A DNA stretch of 64,000 nt from an uncultured bacterium (GCA_965368975.1 CBDUPA010000014.1:130195-194194); one strand, 5' to 3'; positions 1 to 64,000 are shown, counted from the stretch's first letter. A program made the numbers and translations. Notes: generated by a model not told the origin, from the sequence alone.

Positions 1-451
1 CGGCGCGGAGCGCACCAAGGACCGCCAGGCGTCCTGGCAGACCATTCTCGACATTCCAACGAGCCGTCCTGCTGATACCTGGTTCGGCCCATCCACGCGC
101 GAGGGAACACTCAGCTACGCACTGCAGACCAAGCTGCGGCGCGACGTCGACAACCTGCCGCGGCAGCCACACCGGGCGATCACCCAGGTCATCCTGCGCA
201 ACCGCGCCAACGAACAGCTGAACGTCGAGCGCTTCAACGTGCCGGTACCCGAGTTGGCCCTCTACAGCGACGCCGATGGCCACCTTTGGACGCCCGTGGT
301 CGAACTCGACCGCCGCTCCTCTGGCGATGTCGAGATCCGGATGGATCGTGGCTTGCCAGAGGTCGCCGGCCCCCTGGAACTGGTCCGCGAGGCCCGCCGT
401 AGTAGCTCGCGCAACCTGCTCGTCCGCACCCTCGGCTCCCTGCTGGACTAG
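1..451 (+). CDS. 5'-truncated hypothetical protein, DUF432-like (3' part only)
   Basis: Frame 2 is open from the window edge to TAG at 449-451 (...DTWFGPSTREGTLSYA...RAITQVILRNRANEQLNVERFNVPVPELALY...). It resembles proteins often found next to mscS; the family call is from memory. Confidence 0.55.
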   Translation, partial: GAERTKDRQASWQTILDIPTSRPADTWFGPSTREGTLSYALQTKLRRDVDNLPRQPHRAITQVILRNRANEQLNVERFNVPVPELALYSDADGHLWTPVVELDRRSSGDVEIRMDRGLPEVAGPLELVREARRSSSRNLLVRTLGSLLD

Positions 452-471
452 CGAGTCTGACCCCGAACACC

Positions 472-1335
472 ATGCAAGACCTCTGGCAGCGCCTCAACAC
501 CTGGCTGACCCCCGAGCGCTTCGACTCGCTCCTTACCGCCATCGCCCTGGTCGTGATCGGCTACGCGCTGGCCAAGCTCCTGCGCTCCATCCTCGACCGC
601 CTGGCGCGCACTCGCCTGAGCGCCCAGCACTCGATCCTGCTCGGCCGCATCACCTTCTACCTCGTCTTCGCGCTGGCGATCATCTCGGCCCTGCGCGAGG
701 TGGGTGTCGACTTCAGCTTGTTGGTAGGTGCAGCCGGTATCCTCACCGTGGCGCTCGGCTTCGCCTCCCAGACGTCCGTCTCGAACATCATCAGTGGCCT
801 GTTCCTGATCGGCGAGAAGCCGTTCGAGATCGGGGACACCGTGCGCATCGGCACCACGACCGGCGAAGTGCTGTCGATCGACCTGCTGTCCGTACGCCTG
901 CGCACGTTCGACAACCTGCTGGTGCGCATCCCGAACGAGAATCTGCTCAAGGCCGAGATCACCAACCTCACACGCTACCCGATCCGCCGCATCGATCTGC
1001 TGGTCGGCGTTGCTTACCGTCAAGACCTGGTCGAAGCCGAGAAGGTCTTGCGCGCGGTCGCCGCCGCCAATCCACTGCTGCTCGACGAGCCTCATCCCAG
1101 GCTTTTCATCCTCGCTTTCGGCCAGTCGTCGATCGATCTCCAATTCTCCGTCTGGGCCACGCGCGAGAACTTTGTCGACCTCAAGACCGCCTTCTACCGC
1201 GAGGTCAAACAAGCTTTCGACTCCCATGGCATCGAGATCCCCTTCCCACAGCGCGTGGTCACCTTCGCTGGCGGCTCCGGACCCACCGCGCTCGACACGG
1301 GACCGGACTCCGCCCCCGGACAGACGCTAGACTAG
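472..1335 (+). CDS. mscS: Small-conductance mechanosensitive channel (MscS family)
   Basis: Three N-terminal TM segments, then GFASQTSVSNIISGLFL..EKPFEIGD, G.V..IDL.S.R.RTFDN..V.IPN and IEIPFPQ motifs. Confidence 0.93.
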   Translation: MQDLWQRLNTWLTPERFDSLLTAIALVVIGYALAKLLRSILDRLARTRLSAQHSILLGRITFYLVFALAIISALREVGVDFSLLVGAAGILTVALGFASQTSVSNIISGLFLIGEKPFEIGDTVRIGTTTGEVLSIDLLSVRLRTFDNLLVRIPNENLLKAEITNLTRYPIRRIDLLVGVAYRQDLVEAEKVLRAVAAANPLLLDEPHPRLFILAFGQSSIDLQFSVWATRENFVDLKTAFYREVKQAFDSHGIEIPFPQRVVTFAGGSGPTALDTGPDSAPGQTLD

Positions 1336-1342
1336 CCGCCTC

Positions 1343-3661
1343 ATGGCCGGTAACCCAGACAACCCCCAAGACCCACGTCTCGGCGTCAGCCGCGAGCTAG
1401 CCGAGCTGCTGACCCGTCCGGATGGCCTGCGCACCGCGCGCCTGCTGGAGCTGGCGGGTATCTTGCGCAGCTCAGGCTCCGTCGACCTCCCCATGCCAGC
1501 CGAGTCTTCGCCCGGCGGCCAGCGAGCCGCCGAGCCCGACGCACCGCGTCCCATCCGCATCTGGACGCCCGAGACGCGCACCAGCGCGGACGGCACGAGT
1601 GAGGGCGCCCGCAGCGAGACCGTCTTCGTGCGTCCCGAACCCGGCCCCTTCGGTGACCACCACGCACAGCGGCTCGAGATTCCGGCGCGCAAGCCGGCCG
1701 GCACCCTGCGCATCGGCTGGTTCGGCGAGAGCGCTGCCGCCGGTTACCTCTACGCCCCGCACATCACGCCGGCGCAGATCCTCGAGCAGTACCTGGACGC
1801 CGCCGCCGTACCCAACCCGGACAGCGCCAGCTCGGCAGGTGAACGTCGTCGCTTTGATGTCGTCGACCTGGCACGCACCAACGAAACCCTCGACGACCTG
1901 CTGCGCACTGCCGAAGCCGCCCTGGCACAGCTCGACCTCGACGCCGCGGTGGTGTTCACGGGCAACAACTGGAAGCTGCTGGAAACGCCCGACGTCTCGC
2001 CCTACCTGCCCAACATCCGTGCGCGTCAACGCTATGCCCTCGCCCTGCGTTCCGCCGGCCTCGCCGGTCCGCCACGGCTGGCCGAGCGGCAGCTGGAGCG
2101 TAAGGTCACGAGCTTCTTCGACCGGCTCGCAGCCCTCGTATCTGGTCACGGGGTACCGGCCGTGATCGTCATCCCCGAGGTCAACCACGTCGACTGGGAA
2201 AGCCGTCAGCCCGTCCCCTGGCTGCCCGGCGACGGCGTCGCGAAGTGGTACGCCGCCTACGAGCGCGCCGTCACCCTGCTGACCGAAGACCTGGGCACCG
2301 CCTCTCTCGCAGAGGACGATCCGCGCGACTTCGCCGCCATCCTCGAAGCCTGCCACGAGATGCTCGATCTCGACGGCGGTCGGTGCGCCACCAGCCACCG
2401 CCTGCGCGCGCGGGCCCTGCTCGGCCGCGGCAAGATCAAGAAGGCGCGCCAAGCCATCCGCGACGAAGTCGACGCCGCCGGCATCGGCCTGCTCGCCTTT
2501 CTCGACGCACCCCGCCTGGGCGGTCATGGGTTGGAACTGCTGCGCGCCGCCACCAAGGACCACGGCTTCGCCGCCGTCGACCTGCCCAACCTCTTCGCCG
2601 CCGACGCCGAAGCCACCGACCGGCAGCACTTCCTCGACTACTGCCACCTCACCCTCGCCGGCCTGCAACGCGCCCTCGCCGCCACCGCCGCTGTGACCCT
2701 GCGCACCCTCGACGTCCCCCGCGACGTGTCCAAGCTGGCACCACCGCCGGCCGTCGAGCTCGCTCCCGCCCACGAAGCCTTGGCACACCTCGGCGCCGCC
2801 ATCCACAGCGCCCACCGTCTGCTCACCACCGGACCGCGCGGCCCCCTGCTCCAACACTGGTGCCGCCACGCCCTCGAAACCGATCCGTCGATCGCCGCCA
2901 CCTTCGTCGACCTGCTCGAAGCCCGCTGCGCCACCCCCCTCCCCGCCGTCCTCACCGCCGCGCAGCAGCGCAACCGCAGTAGCGAGCACGTCCTGCACCA
3001 CGCCCACGGCTGGCGCTGGAACGACCTCGACGCGGACGTCCTGCTAGCGCTGTGCCGGGCCCTGGAAGCGCACGCGTCGACGTCCGAGCAGCCGCTCGAC
3101 CCTCGTCTCGAAAGTACCTCCCCCGGCGAGTTCTTGGTCCACGCCCTGTCCGCGCACCGTCCGACCGACGGCGACTACCTCGACCTGACCCAATCTCCCT
3201 ACCGCTGGCAGCCACTCGAACGCTTCTACCCCGAAGCCATGGATCTAGACGGCCCCGCCGGTCATGCCACCTACCGCTGCCCATGGCCCGAAGCGTCGTT
3301 CTGCCTCCCCATCCCGGCGGAAAACAAGCCCGAGCACGTCCAGCTGGAACTCACCGTCCGTCTTCCCCCGATTCCGGGCCTGGACGACGTGCAGCGTGAA
3401 GGCAACCTGAGCGTCTACCTGGACGGGCGCCGGCTGGTGGACGCGGAGCTGAGCAAGGCATGGAGCAAGGTGCGCGTCGAGGTGCCAGCCGAACGTCTCC
3501 ACCCCGGCCTCGCCCGCCTCAGCCTGCGCTGGCCGATGCCGCCACCGGTCGGCGAAGAGGCCTTGGACGCTGCGATCCAGCGGCTGGAGCAGGGGATCGA
3601 GGCGGATGTGCACCCTGTCTTCGGGGAGATCTACTCGATCCGGGTCTGGTTCGAAGGCTGA
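1343..3661 (+). CDS. SGNH/GDSL-hydrolase-like protein with helical insert and C-terminal beta domain
   Basis: Block I 'WFGESAAAG', block III 'FTGNN' and block V 'FLDYCH' (DxxH); 772-aa ORF with coding-like codon usage. Confidence 0.6.
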   Translation: MAGNPDNPQDPRLGVSRELAELLTRPDGLRTARLLELAGILRSSGSVDLPMPAESSPGGQRAAEPDAPRPIRIWTPETRTSADGTSEGARSETVFVRPEPGPFGDHHAQRLEIPARKPAGTLRIGWFGESAAAGYLYAPHITPAQILEQYLDAAAVPNPDSASSAGERRRFDVVDLARTNETLDDLLRTAEAALAQLDLDAAVVFTGNNWKLLETPDVSPYLPNIRARQRYALALRSAGLAGPPRLAERQLERKVTSFFDRLAALVSGHGVPAVIVIPEVNHVDWESRQPVPWLPGDGVAKWYAAYERAVTLLTEDLGTASLAEDDPRDFAAILEACHEMLDLDGGRCATSHRLRARALLGRGKIKKARQAIRDEVDAAGIGLLAFLDAPRLGGHGLELLRAATKDHGFAAVDLPNLFAADAEATDRQHFLDYCHLTLAGLQRALAATAAVTLRTLDVPRDVSKLAPPPAVELAPAHEALAHLGAAIHSAHRLLTTGPRGPLLQHWCRHALETDPSIAATFVDLLEARCATPLPAVLTAAQQRNRSSEHVLHHAHGWRWNDLDADVLLALCRALEAHASTSEQPLDPRLESTSPGEFLVHALSAHRPTDGDYLDLTQSPYRWQPLERFYPEAMDLDGPAGHATYRCPWPEASFCLPIPAENKPEHVQLELTVRLPPIPGLDDVQREGNLSVYLDGRRLVDAELSKAWSKVRVEVPAERLHPGLARLSLRWPMPPPVGEEALDAAIQRLEQGIEADVHPVFGEIYSIRVWFEG

Positions 3662-3664
3662 ATC

Positions 3665-4012
3665 TCAAGCCGCCTGCAGCAGGAACTCGACCTTCACGGC
3701 CTCATACGGAAACTCGATCTCACCGCTCTCGACGCGATCTAGAATCCCCGCCTTGAGCAGGGCCGTGACGTCTCCGTGCACTGCCTTGACATCCCGGGCC
3801 ACACGGCGTGCTGCCTCACGAATCGAGACCGGACCGGTGCCGCTTAGCGCCTTTAAGAGTTCCCAGCGCTTCGCCGTCAGAACCTTCCAGAGAAGCTCCG
3901 GACTGGTGAAACTGATGCGGGCAGCATCCTGCGATTCACCAGACTTCCACGCGCGGCTGAAGTCGGCCATGGCAGCTTCCGGAGAACGAACGTCGAGTGT
4001 CACAGTCTTCAT
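3665..4012 (-). CDS. HTH DNA-binding protein (HVO_A0114-like), putative antitoxin
   Basis: Start MKTVTLDV at 4012 overlaps the upstream stop (ATGA). The segment 'LTAKRWELLKAL..GPVSIREAARRVARDVKAVHGDV..L...GIL' is a winged HTH typical of this family. Confidence 0.8.
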   Translation of the reverse strand: MKTVTLDVRSPEAAMADFSRAWKSGESQDAARISFTSPELLWKVLTAKRWELLKALSGTGPVSIREAARRVARDVKAVHGDVTALLKAGILDRVESGEIEFPYEAVKVEFLLQAA

Positions 4013-4308
4013 GTTCCCACCTCGTTGTCTCGGTTCCACTGGGCAATGGCTTCCTGGAAGTCGGCAAGCAGCTGGTCTGCCGTCGAGAATGCATAGGAGA
4101 ATTCCTGCTCCCCGCGATGGAAGTGGTCGCCCTTCCCGGCTTCGTTGTCGTAGCGCAGCACACACAGCCCGTCGACCACGTAGGCCAAGCGATACTTGAA
4201 CGAGTGTGCTGAGCCAGGAACTGGGCTTGGGACTTGCCACAACACCAATTCCGCGAAGGCTGTCTCCGTGTAGAGAACGCGAGTTCGGGCTAGTGGAACA
4301 GCCTTCAT
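4009..4308 (-). CDS. DUF6516 / TumE-family toxin-antitoxin protein
   Basis: Motifs 'VPSPVPGSAHSFKYRLAY' and 'RYDNEAGKGDHFH'; 99 aa, translationally coupled to the HTH gene. Confidence 0.8.
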   Translation of the reverse strand: MKAVPLARTRVLYTETAFAELVLWQVPSPVPGSAHSFKYRLAYVVDGLCVLRYDNEAGKGDHFHRGEQEFSYAFSTADQLLADFQEAIAQWNRDNEVGT

Positions 4309-4354
4309 GTTGGAGAAGGTACCAACACCCTAGTCCGTTGTCAACTACTCCAAC
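4309..4354 (-). promoter_or_regulatory. Sigma70 promoter (TTGACA-N17-TACCTT, extended -10) overlapped by two GTTG-N10-CAAC palindromes
   Basis: On the minus strand, TTGACA is at 4344-4339 and TACCTT at 4321-4316, 7 nt before the ATG at 4308. The palindromes are at 4309-4326 and 4337-4354. Confidence 0.7.
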
Positions 4355-4369
4355 AAGCCACGACCTCGC

Positions 4370-5734
4370 TTAGACGCCCCGCGGTCCCGGAATCAGGTCC
4401 CGTGTCAGGTCGCGGAAACCGTCTTCGGTGCAGGCGACGTTGTCCTCGATCCGAACGCCGCCGAAGGGGGTCAGGGCGTCGACCAGGTCCCAGTTCACCA
4501 GACCGGCGGCGTCGCCGCGGCGTAGCGGAGTGAGCAGCATGTCGATGAAGTAGAGGCCGGGCTCGATGGTGACCAGGTGGCCGGGTTCGACGGTGCGGGT
4601 GTTGCGCAGCAGCGGGTACTCGGACGGAGGAGCCTTGCGACCGCCTTCAGGAGTGGCCTGGTGGCCGCCGACGTCGTGCACTTGCAGACCGATCTGGTGA
4701 CCGACACCGTGCGGCATGAAGACTCCGACAACGCCAGCACTGAGCGCTTCCTCGACGCTGCCGGTGATGACGCCCGTCTCGACCAGCAACGCGCCGATGC
4801 GGCGGTGGGCTTCGACGTGGATGTCGACGTAGTCGCGGCCGGGAGTGACCATGGCGACCAGGTCGCGTTCGAGCGCGTCCATACCTTCGACCAGCGCGGT
4901 CATCACCGGGTGGGCGTCGGCACGCGTCCAGGTGCGGGTGACGTCAGAGGCGTAGCCCTCGTAGTCGGCACCGGCATCGACCAGCAGCAACTTGCCGGGC
5001 CCCGTCTCGGGGCCGCGCTTGTGCTGGTAGTGCAGGATGGAGGCTTTGTCGTCGAAGGCGATGATGTCGTTGTACGGCAGGTCGTTGCCGATCTGCTCTG
5101 TGGCCTGCAGGAAGGCCCAGTGCAACTCGCGCTCACTGACGCCTTGCTGGAAGCCTTCGTAGATCGCCTGGAAGCCACGAGCTGCGAGTTCGGCGGCCTT
5201 GCGGGTGAGGTGGAGTTCGAGCTCGGTCTTGGTACCACGGTGCCAGTCGAGCGGCGCCATCAAGGCCGCGGGCTCGACGAGTTCGGGCGGGATACCGAGG
5301 GTGGCGGCGGCGCCGGGAGCGCTGCCGACATAGGCCAGGCGCTCGGATGCACCGAGGATCGGACCGACCTGGTCGAACGTCTCGACCTCGTGGAGTTCGA
5401 CCTCGCTCTCCCACCAGCTCTCGGGCGGCGGCGAAGTGTCGTACCAGAAGTCTCTGGGTCGCACGCGGACGACCAGCAACTTCTGCGACGGCCGCGCCAC
5501 CACGACACTGTCGGGCAGGTCGAGAGGCGGCACCCAGCGCCGCAGGTGCGGCGTCGGGCGGAAGACGATCTCGAGGTCGTCAGCGTAGTAGGTCCCGATG
5601 CGGCCAGCGTGGAAGAGAACGCCGTCCAGTTGGACGCCGCTACGGCCGGCACGGGACAGCGCGTCCTGCAGGTAGCCGTCCAGGGCCTCGAGGTGGTCGC
5701 GGTAGAGCTGGGTGAGGTGTGCGGTGCCGCTCAT
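4370..5734 (-). CDS. pepQ: Xaa-Pro dipeptidase (prolidase, M24B)
   Basis: Metal-ligand motifs 'LHY', 'DAGADYEGYASDVTRT', 'PHGVGHQIGLQVHDVGG', 'TIEPGLYF' and 'GGVRIEDN'. Confidence 0.92.
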   Translation of the reverse strand: MSGTAHLTQLYRDHLEALDGYLQDALSRAGRSGVQLDGVLFHAGRIGTYYADDLEIVFRPTPHLRRWVPPLDLPDSVVVARPSQKLLVVRVRPRDFWYDTSPPPESWWESEVELHEVETFDQVGPILGASERLAYVGSAPGAAATLGIPPELVEPAALMAPLDWHRGTKTELELHLTRKAAELAARGFQAIYEGFQQGVSERELHWAFLQATEQIGNDLPYNDIIAFDDKASILHYQHKRGPETGPGKLLLVDAGADYEGYASDVTRTWTRADAHPVMTALVEGMDALERDLVAMVTPGRDYVDIHVEAHRRIGALLVETGVITGSVEEALSAGVVGVFMPHGVGHQIGLQVHDVGGHQATPEGGRKAPPSEYPLLRNTRTVEPGHLVTIEPGLYFIDMLLTPLRRGDAAGLVNWDLVDALTPFGGVRIEDNVACTEDGFRDLTRDLIPGPRGV

Positions 5735-5821
5735 GGGTGCCTCCTAGGATCGAACACAAGGTCTGAGTGAGGTATCGAGCATACCAGGGAAAAGGCAGTC
5801 ATTAGGAAAGGGGGGAATCCA

Positions 5822-5931
5822 GATGCGGCTACGCCGCAGGGTAGGCTCAGATTCGGATCCACGCTCTGGGTAGGGGCGACCACATCGGACCGCGCCCCTA
5901 CGACTGGACAGGCGCCCCTACGACCGGACAG
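5822..5931. repeat. REP-like palindromic element plus a 20-bp tandem duplication over the PKS stop codon
   Basis: Hairpin GCGGC-TAC-GCCGC (5825-5837); palindrome GTAGGGGCG...CGCCCCTAC (5870-5901); direct repeat GCGCCCCTACGACYGGACAG at 5892-5911 and 5912-5931. Confidence 0.6.
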
Positions 5932-8900
5932 GCACCCAGCGCACCGCCAACCCCGACGCCTCGTAGATCCGCTTGCCGTCGACCCACAAGGAAGCATCGG
6001 CAACGGTCAGGGTACCGTCTTCAGCTACTTCAGTGACCTCGACCTCGACGACCACCTTGCGGTTGTGCGGCAGCACTTGGCCTCGATACTTCCAGCTGAA
6101 CTCGCGGCCGATGGCAGGCGCCTGGAAGCGACGTTCCTCGAGCCCCTTCCCGCCTGTGCCAGCTACGACCGCGAAGCGCAGCAGCTGGAGCAGGGCTTCG
6201 AGGCCAAGCGAGCCGGGCTGGACCGGATCCTGGTAGAAGTGAGCGGCGAAGAACCAGGCGGTCGGGTCGACGTCGAACTCGGCGCGCGCGCGCCCCAGGC
6301 CGGCGTCACCGCCTTGCGGCCACCAGCCGGTGACGCGATCGAGCAAGCGCAGACGACCACGGGCGAGACCGGCACCACCACCTTCGTCGTTCACGAACCA
6401 CCCTTCCGGCTCGCGGGTCAGGTCGAGCGACGCAAAGGCCGGATCTCCGCCATCGGCGTCCGCGGGCAGTTCGAGGCGTGCGCGTTGGGCGTCGGTGGTC
6501 GGCAGGCCGGCCTGGTCGGCGAGCGCGGCGGCGGGGAAGAAGCCGAAGGCCGTCTGCATGGTGAACACCGGCTCTTTGCCGTTGGCAGTATCCCGCTCCA
6601 TGCGCACGTCGAAACGCTCGATGATCGAGCTGCCCGAACGCGCGACGCCGACCAGTTCCGTGCGTGTCGAGACGGTTCCTTGTGTCGAGCGAGGGTCCTC
6701 ACCGGCCCGCAACTCGGCATGAACGGTGCCGGTGCCGTCGAGGTTGCGGAAGTGCAGATTCTCGCTGGAATGCAGTGTGCTCCCCACATAGGAAGCCAGC
6801 CAGCCGCACGGCTGCAGGCCGGTCTCCATGAGCAGCGCGAAGGGCAGGGCACCCGTGCCGCCTTCGGGGACGAAGTCGTCCTCGGGAAACAGTCTCTCGG
6901 CGCGCGCATGCGGTAGATCGTAGTCGAGGGTCGCAGCATAGCGCTGACGCAGCCCGGCGCTGGGGTCGAGCGTGCCTTGCTCGCCGTCGATCTCGACCAC
7001 GCGCGAGAGGCAGTGGTACGGCGGCCCGGGCAGGCGCGGCGTGCGGCGGTCGGCAGCGTCGAAACGGATGAAGGGCGCGCCGAAGGCGGCGGAGGGGGCT
7101 CCCCAGGCGGAAGCGAGGAGGGCGGCGCCGTCGAAGGTGTGGGCATCGCTCTGGCCGGGCCGCACCGTGACCGGTGGCCGCGCGGTCGGCGGCAGCGCCA
7201 CCGCGGTATGCAGGCGTTCCGGAGCGCTCGAGAGTGGCTGGTCGGGCACCAGGCGCAGGCCGACGCGGCGGCCGTGGAAGGCTTTCAGGCCGTCGACGGT
7301 GCACAGCAGGTCGGCCCATAGCGTAGGGCCACACTGCGGATTCGACGGGTCGACGATGTCGACCTGGTGCACGAACACCTCGTAGACCAGCTGCTTCGAC
7401 GTCGGGATCACCTGCCCACGGCAGCGCAGCGGGTAGGCGACTTCCGGCACCGGCTCGAAGCGCCAGCCGTCACGGTCGAGGGTGTAACCGAGGGCGGCGA
7501 GCACCAACGCCATGGTGTTGAGACAACCTTCGAACATGACGGTGCCGGGCATGCACGGATCGTTCTTGAAGTGACCGTCGAAGATCCAGCTGTCGCCGTC
7601 GCCGATGTCCAGCTCGGCGCGCAGATAGCCGCGTCCCCAGGGGCCGCCTTGGATGTCGAGATCGGTCACGCGGTCGAGCAGCAGCAATGGCGGTGCCGGG
7701 ATCGAGGGCGTGCGCACATGCGTCGCGGCGCGGGCGTACGCCGAGCCGAGGGCGGCGGCACCCCTGCCTCGGGCGAAGTCGAGGAGCTGGTCTTTGCTCA
7801 GCTGGCGTGGAATCAACGCGGCTTCCACGCACGGAACGGGTGGCGTGTAGGTCTCCGGCGACGGCGTGTCCGTGGACGCATCCCACAGCAGCCCGCCCGA
7901 GTCGGCAAGTTCCTGGTCGGTGAAGAAACCAGCCTGGCCACCGCGCACGGACAGCCGACGCGCGCCATCAATGCGGCAATCGTAGTGGAAGAAGAAAAGG
8001 CGCACATCGCCTTGCTTGGCGTGGCCGTCGATGTGGATGTCGTAGGCCAGCGTCTCCCCGACCGCCGGGGGTCGGCCATGGTAGGTCAGGTCGCAGCCGA
8101 GCAAGCGGTAGACGCGCTCGCCCTGGTTCAGGAAATCGACGCCGAGCCAGGAGATCAGCGTCAGGTCGGCCTGCCCGGCCTCGATCATCAAGCCAGCGGG
8201 CATGCGACCGTCGTGTAGGTACCAGGAGTCCTCGCGCACGTCGGTCTCGGTCCAGATGGTGCCGGTGCCCATGGAACCAGCTTCGGCGTCGATACCGGTG
8301 ATGCGGTCGACGAGCAGGAAGGGCGGCTCGGGCAGACGTACCTGGCGCGGGTAGGCATCCTGGCGGCGGAAGAGGTCGCCGAAGACGGTCGAGATGCGGC
8401 CAGAGGCGAGCTCGAGCAATTGGGCGCGGTCGAAGGCCGGACCGCGGGGCGGTGGGACGGCAGGATCGACTGGGCCAATGGACGGTGGTGTCGTTTGGGG
8501 GTCGGATGCGGCTACGCCGCTAGGCACCCACGGGGGGATCTCCTTACCCGCATGGGGATCCGAACTCTGTGCAGGGGCACCCCACTGTGAGTGCCCTGGG
8601 CGGATGGGCGGTTCCGCATGCGGCATCCTCTCCGCCTCCGCCCCCAACATGCCTGCCAACATCCCTTGCTGCACCGCCAAGAACCGCTCGTGCAGCTGGC
8701 TCTGTTGCGCCAAGAACTCCTGCTGTGCGCGGGCGATGCTGGCTTGCAGATGCTGCAGTTCGTCGAGGTGCGGGGAGGTCGGATTTGGCTGCGGTCGATA
8801 TTCGGCTGGCACCTCCTGAGGCAGCACCTCTCGAGGCAACACCTTCTGAGGCAGAGCGGCTCCTCGATACTCGGCTGGCACCTCTCCGAGGACGGGTGGT

Positions 8901-11900
8901 AGAACGGGTGCGGGGGCCATGATCTGGACGTTGGCCTCGGCCGCGGACACGGACGACATGGGGGCCTCCTGCTCCTGGTTCGACAAGCTAGCCACGGGCG
9001 GCCAGTGGGCGGGGAAGGTGAGACGATGCTGGGGCAAGGCGGCGGCGGTCGGCAGGGTCAAGGCGCTCAGGGCCAAGGCGCTCAGGGTCAAGGCACTGTA
9101 GTCGCCCGCGACGCCGGCGGCCAGGAGTTGCGCGGCGGCCTCGACGGTGGCACGCAGGCCGCGGGCGCCATCACTGGTGGATGCGCGGGCGGACAAACGC
9201 CGACGGTCGAGCGGCACGGCGAGGAAGGACTCCTCGGGCACGCCGTCGGCGAGCAGGGTCTTGCGAATCCAGCTGCTGCACAGGCCGCGCGGGCCGTGCT
9301 CCAGGAAGACGCGCACACCGTCTGCATAGGCTCGGCGCACGACGCGGCGGAAGTCGAGGGTGTCGGCGGCCTGGGCCAGGATCGCCTGGGCGGCGCTTTC
9401 GCGATCGGGACGGTAGGGGGCGGCCTTGGCTCCCGAGTACAGGCGCACCGCTGCGCCGTCCCGCTCCAGCGCCTCGGGCCGCGTCGGCAGGCGGTGCAAG
9501 TCGAGCCAGGCATCGGCGACGTCGCGCACTTGCGGGCAGTGGACGACCATGCGGTAGTCGAGCGGCACGCCGGTGACGTCCAGGGCGTCGAGGACGCGGC
9601 GGCAAGCGGCTTGATCGCCACCGAGAACAGCATCCTCGGGACTGCTGATCAGCGTCAGGTGGACCAGGCCACCCTGCGCCACTTCGGTCTCGACGGCGGC
9701 CCGCACGGCGTCGACGGGCGCGCTCAGCTGGTAGTTCATCCAGTGGATGGTCTGCTCACCGTCCTTGACGGGCGTCAGCACGCGGCACTCGCCGCACAGG
9801 TCGCGGCTCAGCAGCTCGCCGGCTTCGCTGGCCAGCACCAGCTGGTCGACGTCCGGCCAGACGCCCGTCGCGACCAGGGAGTTGGTCTCACCCGAGGAGT
9901 AGCCGAGTACGGCGTCGGGCTGCAGGCCGAGCAGGCCACGGCTCAGTTCGGTGTGCAGCTGACACAGGAATGAGGTACCCCAGAGCAGCTGCAAGGGATC
10001 GGGGGCTTCCTCCGTCTGCCCGTAGACCCAGGCTGCCGCGCGGGGCAGTTCGCGGCTGCGAGCTTCGAGGCGGTCGAGCAAGGATGGGAACGTCGCGAGC
10101 AACCCGGCGCCCATCTCGGGGTAGGCCGCGCCGCCACCGGTGTAGACGAAGGCGAGTTGGCCAGCGTCAGAATCGTCTTGCCCAACCAGGGAACCCTGCC
10201 CGACCAGGGGTCGCTCGCGGAAGGCCATACCGGCTGGCAAACGACCGGTACCTTGTTGCAACCAGGAGGCCGCCTGGCTGCGCCGCGTGGCAAGGTCGTC
10301 TTCACTGTCGGCGACCAGCACCAGGCGGGCAGGGTCATTCGTCGTCACGGCGGCTCGCTGATCGCGCTGCAGCCGCTGGAGGACTTCGCCGCGATCGGTA
10401 CCGCTGTAGAGCACCAGACCTGGACGCACTCCGGACGGTGTCGCTCCGAACGGTGTTGCTCCGAACGGTGTTGCTCCGAACGGTGGCGCCCCGTCCGCGG
10501 CCTGGAGCTGGACGGTCCCGGAGGCACCCGTCAGGGCTTCGACACGCACCTCGGCGATTCGGCTCCGCGCGCCGGACGGCAGCAGCCATGGACGCCCAAC
10601 CTTCGAATGCCCGGCCGCACCGCCGAAACACCTTCGACGGTGCAGCGCCTGGACGGCCGCCGCGACCTGCAACAGACCGGAAGCGGCATGGGCGTGTCCA
10701 AAGCGAGCGGTTACGGCGTCTGTATCGGAGTCGGTACCGAGTGTGAACCGCGCTATATCGTGCTCTATCGCAGGCTCCCCCACCTCGTGGCTTCCGAGCA
10801 CGGCCAGCACCGGCTCACCCAGCCGGCGGGCATCGGCCAGGCGCCGCAACACCAGCACGACGGCGGCATCTCCTCCTCGACGCGGACTTCCAGCCGGCAA
10901 CAGAGCCTCGAGCACCGCTTGTTGCACCGGCTCGCCGGCCACCACGTCGACGGCACCGACGACCGCGGCGTCCAGCTCACCGTGACGCAGCGCCTGCGCC
11001 GCCACGCGTAGCGCTTCGATACCGGAGAGTTCTTCCGCCGCCACCACCGCGCTGCCGCCGCGCAGGTCGAACTGCTGGTTGAGCCGGTTGGCGGGGATGT
11101 TCGGCATCGTGCCGACGACACCGGCGGCATGCAGCTCGGGCACGGCCGCCAAGCATCCTGGATGCTCGTGACCGTGACGCCAGCGCAGGCCATAGCGCGC
11201 GATCTCGGCATCCACCTGCAGACCGACCAGCACGCCCGTCCTGTCGGGTGGCAACTCCAGACCGCCCCCGCTCGCCTCGGCATTGCCATCCAGCAACCGC
11301 CGGGCCGCCTGCAACAAGAGCAGCTGCTGCGGTAGCGCTTGTTCGAGGTCGCGCGGCGGGAAGCGCAGACCGGCGAGCTCGAGCTCGACCTGCTGTCGAG
11401 CCGGCAGTCTGTCTGGTGGGGGGGCTTCGAGCGCAGCCACGAAGTCGTCGACGCCGCGTCCCTCTCCCGCCAGCACCTCGAGCGCGACGATGGCGACGGG
11501 CTCCGATGTGGCAGTGACGGGTACCTGGTCCGGCGGCCGCAATGGCGCCTTCAGACGGGGCGGTGCCTTCGGCCGGTACTCCTCCACCAGCAAGTGAGCA
11601 TTGTTGCCACCGAAGCCGAAGGCGCTGAGCGCCGCCAGGCGGGGCGCGTCCTGCTCGGGCCAGGGCTCGGGCTCGCTGAGCAGACGGAAGGGCGTACCGT
11701 CAAAAGCCGGGGTCGGATCGTCAGCGGCGTGCAAGCTGGGCGGCCGCGTGCCGTGCTCGAGGGCACCGAGCACCTTGAGCAGGCCGGCCATGCCGGCGAC
11801 GGTGATCAGGTGACCGAGGTTGGACTTGAGCGAGCCGAGAGCAATGGGTTCGACCGCGGAACCAGCGCCATCGCGCGTGTAGACGGCGGCCAGCGACTGC

Positions 11901-12877
11901 AGTTCGGTGGCGTCGCCGACGCGGGTGCCGGTGGCATGGCACTCGATCAACGACACGTGCGCGGGCGTGCGACCAGCCGTGGCGTAGGCGGCATGTAGGG
12001 CGCGCTGCTGACCTTCTGTCGACGGCGCTAGCAAGCCACGGCCGCGCCCGTCGTTGGACAGGCCAATGCCGCGCAGCACGCCCAAGATCGGGCGCCCGGC
12101 GGCGATGGCGTCGTCGAGTCGCTGCAATACGACGCAGGCAGCCCCCTCGGCGGGCAGCAGGCCGTCGGCATCCCGGTGGAACGGTCGGCTCTGGCCGCTC
12201 GGGCTGAGCGCCTCGAGGGCGGTAAAGCCGATGTGCAGGAAGAGGTCGTCGGCACAGGAGACGGCACCCGCCAGCATGATGTCGGCACTGCCCTCGCGCA
12301 GGCGGCGGCAGGCGAATTCGAGTGCGTAGAGCGAGGAGGCGCAGGCCGCGTCAAGGCAGAAAGCACCGGCACCAAGACCCAGGATGTCGGCGAGCAGGTG
12401 CGCGGGCAAGCCGGCGCTGCAACGGTCGCGCGCGTCGAGGTGCGAGGTGTCTTTGCCGCGCCAGACGGCCTCGGCGAATCGGCTGGCACCTAGCGTCGGG
12501 AACATCAGATTGCCGAAGACAGCTCCGGTACGCGTTCCCGCGGTTCCGCTCACGCCGACCTCAGCGGCCTCCACACCCGCCTCCTCCAGCGCCTGACGGG
12601 CGGCGCGCAACAACCAGTGAAAGAGTGGGTCGAGCCCGTCGACCGCCGGCTCGTGCACCGTCTCGTGGATGTACCCGCCGCGATCGTGCCAGGCACGGTC
12701 CCGCAGGGATGGCTTGTCTCCACCGACACGTGAGGGCAAGACGCGCTCGGGGTCGAGCCCCCAGCGGCCCGCCGGCGCCTGGCTCACCAGGTCTCGGCCG
12801 GCAGCAACGGCTTGCCACAGCGCGGCCGGGTCCGGCGCACCGGGCAGCACGCAGCCACGGCCGACGATGGCAATCAT
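5918..12877 (-). CDS. PUFA-synthase-like subunit, fused PfaB/C (Pfa3-type): KS-CLF-AT-4x FabA-like DH
   Basis: KS triad DAACASS / ECHATGT / NLGHL; a second KS-like domain without the Cys (CLF); AT GYSSGE; active DH motifs GHFKNDPCMPG and HFYQDPVQPG alternate with pseudo-DH domains. No C-terminal AGPAT. Confidence 0.9.
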   Translation of the reverse strand: MIAIVGRGCVLPGAPDPAALWQAVAAGRDLVSQAPAGRWGLDPERVLPSRVGGDKPSLRDRAWHDRGGYIHETVHEPAVDGLDPLFHWLLRAARQALEEAGVEAAEVGVSGTAGTRTGAVFGNLMFPTLGASRFAEAVWRGKDTSHLDARDRCSAGLPAHLLADILGLGAGAFCLDAACASSLYALEFACRRLREGSADIMLAGAVSCADDLFLHIGFTALEALSPSGQSRPFHRDADGLLPAEGAACVVLQRLDDAIAAGRPILGVLRGIGLSNDGRGRGLLAPSTEGQQRALHAAYATAGRTPAHVSLIECHATGTRVGDATELQSLAAVYTRDGAGSAVEPIALGSLKSNLGHLITVAGMAGLLKVLGALEHGTRPPSLHAADDPTPAFDGTPFRLLSEPEPWPEQDAPRLAALSAFGFGGNNAHLLVEEYRPKAPPRLKAPLRPPDQVPVTATSEPVAIVALEVLAGEGRGVDDFVAALEAPPPDRLPARQQVELELAGLRFPPRDLEQALPQQLLLLQAARRLLDGNAEASGGGLELPPDRTGVLVGLQVDAEIARYGLRWRHGHEHPGCLAAVPELHAAGVVGTMPNIPANRLNQQFDLRGGSAVVAAEELSGIEALRVAAQALRHGELDAAVVGAVDVVAGEPVQQAVLEALLPAGSPRRGGDAAVVLVLRRLADARRLGEPVLAVLGSHEVGEPAIEHDIARFTLGTDSDTDAVTARFGHAHAASGLLQVAAAVQALHRRRCFGGAAGHSKVGRPWLLPSGARSRIAEVRVEALTGASGTVQLQAADGAPPFGATPFGATPFGATPSGVRPGLVLYSGTDRGEVLQRLQRDQRAAVTTNDPARLVLVADSEDDLATRRSQAASWLQQGTGRLPAGMAFRERPLVGQGSLVGQDDSDAGQLAFVYTGGGAAYPEMGAGLLATFPSLLDRLEARSRELPRAAAWVYGQTEEAPDPLQLLWGTSFLCQLHTELSRGLLGLQPDAVLGYSSGETNSLVATGVWPDVDQLVLASEAGELLSRDLCGECRVLTPVKDGEQTIHWMNYQLSAPVDAVRAAVETEVAQGGLVHLTLISSPEDAVLGGDQAACRRVLDALDVTGVPLDYRMVVHCPQVRDVADAWLDLHRLPTRPEALERDGAAVRLYSGAKAAPYRPDRESAAQAILAQAADTLDFRRVVRRAYADGVRVFLEHGPRGLCSSWIRKTLLADGVPEESFLAVPLDRRRLSARASTSDGARGLRATVEAAAQLLAAGVAGDYSALTLSALALSALTLPTAAALPQHRLTFPAHWPPVASLSNQEQEAPMSSVSAAEANVQIMAPAPVLPPVLGEVPAEYRGAALPQKVLPREVLPQEVPAEYRPQPNPTSPHLDELQHLQASIARAQQEFLAQQSQLHERFLAVQQGMLAGMLGAEAERMPHAEPPIRPGHSQWGAPAQSSDPHAGKEIPPWVPSGVAASDPQTTPPSIGPVDPAVPPPRGPAFDRAQLLELASGRISTVFGDLFRRQDAYPRQVRLPEPPFLLVDRITGIDAEAGSMGTGTIWTETDVREDSWYLHDGRMPAGLMIEAGQADLTLISWLGVDFLNQGERVYRLLGCDLTYHGRPPAVGETLAYDIHIDGHAKQGDVRLFFFHYDCRIDGARRLSVRGGQAGFFTDQELADSGGLLWDASTDTPSPETYTPPVPCVEAALIPRQLSKDQLLDFARGRGAAALGSAYARAATHVRTPSIPAPPLLLLDRVTDLDIQGGPWGRGYLRAELDIGDGDSWIFDGHFKNDPCMPGTVMFEGCLNTMALVLAALGYTLDRDGWRFEPVPEVAYPLRCRGQVIPTSKQLVYEVFVHQVDIVDPSNPQCGPTLWADLLCTVDGLKAFHGRRVGLRLVPDQPLSSAPERLHTAVALPPTARPPVTVRPGQSDAHTFDGAALLASAWGAPSAAFGAPFIRFDAADRRTPRLPGPPYHCLSRVVEIDGEQGTLDPSAGLRQRYAATLDYDLPHARAERLFPEDDFVPEGGTGALPFALLMETGLQPCGWLASYVGSTLHSSENLHFRNLDGTGTVHAELRAGEDPRSTQGTVSTRTELVGVARSGSSIIERFDVRMERDTANGKEPVFTMQTAFGFFPAAALADQAGLPTTDAQRARLELPADADGGDPAFASLDLTREPEGWFVNDEGGGAGLARGRLRLLDRVTGWWPQGGDAGLGRARAEFDVDPTAWFFAAHFYQDPVQPGSLGLEALLQLLRFAVVAGTGGKGLEERRFQAPAIGREFSWKYRGQVLPHNRKVVVEVEVTEVAEDGTLTVADASLWVDGKRIYEASGLAVRWVPVRS
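8505..8597. repeat. Degenerate REP-like element in frame within the PKS linker
   Basis: The 16-mer GATGCGGCTACGCCGC is identical to 5822-5837. GGATCCnnnCTCTGnGnAGGGGC matches 5855-5877, and GGCAC...GTGCCC arms are present. Confidence 0.55.
10436..10485. repeat. 15-bp tandem repeat (about 3.3 copies) encoding (PFGAT)3
   Basis: The unit CGGTGTYGCTCCGAA is repeated in the CLF-AT linker. Confidence 0.85.
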
Positions 12878-15800
12878 TGACTGCTGGCAGAAGCGGCGAG
12901 CGCGGCCAGCGGTGAGCCGGTTCCTTCGCCCGAACCCTCAGCCGTGGAGCGGCGCTCGTCGCGGTCACCGGAGTCCGGCGTCGAACTCGCGGCGACATCC
13001 GGGCGACGGTGGATCGAGACGCCGCGCAGCTCGACGGCCAACTCACCAGTCTCGGTGCTGAGAAAAACGTCGCAGCGCAGGTGGTCGTTGCCCAGCTGGC
13101 GCGCGTGCACGACCGCGCGCAGCGGTCCGGCCACCGGCAGCTCGCCATACAGGCGCCAGGTATCGACAGCGGTCGGTAGCGAGGCGCCACCCAGCTTGCG
13201 CTCGAAGGCGAGCACGGCCAGTTGCAGTGCGCCATCGAGGGTGCCGGGATCGGCGCCGGCGCGCGCGCTCGGGTACCAGCCCAGCTCGGCGCCAGTGGTC
13301 AGGCGCGCGGCCAGGCCGAGGCCGTCGTGCCCCTCGGTGGCGACACCGTCGAGCTGCTGCAGCACCTGGAAAGCCGGACCGTGGAACAGCACATCGCCGT
13401 CGTAGAAAGGCTCACGATCCCACGGTTCGAGACCAGCGGGTGCCGGCGGCGCGGCCGGATAGTGCGGTGGCCGCGGTGCCATCTCGGCAGTGGCACGGTA
13501 GCGTGCATGGCCAGCGGCGTCGGTCAGCTCGAGCGCCAGGCGCGATTCGGGACCGTTGGAGATCAGGCGTGCCGCCAGGCGCAGGCGCTCGCCGCGACCA
13601 CCGTCGTAGTCGTCCAGCCGGACACCCCGTAGCACCTGCAGATCCTGGCAAGCTGCCAGCACCAGACTCGGGCAGCAGGCTTCGGCCAGGTGGCGGAACC
13701 AGTGCAGCACGACCGCCACCGGCAGCACCGCGGTACCGTCCAGGCGGTGGTCACTCAGGTAGTCATGACGGCGGGCGCTGAGCCAGACATCCAGACTCCA
13801 GCGGCGCGGCGACTCGGCGCCGACCAGCGGTGCCAGACGCGGCTCGCCGCCGATCACCACTTCGACGTCCGTGCCGCGCGTCAGTTCGTCAGCCAGGCGT
13901 CGGGCCCCTTCGTCGAGCGGAATCAGAGGCACGCCCTGTTCGGCGAAACGAGCGCTCAGTTCCGCTGTCACCATGCCGCCCTGCCAGGGCCCCCAGCCGA
14001 CCGCCAGCACCCGGCACGCTGGGCCGTCGGTGGAGTTGTGCGAGCGGCGGGCGGCCTCGGCGTGGGCAACCTTGTTGAGAACTTCGTTGGCCATCGCGTA
14101 GTCGGCCTGCCCGCGGTTGCCGCAGCGGCCAGCGACCGAGGAGAAGAGGCACAGCAGGCGTAGCGGATCTCCGGCAGTGGCGTCGAGCAGGGTGCGCAGA
14201 CCGCCGACCTTGGTACCGTAGACGCGCGCCACCTGCTCGGGGGTTTTGTCGGCGATGAACTTGTCGGCCAGCACGCCAGCCGCGTGTACGACGCCGGTGA
14301 TCGGGCCCCAGTCGCGGCGCAGCTCGGCGAGCGCGGCACCAACGGCGAGCGCATCCTGGACGTCGACCGCCAGGTAGCGCGGACGCGCCCCGGTCGCTTC
14401 GAGGGCGGCGAGCGTCGCCCGCACTTCGCGGCCGGCGAGCAGCCGGCTGACCGCACGACCCAGCTCAGCCGGGGTCGGCGTCTCACCACGGTTACGGGCG
14501 TCGTCGAGCAGGGCTCGCTTGAGGGCCGTTTCCGCCTCGGGCCCCGTTGCAGCGACAGCAGCCGCGGCGGCCGGTTCCTCGGCCAGCGGTGTGCGACCGA
14601 GCAACGCCAGGCGCAGACCCGGTGCACGCCGCGCCAGTTCCAGCACGCAGGCCGCGGTAACACCGCGCGCGCCACCGGAGACCACCAAGACATCATTGCC
14701 ATTCAAGGGCGGTAGCGCGTCCGTGCCAGCGGTCTGCGGTAGAGCCTCGGCGGCACTGACCACCACACGACGGCAGCCATCGGCGGACAAGGCAACTTCG
14801 GTGTGCGCGCCACCAGCCAGCAGTTCGTCGGCCAGCACGCGTGCCACGGCCGCGGCGGAGCGACCACCGCGCTGCAGATCGATCACCTTGACGGCGACCC
14901 CCGGCCATTCCTGAGCCGCGGTCTTGGCCAGGCCCGAAAGCCCCGCCAACCAGGCGCCCGAGAGGCCCACTGACCGGCTGCTCTCCGCGGCCTCGGCATC
15001 GAGCAGAAAGCTCCCCCCCGTGTCCTGCACCGTGACAAAGACGCCCTCGGCTTCCTGGCGGTCGTCACCCGCGGCGTCCTGGCGCTGGCGCGCGAAGGCA
15101 CGCGCGGCCTCGAAAGCGGCATAGGCAACACGGTCCGAGTCTGCACTGTCGGTCGGATCGACCAGGCCGCCCAGAAAGATCAGGGAAGCGGCCGACGCGG
15201 GCACGTGCTCGCTGACCACCACGTCCAGTCCTTGTTCGGCCAGCTCGGCGGCCAGCGCGTCGCCGATACCGGAGCCGGCGTCCAGGATGGCGATCAGCCC
15301 GGCGGCCAGCCCGGCCGGGGCAACCCCGACAGCTGGCCGTTCCTGCAGCCGTGGCACGAAGCGTCCCAGGGGTGCCGCTTCTCTTGCTGGCGGCTCCACC
15401 GGCCGAGACGGCGCGGCCTCGATCTCCTGGGTCGCGGGAAGTGCGGGTGTGATTTCAGGCAGTGCGGCTTGCTGTTGGGCAACGGCGCCAGTCCCGGCGG
15501 GCGCACCACCGAGACGGTCCACGATCTGACCCAACGTGTGCAGCGCACCCAGTTCGGCGGCCTCCAGCTCCGGCAGCTCGGGCGCTCGCTCGCGCAGCGC
15601 CGACAGGATTTCGACCCGCTTGATCGAGTCGATGCCGAGGTCCGCTTCCAGGTCCATCTCGGCGCTCAGCATCTCCGCCGGATAGCCCGTCTTCTCCGCC
15701 ACCACGTCGAGCACTAGGGGCTCGAGGTCTGGCGCGGCCGTCGAGCGCGCGCCGATAGTGTGGGCGGGAGTTGCCGCCACCGGGGATTCTTCCGTGGCCG

Positions 15801-18800
15801 TGGGCGCTCCCAGGCGCTCGGTGATCTGGCCCAGCGTGTGCAGCGCACCCAGTTCGGCGGCCTCCAGCTCCGGCAGCTCGGGCGCCCGCTCGCGCAGCGC
15901 CGACAAGATCTCGACCCGCTTGATCGAGTCGATGCCGAGGTCCGCTTCCAGGTCCATCTCGGCGCTCAGCATCTCCGCCGGATAGCCCGTCTTCTCCGCT
16001 ACCACGTCGAGCACCAGGGCGCCGACATCGACGGAGCTAGCAACCCTGGGCTGCGATACGGGAGCAGCAACCGGCTCTGGCGCTGGAGGTTCGGACGGCA
16101 GGGTGGGCTGCACGGATGGTGAAGTCGCGCCTGGGACCTGCGCAGGAGCGCCAGGCTGAGGTGCAGCCGGCTGGGACACTACTGCCGGCTGGGACACTGC
16201 GAGCTGGGGTGTCGCGAGCTGGGACGATGCCGGCTGACCGCTCAGCATCGTCGTCAGGTTCTGGAACGAAGCTTCAGCGGTACGCAGAAAGGCCATCTGC
16301 GTGTCAGCCATGGTGCGCTGGAAGGCGCTGTGGGTCTCCACCATCTGGCGCTGTGCTTCCTGGTAGACGCGCATCCAGTCACTGCCGGCAGCGGCGGACG
16401 GAGCCGCGGCGGGGCCGGCTGGAGCGGTAGCAGGCTTGGTCGGGATTTCAGACATGGAATTCGACTCGCTCTCCGGGCCCCGAGTCGCGGTCGCGGCGGG
16501 CCCAGCTGGAAGGACGGGTGCTTCGAGGGAAACTGCTGGTTGAACTGCTGGTTGGACGGGTGAGATCGCGGGCTGCTCTTCGGGATTGGGCCCGGGCAAC
16601 TCGGCGGCGCCGCCGGGCGGCGGGTAGGGGCGGCCATAGTTGCTGCCGCGGATCGACAGGGTCATCTTGGGCCGCGGGCGTTGGTGTGGATCTTCCGGCA
16701 CCCGGAAGCCCTGCCACAGGGCCGCGAAGTCGAGACGCCGGCCGGACGCGGCGAGGCGTCCCAGGGCGTGCCACAAGCCGGCCAAGCCACCATTGCTCTT
16801 GCGCTCCAGGCTCACCGCCAGGTGCGGACGCTCGCCCAGGCACTTACGCACCAACTGCGTCAGTACGCTGCCGGGGCCCACCTCGACGAAGGTGCGCACG
16901 CCGCGTGCGTACAGCGCTTCGACCTGCTCGACGAAGAGCACCGGCCGGCTCAGTTGCTCGGCCAGGCGGGTGCGCACGGCGTCCGCCGCCTGCGGGTAGG
17001 GCTGGGCGTCGGCGTTGGCGATCACCGGCAGCCGCGGCGGCTGCATCTCGACGCGGCTCAGGAAGTCGGCGAAGGGGCGCGACGAGCTACTGACGTGCGG
17101 GGAGTGGAAGGCGGTGTGGACGTCGAGCTTCTTGACCTTCAGGCCATCTTCTTTCAAGCGACCGGCGATCGAATCGATGGCGCTCTCGGGACCGGACAGC
17201 ACGACCTGCCGCGGCGCATTGTGGTTGGCAATCGACAGCTCGATGAACTCGGGAGCTTCGAGTAGCGGTCGCAAGTCCTCGGGCGAGGCTGCCACGGCCA
17301 GCATGGCCCCCGGCTCACCACCAGCAGCAGCACCCGCACCGTTCGTTGCCCGTGCGGCGGCCTCGGTCATCAGTTCACCGCGGCGCCGAGCGACGCGCAG
17401 GGCACTGGCGGCATCGAGCACGCCAGCGGCGGCCAGCGCGGTCACTTCGCCGAAGCTGTGACCGGCGACGCAGTCGGGCTCGAGCCCCAGGCGCCGCAAC
17501 AAGGCCAGTTGCGCCAGGCTAGCGGCTCCCAGCGCCGGCTGGGCCCAGTGCGTCTCGGTAAGACGCGCTTCCTGGGCCGCGCGCTGCGGGTCCTCGCCTG
17601 TCGGCAAGGGGAAGGTCGGCGGCGGGAAGACGACGCGCGACAATTCGGGCTGCACATCGGCAGCCAGGTCCCAGACCTCGCGCGCGCCGTCGAAGTTGGC
17701 GGCCAGCTCGGCACCCATGTGCAAGCGCTGACTGCCCTGGCCAGGGAAGAGGAAAGCCAGTTCGTCGACGGCGCCGTCGGTAGCGGAACTGGCATCGGAG
17801 CCGTAGACCCCTCCGCCAAAAACACCGTGCTCTGGCCTATCACCGCCTTCCAGCCGGCCGGCGGCACGCTCCAACTTGTCGGCCAACTCGGCGGCATCCG
17901 TCGTTACCACGGCCAAGCGCTGGTGCCGGCTCCAGGCGGCGTCGCCGGCGGCCGCGATCTGCGTCGAGTGCGCCAACCAGGCGAGCCAGCTCTGCCCTGC
18001 GGCCAGGTCACCGACGACGGGATCGGCCACGGCTCGCCGAGCCTCCTGCGCCAGCCGACGGCAACGTCTGGCCAGCGACGGTACGTCCTCGGCGCTCAGC
18101 AGCAGCAGCTCCGTGCCGACCGGGCGGAAGCGTGGTGCCGCATGCGCTCCTCGGTACTCTTCGAGCGTCAGGTGGAAGTTGGAACCACCGAAGCCAAAGG
18201 CACTCACCCCCGCCCGTCGCGGATGGTCACCACCACGAATCCACGGCCGTGGGCTCTCTGTTGTCGAGGACGAGCCGGCCACGTTGAGGTAGAAGGGGCT
18301 GGCGTCGAGTTCGAGCTTGGGGTTGGGACGATCGATCTTGATACCGCCCGGCAGCACCTTGTGGTGCAGCGCCATGATCACCTTGAACAGGCCGGCGGCA
18401 CCCGCCGCGGCCTTGGTGTGCCCCACCTGCGATTTGACGGAACCGAGTGCGCACCAGGGCGCCAAAGTCCCCGCGGTCGCCGTCGCATCGGCAGCCTCGC
18501 CGAAGACGAGCTTCAGTCCCGCGACTTCGGCGGCGTCGCCCGCCTTGGTGCCGGTGCCGTGCGCTTCCACCAGTTCCACCGTCTCGGGGCCGTATCCAGC
18601 GCGCTCGTAGGCGCGGCGCACGGCACGCGCCTGGCCTTCGGGCAGCGGTGCATAGACACTCTTGGCCCGACCGTCCGACGACGAGCCGATGCCGCGTAGC
18701 ACGGCGTAGATGCGGTCGCCATCACGCTCGGCGTCTTCGAGCCGCTTGAGCGCCACCATGCCGAGCCCCTCGCCCAGCAGCGTGCCGTCGGCGCGGTCCG

Positions 18801-19671
18801 AGAACGGCCGCACGTCGCCGCTCATCGACAGCGCCGGTGTCTTGCTGAAGCACATCTGCATAAAGATGTCCGAGAAGGTGTCGACACCACCGGTGATCAC
18901 CAGCTTGGAGTGCCCCAGATAGAGCTCGTGCACCGCCATCGACAGCGCCGAAAAGGCCGACGCGCACGCGGCGTCGGTGACGCTGTTGGTACCGCCGAGG
19001 TCAAAGCGGTTGGCGATGCGGCCGGCGACAACGTTGCCGAGCAGCCCCGGGAAGGTGCTCTCCTGCCACGGCACGTAGTGCTCGGCAATGCGCTCGCAGG
19101 CCTCCTGCACGCGGCTCTCCGGCAGCCCCATCTCGCGCAGCGCCTTGACCCAGATCGGCCGCTGCAGCCGTCCGGCCATCTCGCCGAGCAGCTCCTGCGC
19201 CGAGGTGACGCCAAGGATGATCGACACGTCGCGCTTGTCGAGGGCGTCGAACTGGCCCTGCGTCGCGTCGTCGAGCACTTGGCGGGCGACGATCAGCGCC
19301 AGCAGCTGTGAAGTGTCGGTCGCCGGCACGATCGACGGTGGGATGCCGAAGGCGACCGGGTCAAAATCAACGTCGTCGAGGAAGGAGCCGCGGCGCGCAT
19401 ACGTCTTGTCCGGCGCCTTGGGATCGGGATCGTAGTAGTCCTCGGGCAGCCAGTGGCTGGGCGGCACGTCGGTGATCAGGTCGCGCCCAGCCAGGATGTC
19501 GCGCCAGAAACCGCCGGCATCCGCAGAGCCGGCGAACAGCGTGCTCACCCCGACCACCGCGACCGGCATCGACGCTCCCGCCAGCACCGCGCTCTCGCGC
19601 ACTGCCGTCTCGGGCCCCTGGTTTGCGGGCCTGCGGGTGTCGGGCTTGGTGTCGGGCATCTTGGGAGTCAT
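12874..19671 (-). CDS. pfaA: PUFA-synthase-like subunit PfaA/Pfa2: KS-MAT-ACP-ACP-KR-DH
   Basis: KS DAACAS / EAHGTGT / VGHTK; MAT GHSFGE and AFHS; two ACPs with LGIDSIKRVEI; KR SGGARGVT...GQADYAMAN; DH with DH.LDG..VLP. Confidence 0.9.
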   Translation of the reverse strand: MTPKMPDTKPDTRRPANQGPETAVRESAVLAGASMPVAVVGVSTLFAGSADAGGFWRDILAGRDLITDVPPSHWLPEDYYDPDPKAPDKTYARRGSFLDDVDFDPVAFGIPPSIVPATDTSQLLALIVARQVLDDATQGQFDALDKRDVSIILGVTSAQELLGEMAGRLQRPIWVKALREMGLPESRVQEACERIAEHYVPWQESTFPGLLGNVVAGRIANRFDLGGTNSVTDAACASAFSALSMAVHELYLGHSKLVITGGVDTFSDIFMQMCFSKTPALSMSGDVRPFSDRADGTLLGEGLGMVALKRLEDAERDGDRIYAVLRGIGSSSDGRAKSVYAPLPEGQARAVRRAYERAGYGPETVELVEAHGTGTKAGDAAEVAGLKLVFGEAADATATAGTLAPWCALGSVKSQVGHTKAAAGAAGLFKVIMALHHKVLPGGIKIDRPNPKLELDASPFYLNVAGSSSTTESPRPWIRGGDHPRRAGVSAFGFGGSNFHLTLEEYRGAHAAPRFRPVGTELLLLSAEDVPSLARRCRRLAQEARRAVADPVVGDLAAGQSWLAWLAHSTQIAAAGDAAWSRHQRLAVVTTDAAELADKLERAAGRLEGGDRPEHGVFGGGVYGSDASSATDGAVDELAFLFPGQGSQRLHMGAELAANFDGAREVWDLAADVQPELSRVVFPPPTFPLPTGEDPQRAAQEARLTETHWAQPALGAASLAQLALLRRLGLEPDCVAGHSFGEVTALAAAGVLDAASALRVARRRGELMTEAAARATNGAGAAAGGEPGAMLAVAASPEDLRPLLEAPEFIELSIANHNAPRQVVLSGPESAIDSIAGRLKEDGLKVKKLDVHTAFHSPHVSSSSRPFADFLSRVEMQPPRLPVIANADAQPYPQAADAVRTRLAEQLSRPVLFVEQVEALYARGVRTFVEVGPGSVLTQLVRKCLGERPHLAVSLERKSNGGLAGLWHALGRLAASGRRLDFAALWQGFRVPEDPHQRPRPKMTLSIRGSNYGRPYPPPGGAAELPGPNPEEQPAISPVQPAVQPAVSLEAPVLPAGPAATATRGPESESNSMSEIPTKPATAPAGPAAAPSAAAGSDWMRVYQEAQRQMVETHSAFQRTMADTQMAFLRTAEASFQNLTTMLSGQPASSQLATPQLAVSQPAVVSQPAAPQPGAPAQVPGATSPSVQPTLPSEPPAPEPVAAPVSQPRVASSVDVGALVLDVVAEKTGYPAEMLSAEMDLEADLGIDSIKRVEILSALRERAPELPELEAAELGALHTLGQITERLGAPTATEESPVAATPAHTIGARSTAAPDLEPLVLDVVAEKTGYPAEMLSAEMDLEADLGIDSIKRVEILSALRERAPELPELEAAELGALHTLGQIVDRLGGAPAGTGAVAQQQAALPEITPALPATQEIEAAPSRPVEPPAREAAPLGRFVPRLQERPAVGVAPAGLAAGLIAILDAGSGIGDALAAELAEQGLDVVVSEHVPASAASLIFLGGLVDPTDSADSDRVAYAAFEAARAFARQRQDAAGDDRQEAEGVFVTVQDTGGSFLLDAEAAESSRSVGLSGAWLAGLSGLAKTAAQEWPGVAVKVIDLQRGGRSAAAVARVLADELLAGGAHTEVALSADGCRRVVVSAAEALPQTAGTDALPPLNGNDVLVVSGGARGVTAACVLELARRAPGLRLALLGRTPLAEEPAAAAAVAATGPEAETALKRALLDDARNRGETPTPAELGRAVSRLLAGREVRATLAALEATGARPRYLAVDVQDALAVGAALAELRRDWGPITGVVHAAGVLADKFIADKTPEQVARVYGTKVGGLRTLLDATAGDPLRLLCLFSSVAGRCGNRGQADYAMANEVLNKVAHAEAARRSHNSTDGPACRVLAVGWGPWQGGMVTAELSARFAEQGVPLIPLDEGARRLADELTRGTDVEVVIGGEPRLAPLVGAESPRRWSLDVWLSARRHDYLSDHRLDGTAVLPVAVVLHWFRHLAEACCPSLVLAACQDLQVLRGVRLDDYDGGRGERLRLAARLISNGPESRLALELTDAAGHARYRATAEMAPRPPHYPAAPPAPAGLEPWDREPFYDGDVLFHGPAFQVLQQLDGVATEGHDGLGLAARLTTGAELGWYPSARAGADPGTLDGALQLAVLAFERKLGGASLPTAVDTWRLYGELPVAGPLRAVVHARQLGNDHLRCDVFLSTETGELAVELRGVSIHRRPDVAASSTPDSGDRDERRSTAEGSGEGTGSPLAALAASASSQ
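15523..16019. repeat. Two near-identical ACP-coding repeats, 300 bp apart
   Basis: 15523-15719 and 15823-16019 differ at only a few, mostly synonymous, positions. Confidence 0.9.
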
Positions 19672-19696
19672 TCTCAGCTAGTCAGTTCGAGCCGGC

Positions 19697-21373
19697 TCAC
19701 CCGAGTGGGCGGGGCGCAAAGCGGAAAGCGCCCGGAGGTACCGGTACGCCGTAGGTTCGGAATTGTTGTGCACGCGTGACCACCGCCGCGCCCTCGAGCA
19801 GGTTACGGGCGATCTGGACGACAGTGCGGGCTTCCGGATCTTCCAGGAACGAGCCTCGCACCCAATCGTTGAAAGCGCCCATGGCGGGGCCACACCAGAT
19901 CTGAAAATCAAGTTCGCGACCGGCCTGCCCTTGGATGGCCCAAGCGCTCGAAAGTCCGAGGTACCAGCGAAAGACCAACGCCATCCGGTGCTTGGCATCA
20001 CCGCGGGCACGCTCGGCCTGGGCCGGGTCGCGTTCGGCGAAGAAGCGTTCGGTGGCAGCCCAGACGTCGTCCAGACTCTGTTGGAAGATTTCGCTTTCGA
20101 GACGCTGGCGTACCGCCGCCGGCAGCGCGTCGAGAGACGGATACTGCCGGTACAGTTCGTACAGGCGGGCGGCGCGGCCTGCAAACATACTACCGCGTTT
20201 CAGAACCTGAACGCGGATCCCCTGCTCGAACATGTCCGCCGCCGGGGCCATGACGACGTCCGCCAGCGACGCTTGCGCCAGCATGCGGCGACCCGCCGGT
20301 GACAGCCCGGACTCGCGCGCCGACTGGTTGACCGAGCCGGTGAGCACGTAGGCCGCGCCGAGTCCGAAGGCGGCTGCCACCGCTGACGGTGTGCCCAGCC
20401 CCCCGGCCGCACCGACGCGAATCGGTCGCGTGTAGCCGTGGCGCGCGCTCAGTTCGTCGCGCAGCGCATGGATAATCGGGAACAGCGCGGTCAAGCTCTG
20501 GTTGTCGGTGTGCCCGCCCGAATCGGCCTCCACCGTCACGTCTTCGGCCACCGGCAGACGCGCCGCCAGCTCCGCCTCGCGCGCCGAAAGCTGCCCCGCC
20601 TCGACCAACGCCGATAGCATCTCCGCCGGCGCCGGCGAGAGAAACCGCCGCGCCACCTCGGGCCGCGAAATCTTGGCGAACACGTGGTTGCGCCGGTGCA
20701 GCCGTCCCGCCGCGTCGACGTCCAGCCCACTGGCCGCGTAGCGCACCAGTGCCGGCGTCAAGGCCATGTAGGCCGACGCCGAGACGCGTCGCACACCGCG
20801 CCGCAAGTAGAGGTCGACCACCGCTCGCTCCAGCTCCGGCTCGTTGGGCGAGTGGATGAGGTTGGAGCCCCAAGGCAAGACCGCGTGGCCATTGCCGCCA
20901 CTCTCATGGCGCGCGGATCCCAAAGCCGCCTCGATCTCCTCCAGCGCCGCTTCCACCCGCGCAGGACCCAGTCCGGCGGCACCGAAGAATCCGAGCATGC
21001 CGGCACGCGCCATGGCGATCACCAGCTCCGCCGTCGCAATGCCGTTGGCCATCGCTCCCGCGACGTACGGGAAACGCACCTGGTGCGCCTCCAGGAACGA
21101 CCGATCACCCAGCCATTCCGGGTAGAGCGCCGGCAAGGTCGCCAACCAGGGGCGCACGTCCCGGGCGCCGTTGACCTGCCCCCCTGGCGTCACGATGCCC
21201 CCCAAGGCCACGCCGACCCGACCGGCGACCGCTTCGCGCACCACGTGCGCGGGCTCGCGCACCCGCTCCGTCGCGGCGGTCAAACCCGTCGCGTCGAAAG
21301 CCGGTGCGTCGGCAGCCAGCGTCGAGGGCCCCGGTGCCCAGGCACCTACAGCGATCAATTCAGAAGACGGCAT
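19697..21373 (-). CDS. pfaD: PfaD/Pfa1 trans-acting enoyl reductase (FMN-dependent)
   Basis: Motifs 'YVAGAMANGIA', 'NLIHSPNEP', 'EADSGGHTDN', 'VGAAGGLGTP', 'MAPAADMFE.G..VQVLKRG' and 'QIWCGPAMGAFNDW'. Start placed at MPSSEL (21373); the ORF is open to 21478. Confidence 0.92.
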   Translation of the reverse strand: MPSSELIAVGAWAPGPSTLAADAPAFDATGLTAATERVREPAHVVREAVAGRVGVALGGIVTPGGQVNGARDVRPWLATLPALYPEWLGDRSFLEAHQVRFPYVAGAMANGIATAELVIAMARAGMLGFFGAAGLGPARVEAALEEIEAALGSARHESGGNGHAVLPWGSNLIHSPNEPELERAVVDLYLRRGVRRVSASAYMALTPALVRYAASGLDVDAAGRLHRRNHVFAKISRPEVARRFLSPAPAEMLSALVEAGQLSAREAELAARLPVAEDVTVEADSGGHTDNQSLTALFPIIHALRDELSARHGYTRPIRVGAAGGLGTPSAVAAAFGLGAAYVLTGSVNQSARESGLSPAGRRMLAQASLADVVMAPAADMFEQGIRVQVLKRGSMFAGRAARLYELYRQYPSLDALPAAVRQRLESEIFQQSLDDVWAATERFFAERDPAQAERARGDAKHRMALVFRWYLGLSSAWAIQGQAGRELDFQIWCGPAMGAFNDWVRGSFLEDPEARTVVQIARNLLEGAAVVTRAQQFRTYGVPVPPGAFRFAPRPLG

Positions 21374-21430
21374 GGTGGTCAATTCGAGATTGTGTGCAGA
21401 GACAGAAGTACCGGCGCGGGCGCGCCGGCT

Positions 21431-21450
21431 GCCACTGACCGGTGAGTGGC
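21431..21450. promoter_or_regulatory. Near-perfect 20-bp palindrome, possible operator in the divergent pfaD / crotonase region
   Basis: GCCACTGACCGGTGAGTGGC, with one mismatched pair. Confidence 0.3.
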
Positions 21451-21717
21451 CCTTGTTACTATCTCGCAGGTACTGCAAGGGCTGTGTCAGAAATCCGTCA
21501 GACTTGCTCTTGTGGGAGAGTCAGCCCACAGTGGTGAGCCGCTACAGCAGCTCGAGTGCGGTTGCCGCACCCCCGGCCCCATGTCACAATAGCGGCGACC
21601 GCCCGCTCTGGACGGCACTTTCCTGGTGGCGCTCCACCTGCCACCAGCAAAACAAGCAAGCACACGCATCGCGCAATCCAACAATATCTGACGACCACCC
21701 GACGGGAGGAGTCTTCT

Positions 21718-22521
21718 ATGTCCCAGGAAACCAAGACGCTGGTTCACTACGACGTACGCGACGGCGTCGCCTACCTGACGCTCGACGACGCGCCGGCCAA
21801 CACCTACACCCACCAGATGATGCGCCAGCTCGACGAGGCCATTCTGAAAGCGCGCTTCGACGCCGATGTGCACGTCATCGTGATGACCGGCATGGGCCAG
21901 AAGTTCTTCTGCGCCGGCGCCGACATCAACATGCTGCAGACCTCCGACCCGACCTTCAAGTACTTCTTCTGCCTGCACGCCAACGAGACCCTCAACCGTC
22001 TCGAGCAAACGCCGAAGCTGGTGATCGCGGCGCTCAACGGACACACCGTCGGTGGTGGTCTGGAGATCGCGATGGCGGCGGACATCCGCATTGCGCGCAA
22101 GGGCGCGGGCAAGGTCGGCCTGCCGGAGATCAACCTGGGTGTGCTGCCGGGCACCGGTGGCACTCAGCGGCTCTCGCGCGTGGTCGGCAAGAGCAAGTCG
22201 ATCGAGCTGATGGTGACCGGCGAGACCTTCGGCTTCGAGCAGGCGCAGGAGTACGGCCTGGTCAACCAGATCTTCGACTGCGACGGCGACGCCTTCGCGG
22301 AGCAGATCCACGCTTACGCGACGCAGTTCTGCCCGCCGAACAAGGCCGCCAAGGCTGCCGGTCGTATCAAGCGCTCGGTGCAGTCCGGCTGGGAGATCCC
22401 GTTCGAAAGCGCCCTGGCGATCGAGCGCGAGCTGCAGCAGCAGCTGTTCCAGAGCGACGACGCCCGCGAGGGTCTCGACGCCTACGTCAACAAGCGCAAG
22501 CCGGCCTTCAAGGCCTGCTGA
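21718..22521 (+). CDS. Enoyl-CoA hydratase/isomerase family protein
   Basis: GGAGGAG RBS before the ATG at 21718; FCAGADI, GHTVGGGLE and GLPEINLGVLPGTGGTQRL motifs. Confidence 0.9.
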   Translation: MSQETKTLVHYDVRDGVAYLTLDDAPANTYTHQMMRQLDEAILKARFDADVHVIVMTGMGQKFFCAGADINMLQTSDPTFKYFFCLHANETLNRLEQTPKLVIAALNGHTVGGGLEIAMAADIRIARKGAGKVGLPEINLGVLPGTGGTQRLSRVVGKSKSIELMVTGETFGFEQAQEYGLVNQIFDCDGDAFAEQIHAYATQFCPPNKAAKAAGRIKRSVQSGWEIPFESALAIERELQQQLFQSDDAREGLDAYVNKRKPAFKAC

Positions 22522-22548
22522 GCGAGACCGAGGAAGGACGGGACGCCC

Positions 22549-23736
22549 ATGGAGCGCGCACCCCTGTTGTTGACGGCACCGGTGCGCACTCCGATCGGCA
22601 AGTTCGGCGGTGCACTGGCGCCGCTGTCCGCCGCTGATCTGGGCACCGCCGCTGCCGAGGCGTGCCTGGCGCGCGCCGGCTGCCCGCCCGAGGCCGTCGA
22701 TCAGGTGATCTTCGGTCATGGGCGCCAGGCCGGCGGGGGCCCCAACGTGGCGCGCCAGGTGGCCTTCCGCGCCGGAGTGCCGGTGGAGCGCCCCGCCTTC
22801 ACGGTCAATCAAGCCTGCGCCTCCGGGCTGCAGGCCGTCTTCGCCGCCGCTCGCGCGCTACTGCTGGGTGAAGCCCGGGTAGTGCTGGCGGGCGGCGTCG
22901 AGAGCATGTCGAACACGCCCTACATGCTGCCGCGGGCGCGCTGGGGCTACCGCCTCGGCCACGCCGAGCTGACCGACGGCATGTACCGCGACGGCTTCAA
23001 CGATCCGCTGTCCGAGCTGATCATGGGCGAGACCGCCGAGGAGCTGGCCGAAGAGGCCGGCGTCGATCGCGCGGCCGCCGATGCCTGGGCGGCGACGTCG
23101 CAGCAGCGCTGCCAGGCAGCGCGCGAGCGGGGTCGCTTTGTCCGCGAGATCGCACCGGTGACCGTCCAGGGACGCCGCGGTGACAGCCTCGTCGAGACCG
23201 ACGAGCACCCGCGCGACGACATCACCGCCGAAGGTCTGGCCCGGCTCGCGCCCGTGTTCCGCGACGGCGGCACGGTCACCGCGGGCAATGCTTCCGGTAT
23301 CACTGATGGCGCCGCCGCAGTCCTCCTGACCACCTCCGACGCGGCCGCCGAACTCGGCCTCGAGCCCGCCGGCCGCCTCGTCGACTGGCAAGTGGTGGGC
23401 GTCGAGCCGCGCGTCATGGGCATCGGTCCAGTGCCGGCGGTGGCACAGCTGCTGGAACGCCAGCGTGTCGACTTCGACGACATCGACCAGATCGAGCTCA
23501 ACGAAGCCTTCGCCAGCCAGGTGCTGGCCTGCGTCCAGAAGTGGCCGATCGGGCGCGAGCGCGTCAACCCCGATGGCGGCGCCATCGCCCTCGGCCATCC
23601 GATCGGCTGCACCGGCACACGCATCCTGGTCACGCTGCTCCACGGCTTGGCGGAGCACGGAGGCACCACGGGCATCGCGACTCTGTGCGTCTCGGGCGGC
23701 ATGGGCGCGGCGGCCCTGGTCGAAGCAATCGACTGA
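22549..23736 (+). CDS. Acetyl-CoA C-acyltransferase (thiolase)
   Basis: NQACASG (catalytic Cys), NEAFA, GHPIG and LCVSGGMG. Confidence 0.93.
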   Translation: MERAPLLLTAPVRTPIGKFGGALAPLSAADLGTAAAEACLARAGCPPEAVDQVIFGHGRQAGGGPNVARQVAFRAGVPVERPAFTVNQACASGLQAVFAAARALLLGEARVVLAGGVESMSNTPYMLPRARWGYRLGHAELTDGMYRDGFNDPLSELIMGETAEELAEEAGVDRAAADAWAATSQQRCQAARERGRFVREIAPVTVQGRRGDSLVETDEHPRDDITAEGLARLAPVFRDGGTVTAGNASGITDGAAAVLLTTSDAAAELGLEPAGRLVDWQVVGVEPRVMGIGPVPAVAQLLERQRVDFDDIDQIELNEAFASQVLACVQKWPIGRERVNPDGGAIALGHPIGCTGTRILVTLLHGLAEHGGTTGIATLCVSGGMGAAALVEAID

Positions 23737-23775
23737 AGCAGACGGACTCTCAACCCACTCCGATCAGGAGGCGTC

Positions 23776-24534
23776 ATGCCCGTCACCTTGCAGCGTACCG
23801 GCCGCGTCGCCACCGTGGTGCTCGACAAGGCACCGCTCAACATTCTCGACCTCGACCTGATCGACCGCCTGGACCAGGTGCTAGCGGCTCTGAGCTACGA
23901 GGACGATCTCCAGCTGGTGGTGCTGCGCGGCGCCGGCAAGGGCTTCTCGGCTGGCGTTTCGGTGCAGGATCACAGCGCCGACAAGGTCGACGACATGCTC
24001 GACGGCTTCCACGGTGCGGTGCGCAAGCTGCGCAGCCTGCCTGCCGTCACGCTCGCGGCGGTCCACGGTGCCTGCCTGGGTGGCGGCTGCGAGCTGGCGA
24101 CGGCCTGTGACCTGGTACTCGCCACCGACGAGACCCGCTTCGGCCTGCCCGAGATCCGTCTCGGTTGCTTCCCGCCGGTCGCCGCCACCCTCTACCCGCG
24201 TCGCCTCGGCCCCGGACGCACGCTCGACCTGCTGCTCACCGGCCGCGAGTTCAGCGCCAGCGAGGCCGAAGAGCTGGGCCTGGTGACCTGGCGCTGTGCC
24301 GCCACCGATCTGGACCTGCGCCTGCAAGAGAAGATCGCCGAACTGACCACCTTCTCCGCCCCGGTCAGCCGCCTGATCAAGCAAGCGGTGCGCGCCGGCA
24401 TGAGTCGACCGTTCGACGAGGCGCTGGTGGAAGCCGAGGAACTCTACCGCCGCAAGCTGGTGCCCCTCGACGACATGCGCGAAGGGCTCGACGCCTTCCT
24501 GGAAAAGCGCGAGCCCGAGTGGACGCACCGCTGA
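23776..24534 (+). CDS. Enoyl-CoA hydratase family (dienoyl-CoA hydratase-like)
   Basis: FSAGVSVQDH, GACLGGGCEL and PEIRLGCFPP. Confidence 0.85.
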   Translation: MPVTLQRTGRVATVVLDKAPLNILDLDLIDRLDQVLAALSYEDDLQLVVLRGAGKGFSAGVSVQDHSADKVDDMLDGFHGAVRKLRSLPAVTLAAVHGACLGGGCELATACDLVLATDETRFGLPEIRLGCFPPVAATLYPRRLGPGRTLDLLLTGREFSASEAEELGLVTWRCAATDLDLRLQEKIAELTTFSAPVSRLIKQAVRAGMSRPFDEALVEAEELYRRKLVPLDDMREGLDAFLEKREPEWTHR

Positions 24535-24556
24535 GTTGACGTCGCGATGGCTCCAT

Positions 24557-26941
24557 TCAGGGAGGAAAGATCCCAGACCAGCGCGACAGATCTCCACTCT
24601 CGAAACCATCCGTGAAGATCAGGTTCGGGCAGGCGTAGCGGGCCATGAAGTAGGACGACACTGCGCCGGTGATGGTGAACTCACCGCCAGCGTACAGGGA
24701 CGGGCCGGTGCCGTCGTCGAAGGTGCCGAGGGCCCACACGAGGGCATTCATGCCGGTCTGCACGTCGCTCCAGCCGCTGCCATCCCAGGCCGCGACGGCC
24801 TGCGCGGGTTCGGCGGTCCCCGAGGCGCCACCGACGGAGTTGAAGTCACCACCGGCGATGAGCATCGAGCCGGAGCCGTAGTCGAAGACGGTCAGGGCGT
24901 TGACGCGCAGCGGGTCGAAGCCGTAGGGATCGGCGACATCGCCCAGCGACGACCACGATGCGCCATTCCAGGCCGCGATGTGGCTGGCGACAGCATCACC
25001 GGTAGTGAAGCGTCCGCCGACGTAGAGCTGCTCGCCACCGCCGTCGTCCCAGACCTGCAAGGCGCGCACGGCGGCCTGGCTGGCGAAGTCGAGGTCGTTG
25101 GGCAGGGAGTTCCAGGACGACCCGTTCCAGCGCGCGATCAACCCGGCATTCATGCCGCCGGCCTGGGTGAAGCCGCCACCGGCGTAGAGTTCGGCGCCGT
25201 TGCCGTCGTCGTAGACCGCCAGCGCCCAGACGACGCCATTGACGCCGAGACCGACCGGCGACCAGGAGGTGCCGTCCCACTTGGCGATGCCACTGGCCGC
25301 CATACCGCCGGCCATGGAGAACCCGCCACCGACGTAGAGTGCGGGACCACCGCCATCATCGTAGACCGCCATAGCCAAGACCGACCCGTTGACGCCAGAA
25401 CCGAGCGTCGACCAGGACGTACCGTCCCAGGCTGCGATGTTGTTGGCCGCGGAGCCACCGGCGGTATTGAAGACGCCGCCGACGATCAATTCCTCACCGC
25501 CGCCGTCGTCATAGACGGTGAGCGCGTTGACCGACGTGTCTCCGCCAGCCGACGCGACGCCAACGCCGAGCGCGGTCCAGGCCGTGCCGCTCCAGCGCGC
25601 CACGTAGTTGGCGGGAACATCGCCGACGCTGGTGAACCAGCCTCCGGCGTAGAGCGCTTCGCCACCGCCGTCATCATAGGTGGCAAAGGCGAGCACCTTG
25701 TCTTCGGGGGCTTCCGCGTCGATGGGGCCGTGCAGACCGGCCCACGACGTGCCATTCCACGACGCGATCCGTCGATGACTGGCACCACCGGCGAGAGAGA
25801 AAGCGCCACCGGCGATCAAATCCGCACCGCCGCCATCGTCGAAAGAAATCATCGCCAGGACCGCATCAGTCGTTCCGGTACCCAGTGCGGACCAGGCCGT
25901 GCCATTCCACGACGCGATCCGCACCGTCGCGGCACCATCGACCATGGTGAAATCACCGCCCACGTAGAGTTCGTCACCGCCGCCGTCGTTGTAGACCGCT
26001 AGAGAGTGGACGCTCGCATTGACGCCACCGCCGGCCGTGACACCCAAAGCCGACCACGTCGTCCCATTCCACGACGCCACACGGTTCGCCGCCGTGCCAC
26101 CGGCCGCGATGAAATCACCACCAGCGTAGAGTTCGGCACCACCGCCATCGTCGTACACCGTCAGCGCTCGCACCACGTTGCCGGCACCGGTGCCAACCGT
26201 GGCCCAGGTGGTGCCGTTCCAACGCGCAATGTAGTCTGCGCTCATGCCGCCAGCGGTGGTGAACTCGCCACCGACGTAGAGCCGCGCACCGCCGCCGTCG
26301 TTGTACACCGCCAGCGAGCGCACGGGCGCGTCGACGCCGGTGCCGAGCGCGGTCCAGGTCGAACCGTCCCACCTGGCGATGTTGGAAGCTCCGCCGCCGC
26401 CGGCCATGGTGAAATCACCGCCAACATAGAGGTCTTCGCCGCCACCGTCGTCATACACCGCCAGCGCGTAGACGCGACCGTCCAGACCACTGCCGAGTGC
26501 CGTCCAGGAGGACCCGTCCCACTTGGCGACATAGTTGGCCGCGCCGCCGCCGGAACCGGAGATCTTGGTGAAGTTGCCCGCCGCATACAGCGCATCCCCG
26601 CCGCCGTCGTTGAAGACAGCCAACGCGTCGACCTGCCGGTTGAAGCCCAGGCCGACTTTGCTCCAGCCACTGCCGTCCCAGCGCGCAACGAAGTTGGCGA
26701 TCACGTCTTCGAGTAGCTTGAACTCACCCCCGGCGTAGAGCGCGTCACCGCCGCCGTCGTCGAAGACAGCCAGAGCCTTGACGTCGTCGCTCGGATACGG
26801 TCGATGGAAGCCGCTCTGCCAGGCACAGTCCGGAGACTGAGCGTACAACTGGGCGGGCACGCTCATCGCCAGCACAAGACATCCCAGTCCCAGGCCTCCT
26901 ACGAACCACGCGCTTGTCGTCAGTGAAGAGATGAGTTTCAT
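24557..26941 (-). CDS. Secreted beta-propeller repeat protein (14 repeats of about 50 aa) with C-terminal IFTDGFESGD tail
   Basis: Signal peptide followed by 14 copies of V.AL.VYDDGGG..LY.GG.F....G...(N).IA.W.G..W; GGAGG RBS. Confidence 0.85.
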   Translation of the reverse strand: MKLISSLTTSAWFVGGLGLGCLVLAMSVPAQLYAQSPDCAWQSGFHRPYPSDDVKALAVFDDGGGDALYAGGEFKLLEDVIANFVARWDGSGWSKVGLGFNRQVDALAVFNDGGGDALYAAGNFTKISGSGGGAANYVAKWDGSSWTALGSGLDGRVYALAVYDDGGGEDLYVGGDFTMAGGGGASNIARWDGSTWTALGTGVDAPVRSLAVYNDGGGARLYVGGEFTTAGGMSADYIARWNGTTWATVGTGAGNVVRALTVYDDGGGAELYAGGDFIAAGGTAANRVASWNGTTWSALGVTAGGGVNASVHSLAVYNDGGGDELYVGGDFTMVDGAATVRIASWNGTAWSALGTGTTDAVLAMISFDDGGGADLIAGGAFSLAGGASHRRIASWNGTSWAGLHGPIDAEAPEDKVLAFATYDDGGGEALYAGGWFTSVGDVPANYVARWSGTAWTALGVGVASAGGDTSVNALTVYDDGGGEELIVGGVFNTAGGSAANNIAAWDGTSWSTLGSGVNGSVLAMAVYDDGGGPALYVGGGFSMAGGMAASGIAKWDGTSWSPVGLGVNGVVWALAVYDDGNGAELYAGGGFTQAGGMNAGLIARWNGSSWNSLPNDLDFASQAAVRALQVWDDGGGEQLYVGGRFTTGDAVASHIAAWNGASWSSLGDVADPYGFDPLRVNALTVFDYGSGSMLIAGGDFNSVGGASGTAEPAQAVAAWDGSGWSDVQTGMNALVWALGTFDDGTGPSLYAGGEFTITGAVSSYFMARYACPNLIFTDGFESGDLSRWSGIFPP

Positions 26942-27055
26942 GAGTCCTCCCGGAGGTGGATTGATTCTGGATAACGAGTTCTTTCGAGTCTTCGCGGTCG
27001 TGATCTACGCGGTATCCGTCGTTCACAGTCTTTTGTAACCAGAACCCGCCTTCCG

Positions 27056-27630
27056 TTACATATCGACCTCGTCGACCAGTTCCGACCCCGACCAACGGCG
27101 CAGACTTCCGCGCTCGAAGTCGTCCGCGAAGAGCAGGGGCTCGCAGGTGTACTTGGCGAGGCTGAAGGCTTCGGCACCACCAACTTGCTGGAAAGCACCA
27201 CCCGCGAACAAACTCGGGCCGCTGCCGTCGTCGTACGATGCCAGCGTCCGAACAATTGGGAAGGGATCTGGTGAGAAGCTTCCTTGGACGTCGACCCAGG
27301 CTATGGCTGGACCGATTGCATCCCAGCGGGCGATCCCAGCGACGGGATGGCCAGCCACACTTCGAAACTCACCACCGGCATAGAGTGCCGGCCCGCCAAG
27401 AAGAATCCGCAAGCGATGAGCGAGCGTTCTCCGCTCACATTCACTTTGGCCACTTCGTAGACTTCACCGGGCAGATCCATACCACCAACCCAGCGACACG
27501 CTTCAGCGCCAGCTCTGCCGGGAATCTGAATGAGTGACAGACAAGCGATGGCGAGAGTCAGGACGCTCCAACGTAGGAAACACCGCTCTGGTATCAAAGA
27601 CGGGAAAAGGAAAACCGAGACTTGTTCCAT
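27056..27630 (-). pseudogene. Internally deleted, frameshifted paralogue of the propeller protein
   Basis: The signal peptide and first partial repeat (start 27630, GGAG RBS) are in one frame. The last two repeats and the LFADDFERG tail are in another frame, with the junction near 27395-27400. Confidence 0.7.
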
Positions 27631-27802
27631 GGCTGGCTCCCCATCAGCAAGAGTACCCACATACTACCCGCTAGCCTAGAACGACCCGAAACTACTTTCT
27701 CTCAAGCACGGAGGATCACGGTATGCTCGACGCGACAACCGCTGGTCCGCCGCGGGGTCATTCCCTCGATATATCACTCGTTTCGACATAGGAGATCCGA
27801 TC

Positions 27803-28579
27803 ATGGCTGAAGCCGTTCTGATGGAGCGCGAAGGTCGCGTCGCCATTCTCACCGTCAACCGCCCGGACAAGCTCAACGCGCTCAACGAAGCCGTGCGCAC
27901 CGAGATGCTCGCGCACCTGGAAGCCATCGAGACCGACGACAGCATCGGCGCGGTGGTGATCACCGGTGCTGGCGAGAAGGCGTTCATCGCCGGGGCCGAC
28001 ATCGGCGAGTTCGCCGGCCGCAGCCCGTTCGACCAGCGCCACGCCATGCGCTCGCCGCGCGTGTTCGACGTCATGTCCGAGTTCCCGAAACCGGTGATCG
28101 CGATGATCAACGGCTTCTGCCTGGGCGGCGGCTGTGAGCTGGCGTCGAGCTGCGACATGCGCATCGCGTCCGACAACGCCAAGTTCGGTCAGCCGGAGAT
28201 CAAGCTCGGCATCATTCCCGGTGGCGGTGGCACGCAGCGCCTGTCGCGCCTGATCGGGCTCGGTCACACCATGCGCTTGGTGCTCACCGGCGACTTCATC
28301 GGCGCCGCCGAGGCCAAGGACATCGGCTTGGTCGAGCAGGTGGTGCCGGCGGCAGAGCTGCGCGAGACGGCGGTCGGGCTGGCGCAGAAGATCGCGTCCT
28401 TCAGTCCGCTGACCGTCAAGGTGGGCAAGGAAGCCGTGCGCGCCGGCGAGCGTCTGAGTATCGAGGACGGCATCCGCTACGAGCGCGACCTGTTCTGCCT
28501 GTGCTTCTCGTCCGAAGACAAGGAGGAGGGCGTCGACGCCTTCCTCAACAAGCGCAAGGCGGAGTGGAAGGGCCGCTGA
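27803..28579 (+). CDS. Enoyl-CoA hydratase (crotonase)
   Basis: AFIAGADI, GFCLGGGCEL and FGQPEIKLGIIPGGGGTQRL; AGGAG RBS. Confidence 0.92.
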   Translation: MAEAVLMEREGRVAILTVNRPDKLNALNEAVRTEMLAHLEAIETDDSIGAVVITGAGEKAFIAGADIGEFAGRSPFDQRHAMRSPRVFDVMSEFPKPVIAMINGFCLGGGCELASSCDMRIASDNAKFGQPEIKLGIIPGGGGTQRLSRLIGLGHTMRLVLTGDFIGAAEAKDIGLVEQVVPAAELRETAVGLAQKIASFSPLTVKVGKEAVRAGERLSIEDGIRYERDLFCLCFSSEDKEEGVDAFLNKRKAEWKGR

Positions 28580-28586
28580 TCCGGTC

Positions 28587-29519
28587 TTGCTCGTGACGAA
28601 GCTGCCGACCCACGACGGCTCCTCCTATGGCGGACCCGTCTTCGACGCCCACGTCCACATCCAGCCGCCGGAGCAGTTCAAGCCGCACATGCGGCCGCTG
28701 GTCGACCCCGGTGACGCGGCGGCGTTGGAGGCATTGCGCTCGCCAGCGGCGTTGCTACGTTTGATGGACGAGGCCGGCGTCGAGAAGGTGGGCATGATCC
28801 AGTACGTGGCGCCGGAGCTCATGGGCTTCGACGCCGCGCTGCTGGACTACGGCCTCGACTTCGCGCGCCACGCCCCGGACCGCCTGGTACCTTTCGGCGG
28901 CGTCCATCCACGGCACTGCACGCATCCCGGCGACGACGTCGAGCGCCTCTACGAGCGCGGTGCGCGGGCGCTCAAGTTCCACCCGCCCCACCAGATGTTT
29001 CAGGTCAACGCCTACCTGGACGCCCTGCCCCACCTGGCGCAGGCCTACGAGCGCGCACAGGCGCTCGGCATGCCGATCACGATCCACACCGGTACCTCCA
29101 TCTTCCCCGGTGCCCGCAACCGCTTCGCCGACCCCATGCCGGTGGACGATGTCGCCGTCGACTTCCCGGATCTCAAGCTGATCCTCGCCCACGCCGGCCG
29201 GCCGCTCTACATGGACACCGCCTTCTTCCTGGCCCGGCGGCACCCGAACGTCTACCTGGAACTCTCCGGCATCCCACCAAAGAAGATCCTCGACTACCTG
29301 CCACGCCTACCGCTGATCGCCGACAAGGTGCTGTGGGGCACGGATTGGCCGAGCCCGGGTGTACGTGAATTGGGCAAGAATTTATTTGCTTTTCGGCAGT
29401 TGGGACTGGGCGAGGAGGTGGAGCGCAAGATTCTGTGGGACACGCCCATGCGGGTGTTCGACACAGCACCCACGCCTGCATCCAAGACCCTGCGTCGCAA
29501 TGCACAGCGCTTGCGATAA
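28587..29519 (+). CDS. Amidohydrolase_2 family metallohydrolase
   Basis: DAHVH, KFHP, IHTG, LAHAG and WGTDWP; start position uncertain. Confidence 0.88.
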   Translation: MLVTKLPTHDGSSYGGPVFDAHVHIQPPEQFKPHMRPLVDPGDAAALEALRSPAALLRLMDEAGVEKVGMIQYVAPELMGFDAALLDYGLDFARHAPDRLVPFGGVHPRHCTHPGDDVERLYERGARALKFHPPHQMFQVNAYLDALPHLAQAYERAQALGMPITIHTGTSIFPGARNRFADPMPVDDVAVDFPDLKLILAHAGRPLYMDTAFFLARRHPNVYLELSGIPPKKILDYLPRLPLIADKVLWGTDWPSPGVRELGKNLFAFRQLGLGEEVERKILWDTPMRVFDTAPTPASKTLRRNAQRLR

Positions 29520-29578
29520 GCATGCTATAGTTTGTAGCTTCAAGCCAGCGCCAAACCTGAATTTCCACTAGAGACAAT

Positions 29579-30400
29579 ATGAACTCCACACCTGGCAGAG
29601 TTCTGGCAATCGCTAGCCAGAAAGGTGGCGTCGGCAAGACGACGCTCGCTCTCAACCTCAGTCACGCCTTTGCTTCGTTGGGATGGAAGACGCTGCTGAT
29701 GGACGCCGATCCACTGGGCAGCATCGGCCTGTCGCTGCGCGAAGATCTTGCCAATCGCGCCGGCCTCGCCGAAGTCGCTGCCGAACGTGCCCAACTGGAC
29801 GATGTGCTGGTCACCACGCGGCTGCCCGAGCTGTCCATCCTGCTGCGCGGCAACGTACCGCCGATGGAGGCCGCCACCTGGACCGTCGACTTGCAGGACG
29901 GCGGACGTCTGGGCCGAGTGCTGGACGCCGCACGCGGCCGCTTCGAACTGATCGTCATCGACACGCCGCCGGGCTGCACCGGCTCGGCCCTGGGTGCCCT
30001 GCGCTGCGCCGACTACGTGACGGTGCCGTTGCAAGCAGAACCCCTGGCGGCGCGCTCAGTGCAACAGTTCCTGGAGCTGCTGGCCGGCCTGCGCGAACAG
30101 GACACATCGCCGCAGCTGGCCGCGCTGGTGCTAACCATGCTGCAGACACGCCACCAAGCGTCGCTCGACGTCGCGCTCGAGAGCTGGCGTTTGTTCCCCG
30201 ATTCCTTGGTCCTGGAGACCGCGGTACCGCGCGACCCGATGCTGGTCGAGGCGAGCGCACGCGGCGTCCCGGTCGCTCTGATGAGTCGCCGTAGGCCACC
30301 CGTGGCAGCGGTTTTCGAACAGATCGCCGGCGAGTTGGCCGCGCGCATGAACATGGAGGACGAGGATGAAGACGAACGGGTCCTCTCTCTTCTGGATTGA
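29579..30400 (+). CDS. Orphan ParA/Soj-family ATPase
   Basis: Deviant Walker A QKGGVGKTT, DADP and IDTPPG; no parB nearby. Confidence 0.9.
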   Translation: MNSTPGRVLAIASQKGGVGKTTLALNLSHAFASLGWKTLLMDADPLGSIGLSLREDLANRAGLAEVAAERAQLDDVLVTTRLPELSILLRGNVPPMEAATWTVDLQDGGRLGRVLDAARGRFELIVIDTPPGCTGSALGALRCADYVTVPLQAEPLAARSVQQFLELLAGLREQDTSPQLAALVLTMLQTRHQASLDVALESWRLFPDSLVLETAVPRDPMLVEASARGVPVALMSRRRPPVAAVFEQIAGELAARMNMEDEDEDERVLSLLD

Positions 30401-31088
30401 TCCACACGCGCTCGAGACGCTGACGCGGCGCGCAACCGGCACCTCGCCAGCGCACCGGGTACCTCCCGCGCGCCCAGCTCCATCGACGAAGGCAGCTCCA
30501 TCGACACCGAGCACTATGGGTCGCTCGGCTGCGCCATCCGGTGCGGCAACTTCTTGGGACAAGGTCGCGGCCCCCGGCATTCCGCGCCTGAACGTACCGG
30601 TACCTGTCGAGCCCGTGGGGGTGGCCACAGCAACATCCACCGGACCACCAGCCGGCGGCGACGATCCCCGCGTACGCTATTCCCTCATGCAGAGTGAGAG
30701 CCTGGAAACCCGCCTCCAGGGGCTGACAGAATGGCTGCTCGACTTCGATATCGAGGCTGCCTTCGTGGTCGACAGCGACGGACTGGCGCTGATCCATCAC
30801 GAGGGGCAAATGCCGATGATGGCCGCCGCGGCCGCCATCCAGGGCCAGTGGGAGCAAATGAGCCACCGCTTGAACCTGGTTCCCGAGAAGGCAATGGTGC
30901 TCCATCTGAGCTCCGGTTCCTTCCTGCACCTGCTCGGCGCCAACACGCGCTGGGGTCGCCTGTGCCTGGGGCTCCTCGGTCAGCAACTTCTTTCCCGGGC
31001 GTCGCTCAGCGACATCCGCACAACCTTTGATCGCCTCGTCGGCGAGAACTCCGGCAATACCCATCCGGGAGAGCAACATGGCTCGTGA
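30366..31088 (+). CDS. Hypothetical protein: Pro/Ala-rich N-terminus and Roadblock/LC7-like C-terminal domain
   Basis: The segment 'IEAAFVVDSDGLALI' followed by helix and beta strands fits a Roadblock pattern; overlaps both neighbouring genes. Confidence 0.55.
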   Translation: MKTNGSSLFWIDPHALETLTRRATGTSPAHRVPPARPAPSTKAAPSTPSTMGRSAAPSGAATSWDKVAAPGIPRLNVPVPVEPVGVATATSTGPPAGGDDPRVRYSLMQSESLETRLQGLTEWLLDFDIEAAFVVDSDGLALIHHEGQMPMMAAAAAIQGQWEQMSHRLNLVPEKAMVLHLSSGSFLHLLGANTRWGRLCLGLLGQQLLSRASLSDIRTTFDRLVGENSGNTHPGEQHGS

Positions 31089-31656
31089 ACACCTGCAACA
31101 AGCTGTCCAAGACATCCCATCACTGCGCGCGGTTTTCGTCACCACCATGCCGGACTGCCTGCTCTTCGACGCCTGGATCCGCTCCGACCTCGACTGGCGA
31201 GCAGACGAGGTCGCGGCTTACTTCGGCGATCTGCTACGGGCCAATCGCCAGGGCTTGAAGGCCCTCAACTCGTGGTCCTCGGACATCATGGTGACCATCG
31301 AGTCCCCCGAGCACACCTTGCTGCTGCGGGAACTCAACGCCGACTTCGTATGCACGACCGTGTTTGAACGCGGCGCCGCCTTGGGCATGGCCCGGCTGCA
31401 CAATCAGCAACTGATCGAGCGCATTCGCGAATCGCTGCCCTCCTTCGAGGTCGAGCGACGACCACGCGGCCTGCGTGTGGTGGAATTCCTACAACGCTAC
31501 GCACCGGATCCACACGCCGTCTTGATGCGGACCTCACTACGCAGCGGCCTGCCCATGGACAGCTTGAACCACCCCCAAGACCTGACCGAACAACAAGTCG
31601 CCCACCTGGAACGCACGGCCTGCGACCTGCTCGGCTTGGAAAGCCTGAATATCTGA
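31078..31656 (+). CDS. Roadblock/MglB-like protein with C-terminal helical domain
   Basis: Segments 'IPSLRAVFVTTMPDCLLFD', 'DIMVTIESPEHTLLLREL' and 'ALGMARL'; GGAG RBS before the ATG at 31078. Confidence 0.6.
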   Translation: MAREHLQQAVQDIPSLRAVFVTTMPDCLLFDAWIRSDLDWRADEVAAYFGDLLRANRQGLKALNSWSSDIMVTIESPEHTLLLRELNADFVCTTVFERGAALGMARLHNQQLIERIRESLPSFEVERRPRGLRVVEFLQRYAPDPHAVLMRTSLRSGLPMDSLNHPQDLTEQQVAHLERTACDLLGLESLNI

Positions 31657-31677
31657 TGTGCCCTGAGGAACAATGAC

Positions 31678-32934
31678 ATGTCGCGATTCCAAGAGCTGAC
31701 CCGTGTGCTGGCCGAGCAAGATCTGACACTCCTCGCCGGTTCCCCCTTCATCTTTCACTGTCACCACTTCAATCTGTTCCACGACCAGACGGTCGAGGAC
31801 GCCTTGGGCGACCACGAAGGCTACCTGTTGCGCGCCCGCGCGGCCCAGGAAGTCCTGCAGCCGGTGTTGCACGCCCTGGCCGGGGAGGCCGGCGCCAACA
31901 CACCGACGGAACGGCTGCAGCTGGCGCAAGAGCTGTTCTCCTGGATGGGGCAGGGTACCCTGCAACTGCTCGCCGACAGCACCGGCGGCAAGGCCCGCGG
32001 CGAGTGCCTGCACTACAGCCTCGCCTGGCGCGAAAAGTACGGCAGCCGGGTCTCACGCCAGCAGCCGATCGACGCCTTCGCGGCTGGCTTCGCGGCTGCC
32101 GCGACCGAAGTCGCTTTCGACCTCGAACCCGGGTCCCTACAGAGCACCGAGGCCGCTTGCTTTGCCTGCCGTGAGCCCGCGTGTGACTTCGACATCAAGC
32201 GGCCTGGCGTCGCCTTGCATCCGGTCCCGGCGAGTGGCTTCGACAACCACCTCGGCACCTTGATCGAGGGACAGGAAGAAGCCCGGATCACCTCCATGGC
32301 GGCGCAGCTCAAGGACTTCGTGGCCGGCGTTGGTAGCGATGACCGCGGCATTATCCAGGGGTTCGGCCTGTTCCTGACCCGCCAGTTCGTCGGCTACTAT
32401 GACCTGACCGTCTACGAGACACTGCACAAGATCGAGAAAGAGCGGCCGGCGATGCTCGAGGTCGCCGAGGCGCTGTTCGGCGAGTCCGGGCACGTCTGCG
32501 TCTTCAACACCTTTGGCCGGATTCTGCAGAGTGCCGAATGGCAAGGCTTGTTCGGCCCCGTCCCGAATGATCCGACCGAAGTCGTTCTCGGCTGTACCGC
32601 CATCGCGCGCAGCCTGGGTTTCGGCCACTGGACCATCCACGAGCTAGTGCCGGGCGAACGCCTGATTTTGCGGGCCTGTAGCAACTATGAGGCGCCCTTC
32701 TACCTGCAGCGCTACGGCCGCAGCGAACGGGCCCGCAGCTACTTCTTCGCCAACGCCGCGGTCGCCTTCATGCAGCTGGCACACCAGGTCGACTGGTCGC
32801 AGCCGCCCGAGTTGAACGAGGAGTTCTACGGCTCACTCTTCAAGTCGAACCTGAAGTGGACGTTCGAGCAGACTCAATGCCTGACTTGTGGAGATCCGTT
32901 GTGCGAAGTGGTCGTGCGGCGCAAGACGGATTGA
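31678..32934 (+). CDS. Tandem V4R (4-vinyl reductase-like) ligand-binding protein
   Basis: Two V4R-like halves, each with (M/L)G.G and terminal E..C...g...C.(F/V) motifs (EAACFACREPACDF; EQTQCLTCGDPLCEV); N-terminal HCHH. Confidence 0.75.
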   Translation: MSRFQELTRVLAEQDLTLLAGSPFIFHCHHFNLFHDQTVEDALGDHEGYLLRARAAQEVLQPVLHALAGEAGANTPTERLQLAQELFSWMGQGTLQLLADSTGGKARGECLHYSLAWREKYGSRVSRQQPIDAFAAGFAAAATEVAFDLEPGSLQSTEAACFACREPACDFDIKRPGVALHPVPASGFDNHLGTLIEGQEEARITSMAAQLKDFVAGVGSDDRGIIQGFGLFLTRQFVGYYDLTVYETLHKIEKERPAMLEVAEALFGESGHVCVFNTFGRILQSAEWQGLFGPVPNDPTEVVLGCTAIARSLGFGHWTIHELVPGERLILRACSNYEAPFYLQRYGRSERARSYFFANAAVAFMQLAHQVDWSQPPELNEEFYGSLFKSNLKWTFEQTQCLTCGDPLCEVVVRRKTD

Positions 32935-33239
32935 CGCCACTGGAAGCCGATCCGGGTTGCTGCAATCACCTGAACTGGCGCTGTGGCTCGCTGAACGCAG
33001 TCTCGGCGGAAGCGCTGGAGCGGAACCTAACGGTTCACGGCTATCAGCTGCGCTGCCGCCATTCCGGCCTATGGCTGCTCCGGCACAGCGACGGGCACGA
33101 GATCGCCTGGGTGCGGGCACACAACCGCTTCCAACTCCGGGTCCCGATCGCCTTGCCGCCTAGAGAGCGTGCACAGGCGGCACAAATCATGTACCGCCAG
33201 CTGTCGCACAGCTTGACGCCCGCGCCGGAGACCGCATGA
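32931..33239 (+). CDS. Small hypothetical protein
   Basis: The TTG start overlaps the V4R stop (TTGA) and the stop overlaps the next ATG (ATGA), so it is coupled on both sides. Confidence 0.55.
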   Translation: MTPLEADPGCCNHLNWRCGSLNAVSAEALERNLTVHGYQLRCRHSGLWLLRHSDGHEIAWVRAHNRFQLRVPIALPPRERAQAAQIMYRQLSHSLTPAPETA

Positions 33240-34219
33240 GCGCCATTCGTCTGTTGACCGCCGGAGAGACCTTCCACCTGGACCCGATCCGGCAACGTAC
33301 CGATTTCGAACTACACACCTGTGAGGATCCGGACGAAGCCGCTCTCGCCCTGAGCGACCGCGAGGTGTCCGGACTGCTGGTCGATCCGTCACTGGATATC
33401 AGCTGTGCCCTCGAGCTCCTCGGTCTCTGGCGCGGCCTGGGATTGCGCCTGCCGGTGGTCGCCCTGATCCCACCCGCCCTGGCCGCCGACCTGCCGCTAC
33501 GCTGGAGCCCGTTGCTACACCTGGCCGATCCCGACTTACCGCCGGAGAAGCTGACGCAGGTGCTGCACTCGGCGATCGAGGCTTCAGCCGTGCCTCAGGA
33601 CCGCGAGTACTTCCGTACCTCCGACTTCGTACAACTTGCCTTGCTGAGCCAGCAAAGCGTCGAACTGCACCTCAGCTTCGCAAGGAGCGATCACCTGCAG
33701 ATCGAGATCGTCGGCGGCGACATCTGGAGCGCCTTCGGCGGCGACTCGAGCGGCATAGAGCCACTCGCCAACCACCTGCAGGATACGCCGCACACGCTGC
33801 AAGCGTCGGTCATCGAAAAGCTACCCAAGCAGCGCTTTCTGCGCGAACCCGCTCCCCATGTGCTTCGCCGCTGCCTGCGCCACCACCAGGAAGCCACCGC
33901 GGCGGACGACAGCGCCCTGCCTCCTTCCAGCTCATTGGCCCACCGGGAACTATTGCATCCGGGTGAAGATCCGTCTCCCGACACCCAGCCCTTGCCCACC
34001 GACCTCCTCAATGAGCTCACCGATGCCAGCGGTGAGGAGGTCGCCGAGCGCATCGACGAGAACGAGTTCGAGCAACATTTCCAAGCCGGTATGGACGCCG
34101 CCCTGGTGCGCGACTATGAACGTGCCCTGCGCTGCTTCGAGAAGGCACAGGCCTTGCGCCCGGACGACGCGAGGGTCTCGTTCAACGTGCAGCGGATTCG
34201 CCAGCGCCTCGAAAACTAG
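33236..34219 (+). CDS. Degenerate receiver-like + DUF4388/PATAN-like + C-terminal TPR protein
   Basis: N-terminal REC-like pattern; 'DFVQLALLSQQSVELHL...IEIVGGDIWSA' is PATAN-like; TPR 'GMDAALVRDYERALRCFEKAQALRPDD'. Confidence 0.6.
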   Translation: MSAIRLLTAGETFHLDPIRQRTDFELHTCEDPDEAALALSDREVSGLLVDPSLDISCALELLGLWRGLGLRLPVVALIPPALAADLPLRWSPLLHLADPDLPPEKLTQVLHSAIEASAVPQDREYFRTSDFVQLALLSQQSVELHLSFARSDHLQIEIVGGDIWSAFGGDSSGIEPLANHLQDTPHTLQASVIEKLPKQRFLREPAPHVLRRCLRHHQEATAADDSALPPSSSLAHRELLHPGEDPSPDTQPLPTDLLNELTDASGEEVAERIDENEFEQHFQAGMDAALVRDYERALRCFEKAQALRPDDARVSFNVQRIRQRLEN

Positions 34220-34256
34220 GTCCACTCCTGGATCCCAGATTTCCAGGGACTGCGAC

Positions 34257-35507
34257 TCACGGCCAGAGCTGTAAGAAGGATCTCTGACGGACGTCGGCGA
34301 TGTACCAGCGCTCCTCGATCCGTCGCATGCGGATATCCGTCATGCCGAAGCAGCCGCCGGGCAGCAGGTACCGAGGGGGTCTGCCACTCAACTGCCAGTC
34401 CACTTCAGCCAGCAGCTCGGAAGGTGAATCCACCAGGTCGAAGAGCGACAACGACTCGAAAGACGGATAAGCGTAGGTCAAGCTGAGTGGTCCTGACGAC
34501 CCAGGCGGGATGCGAATCGTCGGCCCCCCGGCACGGCGCCATTCGGCGCCCGGATGCGCCGGCACGAAGAGGACGTCGTGCTCGTCGCCCACCGGACCAC
34601 TGAACGCCGCGACCACGTCGCGCAGGCTCGTCGCCCAGTCCTCCTCCACCTGCCCACCACTGGTCGGCGCCAGGTCGATGCCGTCCGGCACCCCGTCTCC
34701 ATCCGTATCGGCCAGCTGCGGATCCGTGGTCAAGAAGTGTTCGTAGAGATCGGTGAGACCGTCGTCATCGGCATCGTCGTCAAGGGTCGTCAGATCGAAC
34801 TCGCCAACCCTGGTGCGAGTGGCCACCGTACAGCTGGTAGCCGGCTCATCTACATGCAGGGACAGACGACTACCCGTCAGTTCGCAGTGCAAGGGGTCGT
34901 CTTGCAGCTTCGGCAGCCAACCCAGGAAGCGCGAAGGTGGCCAGTTCTGCCCCTCGGCGGGCATCCGCACCCACCACAGAGTATTGACTGCCGGCTCGCG
35001 GAACAAGAGCCAGATCCCCGCCTCGGGAGAGCCCTCTGGCGCGTCAACGCGGCACCCGAGCTCGGAAACCAACGGTGTTGGCGCGCTAGCGGCGGTGCGC
35101 AGCGGCTCGGCCGGCAAGGGCGGCCGCCACCAGCTCGTCGGTGGCTCTGCGGCCCATCCCGCGTCCAGCACCCCTAGGGCCCGTGGCGTACCGATTCGCC
35201 CCAGTGCCGCGACCACATCCAAACGCACCAGCGGCGAGACCGTCGGGTTCGTCAAGGCTCCGCGCAACTCCTCGACGACCGCATCCGAGGGGAACCATGA
35301 GCTCCGACGAATCGCGGCCCGCTGTTCCCCGTCATGCTTGGCCAACGCCGGCGCCAGATGACGGCGCGCGTAGGCGTCTCCGAAGTGGGCTCCCAGGAGT
35401 GGGCCGAACCATGGCGCCAGAATCACCACGACCACCAAAGCACCGAGGGCCACCGCCAGGCGGCGTGCCCAGCGACGAAGCGAGCCGGGAGAGGGCGTTG
35501 TGGTCAT
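34257..35507 (-). CDS. Membrane-anchored protein with HEAT-like repeat and DxDxDG Ca-binding motifs
   Basis: N-terminal TM segment; 'VRLDVVAALGRIG'; 'DADDDGLTD' and 'DTDGDGVPDG'. Confidence 0.6.
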   Translation of the reverse strand: MTTTPSPGSLRRWARRLAVALGALVVVVILAPWFGPLLGAHFGDAYARRHLAPALAKHDGEQRAAIRRSSWFPSDAVVEELRGALTNPTVSPLVRLDVVAALGRIGTPRALGVLDAGWAAEPPTSWWRPPLPAEPLRTAASAPTPLVSELGCRVDAPEGSPEAGIWLLFREPAVNTLWWVRMPAEGQNWPPSRFLGWLPKLQDDPLHCELTGSRLSLHVDEPATSCTVATRTRVGEFDLTTLDDDADDDGLTDLYEHFLTTDPQLADTDGDGVPDGIDLAPTSGGQVEEDWATSLRDVVAAFSGPVGDEHDVLFVPAHPGAEWRRAGGPTIRIPPGSSGPLSLTYAYPSFESLSLFDLVDSPSELLAEVDWQLSGRPPRYLLPGGCFGMTDIRMRRIEERWYIADVRQRSFLQLWP

Positions 35508-35678
35508 ACTGAGTTAGAGTTCGACAGCTCCAGCGAAGTTCCCACACGGGATGATGGAACGCCTTGCCAGAAAGGAGAACCTCTATCCGAAGGCCTCCAT
35601 CGACTGGCTCGGGAGCCTCTAGCAGAAACGGCCGGCAGGTTGCCCCACCGGCCGTCCACAAACCTTCAGCAACGCCGA

Positions 35679-37367
35679 TCAGTTACCGAGCGCGCCTCCG
35701 ATGGCTCCGCCCAGCGGACCACCGATGATGCCGTCGCTCTCGACGGTATCGGCCGTGTCGACACCCTCACGCGCACTGCGCGCCCAGCGCGGCGGCCACT
35801 GACGCGGCCGTCCCTGGCCATCGAGCACCAGGTGCTGCGTGCCCTCGGGCAAGACCTGCAGCGTCTTCAGGAACTCGATTACCGAGCCCTGTTCGTACTC
35901 GCTGAGCGCCAGGAAGGCATCCGTGGTGTACTGAGCCTCACCAGCGTGGGCCAGAATGGCCTGGCGCAGCGTCGTGAACTTGCCGTGGTGGAAGTACGGC
36001 GCCTCGTTGGCGGCACCCCACAGCTTCTTGGTGAGGAAGTGGCTGTTGCCGGCCAAGAACTCCACGGAACCAGCCGCGAAGTGCATGTTCAACGGTTCCC
36101 GGTTGGGATCGTCCGGACCGCTAGTGATGTCGTGCAACTTGAGGTCCGTATAGGCGGGCACCTGGACGACACCGTTGCGAGCCCGCAAACGCGGTCCTGG
36201 CAGGCGGCGATTGTTCAGATCGACCACCAGATCCGGCGCGTCGCCCGGCTGCAGATTGCCGGCCGGGTTGAAGGGGTTGGGTTCGCTGTAGTACCAACCG
36301 TGGTTGTCCAGCGGCAACGAGGAAATGTGGCAATCAGAGCAACCGATGTTGACGAACGCGTCCTCACCGGTCAGCACCGCCTCCTCGAGCGGCCGATAGC
36401 GCGGAATCACCCGCCCCGGTACCTCCAGCGTCGCCTGCCACACGGAAGCGGCCGTGATGTCGGCACGCGTCAGCTCGTTGACGAAGCCGTCACCGTCAGG
36501 ATCGGTCCCCTCACCGAAGCGCTCGGTGGACTGCATTCCGTGGTGGTGGTTCATCGCGTTGTTGGTGAACTCACGCAGCGAGATCACCGCACCGGCCTGG
36601 TGGAAGGGGCGCACGATCAGACTCGGCGGAGCGTCCGCTCCCGTCGACCTGGTACTCGGTGCCGCCAGACCCTCGACTTCCGAAACGTCCCAGCTGCCGT
36701 CGACAGCGCGGCTCAGGCGCCCGAACGAGACTCCCTTGGTCACCAGGTCGGCAGCTTCGCCAGGACCGATAGAGTCCCGGATAGCCTGCATGTCGGCAGT
36801 CATCTGACGCGCCAACATCTCGATGTAGCCAGAGCCGAACATGCCCAGGGTGGCACGCGAGTTGGCGATGTCGTCGAGCGTCACGGGGTCGCCGTTCTCG
36901 TTGACACCACCACGCGTCGGGATCGGATCGTCATTGTCGAAGGTAGCGAAGTCAAAGCGCTGGCCTAGCACGAAGACGTTGGCCACGATGTCGCCACCAC
37001 CACCGGAACGCGGCGCATTGTGGCAACCACCGCACGAGTTGGCATCGGGCGCCGAGATGCGGTTGAAGTTACGCGGGAACACCAGGGGTGACGTCGGATC
37101 CGCGATGTCGGCTCCAACACCCTTGCTCATCGGGCGTCCACCGCCCTCCTGGTGCGTCCAGATGGCGTTGAAAACGGCTTCACCGTGATCGTTCAAATCG
37201 AGAACAGAGAGGTTGTACTCCTGTCCATCCTCGAGATGCTGCGGAACGGCCACCTCGATCCCGGGCACGAAGTCCTCGGCCTGGGCGGTGGGTGCAGCGA
37301 GTACAAGGGAAAATGCCGCGGGAATCACCGCGGCCGCGATCCAAGGGAACGCATGAGATCGACGCAT
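35679..37367 (-). CDS. Secreted di-haem oxidoreductase family protein (DHOR / peroxidase-like)
   Basis: Signal peptide; two CxxCH motifs (CGGCH, CSDCH); YTDLKLHD, LWG, YFHHG, AILAHAGEA and FLKTL; AGGAGG RBS. Confidence 0.85.
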   Translation of the reverse strand: MRRSHAFPWIAAAVIPAAFSLVLAAPTAQAEDFVPGIEVAVPQHLEDGQEYNLSVLDLNDHGEAVFNAIWTHQEGGGRPMSKGVGADIADPTSPLVFPRNFNRISAPDANSCGGCHNAPRSGGGGDIVANVFVLGQRFDFATFDNDDPIPTRGGVNENGDPVTLDDIANSRATLGMFGSGYIEMLARQMTADMQAIRDSIGPGEAADLVTKGVSFGRLSRAVDGSWDVSEVEGLAAPSTRSTGADAPPSLIVRPFHQAGAVISLREFTNNAMNHHHGMQSTERFGEGTDPDGDGFVNELTRADITAASVWQATLEVPGRVIPRYRPLEEAVLTGEDAFVNIGCSDCHISSLPLDNHGWYYSEPNPFNPAGNLQPGDAPDLVVDLNNRRLPGPRLRARNGVVQVPAYTDLKLHDITSGPDDPNREPLNMHFAAGSVEFLAGNSHFLTKKLWGAANEAPYFHHGKFTTLRQAILAHAGEAQYTTDAFLALSEYEQGSVIEFLKTLQVLPEGTQHLVLDGQGRPRQWPPRWARSAREGVDTADTVESDGIIGGPLGGAIGGALGN

Positions 37368-37536
37368 GGTACTTCTTGCCTCCTAAGGACGTTGACAACT
37401 CGCATGCTGAACATTGAATATCCTGCACAGCATAAGATGCTAAGTATTCCGCCAGAATACCGCAGACGAGCAGACAAGTGCAACGAAGCAAGTCGTTACG
37501 CATCCGCCGGCACGGGAGATCACCACGCAGGCAAAC

Positions 37537-38196
37537 TTACGCTATGACTAGAATTCTATTGCTCTGAGACCACGAACCAAAGAAATGATAATGTAATAAT
37601 CTTAACCTTCTTATTTTCTTTCTGACTGGACGGAAAAAACCTATCGCGTCGACGGTCGATAATGTCTCCTTGAGACGTTGGCGTGCCTGAAACAGCTGAG
37701 AGCGGACGGTTTGCAGCGACACCGACATCTCGCCGGCGATCTCTTCGTACTTGAGGTCGCGCAGACGCAGAAGACAGCACTCCTGCATTCGCGGTGACAG
37801 CTGACGGACCGCGCCCTGGACGTGCTCGACGGTCTCTCTACGCAGCAAGCGCGTCTCGGGATCGGGCTCAGTCTGGACGTCGGCGGCGATGGGGAGATCG
37901 CCATCGGAGTCTTCGTTGCCCAGGTCGAGCGGCACTTCCTGTGCGCCACGTTTGAGGGTGTTGCGGTCGCGCAGATGGTTGAACCAACGGTTGCGGGCGA
38001 TGCGGTACAACCATGTTTCGAGGCTCGAGTCTTCACGAAAGGTCGAGGTCGTCTTGAGGATACGCAGGAAAATATCCTGCGTCAGATCTTCGCTTTCTTC
38101 CGGTGACGCACCCTTGCGTCGGAAGAAGCGGGTCAGGGGGCGGTGGAAGCGAAGAAAGAGGTCCTCGGGAAATAGCGATGCAGCCTGCTGGGACAT
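37537..38196 (-). CDS. ECF RNA polymerase sigma factor
   Basis: Region 2 'EDLTQDIFLRI...LETWLYRIARN' and region 4 'LKYEEIA..M.VS..TVRSQLFQAR'; GGAGGAG RBS before the ATG at 38196. The C-terminal tail runs into AT-rich DNA. Confidence 0.88.
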   Translation of the reverse strand: MSQQAASLFPEDLFLRFHRPLTRFFRRKGASPEESEDLTQDIFLRILKTTSTFREDSSLETWLYRIARNRWFNHLRDRNTLKRGAQEVPLDLGNEDSDGDLPIAADVQTEPDPETRLLRRETVEHVQGAVRQLSPRMQECCLLRLRDLKYEEIAGEMSVSLQTVRSQLFQARQRLKETLSTVDAIGFFRPVRKKIRRLRLLHYHFFGSWSQSNRILVIA

Positions 38197-38372
38197 GAAA
38201 GAAATCTCCTCCGGAATGTGAACAGCGGAACGCCTCGGCGATGAAATTGGACTCACGGTTGCAAGACAGACACGAAACGCAGCGGGATGTTCAGCGCTCC
38301 TTCACTGGCTTCGACAGCAGAACCTGACATAGTGTGAACTAAGCAGAATACACCTACTTCATTGACGGAACT

Positions 38373-41300
38373 ATGGCCTGGAATCGACTCGAACTCAAGC
38401 AGCAACTGGACAAGGCCTACGACGATCTGACCGCGCTCGAACAGAGCCTGGAAGTCACTGAGGACGCACTCGAAGGCGCTCGGCTCAGCAACCGGATCGA
38501 GCGACAGCGCCAGTGCATCCGGCAGCTCCACGACACGCTGGACACGCCGCCGGAGCCGTTGACGGCACTCGAGGTGGCACAGGAGGCTGAGGAGAGCCTG
38601 GAGCTGAGCGAGGGTTGGCAGGTCCTGCAACCCCCGACGCGGCTCGATGCCCGCCAAGGCGAGGACTCCTGTGGAGACGTCGAGTTCCTGGTGCAGGGAC
38701 GCAGTAGCGCTCGACGTGTCAGCCTGCTGTGCACGGCGCCCGGAACCCAGCCGCAGGACGACGTCCGGACAGACGCCCTGCAACGGCTGAAGACTGTGCG
38801 GCACGAGCACGCCGCGGACGAAGCCTGGTGGATCACGGACCGTCCAGTACCGGCGGCGGTGCGCCGGGCGATCGAGCACGAAGAAGGTCTACGCTGCCTG
38901 CGCCTGGAAGAGATCTTCTTGCACCTGGTGCCCCTGCACCGCTATTTCGAGTGGCTGGAACAACGCTATCGCGAGCTGCGCATCGAGGACTACTTCGTGC
39001 ACCAGGGCTGCACCCTGCGCGTGGGTACCGCCGGCGCCAGTTCGGCGCAAACGCAGCACGGCTCGGTGACGCGCTTCCTGGAGGCCTGGCTCGCCAGCCC
39101 GACGCGCAACCACCTCTCGGTGCTCGGCGACTTCGGCACCGGCAAGAGCTGGCTCTGCTGGTACCTCGCCTACCATCAGCTCCAGGCTTGGCGGGCGGCA
39201 CCGACACGCGAGCGCATTCCAATCCTGATCCACCTGCGCGACGCCCAACGCTCATCGTCGGTGGAGGACTTGTTCGAGCTCTTCTGCCGCACGCACGGCC
39301 TCGACGCACCGTTCCGCCTGTTCCAGGCGCGCAACCGCTGGGGCCGCTTCCTGGTCCTGCTCGATGGCTTCGACGAGATGCAGCAGCGAGTCGAGCCGGA
39401 GGTCTTCGAGCGCAACTTCGACCGCCTGGCGGTGCTGGCCGTGCCACGCAGCAAGGTGGTGCTGACCTGCCGCACGGGACACTTCCGCTCGGCCGGCCAC
39501 GAGCAGGAGGTGATGGCGCGCGAGATCGACCCCCACCTGCACCTGCGCAACCGGCCCCACTTCGAGATCCTCTACCTCAAGGAGTTCAACCCCGAGCAGG
39601 TAGCAGAGGCCCTGGAGCGTCGCTTGGGCAAGGATTGGGAGGTCGACTGGCAACGCATGAAAGACGTCTACAACCTGCCCGACCTGGTCAAGCGGCCGGT
39701 GATGCTGGAGATGGCGGCCGCGTCGCTGCCCGCCTTGCGCGACCGGGATCACGTCAGTGCCACCGATCTCTACGACCACTACACGCGGCGCTGGATCGAA
39801 CAGGTGGGTGCAGGCCGCAGCCTGCTGACGCCGGAGGACCGCGCCGCGTTCTCGCGGGCCCTGGCCTGGAAGCTGTTCCAGCAAGGTGACCAGGCGGAGC
39901 CGAAGATCCACTGGAATCACCTTCTCGGAGCGGTCCACCGTCTGGGCGGCAACCTCGCGCGGCAGGACTCGGACCCGGTCGCCCGCGACGTGCAGACACA
40001 GTCGTACCTGGTACGCGACGCCCACGGCAACTACTCCTTCGCCCACCGCTCGATCGGCGAGTACTTCGTCGCCCGCGAGCTCCAACGCTACCTGCAGCAG
40101 GGCGACCACCAGCCGTTCGTCGACCAGGACTTCCCCGACGCCGTCGACTTCTTCCTCGGCGATCTGGAGCTCGACGTGGACCGCTTGTGGAGCTGGTTGC
40201 AGTTACCGCAGGCGCGCGATACGGAGAGCTTCCTGGCGGGCAACGTCCTGACTCTGCTGGCGTTGCACGACCCGAGGAGGCTGCGCGGCAAGGACTTCTC
40301 CGGGCTGGTGGTGCGACGCGCCAAGCTCGATCAGGCCGACCTCCAGGACTGCCGCTTCATCGGTGCAGCACTGCGGTCGCTGGATATCAGCAACGCCGAC
40401 CTGCGCCGCGCCGACTTCACCGATGCCCACTTCTCGAACCTGATGCTCGGCGTGCGCTCGGCGGCCAAAGGGGTCGCCGCTAGCGCCGACGGCCGCTGGA
40501 TCGCCAGCGGCACCGGGGAGAATCAGATCCGCGTCTTCGACGCCACCAGCCTGCAGAGGGTGCACGACCTGGGCAGCGCCGATGACTTCCAGGACTCGAT
40601 CACCTGCGTCGCACTGAGCCGCGACGGGCGCTGGGTCGCCAGCGGCGGTTTCGACCCGACCGTGCGCGTCTGGGACCTCGACGCACCGGAGATCCCCGCC
40701 CGCAACTTCAACGGCCATACCTCGACGGTCTACGACGTGGCGCTGGATCCCGCCGGCCGCTACGTGGCCAGCTGCGGCCACGACCGCCGGGTCCTGCTGT
40801 GGGACCTGGAGACGCGCGAAGAACTCGGCCACCTGACCGGCCACGAAGCCACGGTCTACTCGGTCGAGTTCCATCCACGCGGCGACCGGCTGGCGACTGC
40901 CAGCTTCGACAAGACGCTGATCGTGTGGCAGCTGGAGACGATCGTCGACCCGGAAACCGGGCGTCGGTCGCTGATCGTCCACGACCGCGGCTACCAACAA
41001 CTGCAGGGCCACGACGGCCTGGTCAACAGTGTGCGCTTCAGCCCCGACGGCCGCTTCCTGGCCAGCGCCAGCAACGACACCACCTTGCGCCTTTGGGACC
41101 TGGAGCAACTCGACCTGGGCAAGGCGCTCGCGGTCTTCGAGGGGCACACCGACATCGCCTGGTGCGCCGCCTTCAGCCCGGACGGCAACTACCTGGCCAG
41201 CTGCGGCACCGATCGCACCGTGCGCGTCTGGGACGTGCGACAACGGCGGCAGCTGGTGTGCCTGGAAGGACACCAGAATACGATCTGGGAGGTCACCTTC

Positions 41301-41537
41301 GACGCTACCGGCGAACGGGTGATCAGCGGCAGCCACGACAGCACAGTCCGGGTCTGGAACTGGCGGGACGCGTGCTGCATCCAAGTTCTGAAGCTGCCAG
41401 AAGACGCCAACCAGAAGATCCGCTGTGACGGTATGATCCTGCCACCCCAGGAGGGCTCCGGTCTGAGCCTGCTGCAATACCGCTTCCTGCTGCGCAAAGG
41501 CGCCGTGAACCCGAGAGGAAACGATGACGCCAACTGA
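38373..41537 (+). CDS. NLR-like STAND protein: EAD-like helical hairpin, degenerate REase-like domain, NACHT, pentapeptide repeats, 7x WD40
   Basis: Walker A GDFGTGKS; Walker B LVLLDGFDE; LTCR; YSFAHRSIGEYFVA; ADLQD/ADLRR/ADFTD pentapeptides; seven WD40 repeats. Confidence 0.9.
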   Translation: MAWNRLELKQQLDKAYDDLTALEQSLEVTEDALEGARLSNRIERQRQCIRQLHDTLDTPPEPLTALEVAQEAEESLELSEGWQVLQPPTRLDARQGEDSCGDVEFLVQGRSSARRVSLLCTAPGTQPQDDVRTDALQRLKTVRHEHAADEAWWITDRPVPAAVRRAIEHEEGLRCLRLEEIFLHLVPLHRYFEWLEQRYRELRIEDYFVHQGCTLRVGTAGASSAQTQHGSVTRFLEAWLASPTRNHLSVLGDFGTGKSWLCWYLAYHQLQAWRAAPTRERIPILIHLRDAQRSSSVEDLFELFCRTHGLDAPFRLFQARNRWGRFLVLLDGFDEMQQRVEPEVFERNFDRLAVLAVPRSKVVLTCRTGHFRSAGHEQEVMAREIDPHLHLRNRPHFEILYLKEFNPEQVAEALERRLGKDWEVDWQRMKDVYNLPDLVKRPVMLEMAAASLPALRDRDHVSATDLYDHYTRRWIEQVGAGRSLLTPEDRAAFSRALAWKLFQQGDQAEPKIHWNHLLGAVHRLGGNLARQDSDPVARDVQTQSYLVRDAHGNYSFAHRSIGEYFVARELQRYLQQGDHQPFVDQDFPDAVDFFLGDLELDVDRLWSWLQLPQARDTESFLAGNVLTLLALHDPRRLRGKDFSGLVVRRAKLDQADLQDCRFIGAALRSLDISNADLRRADFTDAHFSNLMLGVRSAAKGVAASADGRWIASGTGENQIRVFDATSLQRVHDLGSADDFQDSITCVALSRDGRWVASGGFDPTVRVWDLDAPEIPARNFNGHTSTVYDVALDPAGRYVASCGHDRRVLLWDLETREELGHLTGHEATVYSVEFHPRGDRLATASFDKTLIVWQLETIVDPETGRRSLIVHDRGYQQLQGHDGLVNSVRFSPDGRFLASASNDTTLRLWDLEQLDLGKALAVFEGHTDIAWCAAFSPDGNYLASCGTDRTVRVWDVRQRRQLVCLEGHQNTIWEVTFDATGERVISGSHDSTVRVWNWRDACCIQVLKLPEDANQKIRCDGMILPPQEGSGLSLLQYRFLLRKGAVNPRGNDDAN

Positions 41538-42456
41538 CACCGGCTCAGCGCCGGATGCCACGCCACACCCGGACGCCTCCCTTCCGGAGAAGGACGATCG
41601 TGGCACCGACTTCCCCCGGGTCGCCGTGCTCGGCCTCGGCCTGATGGGAGGATCGTTCGTCGGCGCGCTCGAACGTCGCTTCCCCGAGACCCAGAGCGTC
41701 GGCTTCGACACCGCCCCCGAGACAGCAGCTCAGGCACTCGACCTGGGTCTGGTCGACCGCCTGGCTTCGAGCGCGGAAGAGGCCGTCGCCGAAGCCGACC
41801 TGGTCGTGCTGGCGATGCATGTCCGCGGGATCCTCGAAACCATCCCGCGCGTCGCCACGATGATGAAAGACGACGCCGTGCTGCTCGATCTGGGCAGCAC
41901 CAAGACCGCGATCGTGCGTGCTCTCGATGCGCTGCCCGAGCGGCTGCAAGCGATCGGCGGCCACCCGATGTGTGGCAAGCGGACCTCGGGCGTCGACGGC
42001 GCCAGTCCCGACATGTATCGCGGCCGCGTCTTCGTGCTGACGCCATCGCAGCGGACGCGTCCAGAGACCTTGGAGCGCTTGCTCACCTTGCTGCGTGCGC
42101 TGGAGATGCGGCCGGTCGTGCTCGAGCCCGAGCACCACGATCAAGTGGTCGCCTACATCAGCCACCTACCTCACTTCCTGCCAATTCCCCTTCTCGAAGC
42201 GACGGCGGCCGCGGGCGATGCCAAGACCTGGGAACTCGCCGCGGGCGGCTTCCGTGCCGCTGCCGGTGGTCTAGACAGCAATCCCGCCATGTGGGAAGAC
42301 ATCTTGCTCACCAACCGCGCCGCCCTGGCGCAGGCGCTGCGGGCACTGCGAGCCCAGGCAGACCGCGGCGTCGAGCTACTGGAAGCCGGCAGCGACGACG
42401 ACTTGCTGCGCTGGTTTCGCGACGCACAGGAACTCTACCAACAGCGTCTGGGGTGA
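41524..42456 (+). CDS. tyrA: Prephenate/arogenate dehydrogenase (TyrA family), no ACT domain
   Basis: Rossmann GLGLMGGS, DLGSTK, GGHPMCG and HD..VAYISHLPH; overlaps the NACHT gene by 14 nt. Confidence 0.88.
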   Translation: MTPTDTGSAPDATPHPDASLPEKDDRGTDFPRVAVLGLGLMGGSFVGALERRFPETQSVGFDTAPETAAQALDLGLVDRLASSAEEAVAEADLVVLAMHVRGILETIPRVATMMKDDAVLLDLGSTKTAIVRALDALPERLQAIGGHPMCGKRTSGVDGASPDMYRGRVFVLTPSQRTRPETLERLLTLLRALEMRPVVLEPEHHDQVVAYISHLPHFLPIPLLEATAAAGDAKTWELAAGGFRAAAGGLDSNPAMWEDILLTNRAALAQALRALRAQADRGVELLEAGSDDDLLRWFRDAQELYQQRLG

Positions 42457-42499
42457 ACGCTCGGATTTCTGCTCCAGCTCCCTCCCCTACACCCACACC

Positions 42500-43222
42500 A
42501 TGCGCCAGCAACAGCTCGAAAGCCAGATCCGCAGCCTCTCCAAGCTGATCGACCGCCTGGAACGGCAACGAATCGTCACGGGCGAGCCGCTCGAGGCCGT
42601 CAGGCTGGACGACTTGATCACCGACAAGAAAGACTTGAAGCAACAGCGCGTCCACGAGTACCGAGCGCTACACCCGCGGCGAATACCGGATGACTTGCTC
42701 GACGACCTACTGCCTGCCGATGCACCGCCCCCGGAGATCTTCCTGAGCTACCGGCGGACCGACAGCCGCGACGCCACCGAGCAGCTCGCCACCCTGCTGG
42801 CGCGTCAGTTCGGAGCGGATCACGTCTTCTACGATCTGCATCGCGGCGCCATCGCACCCGGTGCCGAGTGGCAGCAGGTGCTCGACCAACGTTTGCGCCA
42901 GGCCAACATCCTGCTGGTCATCATCGGCCCCGGCTGGCTGGACGCTCGTGACGAGGGCGGACGGCGGCTCGACCAACCCGACGATCCGGTACGACACGAG
43001 ATCGAACTCGCCCTGACCCTCGGCACACAGAAGCTGCCGGTGCTGGTCGCGGGTACGGCCAGCCCAAAGCGCCAGCAGGTGCCGCCGTCGATCCAAGCCT
43101 TGTTCGACATCCAGGCCGTGCGCCTGGACGACGCAACCTTCGAGGTCGACGTCCACCAAGAGTTGCTGCCCTGGGTGCAGCGGGCGCGCCTGCAGGGCTG
43201 TCGCCCCCCCAAGGCAACCTAG
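42500..43222 (+). CDS. TIR-domain (TIR_2) protein with N-terminal EAD-like helical hairpin
   Basis: IFLSYRRTDS, FGADHVFYD, I.PG..W, LLVIIGPGW and DPVRHEIELAL (catalytic Glu position intact). Confidence 0.88.
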   Translation: MRQQQLESQIRSLSKLIDRLERQRIVTGEPLEAVRLDDLITDKKDLKQQRVHEYRALHPRRIPDDLLDDLLPADAPPPEIFLSYRRTDSRDATEQLATLLARQFGADHVFYDLHRGAIAPGAEWQQVLDQRLRQANILLVIIGPGWLDARDEGGRRLDQPDDPVRHEIELALTLGTQKLPVLVAGTASPKRQQVPPSIQALFDIQAVRLDDATFEVDVHQELLPWVQRARLQGCRPPKAT

Positions 43223-44193
43223 GGAATACCGTAGCGCTTGCGCTTCTGCCACAGTGCCTTGCGCGAGATGCCCAGCAGCTCGGCGGCTTCTCCCTGGTGA
43301 CCGCGAGTGTACGCTAGCGCCTCCCGAATGGCCTGGCGTTCGAGGTCGAGCAGCGACTGTGGCACCTCTTCGCCACCCTCGGGCGGTGGCGGGTCGAGCT
43401 GGGCCCCGCGGGTCAGTACCAACTCGCGTTCGAGCACGTTGCGCAATTGACGCAAGTTGCCTGGCCAGGAGTGACGCAGCATCCACTGGCGGGCACGGTC
43501 GCTCAGCGTCAGGCCAGGGCGCTCGAAGCGCTCACCGAGGTCGTCGAGCAGGGTCTCGAGCAGCGCCGGCAGGTCGGCACGGCGTTGGCGCAAGGACGGG
43601 ATGCGAAAGGCGAGGACGTCCAGGCGATAGTAGAGGTCTTGCCGGAAGGCCCCTTGCTCCACCCGCCACGGCAGGTCGTGGACGCCGATGGCGACGAAGC
43701 GCACGTCGGCGCGGCGTTCGCGTCCACCCAACGGGGCGAAGCGCAGATCGGACAGCAAGCGCAGCAGCTTGGGCTGCACGGACAGCGGCAGTTCCTCGAC
43801 GTGATCGAGCACCAATGTGCCGCCGGCCGCGCGCTCGACGCGTCCGGCACGCGCCTGGGTGGCACCGGTGAAAGCACCTGGACGGTGGCCGAAGAGGTCG
43901 CTCTCCAGCAGATCGAGCGGTACCGCTCCGGGGTCGACGTCGATCCGCGGGCCGCTGCGTCGAGGACTCGCCTCGTGGATGGCTCGCGCCAGTGTCGAGC
44001 GTCCGCTCCCCGCCTCGCCGAGCAACAAGATCGGCGACTCGGCGGCGGCGGCGCGGCGGATGCCGCTGAGTGCCCGGGCCAGGTCTGGTGCCCGGGTCAA
44101 CTGAGCCTCCAGGGACCAGGGCGAGTCGTTCAGGGCGGCGTACCGCTCAGGCTGTCGCGGGCGCCAGCTTGGCGGTGACGTCCGGGGCGTCAC
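43219..44193 (-). CDS. Sigma54-interaction (bEBP) AAA+ / Fis-HTH regulator without a sensory domain
   Basis: GEAGSGRS, GAFTGA, FRQDLYYRL, WPGNLRQL and C-terminal 'AAELLGISRKALW'; start uncertain (overlaps rsfS). Confidence 0.82.
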   Translation of the reverse strand: MTPRTSPPSWRPRQPERYAALNDSPWSLEAQLTRAPDLARALSGIRRAAAAESPILLLGEAGSGRSTLARAIHEASPRRSGPRIDVDPGAVPLDLLESDLFGHRPGAFTGATQARAGRVERAAGGTLVLDHVEELPLSVQPKLLRLLSDLRFAPLGGRERRADVRFVAIGVHDLPWRVEQGAFRQDLYYRLDVLAFRIPSLRQRRADLPALLETLLDDLGERFERPGLTLSDRARQWMLRHSWPGNLRQLRNVLERELVLTRGAQLDPPPPEGGEEVPQSLLDLERQAIREALAYTRGHQGEAAELLGISRKALWQKRKRYGIP

Positions 44194-44617
44194 CCCACAA
44201 GCGCTCGAGCGCGTAGAGGTTCCGCTTGTCCGGCTCGAAGATGTGCACCAGGAAGTCGCCGAAGTCGAGTAGCACCCAGTGGGCGCGGTTGTACCCTTCG
44301 ACGCTCAAAGGCCTCACCTTGAGCGGCTTCAGCGCTTTCAGCACGGCGTCGGCGATCGCTTGCGCCTGCCGCTCGTTGCTGGCACTGCACACCAGGAAGT
44401 AATCGGTGAAATCGCACACGGCGGTCAGGTCGAGGACCTTCAGGTCGATCGCCTTGCGGCCCTGCATGGCCTGTGCCGCCAAGCCCGCCAGGTGCGCGAC
44501 ATCCGCGGCACTCAGACCCGCGGAGCGCGTCTTACCCGCGGAGGCGGTGGCACCTGGACTGGCTTCAGGTTGGCTGGGTGTGGAATCCGAGAGGGATGCG
44601 CTGGAAGTTGCACTCAT
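44147..44617 (-). CDS. rsfS: Ribosome silencing factor RsfS (Iojap)
   Basis: KA.D..VLDL, DYFLVCS..NERQ, WVLLDFGD..VHIF, LERLWGDA; follows nadD. Confidence 0.93.
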   Translation of the reverse strand: MSATSSASLSDSTPSQPEASPGATASAGKTRSAGLSAADVAHLAGLAAQAMQGRKAIDLKVLDLTAVCDFTDYFLVCSASNERQAQAIADAVLKALKPLKVRPLSVEGYNRAHWVLLDFGDFLVHIFEPDKRNLYALERLWGDAPDVTAKLAPATA

Positions 44618-44651
44618 TGATTTTTATGAATAGCAGACCCTGAAGGGAAAA

Positions 44652-45407
44652 TCAATCATTGTGTTCGGGACTGGCTGGCGACTCGCCACTGGCCGGTCCA
44701 TAAAGCGGGTACTTGTTCAGATAGTGAGCGACGCGCGGCGGCAACCATCCTTCGGTCACCAGTGCGTCCAGGACGGCGCGCCGTTCCGTGCCCGCCGGCG
44801 CCAGGCGCTGACGGATGCGCGTCGACGACACCTCGACGCCGGGGTTCTCGATCAGCGTCACGCGCTCGCTGTCGATCCAGGCGCGCAGAGCCGGCGACAC
44901 TTCCCCCAGCTCCACGCCAGAAGCACTTTCGTTGCGATCACTTCCCGAATCCTCCGAACAGGTGCCAGTCGATGGCTGCAAGCTCCAACCCGGCCGCACC
45001 ATCGCCGCCACCCGCACCCTCGCGGCCAGCTCCTGCCAGCGATGCCAGGTGTCGAAGCTGAGCAACGAGTCGGCACCGAGGATCCAGGTGAACTCGACGT
45101 GCGGCCAGCGCTGTTGCAGGCGCTCGGCGGTGTGGATGCTGTAGTGCGGAGCCTGCGCCGGGTCCATGTCCAAGTCACTGACGACCAGGGCGTCTTCGTC
45201 GAATAAGGCCAGCTCGACCATGGCATAGCGCTGGGCTGCCGGTGCCAGCTCGTCGCCGTCCTTGTGCGGCGGGGACGCGGTGGGTAGGTAGAGCACGCGC
45301 TCCAGCCCGAGGCGCCGTTGCACGTGCTGGACCGGTTCGACGTGGCCCATGTGGACGGGATTGAACGAACCGCCGAACAGGCCCCAGTGCGCCTTCGGCT
45401 GAGTCAT
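44652..45407 (-). CDS. nadD: Nicotinate-nucleotide adenylyltransferase
   Basis: FGGSFNPVHMGH, PPHK, ILGADS and VSSTRIR. Confidence 0.93.
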   Translation of the reverse strand: MTQPKAHWGLFGGSFNPVHMGHVEPVQHVQRRLGLERVLYLPTASPPHKDGDELAPAAQRYAMVELALFDEDALVVSDLDMDPAQAPHYSIHTAERLQQRWPHVEFTWILGADSLLSFDTWHRWQELAARVRVAAMVRPGWSLQPSTGTCSEDSGSDRNESASGVELGEVSPALRAWIDSERVTLIENPGVEVSSTRIRQRLAPAGTERRAVLDALVTEGWLPPRVAHYLNKYPLYGPASGESPASPEHND

Positions 45408-46576
45408 ACGTCGTCAGTGCCCGCAACGGCAGTCTTGTCGCTGCTCTCGACAGGAAGCTCACGCTCAGCCTCGACCTGGGCGCGCTCGGCTTGCTCCATC
45501 AGCCGGCGCAGCTCGGCGACCAGGCGGTCGAGCCCCTTGTGCGACGCGGAGCTGATCTCCAGATGCGGCAGTCCGCGCTCCGCGGCTAGCTCCTGCAGGC
45601 GCTGCTGCCGCTGTGGATCGGCGGCGTCCAGCTTGCTGCCAACCAGCAGCCGCGGTCGCTGCAGGAGCTCGGGATTGAACGCTTCCAGCTCCCCCTCGAT
45701 CGTCGCGATGTCGGCGACCAGGTCGCCGGACGCTGGATCCTCTGGCGCTGGATCTCGAGTTGCCGGGTCGCCTTCCGCTGGATCAGTCTGCGTAGGCACG
45801 TCCAATGCGTACTCCAGCGGTGGCGACAGGTCGACCAGGTGCAGTAGCACGCGACAACGTTCGGTGTGACGCAGGAAGCGGTGTCCCAACCCTGCACCGT
45901 CAGCAGCACCGGCGATCAGGCCCGGAAGGTCGGCAATGACGAACGGCTCGCCCCAGCCGTGGCGATCGGCGACCACGCCGAGCTGCGGCACCAGGGTGGT
46001 GAAGGGATAGTCCGCGATCTTCGGCTGGGCGGCGGACAGCGTCGAAATCAGGGTCGACTTGCCGGCGTTGGGCAGGCCGACGACGCCGACGTCGGCGAGC
46101 AGTTTGAGCTCCAGTCGCACGCGTCGCTCTTCGCCCTCACGTCCCGGTTCGCTGCGCCGCGGGGCACGATTGGTGGCAGTGGCGAAGCGGGCATTGCCAC
46201 GACCGCCGTGACCGCCGCGCGCCACGCACAGGCGGGCACCGTCCTCCACCACCTCTCCCAGTAGTTCGCCGGTCTCGGCGTCGTACGCCTGGGTGCCGAG
46301 CGGCACTGCGATCTCCAGATCCTTGCCGCTGCGCCCAGTGCGGTTCGAGCCCTCGCCATGACGCCCGCGCTCGGCGCGGTGCGGTGCCGGAAAGCGCAGG
46401 TGGTAGAGAGTGTTGCGCTGCCCGTCACCGAGCAGGTACACCGAACCACCGTGGCCCCCGTCACCGCCGCTCGGTCCACCGCGGGGCACGAACTTCTCGC
46501 GCCGGAAGGCCATGCAGCCATTGCCGCCATTGCCACCCTGCACGGGAATGACGGCTTCGTCGATGAAGTTACTCAA
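45404..46576 (-). CDS. obgE: GTPase Obg/CgtA
   Basis: FRREKFVPRGGPSGGDGG, GLPNAGKS, ADYPFTTL and DLPGL. Confidence 0.96.
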   Translation of the reverse strand: MSNFIDEAVIPVQGGNGGNGCMAFRREKFVPRGGPSGGDGGHGGSVYLLGDGQRNTLYHLRFPAPHRAERGRHGEGSNRTGRSGKDLEIAVPLGTQAYDAETGELLGEVVEDGARLCVARGGHGGRGNARFATATNRAPRRSEPGREGEERRVRLELKLLADVGVVGLPNAGKSTLISTLSAAQPKIADYPFTTLVPQLGVVADRHGWGEPFVIADLPGLIAGAADGAGLGHRFLRHTERCRVLLHLVDLSPPLEYALDVPTQTDPAEGDPATRDPAPEDPASGDLVADIATIEGELEAFNPELLQRPRLLVGSKLDAADPQRQQRLQELAAERGLPHLEISSASHKGLDRLVAELRRLMEQAERAQVEAERELPVESSDKTAVAGTDDV

Positions 46577-46609
46577 GGCGGGCCCCGTGCTTACCCGCGG
46601 GGATAGGCT

Positions 46610-46870
46610 CTAACCTTCCGCGGGCAGTATGTGGATGTACTTGCCCCGGCGGCCACGATCGTGGAACTTGACCACGCCATCGGCGAGCGCGAAGAGGGTG
46701 TCGTCCTTGCCGCGGCCGACGTTGTCGCCGGGGAAGAACTTGGTGCCGCGCTGGCGCACCAGAATCGTGCCGCTGGACACCGTCTGGCCACCGAAGCGCT
46801 TGACGCCCAGAAACTGCGGGTTGGAGTCGCGGCCGTTACGGCTGGAACCCTGTCCTTTTTTATGAGCCAT
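46610..46870 (-). CDS. rpmA: 50S ribosomal protein L27
   Basis: [16 protein letters not shown]...ILVRQRGT. Confidence 0.98.
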
Positions 46871-46903
46871 CGTGTCTTCCTTTTCAGCTCTTAGAAGCCT
46901 GCA

Positions 46904-47221
46904 TCAGGCCTGGATGTTCTCGATACGAACCCGCGTCAGGGCCTGGCGATGGCCGTTGCGGCGACGGTACTGCTTGCGGCGCTTCTTCTTGAACACAATG
47001 ACCTTGGAGCCGCGAACCTCATCGACCAGCTTGGCGCTGACCTTGGCCCCATCGACCACCGGCGTGCCCACCTTCACATCGTCCTCACCGCCCACCATCA
47101 GCACGCGGTCGAACTCGACGTCGCTACCCGGCTCACCGGCGTCCGCCAGCCGTTCGACGTCGATGACGTCACCCTGCTGGACTCGATATTGCTTGCCACC
47201 CGTTTCGATTACGGCGTACAT
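46904..47221 (-). CDS. rplU: 50S ribosomal protein L21
   Basis: [14 protein letters not shown]...[16 protein letters not shown]. Confidence 0.98.
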
Positions 47222-47345
47222 CTCTTTGCTCCTAACGCTCTACTCTGCTTTGAGACTGCATTGCTCTGGAGTTTGCACAGCTCTTGAGGCTGCCTGCTGG
47301 AGGCTTCTGTGCGGGGCCGGGCCGTGGCACGGCGCAAGAAGCGTG

Positions 47346-47374
47346 AAACTAGCATGAAGCGCCGCACAGGTCAA
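47346..47374 (-). promoter_or_regulatory. Putative sigma70 promoter of the rplU operon
   Basis: Minus strand TTGACC (47374-47369), 17-nt spacer ending in TGC (extended -10), TAGTTT (47351-47346). Confidence 0.6.
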
Positions 47375-47480
47375 TCCTGCCTTTCCTGCTCTTGACGGCC
47401 TCGAGGCTCAGCACACCCCGTCGACCTCGCCATAGCGCTGCAGGCGCCGACGAGGGCTTCGCGGGAGGGTCTGGGGAGGG

Positions 47481-49526
47481 CTAACTTGGAGGTTGGTTCG
47501 AGGCCTGTCCGCCTGCCGTGCCGTCACGCTCGCCTTCCAAGAATAGCAACTCGCGCTGCTGGAACCAGGCTTCGGCGCCGCGCAGCTTCCACTCGGTCTC
47601 CTCGCCGTGCAGCTCGGCGGCGCCGCTCAGGGGACCGTAGTTGAGGAAGAGCAGCACGTCGCGACCGTCGGGGCGCAGACGTAGTTCGGAGCGAATCTCC
47701 AGACGCCGGCTGCCGGTGACGCGCAGGCGATGGATGTCGAGAGCGCCGGCGTTCAGGTGCAACTCGGCGTGCGCATCGACGTTCTGGACGGTGAGCAGTC
47801 GCTGGGCCCATGAAGGTAGTTCGAGCGAGCCCGATTCGGCCAACGCCAGCAGCGGGCGCGAGTCGAGTAGGCGGGCCCGAAGCTCGCCGCGGAAGCGGCC
47901 GCTGAGGCTGTCGTGGTCTTCCTGGCTGAGCTGCATCTCGGCGCGGGGCAGATCGATCTCGGCGAACCAGCCACGCTGGACGACGTCGCCGTCGTCGTCT
48001 TGCAGCGTCGCGTTGTCGAGTCGCAGACTCGTGCCGGCGAGGTCGAATTCGGTCTGCTGCAGGTTGCTGGTGCCGATACGGCTGTGGAAGTCGAGATCCC
48101 CGAACATCTGGAGCCGGTTGATTTCGAGGCCGGCATTGCGCGCGCGCAAGCGCATTTCCCCACGGCCGCTGCCCGTGGCGGTGTCGAGTCGCATGTGTGC
48201 CGAGATGCGACCGCTGCCGCCGGTGAGGCGAACGCCGACGTCGGGAGGCAGGTAGAGGTTGTAGGTGGTCAGGTCGGGCAGCTCGGATTCCGGCAGAGTG
48301 ATCTCGGCGCTCAGCTGGGGCAGCGGTGCCAGCAGGTCGGTTTCGTCGCTGGCGACACGCAGACGCAGGCCATCGCCACGAATGAAGGGATGCCCCGGCT
48401 GCTGAAGACGGCTGACGCGGAAGCTGTCCAGCTCCGCGACAATCTCCAGCCGTGGACCCTGCTCTTCCCCTTGGCCCTCTTCGACCCGGCCCCGAATACT
48501 GCCGTCGCCGCGACTGCGGTAGAGCAGGTAGTCGGCGCGGATATCTCCGGCCTGTAGGTCGAGGGTGGAGCCGGGTTGCAGGATACCGTGGTCGACCAGT
48601 AGGTCGGCGCGCAGCTGGCCGCTACCGTTGAGCGACAGCCACGGCACGCGCTGCAGGTAGTAGCGTAGGAAGGCGAGATCCTGCGTTCGGCCCTCGACCA
48701 CCACTCGTCCCTCGACGACGCGCAACAGCTCCGTCCCGCGGTGCTCGGGAGGGCGAAAAGGCTCGCTACGCGCACTGGCGGTCAACGTGCCCTCGGCGAT
48801 GCGTTCCTCGCCGACCCAGACGGCACCCGAGGTCAAATCGAGCCGCGCCTCGGGAATCTCGAGGTCCCCCCGCACCTGGTAGCGCATACGACCAGTGAGC
48901 CGGCCACCACCAGCGTAGCGGTAGCTCTCGAGCCACAGCCTTTCGGTACCGACGTCGATCGCCTCAATGTCGATGCGCCAACCCGGCGGCCTGCCGGCCA
49001 CGGGCGGCGGGTACAGTTCCTCCGGCTTGCGCTCCGGCGGGTTGGCCAGACCGGGAATCGGCGGCGCCAAGGCCTTCGGGTCGACGTCATCTTGCAAGAC
49101 AATCGCCAGCACCGACGGCCCGTCCTCGTCGAGCGCGTCGAGACGCCGGCGTTGCGAGAAGGAGAGTCCCTCCCCCTGCAACCGGTAGACATGGAACTGG
49201 CGCTCGAAGAGTAGCTCGGGGTCAATATCCAGATGCGCCGTGCGCAGGCTCACGTGCCACTGCTGGCGCGAACTCTGCCCCCGCACTGACAAGCCAAGCA
49301 CGTGCAGGGTGGTCGGCCAAACAGTCCAGGCGACGTCCCAGCGCACGCGCGTCTTCTCCGGCTTCTTGTTGAGGACCGGCGACAGCACGCCCAGGTTGAG
49401 CGCCAGGTTGACGATCAGCAAGAGCAGCAGCGGAGACAGCAACAGCAAGAGAAGCAGGCGCCGCAGCCAGCGCCGACGCGGCTTTGCCACCAAGGGTGCG
49501 TCCGTCTCGAGAGTCTCGCTCGTCAC
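47481..49526 (-). CDS. Membrane-anchored beta-rich hypothetical protein (AsmA-like)
   Basis: Basic N-terminus with a single TM segment, then long amphipathic beta strands; 681 aa. Confidence 0.55.
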   Translation of the reverse strand: MTSETLETDAPLVAKPRRRWLRRLLLLLLLSPLLLLLIVNLALNLGVLSPVLNKKPEKTRVRWDVAWTVWPTTLHVLGLSVRGQSSRQQWHVSLRTAHLDIDPELLFERQFHVYRLQGEGLSFSQRRRLDALDEDGPSVLAIVLQDDVDPKALAPPIPGLANPPERKPEELYPPPVAGRPPGWRIDIEAIDVGTERLWLESYRYAGGGRLTGRMRYQVRGDLEIPEARLDLTSGAVWVGEERIAEGTLTASARSEPFRPPEHRGTELLRVVEGRVVVEGRTQDLAFLRYYLQRVPWLSLNGSGQLRADLLVDHGILQPGSTLDLQAGDIRADYLLYRSRGDGSIRGRVEEGQGEEQGPRLEIVAELDSFRVSRLQQPGHPFIRGDGLRLRVASDETDLLAPLPQLSAEITLPESELPDLTTYNLYLPPDVGVRLTGGSGRISAHMRLDTATGSGRGEMRLRARNAGLEINRLQMFGDLDFHSRIGTSNLQQTEFDLAGTSLRLDNATLQDDDGDVVQRGWFAEIDLPRAEMQLSQEDHDSLSGRFRGELRARLLDSRPLLALAESGSLELPSWAQRLLTVQNVDAHAELHLNAGALDIHRLRVTGSRRLEIRSELRLRPDGRDVLLFLNYGPLSGAAELHGEETEWKLRGAEAWFQQRELLFLEGERDGTAGGQASNQPPS

Positions 49527-49554
49527 AGCTCAGCGGGGCCCCGAACAACCGCGC

Positions 49555-51279
49555 TCACGGGCGGACCGTCACTCGAGTGGAAAAGACGGTGCCGTTGAGC
49601 GTGTCGACCACCGCGACGACCAGGTCTTGCTGCTTGCGCCGCAGGGTCACGGGCGTCGAGTACGTGAGAGCAGTCGGTTCGGTGGGCATGGCGTCGAACG
49701 CCACTTGCAGCGGCACCACCGGCACCTCGGAACGGCCACCGGTCTCGTCGAGCGCGGCGATGCGCAATTCCAGCTGCGTCACGTACTTGCCCTCGACCGG
49801 CACCATCGCGACCTGGTGCGCGGGGATCCACACCTTGAGGTCGAGTTTCATCTTGCCCCAGCCGGCCCGCCGCGGACTGCCGAGCTCGACCTGCAGTGGC
49901 AGCGCGCTGGGCGAGTTGCCAAAGAGGAGCGCGCTCTCGACTTGCATCGACCGCTCGCGCCGGACGGACGAGTCGAGGTAGCTGTCGCGGGCCCGCACGT
50001 TGAGCTTGCGGGCCTGGAGGTCGGAACCCGTCACTTCGACGCGCACATCGTGTACTTCGTCGTCACCGCGCCAGTCGGGGGTGAAGCCGAGCCAATAGAA
50101 GGAGCGCGTATCCTCCACTACCCGGGGCAAGGCATCCAGGCGTCCCGAGTTGAGCAACGGCCGGCCGCCGGTCTCCTCGGCCAGCAGCGTCAGCGCCGTG
50201 TGCACCTCCTGCTCGCGCAGGAAACCGGCGTTGAAGTTGCCGGCAATCGAGCCGGGCGCCTCGGCACCGGCGTCGACCAGCTCGCTCTGCAGGCCGGGAA
50301 CGTCGACTGGATAGAGCGTGTAGCCGAGCCGGTTGGCGGTGTCGGACAGCGGCCGGTAGAGCTCGGGACCGCCGGCCACCAGGCGGTCGACCAGGGCGCG
50401 CGGAGCGTCGGCCGTGACGTACTCGGCGGGCACATAGGGCCAGCCGCCGGAGAGCACCAGCATGACCTTGCGCCCGGGTGGCTGGGCGAAGCTCCGCAGC
50501 GTCGCCGCAGCCGCCGAGACCACGCGCTCGACCTGGTCGACAAGCTGCAACGCGTACTGTTCTTCCTCGACGTCCAGGCGGCCGATACGCCGCAGCTCGC
50601 CGGAGTCGGGTACCGGAATGCCGGTCCGGAAGTTGCGCCGCTCGGCGATGCGCTGCAATCCGTAGGCCGGGCGCCGTGTCGCCTTCTGCAAGGCGTCCTC
50701 GAGATCGCCGGCCGACTGGCTCCAGCTGCTGAGCATGGTCAACTCGCGGCCGTCGAAGGCGATGATCGCCATGCGGTCCGCCGGCCCGAGTAGGGGCAGG
50801 TCCTCGATCAACGCCTCGAGCACCTTGTCGCGGTCGTGGGTGATCGAGAAGAAGTCGTCGACGAAGAGCAGGTAGCTCGTGCCCAGCTCGCTGCCCGGCT
50901 GCAGCGCCGGAACGCCGGGTGTCGACTCTGCCGTACCAGTCGTACCAGCCGTACCGGAGGGTGCCGAGGTACGACCGCCGAAGATCTCGGAGAAGTAGTC
51001 GATCGTCACCGGTTCACCGTCGACCAGAATCTGGAAGTCGTCGGCGCGCAGTCCCGAGACGCGCAGGCCGTCCGCGTCGGTGACGACTACTTCGACGTTG
51101 ACCACGCGCACTTCGACGACGTCACCGAACACGCCCGGTCGCGGGTCCTGCAGTCCGGAAGAGGCGGGGCCAGAAGCGCCTGGCCCGGGTACAGCGTCCT
51201 GAGCCCACAGGAGGCCGCCGGCGGAGACGCTCAGCAGGAGCACGAAGAAGGTCGACAGCAGGCTGGGTTGGCGTTTCAT
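49555..51279 (-). CDS. Secreted VWA-domain protein (acidobacterial VWFA-related type)
   Basis: Signal peptide; 'VEVRVVNVEVVVTD..G..V.GL..DDF', 'GRKVMLVLSGG', 'LAEETGG' and 'YWLGF'. Confidence 0.82.
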   Translation of the reverse strand: MKRQPSLLSTFFVLLLSVSAGGLLWAQDAVPGPGASGPASSGLQDPRPGVFGDVVEVRVVNVEVVVTDADGLRVSGLRADDFQILVDGEPVTIDYFSEIFGGRTSAPSGTAGTTGTAESTPGVPALQPGSELGTSYLLFVDDFFSITHDRDKVLEALIEDLPLLGPADRMAIIAFDGRELTMLSSWSQSAGDLEDALQKATRRPAYGLQRIAERRNFRTGIPVPDSGELRRIGRLDVEEEQYALQLVDQVERVVSAAAATLRSFAQPPGRKVMLVLSGGWPYVPAEYVTADAPRALVDRLVAGGPELYRPLSDTANRLGYTLYPVDVPGLQSELVDAGAEAPGSIAGNFNAGFLREQEVHTALTLLAEETGGRPLLNSGRLDALPRVVEDTRSFYWLGFTPDWRGDDEVHDVRVEVTGSDLQARKLNVRARDSYLDSSVRRERSMQVESALLFGNSPSALPLQVELGSPRRAGWGKMKLDLKVWIPAHQVAMVPVEGKYVTQLELRIAALDETGGRSEVPVVPLQVAFDAMPTEPTALTYSTPVTLRRKQQDLVVAVVDTLNGTVFSTRVTVRP

Positions 51280-51284
51280 GCGCA

Positions 51285-52457
51285 CTATTGTCTCAGATCT
51301 CGCACATCAGTTGTCGCCCCTTCGTCCTCGGACGACGTCTCCGGCGGTTGCGAGAACAGCGGCAGCTGGATGCCGGCCTCCGCGGTTTCCAGGCGGGACG
51401 CGGTGACGCCGAGCAGGCGCACGCGACGCTTGCCGGCGTCCGTCCGGCGCAGCAGCAGGTACGCGGCGGCGGCAATCTCGCGCGCGTCGCGGCTGGGCGT
51501 GGTCAGCGTCAAGCTGCGACTGAGGGTGGTGAAGTCCGGGTAGCGGACTTTGACCGTCACCGCCGCGGCGTAGAGATCCCGCTTGGCCAAGCCGTCGGCG
51601 ACGATGCCGGCCAGCCGGTCGAGCACCTCGTCCATCGCCTCCAGGCGCGCCAGGTCGTGCTGGAAGGTGCGTTCGGCACCCAGGCTCTTGCGCTCGCGAT
51701 GCGTCACCACCGGCCGCTCGTCGAGACCGCGCGCATAGCGGTAGAGCGCCCCGCCGTAGCGGCCGAAGCGGCGCGTCAAGACGTCCGCTTCGATGGCGCG
51801 CAGTTCGGCGATCGTGCGGATCCCCAGCTCCTCGAGCGCCGCGTCGGTGGCCGGGCCGACGCCCTGCAACCGGCGCACCGGTAGCGGATCGAGAAACGCT
51901 TGCACACGCTCCGGCGGCACCACGGTGAGCCCATCCGGCTTGTCGAAGTCCGAGGCGATCTTGGCCACCAGACGGTTGGGACCGACGCCGACGCTGACCG
52001 TCAACCCACACTCCTCCAGGATGCGCCGCCGGATCTCACGCGCCAGTGCCGTCGCCGTGCCGAAGGCAGGGTACTGCTCGGTGACGTCCAGGTACGCCTC
52101 GTCCAACGCCACCGTCTGGATCACCGGCGTGAACTGCCGGAACAGCTCGAAAATGCGTGCCGACTCGCGCCGGTAGCGGGCAAAATCCGGCTTCAGGAAC
52201 ACCGCCTGCGGACACAGCCGGTAGGCCCGCGACGCCGGCATCGCCGAGTGCACCCCGAACGCCCGTGCCTCGTAACTGGCCGCCGCCACCACCCCACGGC
52301 TCTGCGGCTGGCCGCCGATCACCAGCGGCTTGCCGCGCAGCGACGGATCGTCACGTGCATGGACGGCGGCGTAGAAGCAATCCATGTCGCAGTGCAGGAT
52401 GCGGCGACCGGGGTCCACGCTGCTTGCGCCCACGGGACCTGAGGGATCATTGGCCAT
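51285..52457 (-). CDS. dinB: DNA polymerase IV
   Basis: ILHCDMDCFYA, ASYEARAFGVHSAM, LDEAYLD and AKIASDFDKPDG. Confidence 0.95.
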   Translation of the reverse strand: MANDPSGPVGASSVDPGRRILHCDMDCFYAAVHARDDPSLRGKPLVIGGQPQSRGVVAAASYEARAFGVHSAMPASRAYRLCPQAVFLKPDFARYRRESARIFELFRQFTPVIQTVALDEAYLDVTEQYPAFGTATALAREIRRRILEECGLTVSVGVGPNRLVAKIASDFDKPDGLTVVPPERVQAFLDPLPVRRLQGVGPATDAALEELGIRTIAELRAIEADVLTRRFGRYGGALYRYARGLDERPVVTHRERKSLGAERTFQHDLARLEAMDEVLDRLAGIVADGLAKRDLYAAAVTVKVRYPDFTTLSRSLTLTTPSRDAREIAAAAYLLLRRTDAGKRRVRLLGVTASRLETAEAGIQLPLFSQPPETSSEDEGATTDVRDLRQ

Positions 52458-52608
52458 GGCGCCATATTACCGCCTCATTCACGTCTCTTCCAGCCCTTCG
52501 GCCATGTCCATGAAAATGCTCTCTGTGATAGGTTTTTAGGTCCCGCACTCTGCTGAGTCAGTCGGCAATCTGCCCCTGAGAAGCTGTTTCAACAGGAGGA
52601 ACGCAAGG

Positions 52609-54018
52609 ATGCAGCCACTCCGTCAAGAGCCCGAGCGCTTCAAAGCCGTCAGCCACCAGAACATCGTGAAACACGACCTGTGGTCGCGCATACCCGCGCC
52701 CTACCAGGAAGCGATTCGCGTGGTGGCGCAAGTACTGCCCTTTCGCAGTAACAACTACGTGATGCGCGAGCTCATCGACTGGAGTGACCTACCAGCAGAC
52801 CCCCTGTTCCAACTCACCTTTCCACAGCCCGCCATGCTGGAAGGCGGCGATTACGAGACCATCCGCGACCTGCTGGCCTCGGACGCTCCCAGGAGCGAGG
52901 TCACCGCGGCGGCCAATCGCATCCGCTTCCGACTCAACCCCCACCCGGCCGGCCAGATGTCGCACAACGTGCCGCATGTCGACGGCCGTCCGGTTCCTGG
53001 CGTGCAGCACAAGTATCGCGAGACAGTGCTCTTCTTTCCCGGCCAGGGACAGACGTGCCACGCCTACTGCACCTACTGCTTCCGCTGGGCACAATTCGTT
53101 GGCCTGCCGGACATGAAGTTCCAGGCGCGCGAAGCCGAAGACCTGGTCGCCTACCTCGCGGTGCACCCCGAGGTGTCAGATGTCCTGGTGACCGGCGGCG
53201 ATCCGATGATCATGAAGACCAAGGCGCTGCGCAGATACCTGGAGCCGCTGCTCGCTCCCGAACTCGAACACGTACGCCATATCCGCATCGGCACCAAGTC
53301 GCTCGCCTACTGGCCTCAGCGCTTCGTCACCGACGCTGATGCCGACGACTGCCTGCGCCTGTTCGAAGAACTCGTCGCCGCCGGCAAGCACGTCGCGATC
53401 ATGGGTCACTATAGTCACCCCGTCGAACTGAGCACCTCCGTCTCCCGCCAGGCCGTCGCCCGTATCCGCTCCACCGGCGCCGAGATCCGCATGCAGGCGC
53501 CGCTGATCAAGCACGTCAACGACACGTCCGACGCCTGGGCCGAGTTGTGGCGAACCGGCGTCCAGTTGGGCATGGTCCCCTACTACATGTTCGTCGAACG
53601 CGACACCGGCCCGAAGAAGTACTTCGAGCTCCCCCTGGTACGCGCCTACGAGATCTTCCGCGCCGCTTACGGCAAGGTTTCCGGCCTCGCACGCACAGTA
53701 CGCGGACCGTCGATGTCGGCCTTCCCCGGCAAGGTGCACGTGCTCGGTGTCCAGAACGTCGCCGGCGAAAGGGTCTTCGTGCTGGAGATGCTGCAAGGCC
53801 GCAGGAACGACTGGGTGCGCCGTCCCTTCTTCGCCAAGTTCGACCCGGAGGCGACCTGGTTGGATGATCTCGAGCCGGCGTTTGGCAAAGAAGAGTTCTT
53901 CTTCGAGCCGGAGCTGCGGGAGATAACGGCCGCGAAAAAAAAGGCACACGAGTCGTCGAGACCGTTTGTGCCCGCGGCGGCGCTCCAGGGGACACCGTCG
54001 ATCGTGCCGGTGGTGTGA
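52609..54018 (+). CDS. KamA-family radical SAM (2,3-aminomutase-like)
   Basis: HKYRETVL, CHAYCTYCFR (CxxxCxxC), TGGDPM, RIGTK and PYYMF; AGGAGG RBS. Confidence 0.87.
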   Translation: MQPLRQEPERFKAVSHQNIVKHDLWSRIPAPYQEAIRVVAQVLPFRSNNYVMRELIDWSDLPADPLFQLTFPQPAMLEGGDYETIRDLLASDAPRSEVTAAANRIRFRLNPHPAGQMSHNVPHVDGRPVPGVQHKYRETVLFFPGQGQTCHAYCTYCFRWAQFVGLPDMKFQAREAEDLVAYLAVHPEVSDVLVTGGDPMIMKTKALRRYLEPLLAPELEHVRHIRIGTKSLAYWPQRFVTDADADDCLRLFEELVAAGKHVAIMGHYSHPVELSTSVSRQAVARIRSTGAEIRMQAPLIKHVNDTSDAWAELWRTGVQLGMVPYYMFVERDTGPKKYFELPLVRAYEIFRAAYGKVSGLARTVRGPSMSAFPGKVHVLGVQNVAGERVFVLEMLQGRRNDWVRRPFFAKFDPEATWLDDLEPAFGKEEFFFEPELREITAAKKKAHESSRPFVPAAALQGTPSIVPVV

Positions 54019-54173
54019 GAGCGCCAGAGCCCCGGCTGGCCTAGTGGCCGGTGATCAGCAGGGTGCTGCCATCGGGACTGAAACCGCAGCGAGATCAACT
54101 GTACTTCCTGATGCAACGCTGACCCGACGGCTTCGCCGGTCGCGAGATCCTGAACAGGACGGGCGCCTTGGCA

Positions 54174-54857
54174 TCAGTGCTCCCCTTCGCGAGCGGTCCA
54201 CGGCGGCACGCCACCGCGTAGTCGGAGGTAGACGGCGAGTTGGCCGAGATGTTCATGCGCGTGACCGGACAGGATCGTCAGGACATCACGGCGGGTCTGG
54301 TTGTGGCCGCCCATGAACTCGACCTGGACGCTCAGAGCATCGGCATCCAGCGCTTTGGCGGCCTGGAATACCTGCTTGACCGACCCCTTGTAGAACTTGA
54401 CGATCTCAAGCGGATCGGTGAGCGTGGCCTCGAGTTCGCGGCTGAAACCCTCGGGGAGTTGGCCACCAAGCATCGACGCCAGCCAGTAATTTGCCATGGC
54501 GACGTGAACGAAGGTCTGGCCGACCGTGCGCACTTCGTCGGTGGGACGGTAGGCGAAGTCGGCGGCCGAGAACTCGCCGGCCAGTTCCTTGAGCTTGCTC
54601 GACACGTGGTCGAAGTCCTTGAGGAAGGCGCTGAGTTCTGCGTCGCTGCACGAGCAGTCATCGGTAGGAGCGGCAGGAGACCGGGGTGCCTGCGGGGCGC
54701 GCGGAGGGTCATCGGCGTAGAGCAGCGTCGGACTTGCGGCGGTGAGCACAAGACCCGCCGCCAGGCCCAGGGTCGTCCAGCACACCTTCCAGTGGGCGGA
54801 CGCGGTCCGGACGGTCGGCTGAGTGGTGAACGCGCGGGCGGTATGTCTGTGGTGCAT
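54174..54857 (-). CDS. Exported DinB/YfiT-like four-helix metalloprotein
   Basis: 'YRPTDEVRTVGQTFVHVA' and 'HAHEHLGQLAVYLR...VPPW'; signal-like N-terminus; AGGAGG RBS. Confidence 0.8.
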   Translation of the reverse strand: MHHRHTARAFTTQPTVRTASAHWKVCWTTLGLAAGLVLTAASPTLLYADDPPRAPQAPRSPAAPTDDCSCSDAELSAFLKDFDHVSSKLKELAGEFSAADFAYRPTDEVRTVGQTFVHVAMANYWLASMLGGQLPEGFSRELEATLTDPLEIVKFYKGSVKQVFQAAKALDADALSVQVEFMGGHNQTRRDVLTILSGHAHEHLGQLAVYLRLRGGVPPWTAREGEH

Positions 54858-55000
54858 GACGGCGGCCTCCTGAGGGGGGGACGGGCTCTGAGAGCGGCAA
54901 GTGTACCCGACCGCTGGACCAGTATACGGCGGTCAGGGGCAAAGGATGCAGCCGCGGAATCGAGCACCCTGGCGCCAGCGGGCTCGGGTATGATGCGGGT

Positions 55001-56653
55001 ATGTTGCGGCTGCGCACCAGCATCGAAGGAGAAGAACAAACGTTCCGCCTGGCCGGCGACGAAGTGCGTCTAGGCCGCGGCAGCGACAACGACATCATCC
55101 TGTTCGACTTTTCGGTGTCGCGGCACCATGCGTTGATCCGGCGCGAGGAGGACGGCTGGGTCATCTACGACCAGAACAGCACCAACGGCGTGCTGCTGGA
55201 TGGCATTCGCGTGCCCAAGGGGCGCCTGCGCCTCGGCGACCGCCTGAGCATCGGTACCTTCGAACTGCGCGTCGAGCAGGAGCCGCCGCGGCCGGTGAGC
55301 CGCACGTCGGTGACCGACAAGCTGGCGAACGACTTGGGCGATACCGAGGACGGCGAGTCAGCACCGGAGATCGCCAACGCCACCATCGTGCGCCCCATTG
55401 CCGAATTCACCGCCGAGTACGGCAAGGTCAGCGACGCGCTGAGCCTGCAGGGCGCCAAGCGCGAGGCGCTGGAGCAGGCCTACGCCAGTGAGATCTTTGG
55501 CTACCTGACACGTCTGGCCGGCCTGCTCATCTCGACCGATTCGGTCGACGAGGTGCTGCAGCGGGTGATGGACATCGCCTTCGAGGCGCTGCCGGTCGAG
55601 CGTGGCTTCATGATGCTGCCGGACGAGAACGGCAAGATCACCTGCCAGCTGGCGCGCTCGCGCGAGCGAGTGGACTTCCGTCCCGATCAGACGGTGCCGG
55701 TGTCCAACACGATGGTGCAGGTGGTGATGCGCGAGCGCGTCGCCCTGCTCACCTACGACGCGCTGTCGGACAAGCGACTGTCGGGGGGCGACTCGATCCG
55801 CATCCACGGCATCCGCGCCGCCATGTGTGCACCGCTGTGGTCGGACGACAAGATCATCGGCTTCATGCAGGTCGACTCGCCGTTCCAGGTCGGCAGCTTC
55901 AATGAGAACGACCTCGACTTCTTCGCCGCCCTCGCCAACTACGCCGCGGTGGCGGTCGAGCGTCTGCGCTACGCCCACCGCGCCGAGGTCGAGCGTCGGC
56001 TGCGCGGACGTCTGGAGCGCTACCACTCGCCGGCGGTGATCGAAGAGGTCATGCGCCGCGGTGAAACGTCGGCAGCCCATCCCGGCACCTGGTTGAAGAA
56101 CGCCGAGGTCACCGTCCTCTTCGCCGACCTGGTGGGCTTCACGACCTTCACCGAGACGGCACCCCCGGAACACGTCACCGAGATGCTCGAAGGCTTCTTC
56201 AACTTCTGTGTCGAGGCGATCTTCGAGGCCGGCGGCACCTTGGACAAGTTCATCGGCGACTGCGTCATGGCGTTCTTCGGCGCTCCCATGCCGCACAACG
56301 ATCACGCCCTGCGTGGCGTGCGCGCCGCCATCGAGATGCGCCGCGCCCTCGATCAGTGGAATGCGGACCGCAGCAACCAGGGTCTGCCGATGCTCGCCTC
56401 GCGTATCGCCATCAACAGCGGCCCGGTGGTGGTCGGGGACATCGGCAGTCACCGGCGCGTCGACTACACGATCCTCGGCACCACGGTCAACATCGCCTCG
56501 CGTCTGGAACAGTTCGCCGCCGGCCCCGGCGACATCGTCATCGGCCCTGAGACGAACCGTCTGCTCGCCGGCCGCATCGAAACGGAGTCGATGGGCGAGA
56601 TGCAGCTCAAGGGCTTGCAGCAGAAGATCACGCCGTACCGCGTGGTGCGCTAG
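55001..56653 (+). CDS. FHA-GAF-class III adenylate/guanylate cyclase
   Basis: FHA 'LGR..DNDI.L.D.SVSRHHA...STNG'; GAF 'AMCAPL'; cyclase 'VLFADLVGFT', 'DKFIGDCVMAFFG' and 'DYTILGTTVNIASRL'. Confidence 0.92.
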   Translation: MLRLRTSIEGEEQTFRLAGDEVRLGRGSDNDIILFDFSVSRHHALIRREEDGWVIYDQNSTNGVLLDGIRVPKGRLRLGDRLSIGTFELRVEQEPPRPVSRTSVTDKLANDLGDTEDGESAPEIANATIVRPIAEFTAEYGKVSDALSLQGAKREALEQAYASEIFGYLTRLAGLLISTDSVDEVLQRVMDIAFEALPVERGFMMLPDENGKITCQLARSRERVDFRPDQTVPVSNTMVQVVMRERVALLTYDALSDKRLSGGDSIRIHGIRAAMCAPLWSDDKIIGFMQVDSPFQVGSFNENDLDFFAALANYAAVAVERLRYAHRAEVERRLRGRLERYHSPAVIEEVMRRGETSAAHPGTWLKNAEVTVLFADLVGFTTFTETAPPEHVTEMLEGFFNFCVEAIFEAGGTLDKFIGDCVMAFFGAPMPHNDHALRGVRAAIEMRRALDQWNADRSNQGLPMLASRIAINSGPVVVGDIGSHRRVDYTILGTTVNIASRLEQFAAGPGDIVIGPETNRLLAGRIETESMGEMQLKGLQQKITPYRVVR

Positions 56654-56707
56654 CCCGGGAACTCTTCTCCCTTCGGCATGGTCTAGACTCTTGGGGACAC
56701 ACCGACC

Positions 56708-57370
56708 ATGCAGACCACCAGCGTTTCTGGGACCTCGGCGACGAACAGAATGACCATTGCCATGTCCGCTCAGGGCGACCTCGATCTCGTGCAGCGTCAC
56801 CGCTATGGTGACGAGGCAGCGTTCGAGGAGGTGTACCACCGCTTCGATCAGATGATCTTCAACCTGGCCTACCGCATGGCCGGGGGTGACGCCGAGAAGG
56901 CCGCGGACTGGACGCAGGAGATCTTCCTGCGCATCTACCGCTACCTCGATCGCTTCAAAGGCAAGTCGAGCCTGAAGACCTGGGTCTATCGCATCGCCCT
57001 CAACCACTGCCGCAGCAAGCTCAGCCGGCGCCGCTGGTTCACCACGCCGCTGGCCGAGGAGGCGGGGTACGAAGAAGGGGTGGAGCTCGAGGAACCGGGT
57101 CGAGGGCCCGAAGAGACCGCCTTGAACCAGGACCGCGGTCGTATGTTGAACCGCGCCCTGGCGCAGCTTCCCGCCACCTTCCGCGAGGCGGTGGTACTGT
57201 GCGATATTCAGGGCTTGTCGTACCAGGAGATCGCCGAAGTGCTCGACATCCGCATGGGCACGGTGCGCTCGCGCATCGCCCGCGGCCGCGAGCGCTTGCG
57301 GACGATTCTCGAACCCATGCTCGCGCAAGCGGGTGAAACTGCGGGTACTACCGCGGGAGCTACCTCATGA
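56708..57370 (+). CDS. ECF sigma factor (SigE/SigW-like)
   Basis: GDEAAFEE, DWTQEIF, TWVYRIALN and GLSYQEIA...GTVRSRIARGR; start may be 56750 or 56762. Confidence 0.9.
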   Translation: MQTTSVSGTSATNRMTIAMSAQGDLDLVQRHRYGDEAAFEEVYHRFDQMIFNLAYRMAGGDAEKAADWTQEIFLRIYRYLDRFKGKSSLKTWVYRIALNHCRSKLSRRRWFTTPLAEEAGYEEGVELEEPGRGPEETALNQDRGRMLNRALAQLPATFREAVVLCDIQGLSYQEIAEVLDIRMGTVRSRIARGRERLRTILEPMLAQAGETAGTTAGATS

Positions 57371-58017
57371 GCCGTCATGCCACGGCGGAGGATCTCTCCG
57401 CATATCTCGACCAAGAACTCGAAGCGCCGCAGCTGCGCCTGGTCAAGGACCACCTGGAAACCTGCGAACCGTGCCGGCGCAAGCTGCAGGGGCTGCGCGG
57501 TGTCCAGCACCAGTTACACCGCCTGGAACAGCTCGCTCCACCGCCGCTGCTCGCCGGCGACATCCAGCGCCGCGTGCGTCTCGAGCCGCGCCACCGAGGC
57601 CTGTTCGACAACCTGGAGGACCGACTCCGGCGACTCCCCGAACAGGGCACCATGCTGGTGGTCTTCGCCTCGGTCTTCGCGCTCGCCGTCATCGGTTACC
57701 TGTTCACCGAGGGCATCCAGCGGCACGAAGGGCGCACTTCGGTGATCGTCCCTAGTGCCGGTACGGTGACCGAGGCCGACGCCGAGCACCCGACCGTCGA
57801 GGTCGAGGGACGGCGCTTCGAACAAGTCGACGGCGGCTGGCGTGAACTCGACCTGCCCGCCGACGCCGAGCGCCTCACGCTGCGCGTGGGCACGCCAGAC
57901 GGCGACGCGGTGCTGGCGCGTCATCCGAAGTTGCAGTCGCTGCTCGGCGGCTCGACCCAGGTCGTGTTGCGCGACACGGTCGACGGCCGTGAGCGGGTGG
58001 TCGTCCTCGTGCCCTGA
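57367..58017 (+). CDS. Zinc-binding (zf-HC2) transmembrane anti-sigma factor
   Basis: LSAYLD.EL, HLETCEPC (HxxxCxxC) and one TM helix; coupled to the sigma gene (ATGA). Confidence 0.88.
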   Translation: MSRHATAEDLSAYLDQELEAPQLRLVKDHLETCEPCRRKLQGLRGVQHQLHRLEQLAPPPLLAGDIQRRVRLEPRHRGLFDNLEDRLRRLPEQGTMLVVFASVFALAVIGYLFTEGIQRHEGRTSVIVPSAGTVTEADAEHPTVEVEGRRFEQVDGGWRELDLPADAERLTLRVGTPDGDAVLARHPKLQSLLGGSTQVVLRDTVDGRERVVVLVP

Positions 58018-58114
58018 GCGCGCTCTGTTTGCACGCCCAGCCCGCCTCGGCTATCCTTCCGGCGGTTTCGTCCCCTGACCGCTTCGATCGTTCACGTCCC
58101 TGCCGGAGGAGTGC

Positions 58115-59359
58115 ATGCACGAGCCGCTGATCACCAACGACGCCGTCGTCCTCGGTCTACTGACCGCCATTCTGGCCTTCGTCTTCTACACTTCGAGCCG
58201 GCCAGACGGCTTCTGGAAGCGCTTCTACGGCATCGTACCGTCCCTGCTGCTGTGCTACTTCCTGCCCTCGCTGTTCACCACCGCCGGCATCATCGACGGC
58301 GAAGCGTCGAACCTGTACTTCGTAGCGTCGCGCTACCTGCTGCCCACCAGCCTGGTGCTGCTGACGCTGTCGATCGACCTCAAGGGCGTGCTGCGGCTGG
58401 GACCCAAGGCAGTGATCCTGTTCCTCACCGGCACCTTCGGCATCATGATCGGCGGTCCGCTGGCCATCCTGATCGTCTCGGCCTTCGCCCCGGACCTGGT
58501 CGGCGGTGTCGGCCCGGACGCGGTGTGGCGCGGCTTGACCACCGTGGCCGGCAGCTGGATCGGCGGCGGCGCCAACCAGGCGGCGATGAAGGAAGTGTTC
58601 GAGGTCGGCGACGACCTCTTCTCCGCCATGATCGCGGTCGACGTCATCGTCGCCAACGTCTGGATGGCCGTGCTGCTGATCGCTGCCGGCAAATCCAAGC
58701 AAATCGACGCCTCGACCGGTGCCGACACCACCGCCATCGACAATCTGCGCGACCGCGTCGCAGCCTACCAGGCCGAGGTGTCGCGCATCCCCAAGCTGGC
58801 TGACACCATGGTGGTGCTGGCGGTCGGTTTCGGCGTCACCGCCATCGGCCATGTGGTGGCGGATTCGGTGGCCCCCTTCCTGGCCGAGAACTACCCTGGC
58901 CTGTCGCGCTTCAGCCTGACCAGCGGCTTCTTCTGGCTGGTCGTGGTGGCGACCACCGGCGGCCTGATCCTGTCCTTCACCAAAGCGCGCCATCTAGAAG
59001 GAGTCGGGGCATCGCGCCTGGGCTCGGTGTTTCTCTATGTACTGGTGGCGACGATCGGCATGAAGATGGACATCATGGCCGTGTTCGAGAACCCCGGCCT
59101 GTTCCTGGTCGGTGGCATCTGGATGCTGATCCACGCCAGCCTGATGATTCTGGTCGCCAAGCTGATCAAGGCACCGGTCTTCTTCATGGCGGTGGGCAGC
59201 CAGGCCAACGTCGGCGGCGCCGCCTCGGCACCGATCGTCGCCTCGGCCTTCCATCCGGCGCTGGCGCCAGTCGGCGTGCTGCTGGCGGTACTCGGTTATG
59301 CGCTCGGGACCTACTGCGCCTGGGCTTGCGGTTTGCTGATGCAGGGGGTGGCGCCGTAA
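58115..59359 (+). CDS. DUF819-family multi-pass membrane protein
   Basis: About 11 TM segments; GSWIGGGANQ and SQANVGGAASAP. Confidence 0.82.
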   Translation: MHEPLITNDAVVLGLLTAILAFVFYTSSRPDGFWKRFYGIVPSLLLCYFLPSLFTTAGIIDGEASNLYFVASRYLLPTSLVLLTLSIDLKGVLRLGPKAVILFLTGTFGIMIGGPLAILIVSAFAPDLVGGVGPDAVWRGLTTVAGSWIGGGANQAAMKEVFEVGDDLFSAMIAVDVIVANVWMAVLLIAAGKSKQIDASTGADTTAIDNLRDRVAAYQAEVSRIPKLADTMVVLAVGFGVTAIGHVVADSVAPFLAENYPGLSRFSLTSGFFWLVVVATTGGLILSFTKARHLEGVGASRLGSVFLYVLVATIGMKMDIMAVFENPGLFLVGGIWMLIHASLMILVAKLIKAPVFFMAVGSQANVGGAASAPIVASAFHPALAPVGVLLAVLGYALGTYCAWACGLLMQGVAP

Positions 59360-59473
59360 GCCGCCCCCAGATCGTCCCCTGATCGAGTCGTCCCTTGATG
59401 TCGAGTAGATGCTAGGATTCAGTATCTTTGTGTGCGGATCCTTGGATCTGCCTTGAATCTGGAGCGAGGAACT

Positions 59474-61900
59474 ATGCGCGATTTCCAGCATGCCCTGCGG
59501 AGCCTTCTACGCTCCCCTGGTTTCACCTTCGTGGTGGTACTCACCCTCGGCCTGAGCATCGGCGCCGGGGTGGCGATCTTCTCGGTGGTCAACGCGGTGA
59601 TTCTCCAGCCGCTGCCGTTCGACGAGCCGGACGAGCTGGTACGGATCCACAACCACCCGTTCGACAACCCGAACATCTCCTTCGAGGCCACCTACCCGAT
59701 GTTCCTGGGCTGGCGCGAAGAGGCACGCAAGCTGGAAGATCTGGCCGGCTTTGCCACTTCGTCGGGCGGCATGGTCGTGGACATCGAGGAAACGCGCCAG
59801 CGCGTCGAGGGCAAGTACGTGTCGTACAACCTCTTCGACCTGCTCGGCGCCCGGCCGGTGTACGGACGACCGCTCGAGGCCACCGACGACGTGCTCGGTG
59901 CGGCCCCCGTCGTGGTGATCAGTGAGCGCCTCTGGCGCCAGCGCTTCAGCGCCGACCCGAACGTCATCGGCGAGGTGATCAAGGTCGATGGCGTCAGCCG
60001 CAGCATCGTCAGCGTCATGCCCGATGACTTCGAATACCCGCTGGGTTCCAAGATCTGGGTGCCCATCGCTAGCGGCCTGCCAGCCGGCTACCTCGAGGGC
60101 GCAACGGCGCCGCGGCTGTTCAACGTCATCGGCCGTGTGGCCGATGGCTCCAACCCGCAGGAAGCGTTCCAGGAACTGCTGAGTATCGTCGACAACATCA
60201 CCAATCCAGCACTGCCCGAAGGCGCTCGCGCCACCGTCTCAATGGAACCACTGGCCGTCGAGTTGCTGGGCGACACCCGCGGTCCCCTGCTCTTCCTACT
60301 CGGTGCCGCCCTGCTGGTGCTGCTGATCGCCTGCGCCAACGTCGCCAACCTGCAGACGGTGCGTACCATTTCGCGCCAGCGCGAACTCGCCTTGCGCGTC
60401 GCGCTCGGAGCCCGCTGGAAGGAACTGGCACGCGGCTCGCTGGCCGAAAGCTTGATCCTGGCGCTGCTCGGCGGTGCCCTCGGCCTGGCGCTCGCCTGGT
60501 GGGGCATCAAGGAGTTGCTCCGGCGGCTGCCGACGCAGTTGTTCCGCGCCGAGCAGATTGGCCTCGACGGCACCGTGATGCTGTTCGCCCTCGGCCTCAG
60601 TCTCATCGCGGCCTTGATCTTCGGCCTGCTGCCCGCCTTCTACGGTGCCACACGCAAAGTCAGCGCGGTGCTGCAGGAGAACACCGGGCGCACGACCAGC
60701 TCCAGCAGCTGGCGCCTCGCGATGAGCTTCTTCGTGGTGGTGCAGGTCGCCCTGGCGGTCTCCCTGCTGATCGGCGCCGGTCTGCTGCTGCGCAGCTTCC
60801 TGACACTGCAGAATGTCGGCGTCGGCTACGACCGCGAGCTGCTCAGCTTTTCCGTGCCACTGCTCGACCCGCGCTACGACATCCCCACCACCTACCAGTT
60901 CTACGACGACTTGGTGGCGCGCTTGGAGCCGCTACCGGGCATCGAGAAGGCTGCCGGCGTGTTGATCCGGCCGCTCGACGGCACCGTCGGCTACGACTAC
61001 CCGATCACCGTCGAGGGACAGAATCCCGAAGAGCAAGCGCTGCTGCCCTTGTTCAACTTCCTGGCCATCACACCGGGCTATTTGGAGACCGCGGGCACAC
61101 GAGTGCTCGACGGCCGCGCCTTCACCGACGCCGACCGCGATGGCGCGGCACCGGTGGTGATCCTGACCCGCAGCGCCGCCGAGTTGCTGTTCCCCGACGG
61201 CAGCGCGGTCGGCAACCGCATCAAGTACGGACCGCCGCAGTCGCAGCAACCGTGGGTCGAAGTCGTCGGTATCGTCGAAGACGGCCGCTACCGTGGCATG
61301 GAAGAACCCACCGTCACCATCTTCGCCCCCTATCGCCAGAGCCCCTGGGGTCTCAACCACATGATCGTCCGGACCACCGGCGATCCCTCCGCGATCGTCG
61401 GCACCGTACGCGCGCAGATCCAGGAACTGGACCCCAGCCTGCAGCCCATGGACATCGCGGTACAGCGAGAACTGATCGGCAAGATGATCGCGCGCCCGCG
61501 CTTCAACACCTTGCTCCTCAGCGTCTTCGCTGCCCTGGCCCTGGTACTCGGAGCCGTCGGTCTGTACGGCGTAATGTCTTACATCGTGGCACTGCGCAAC
61601 AAGGAGGTGGCGATCCGCCTGGCCATGGGTGCCATGCCCAAAGGCGTGCTGGCGTTGGCGCTGAAGCAAGCGGTCGGCCTGGCCTTGGTCGGCGTCGGCG
61701 TCGGCTTGCTGATCGCTTACGTGCTGTCCGTCGTGCTGGCACCGCGCCTCTCGGACATGCTCTACAACGTACCGCTGGTCGACCTGACGACCTACCTGCT
61801 GGTACCACTGCTGCTCCTGACCGTCGCCGCGATCGCCGGCTTCGTACCCGCCCGACGAGCCAGCCATGTCGATCCCATGGTGGTCTTGCGCGAGGAGTGA
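59474..61900 (+). CDS. ADOP-type duplicated ABC permease (MacB/FtsX x2), no ATPase adjacent
   Basis: 'RSPGFT.VVVLTLGL.IGA..AIFSVVNAV.L.PLP', 'LLIACANVANL', 'GLYGVMSY' and 'PARRAS.VDP'; GAGG RBS before 59474. Confidence 0.9.
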   Translation: MRDFQHALRSLLRSPGFTFVVVLTLGLSIGAGVAIFSVVNAVILQPLPFDEPDELVRIHNHPFDNPNISFEATYPMFLGWREEARKLEDLAGFATSSGGMVVDIEETRQRVEGKYVSYNLFDLLGARPVYGRPLEATDDVLGAAPVVVISERLWRQRFSADPNVIGEVIKVDGVSRSIVSVMPDDFEYPLGSKIWVPIASGLPAGYLEGATAPRLFNVIGRVADGSNPQEAFQELLSIVDNITNPALPEGARATVSMEPLAVELLGDTRGPLLFLLGAALLVLLIACANVANLQTVRTISRQRELALRVALGARWKELARGSLAESLILALLGGALGLALAWWGIKELLRRLPTQLFRAEQIGLDGTVMLFALGLSLIAALIFGLLPAFYGATRKVSAVLQENTGRTTSSSSWRLAMSFFVVVQVALAVSLLIGAGLLLRSFLTLQNVGVGYDRELLSFSVPLLDPRYDIPTTYQFYDDLVARLEPLPGIEKAAGVLIRPLDGTVGYDYPITVEGQNPEEQALLPLFNFLAITPGYLETAGTRVLDGRAFTDADRDGAAPVVILTRSAAELLFPDGSAVGNRIKYGPPQSQQPWVEVVGIVEDGRYRGMEEPTVTIFAPYRQSPWGLNHMIVRTTGDPSAIVGTVRAQIQELDPSLQPMDIAVQRELIGKMIARPRFNTLLLSVFAALALVLGAVGLYGVMSYIVALRNKEVAIRLAMGAMPKGVLALALKQAVGLALVGVGVGLLIAYVLSVVLAPRLSDMLYNVPLVDLTTYLLVPLLLLTVAAIAGFVPARRASHVDPMVVLREE

Positions 61901-62154
61901 GGTCTCGGACTGCCGCGCCGAGCCAGTTTCAGCACAAACTTTCGGCACGGCGTGTCCGTAGGATAGGAAGAGCGTCCGCAGCAGGACCAGGGCAAGCTCA
62001 TCAGTCATTGATGATCCGTTACAATTGCGGATAGAATCTTTTTGCAAGTGCCCTGCTTTCCCCTCGATTCGAGATCAGCTGCGTTCCTGCCAAGACCCTT
62101 CCACCACCTCGACCGCGGCCCCCATCGCGGGGTCGACTCCAAAGGAGACTCCCC

Positions 62155-62661
62155 ATGGCACAGCTTCGCCCCATCCTCCTTACGATCCTCCTGAGCTTGC
62201 TCTGTCTGCTCCCCACCGCCGCGGTGTTCGCACAGCAGGGTCCCGGCGGCCTACCCACCTTCCGCACGCCGTCGCTGCAGGACATCAAAGCCCAGGACTT
62301 CAACGAAGACCTGATGGAAGTGCGCCGCCAGCCGACCGACAAGCTGCTCGCCAAAGCGATCGCTCACGCCTTGTTCTTCGGCGAGGGCGATACGATGAAG
62401 CTCACCGAGCTGGACGGTGAACCGCTGCAAGTGCGGGAAAAGAAGAACGGCGACGCCATCAACGAGATCGAGCGTGACGGCCGCTACAAGTTCTACACCA
62501 CCATCCGCGGCGAAACCCTGAAGTGCGAGCGCCAGGGCAACAAGAGCGACCTCAAGGAAGCCAACCGCGTCGTCGTCATGGTGCTCCTGGGCCGCCGCTC
62601 GGACTCTATGATCTGCGCCTTTCGGCCGCTGGAAGAAGACACCGCCGAAAGCGAGAACTGA
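62155..62661 (+). CDS. Secreted hypothetical protein
   Basis: AAGGAG RBS, signal peptide ending in VFA, strongly GC3-biased codons. Confidence 0.65.
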   Translation: MAQLRPILLTILLSLLCLLPTAAVFAQQGPGGLPTFRTPSLQDIKAQDFNEDLMEVRRQPTDKLLAKAIAHALFFGEGDTMKLTELDGEPLQVREKKNGDAINEIERDGRYKFYTTIRGETLKCERQGNKSDLKEANRVVVMVLLGRRSDSMICAFRPLEEDTAESEN

Positions 62662-62789
62662 GACGCCGTCGTCCCCATCACGCTGGCCGCGATCACGCAG
62701 TGTGTGCAAGCAGTGCAGGCCGCAGTGAGAGAAAGGGCCCCCTGGTGACAGTCCTGGGTTGAACATCAACCTACTCAAGGAGACCCACC

Positions 62790-63530
62790 ATGCCCCGTTC
62801 CCTGCTTCTCGTTCTCGTACTCTTCACCCTCTGCGGCGCCCTGCTCCTGACGGCTCCGGCAGCAGCCGGCACTTCCGAGTGCGTCTCGGACTGCCAGTGC
62901 CAGCCTGGCTTCCTGTGCTCTCCTCCGGATGGCACCTGCCAGCCAGCCGTCTGCCCCGACGTTTGGGATCCAGTCTGCGGTCTCGACGGCGTCACCTACA
63001 GCAACGACTGCGAAGCCAACGCGGCGCATGTAGTCGTCAAGCACAAGGGCGAATGCAAGCCTGACGTCTGCGGTGGCATCACTGGCCAGCCCTGCCCGGA
63101 TCCAGAGCACCAGGTCTGCGACCTGCCAGCCGGTCAGTGCTTTGGGGCCGACCTACAAGGCATCTGCAAGCCGCGCCCCGAGGACTGTACGGAGATCTTC
63201 GACCCGGTCTGCGGTTGCGACGGCAAGACCTACGGCAACGACTGCGAGCGTCTGCGCGCTGGCGTCCAGCTGGATCGCCCGGGTGCTTGCGGCGAGGACG
63301 TCTCGATCTGCTTCAGCAACGCCGACTGCCACGCTCGTGCCTTCTGCCGCAAGGCCCCTGGTGCCTGCGGCGACGAGATCGAAGGCTCCTGCGCACCGCG
63401 GCCGGATGTCTGCACAACCGACTTCGACCCGGTCTGCGGCTGCGACGGTGAGACTTACAGCAACACCTGTGTGGCGCACAGAGCCGGCGTCAACGTCAAG
63501 CACCGTGGAGAGTGCGGCTACAAGGAGTAG
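62790..63530 (+). CDS. Secreted Cys-rich protein with three Kazal-type domains
   Basis: Signal peptide; three copies of C..xxDPVCG.DG.TY.N.C...G.C; AAGGAG RBS. Confidence 0.88.
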   Translation: MPRSLLLVLVLFTLCGALLLTAPAAAGTSECVSDCQCQPGFLCSPPDGTCQPAVCPDVWDPVCGLDGVTYSNDCEANAAHVVVKHKGECKPDVCGGITGQPCPDPEHQVCDLPAGQCFGADLQGICKPRPEDCTEIFDPVCGCDGKTYGNDCERLRAGVQLDRPGACGEDVSICFSNADCHARAFCRKAPGACGDEIEGSCAPRPDVCTTDFDPVCGCDGETYSNTCVAHRAGVNVKHRGECGYKE

Positions 63531-63698
63531 TGCCTGCACTTGTTGCTCCGGAAGCCTGATCGCTCGGAGCCTCGACATTGCTCTGAAGGCCCGATAGCTC
63601 GTGCCTCGATACGCGCCAGACACACGACGGCTCCGGTACTCGCAAGAGTCCGGAGCCCTGTCGTAGCTCGGGAACGCCGGTCAAACGGCGCTCGTACG

Positions 63699-63878
63699 TT
63701 AGGCGCGCAAGTCGAACTGGTTCTCGTCGCAGCAGTCGCCCGGCGAGCAAGTGGTCAGCACAGTGCAGCCGCCAGCATCGGAGCACGCCGCCGCAGCGAC
63801 CTGCGCCAGTGCCTTGTCAGACACGGCGCGGCGGGTTTCACGGTTCAGGGTGAGGCGCTTACGATTTCGCTTCTTCAT
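63699..63878 (-). CDS. Putative RiPP precursor peptide (59 aa)
   Basis: GAGGAG RBS; basic leader 'MKKRNRKRLTLNRET...LAQVAAA'; core with 5 Cys and several Ser/Thr. Confidence 0.65.
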   Translation of the reverse strand: MKKRNRKRLTLNRETRRAVSDKALAQVAAAACSDAGGCTVLTTCSPGDCCDENQFDLRA

Positions 63879-64000
63879 GTTCTCTCCTCGTGAAGATGAT
63901 GGGGGGCGCGAAGAGTGTAGCAACTCACCTCCTGTTCGCGCATCGTTCGAACCGAGAGGGGCGCCTGGCCGCGGGCTCAGCCCAAGCGACCCGTGATGTA

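Follow-up and report, generated by a model that had tools for sequence, protein, structure and literature searches.

A probable three-gene module of a NACHT-WD40 sensor, a prephenate-dehydrogenase-family protein and a TIR protein, possibly a split NLR-like system

The stretch of DNA analysed here (64,000 nucleotides from an uncultured bacterium, hereafter the window) raises the question of whether a NACHT-WD40 sensor and a TIR protein encoded nearby work as one system, and through what they would be joined. An original prediction proposed that they do, through a shared N-terminal adaptor. The genes and motifs that it named are real: NACHT, WD40 and TIR_2 are matched, the motif residues are kept, and the two genes are co-oriented, both ORFs lying on the + strand. 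The sensor gene (38373..41537, +) is an ORF of 1054 aa that encodes a hairpin, an inactive-REase-like domain, a NACHT domain, pentapeptide repeats and a WD40 propeller; the stand-alone TIR gene (42500..43222, +) is an ORF of 240 aa with a TIR_2 match. Between them lies a gene that had been overlooked (41524..42456, +), which encodes a 310 aa protein of the prephenate-dehydrogenase (PDH) family, a conserved neighbour of the window's NACHT clade, and leaves the pair one gene apart. The PDH gene and the end of the NACHT gene share 14 nt, and the PDH Shine-Dalgarno sequence (GAGAGGA) lies inside the 3′ end of the NACHT gene; a gap of 43 nt separates PDH from TIR. Given the shared strand, the overlap with its Shine-Dalgarno sequence, the short gap and the finding of no terminator-like site on the + strand from 37300 to 43500, the three genes probably form a single operon and an accessory module. 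The accessory character follows from three same-family genomes, in which the segment at 28.6-43.2 kb of the window is absent between conserved flanking genes. Two features of the layout were counted against a split NLR: the PDH gene between the pair, and the TIR start codon, which has no Shine-Dalgarno sequence. The divergent gene upstream (37537..38256, -; matches to Sigma70_r2, r4_2 and ECF) encodes an ECF sigma factor that had been suggested as a possible controller of the module; none of the 80 family loci has a homologue within 7 kb, and on the minus strand the gene stands first in a gene string of its own; that role is not supported.

The larger protein is identified, from its model match and intact Walker A/B motifs, as a bacterial NACHT (STAND) NTPase. 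The NACHT model scores 26.4 bits (cut-off 26.7) in one search and 29.8 bits in another. The domain (39120..39617, +, aa 250-415) has Walker A around K258 and Walker B at D331-E335, and the original prediction was right that both are intact: G-x-G-K and D-G-F-D-E are invariant in 17 family members. Homologues number 276 at E<=1e-3, with E down to 9e-45 and 38% identity for the best non-self match. The C-terminal part (40317..41417, +) consists of pentapeptide repeats (aa 649-684; 30.4 bits) and then a WD40 propeller (about aa 699-1015; 225.9 bits in 6 stretches, Pfam), together the presumed ligand sensor. Ahead of the NACHT domain, about aa 85-185 resemble NACHT-associated inactive REase 1 (PF22722; matched part 38760..38912, +, aa 130-180), with scores of 20.6 and 24 bits that both fall under the cut-off of 27; this region aligns with 13 family members. 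At the position of the Lys in the Mrr-type members P0057, P0063, P0066 and P0059 it has Thr, and no catalytic output from the window's NACHT protein itself would be expected.

The second ORF, by fold and retained Glu, is predicted to be a SARM1-like TIR NADase. It matches TIR_2 at 41.1 bits (cut-off 28), its domain (42737..43129, +) spans aa 80-210, and the catalytic Glu that it was said to keep is in place: Glu167 of VRHEI (42998-43000) does not vary among 11 sequences and lines up with the Glu of SARM1 HKEI. In phmmer it matches SARM1 TIR at E 1.7e-5 with the catalytic Glu aligned, and its AlphaFold2 model (pLDDT 81) matches the same domain in Foldseek at E 3.7e-8, with TM 0.85 on the target. 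One full-length relative, P0002, shares 84% identity. The nearest TIR domains (P0003-P0005, 43-45% identity) are none of them NACHT-fused, another point counted against a split NLR. Thoeris ThsB was considered for this protein and rejected: NCBIfam ThcB4 gives 39.5 bits against a cut-off of 220, and PADLOC ThsB 22.5 bits, in a match confined to the first half of the TIR.

A link between the two proteins emerges from relatives of the NACHT. Three of the 80 family loci hold a relative of the window TIR (L055-57, all of one genus, Promicromonospora), and in all three that relative forms the N-terminus of the NACHT ORF (TIR_2 at aa 4-106) and passes directly into the iREase-like region, no hairpin intervening. 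The fused TIR of L055 is identical to the window TIR at 51 of 127 positions (40%, E 1e-23). In the reverse direction, the core of L055 finds the window protein as its best match outside the genus among 200 proteins (241 bits; next 200), and L056 finds P0048 at 239 bits, the window at 234 and the next at 187. A maximum-likelihood tree of 39 rows separates a clade of eight (the window, L054, P0118, L063, L135 and L055-57) from the other 31 with support 99/98. Inside it, supports of 87/90, 68/89 and 54/13 do not fix the window as sister of the TIR-fused members, which was likewise counted against a split NLR; a 35-row tree that did pair them (100/99) was built from a set without L054 and P0118 and before L063 and L135 were added. 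Amino-acid make-up is deviant in the window, L054 and L055-57; long end branches were flagged for L054 and P0118, and end branches are near 1 also for the window, L063 and L135. Across the family the effector position is filled by SIR2_2, DUF4062, TIR, Mrr (Mrr_cat), metallophosphoesterase, NNH5 or trypsin. Within the clade it holds TIR in three members and DUF4062-like domains in two (20.8 and 19.3 bits, below cut-off). With DUF4062 described as an NADase in the available part of a preprint (Le Mouellic, 2026), clade effectors would normally be NAD-directed. Many family members have a helical N-terminal domain (NNH5) only and no effector nearby, so an effector-less NACHT need not recruit one.

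The host genome itself contains 17 TIR_2 and 21 NACHT matches, among which the two window proteins stand out. In the other 11 of 12 NACHT ORFs examined in that genome, the N-terminus before NACHT runs from 119 to about 500 residues; the window NACHT is the sole one with so short an N-terminus. The window TIR is the only one of the 17 in a short protein with a helical N-terminal extension ahead of the domain, and just three of the genome's other TIR ORFs match it at E<=1, each with at most 15 bits. Because clade relatives fuse the same TIR subfamily at the NACHT N-terminus and because both proteins are exceptions in their own genome, the NACHT and TIR probably form one system. That part of the original prediction holds; the docking of hairpins that went with it is only plausible.

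How similar, then, are the two N-termini? The NACHT hairpin (38373..38543, +, aa 1-57) occupies the position of the effector domain in homologues; the TIR hairpin (42500..42670, +, aa 1-57) is followed by an acidic, proline-rich linker to aa 78. AlphaFold2 models place the NACHT helices at residues 5-26 and 32-57 (from a single sequence; low confidence, pLDDT about 65 here and 43 overall, also counted against a split NLR) and the TIR helices at 2-27 and 33-57 (pLDDT 73-83), predicting the same helix-loop-helix layout with equal dimensions. The ungapped match on which the original prediction was built, 11 of 35 residues between NACHT aa 8-42 and TIR aa 6-40, does exist, and with a BLOSUM62 score of 36 it beats every other 35-mer register in the first 60 residues of the two proteins, but it is not confirmed above chance (local P about 0.01). 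That score was reached by 14 of 2000 shuffles, a Smith-Waterman score of 43 was equalled by 15/815 and 8/815 composition-matched helical windows, and hhalign recovered 24 columns of the same register at P 0.012 with a probability of 3.5%. MAFFT sets helix 1 of the hairpins in a different register, and the helix-1 register is unstable. BLASTP did not find the alignment between the N-termini. A phmmer search of 56,243 open frames of the same genome (E<=50) had neither N-terminus among the best 26 listed for the other, and no further copy of the hairpin among the matches listed. A six-frame scan of the genome (14,239,676 positions) reached a score of 36 or more at 21 other places with the TIR 35-mer and at 13 with the NACHT 35-mer. 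The similarity is weak and within genome background. The TIR hairpin is kept in P0002, the only orthologue (78% identity over the first 60 residues), and HMMER against 1.84 billion representatives returned P0002 and two marginal matches at internal positions of long proteins; the NACHT hairpin found only itself, and no other homologue, among 293 candidates. By these searches both hairpins are orphans, whereas published effector-associated domains (EADs) are recurrent families. Given the shared predicted layout, docking between NACHT and TIR through the two N-terminal hairpins is plausible as a model.

It had also been suggested, by eye, that these hairpins are EAD9-like, and both could be divergent members of that published family (Pfam PF19962). 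NACHT aa 7-51 are colinear with model positions 10-54, and the EAD9 segments that other members of the phylum carry are hairpins in a similar style. However, the NACHT match has 13.2 bits (E 0.079) under a cut-off of 25 and ranks fourth, behind three unrelated coiled-coil/HTH families; in a whole-genome search it comes 4th of 5 (12.3 bits, E 1.06), and the same search gives matches in 10 of 14 control genomes. The model also catches generic coiled coils, for example in L043, and the TIR N-terminus has no match to EAD9 or any other Pfam family at E<=1. The proposed HMMER comparison with EAD profiles, in short, placed neither N-terminus in a Pfam EAD or in any Pfam family, and membership in EAD9 is very improbable.

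The PDH gene is the most conserved partner of the window's NACHT clade. It adjoins the NACHT gene on the same strand in 7 of 7 clade members with known context (in L054, L055-57, L063 and L135 as in the window), an adjacency that spans five distant lineages, with pheA or aroG-CM genes alongside in three of the five; no paper was found on a PDH gene beside this NACHT clade. The protein matches PDH_N at 111.2 bits and PDH_C at 71.2 bits, falls below the cut-offs of the NCBIfam equivalogs (197.6 vs 414), and retains both the Rossmann motif and the His of GGHPM (51/51 rows). The second Arg of GGFRDxxR, which we take to bind prephenate, is kept in 39/39 Chloroflexota-type rows; it is Gly in the window and is lost also in L135 and L063. 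The window PDH is the only PDH_N match in a host genome in which no prephenate dehydratase was found; the NACHT-linked PDH is the sole PDH_N copy in three of six genomes and may simply be housekeeping tyrA there. A bolder and rather doubtful proposal makes PDH an integral third part of a NACHT immune module with a tie to the prephenate branch of aromatic amino-acid synthesis. PDH would be a guarded or decoy enzyme under the WD40 sensor, or it would bind NAD(H) and regulate the NADase effector. The unit would have spread over at least five lineages, and here its sensor and TIR would in addition be separate proteins, kept together by a two-helix adaptor not described before.

Two other readings dispense with hairpin docking. 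The NACHT and TIR genes could be unrelated and neighbours by chance: the helical N-terminus of the NACHT would be its own output or oligomerisation element, the TIR a stand-alone coiled-coil NADase that self-associates through its N-terminal helices, and the 11/35 match a chance likeness of amphipathic helices. Such coiled-coil-plus-TIR proteins exist, AbTir among them, and the AbTir TIR domain is a weaker fold match to the window TIR. With so many TIR_2 and NACHT matches in the genome, chance proximity is not negligible; the hairpin similarity stays within genome background and has a probability of 3.5% in hhalign, the hairpins do not recur as a family, and the NACHT family often has helical N-termini of the NNH5 type with no effector in trans. 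Yet NACHTs of the same clade are fused to the same TIR subfamily, both proteins are single exceptions among their paralogues while lying one gene apart, co-oriented and with no terminator-like site between, and the predicted hairpins are equal in dimensions. On this balance we regard chance neighbours as unlikely, if a serious competitor. Alternatively, PDH rather than hairpin docking could couple the two, as a bridge or as a regulator. It might, for instance, bind NAD(H) and either retain the TIR or let it go, or the WD40 sensor might guard it as a host-like enzyme; the hairpins would then do no more than self-associate. The retention of PDH throughout the clade whatever the effector, its place between the pair with translational coupling to the NACHT, the NAD-directed effectors (TIR, and the DUF4062-like matches below cut-off) and the Arg lost in the window, L135 and L063 favour this. 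Any PDH-NACHT or PDH-TIR contact is purely hypothetical, though; the kept Rossmann motif and GGHPM His look like those of a working dehydrogenase, which may be housekeeping tyrA where it is the sole copy, and the neighbourhood in three lineages is an ordinary pheA/tyrA/aroG cluster. A PDH bridge is accordingly improbable.

The reading preferred here, for which we see about an even chance, is a split NLR-like system in which a SARM1-type TIR NADase is recruited in trans, probably through the hairpins, with PDH as a conserved partner. In the window a 57-residue two-helix hairpin stands in place of the clade's fused effector, and a SARM1-type TIR of the same subfamily, itself led by a hairpin of that size, is encoded two genes downstream. 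Ligand would bind the pentapeptide/WD40 part, and the NACHT would then oligomerise in an ATP-dependent manner, as expected from the family. The clustered N-terminal hairpins might recruit and concentrate the hairpin-TIR, a step that on its own we rate somewhat below even. The TIR, going by its SARM1-like fold and retained Glu, would finally cleave NAD+.

The novelty claimed for such a system is not upheld, because adaptors that couple STAND NTPases with TIR and other effectors have been published (PMC7159879, PMC8195603; Kibby et al., 2022 preprint, which treats bacterial NACHT defence proteins in general) and CARD-NLR coupling has been tested experimentally (PMC13236601); as far as the accessible text of these papers goes, the window is a variant of a published principle. 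In EAD-coupled STAND/NACHT systems (Kaur, Burroughs, Iyer and Aravind, eLife 2020, PMC7159879; eLife 2021, PMC8195603), the available sections describe a small non-enzymatic domain at the NTPase terminus with a second copy on a nearby effector, recurrence of that domain in the same and other genomes on varied effectors, and fused effector domains in the same position in homologues of the core protein. The window resembles them in its small helical, non-enzymatic domain at the NTPase N-terminus and another at the N-terminus of a nearby TIR, in homologues with effectors fused at the same position, and in predicted homotypic coupling. For the two copies, position and predicted fold fit, while the similarity has a local P of about 0.01, is not statistically secure and scores within genome background. 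The window differs further in hairpins of two helices and about 57 residues that fit none of the Pfam EAD models and for which no further copies turned up, the TIR hairpin finding only P0002 and the NACHT hairpin only itself, and in the PDH gene between the pair.

CARD-NLR systems (Wein et al., 2023 preprint, PMC10312443) likewise join an NLR-like ATPase to a separately encoded effector via small N-terminal helical domains, and in LypABC of Caulobacter the LypA-LypB interaction was seen by two-hybrid and is needed for function (Banks et al., 2026, PMC13236601). In the portions of these sources at hand, those systems have a CARD-like bundle, a protease acting on gasdermin or another partner, and an ATPase of another STAND clade with TPR, whereas the window has a two-helix hairpin, a predicted TIR NADase and a NACHT with WD40. 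CARD-NLR membership was rejected: Pfam gives no CARD or peptidase family for either protein, and PADLOC lists no CARD-NLR model. The PDH protein is a full-length match (E 8e-41) to TyrA-family dehydrogenases of solved structure (3dzb, 3b1f, 5uyy, 3ggg), with Rossmann GxGxxG, the GGHPM His, PDH_N and PDH_C; it differs in having no ACT domain, in the Gly at the second Arg of GGFRDxxR, and in lying inside a NACHT module in a genome without prephenate dehydratase. SARM1 oligomerises through SAM domains of its own, and its ARM repeats keep it auto-inhibited. In sequence and in fold alike, the window TIR has its best match in the SARM1 TIR, with the Glu aligned and a beta-A motif (F/I-S-Y-R-R) common to both, but the window protein has a hairpin only in place of the SAM and ARM parts. 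The Promicromonospora TIR-iREase-NACHT-WD40 proteins (L055-L057) share the NACHT clade, the WD40 sensor, the TIR subfamily (40% identity) and the adjoining PDH gene; there, effector and sensor are one polypeptide without a hairpin, whereas in the window they are two genes with a hairpin each.

The stretch at 37537-43222 holds four genes by open reading frame and Pfam reading. An ECF sigma factor gene (37537-38256, reverse strand, Pfam) diverges from three forward-strand genes: a NACHT-WD40 gene (38373-41537; 1054 aa), a prephenate-dehydrogenase-family (PDH) gene (41524-42456; 310 aa; PDH_N 111 bits, PDH_C 71 bits) and a TIR_2 gene (42500-43222; 240 aa; 41.1 bits). The original prediction had named the NACHT and TIR genes correctly but left the PDH gene between them unmentioned. 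Downstream, on the reverse strand, gene reading gives a sigma-54 activator, rsfS, nadD and obg. The NACHT protein has a short helical N-terminus, then a weakly matched NA-iREase1 domain (20.6 bits; inactive-REase-like, iREase), the NACHT domain (26.4 bits, or 29.8 bits when the whole genome was searched), and pentapeptide repeats followed by a WD40 propeller. Its Walker A and B residues are invariant in 17 family members. Because Thr replaces, in the REase-like domain, the Lys of Mrr-type members (P0057, P0063, P0066 and P0059), the protein is not predicted to have an enzymatic output itself. Glu167 of the TIR protein is conserved in all 11 sequences compared and lines up with the Glu in SARM1, whose TIR is also the top fold match (Foldseek E 3.7e-8, TM 0.85). 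The first 14 nt of the PDH gene overlap the end of the NACHT gene, and a good Shine-Dalgarno sequence precedes the PDH start. The TIR start codon, by contrast, follows a C-rich tract (42480-42499) that lacks a Shine-Dalgarno-like sequence, and TIR translation may depend on coupling or another mechanism.

That the NACHT and TIR proteins belong to one system is likely, if by no great distance, and the relatives of the NACHT protein carry this reading. The family comprises 276 matches at E<=1e-3, the closest non-self member being 38% identical. Its members place swappable domains ahead of the iREase (SIR2_2, DUF4062, TIR, Mrr, metallophosphoesterase, trypsin and, in cyanobacteria, NNH5), and the corresponding effector slot of the window protein is only about 80 residues long. 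Eighty family loci were taken from genome contigs, namely the 80 best of the 486 relatives that were confirmed in the first 600 pattern matches. Three of these best 80 of 486, the Promicromonospora loci L055-57, contain a relative of the window TIR, in every case fused as the N-terminal domain of the NACHT protein. This fused TIR shares 40% identity with that of the window (51/127, E 1e-23) and leads directly into the iREase-like region, with no hairpin between them. In a careful maximum-likelihood tree of 39 hand-picked rows, the window NACHT groups with L055-57, the loci L054, L063 and L135 and the homologous protein P0118, apart from the 31 others (support 99/98). The window had been paired with Promicromonospora (100/99) in a previous tree of 35 rows, from which L054 and P0118 were omitted and to which L063 and L135 had yet to be added. 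Reverse phmmer is consistent with the eight-row clade, within which the 39-row tree leaves the branching order unsettled. The clade should be taken with some care because of deviant composition (the window, L054 and L055-57) and long end branches (flagged for L054 and P0118; near 1 for the window, L063 and L135). Elsewhere in the clade, the N-terminus is a TIR in three members and DUF4062-like in two (below cut-off at 20.8 and 19.3 bits). DUF4062 has recently been reported as an NADase, in the part of a preprint available to us (Le Mouellic, 2026). Of the one-system reading in the original prediction, the coupling itself thus stands as likely, with a fused TIR in the same clade, but neither its EAD9 assignment nor a role for the ECF sigma factor in the module is supported.

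Other genes of the window's genome (G000) bear on how unusual the pair is. Twelve NACHT open reading frames were read there; the other 11 have 119 to about 500 residues ahead of NACHT, by eye SIR2-like, phosphoesterase-like, Mrr-like or long helical. Among 17 TIR_2 matches, the window TIR alone belongs to a short protein in which a helical extension precedes it at the N-terminus. A recent origin of the window TIR by fission of a NACHT-TIR gene in G000 was considered and rejected: only three other TIR open reading frames match it at E<=1, at no more than 15 bits. Conflict-type genes abound in the genome: it has 21 NACHT matches (12 over cut-off) beside the 17 for TIR_2, which are mostly N-terminal TIRs of 600-1000 aa proteins; several NACHT genes are paired on contigs C9, C15 and C16. 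Across 74 family loci, a search for N-terminal domains shared between the NACHT protein and its neighbours gave two matches. The stronger, the Nostoc locus L101, was discarded since the partner there is not an effector but another NNH5-NACHT gene. The two NACHT genes there (108-1817, reverse strand, and 6230-10702, forward strand) lie about 4 kb apart and have the NNH5 N-terminal helical domain in common (E 1.4e-9).

How the two proteins might meet is a separate question. The original prediction linked them through an ungapped alignment of NACHT aa 8-42 with TIR aa 6-40 (11/35 identities). The alignment exists (BLOSUM62 score 36) and is the best ungapped 35-residue register over the first 60 residues of both proteins, a score reached in 14 of 2000 shuffles, and hhalign reproduces the register over 24 columns (P 0.012, probability only 3.5%). 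An excess over chance is not, however, established: matches as good occur genome-wide and the register is unstable. The Smith-Waterman score of 43 (reversed-sequence controls, 29) is equalled by 15/815 and 8/815 composition-matched helical windows of the same genome. Over 14.2 million six-frame positions, at least an equal score is found at 21 other places for the TIR 35-mer and 13 for the NACHT 35-mer, and those inspected fall in unrelated proteins. BLASTP misses the alignment, MAFFT places helix 1 in a different register, and a phmmer search of the 56,243 open frames with either N-terminus does not show the other among the first 26 matches listed. Because the BLASTP, MAFFT, six-frame and phmmer results go against it, the similarity is suggestive solely through its position. 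Both N-termini are predicted by AlphaFold2 to form two-helix hairpins (aa 1-57): helices 2-27 and 33-57 in the TIR protein (pLDDT 73-83), and 5-26 and 32-57 in the NACHT protein, the latter from a single sequence at low confidence. Docking through the two hairpins is a plausible but tentative reading.

Membership of the hairpins in EAD9, one of the effector-associated domain (EAD) families, had also been proposed. The NACHT N-terminus scores 13.2 bits against a cut-off of 25 (E 0.079), as its fourth-ranked match after syntaxin, OEP and an HTH family, and the TIR N-terminus has no Pfam match of any kind at E<=1. Nowhere in a whole-genome search of G000 is the EAD9 cut-off exceeded, and this loose search also gives matches in 10 of 14 control genomes. 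The cut-off is exceeded in 5 of 301 genomes of the phylum, where several matches are generic coiled coils, internal or C-terminal. In the same phylum, one short contig carries neighbouring EAD9 matches in open frames (L033/L044, G284:C270:355-525 and 1420-1566; 48.8 and 25.2 bits), which look like a genuine EAD9 pair. The hairpins of the window are both orphans. HMMER with TIR aa 1-78 against 1.84 billion representatives returned one orthologue, the protein P0002, and two marginal internal matches in long proteins, and of 38 TIR homologues just two extend over the N-terminus, P0002 and the protein itself. The TIR protein is matched in 6 of 41 related genomes, G000 included; in the other five the match begins at query residue 55 or later (that is, at least 55), so the hairpin is unmatched. 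A word-based search with NACHT aa 1-80 found nothing but the protein itself among 293 candidates, the window hairpin shows no similarity to what precedes the iREase in L054, P0118 and L055-57, and ESM Atlas look-alikes of the TIR N-terminus score at most 0.76, under the noise level. In public sequencing runs, one sediment metagenome has two small contigs that match a portion of the TIR gene exactly; nothing came from a relative, and no gene context was recovered.

The gene between the two is the more regular companion of the NACHT gene. Of the 80 family loci (best 80 of 486), five have a PDH homologue immediately next to NACHT and in the same orientation, and these five coincide with the clade members L054, L055-57 and L063; none of the remaining 75 has one within the fetched flanks, some of them short. 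Searching from the PDH side gave 80 loci, namely L063 and 79 new ones, and one of the 79 has a NACHT neighbour (L135, Citromicrobium), which falls in the same eight-row clade. With L054, L055-57, L063 and L135 joining the window, all seven clade members of known context are PDH-linked, in five distant lineages: the window's organism, Saprospiraceae, a gammaproteobacterial MAG, Citromicrobium and Promicromonospora. The order is PDT-NACHT-PDH in L135 (PDT, prephenate dehydratase) and PDH-[TIR-NACHT]-PDT in L055-57; in L054 an aroG-chorismate mutase (CM) gene lies divergently upstream of NACHT-PDH. A pheA/tyrA/aroG-CM cluster contains or adjoins NACHT in three of the five lineages, with some NACHT genes between pheA and tyrA. 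In a quick PDH tree of 51 rows (44 of 78 unlinked loci, taken as the ten best and every second of the remainder, plus the linked ones), a 12-row group (support 98) takes in all seven NACHT-linked PDHs and is separate from 39 Chloroflexota-type rows, and L063 and L135 are sisters here as in the NACHT tree. The GGHPM His is kept in 51/51 rows. The second Arg of GGFRDxxR, which presumably has a role in substrate binding, is present in 39/39 Chloroflexota-type rows; at this column (window PDH aa 240-250, about 42241-42273) the window has Gly, L135 Ala, L063 Ser, L054 Lys and L055-57 Arg. The replacements may mean changed substrate binding.

The PDH could simply be the housekeeping tyrA of each lineage. 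G000, Citromicrobium and the Saprospiraceae MAG have no PDH_N copy besides it, and the remaining three genomes each have a second one. For the window's lineage this reading is weakened, because PDH_N exceeds its cut-off in 0/4 same-family genomes and the region is missing at their syntenic site. Three same-family genomes have the obg-nadD-rsfS-sigma-54-activator string followed by a homologue of window 27803-28579, and the 14.6 kb lying between in this genome (about 28580-43220) is absent there. That stretch is flanked by an enoyl-CoA hydratase gene and the sigma-54 activator-rsfS-nadD-obg string, and carries an amidohydrolase, a ParA-like ATPase, several open reading frames without a Pfam match, a HEAT protein, a di-haem-peroxidase-like protein and the ECF sigma, NACHT, PDH and TIR genes. 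Prephenate dehydratase (PF00800) has no match in G000 (99.3% complete), and the window's lineage may be without the usual Phe/Tyr end pathway. Were the PDH only a passenger, the linkage would keep a defence gene attached to an essential gene. The linkage otherwise hints at an immune-type sensor tied to a core metabolic enzyme: the whole NACHT clade, with its NAD-directed effectors, adjoins a PDH gene.

In animal inflammasomes, the recruitment of death effectors by adaptors plays a central part. For bacteria such recruitment is widely predicted and, to our knowledge, tested only for CARD-like domains. The fused and split forms described here are a clean test bed, in which a minimal helical element would take the place of a covalent link. 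New here are orphan two-helix hairpins as adaptor candidates, a natural fused counterpart within the same NACHT clade, and the conserved PDH neighbour of that clade. The PDH is an unexplained and apparently unreported metabolic-gene partner: full-text literature searches returned no report of a NACHT, STAND or TIR link to prephenate, while the supplementary tables of Kaur 2020/2021 and Kibby 2022 may include proteins of the clade or genes next to them. Experimental precedent for adaptor coupling comes from CARD-NLR systems (PMC10312443, PMC13236601; available parts), and a survey of bacterial NACHT proteins includes EAD 'adaptors', in the available part of the preprint (Kibby, 2022). In the portions of the EAD papers available to us, a small terminal domain on a core NTPase is matched by a copy on a nearby effector, with NACHT among the NTPases and TIR among the effectors (PMC7159879, PMC8195603). 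The NACHT/TIR pair of the window agrees with this layout in position and predicted fold: where Promicromonospora has a fused single chain, this genome has a split hairpin-NACHT and hairpin-TIR.
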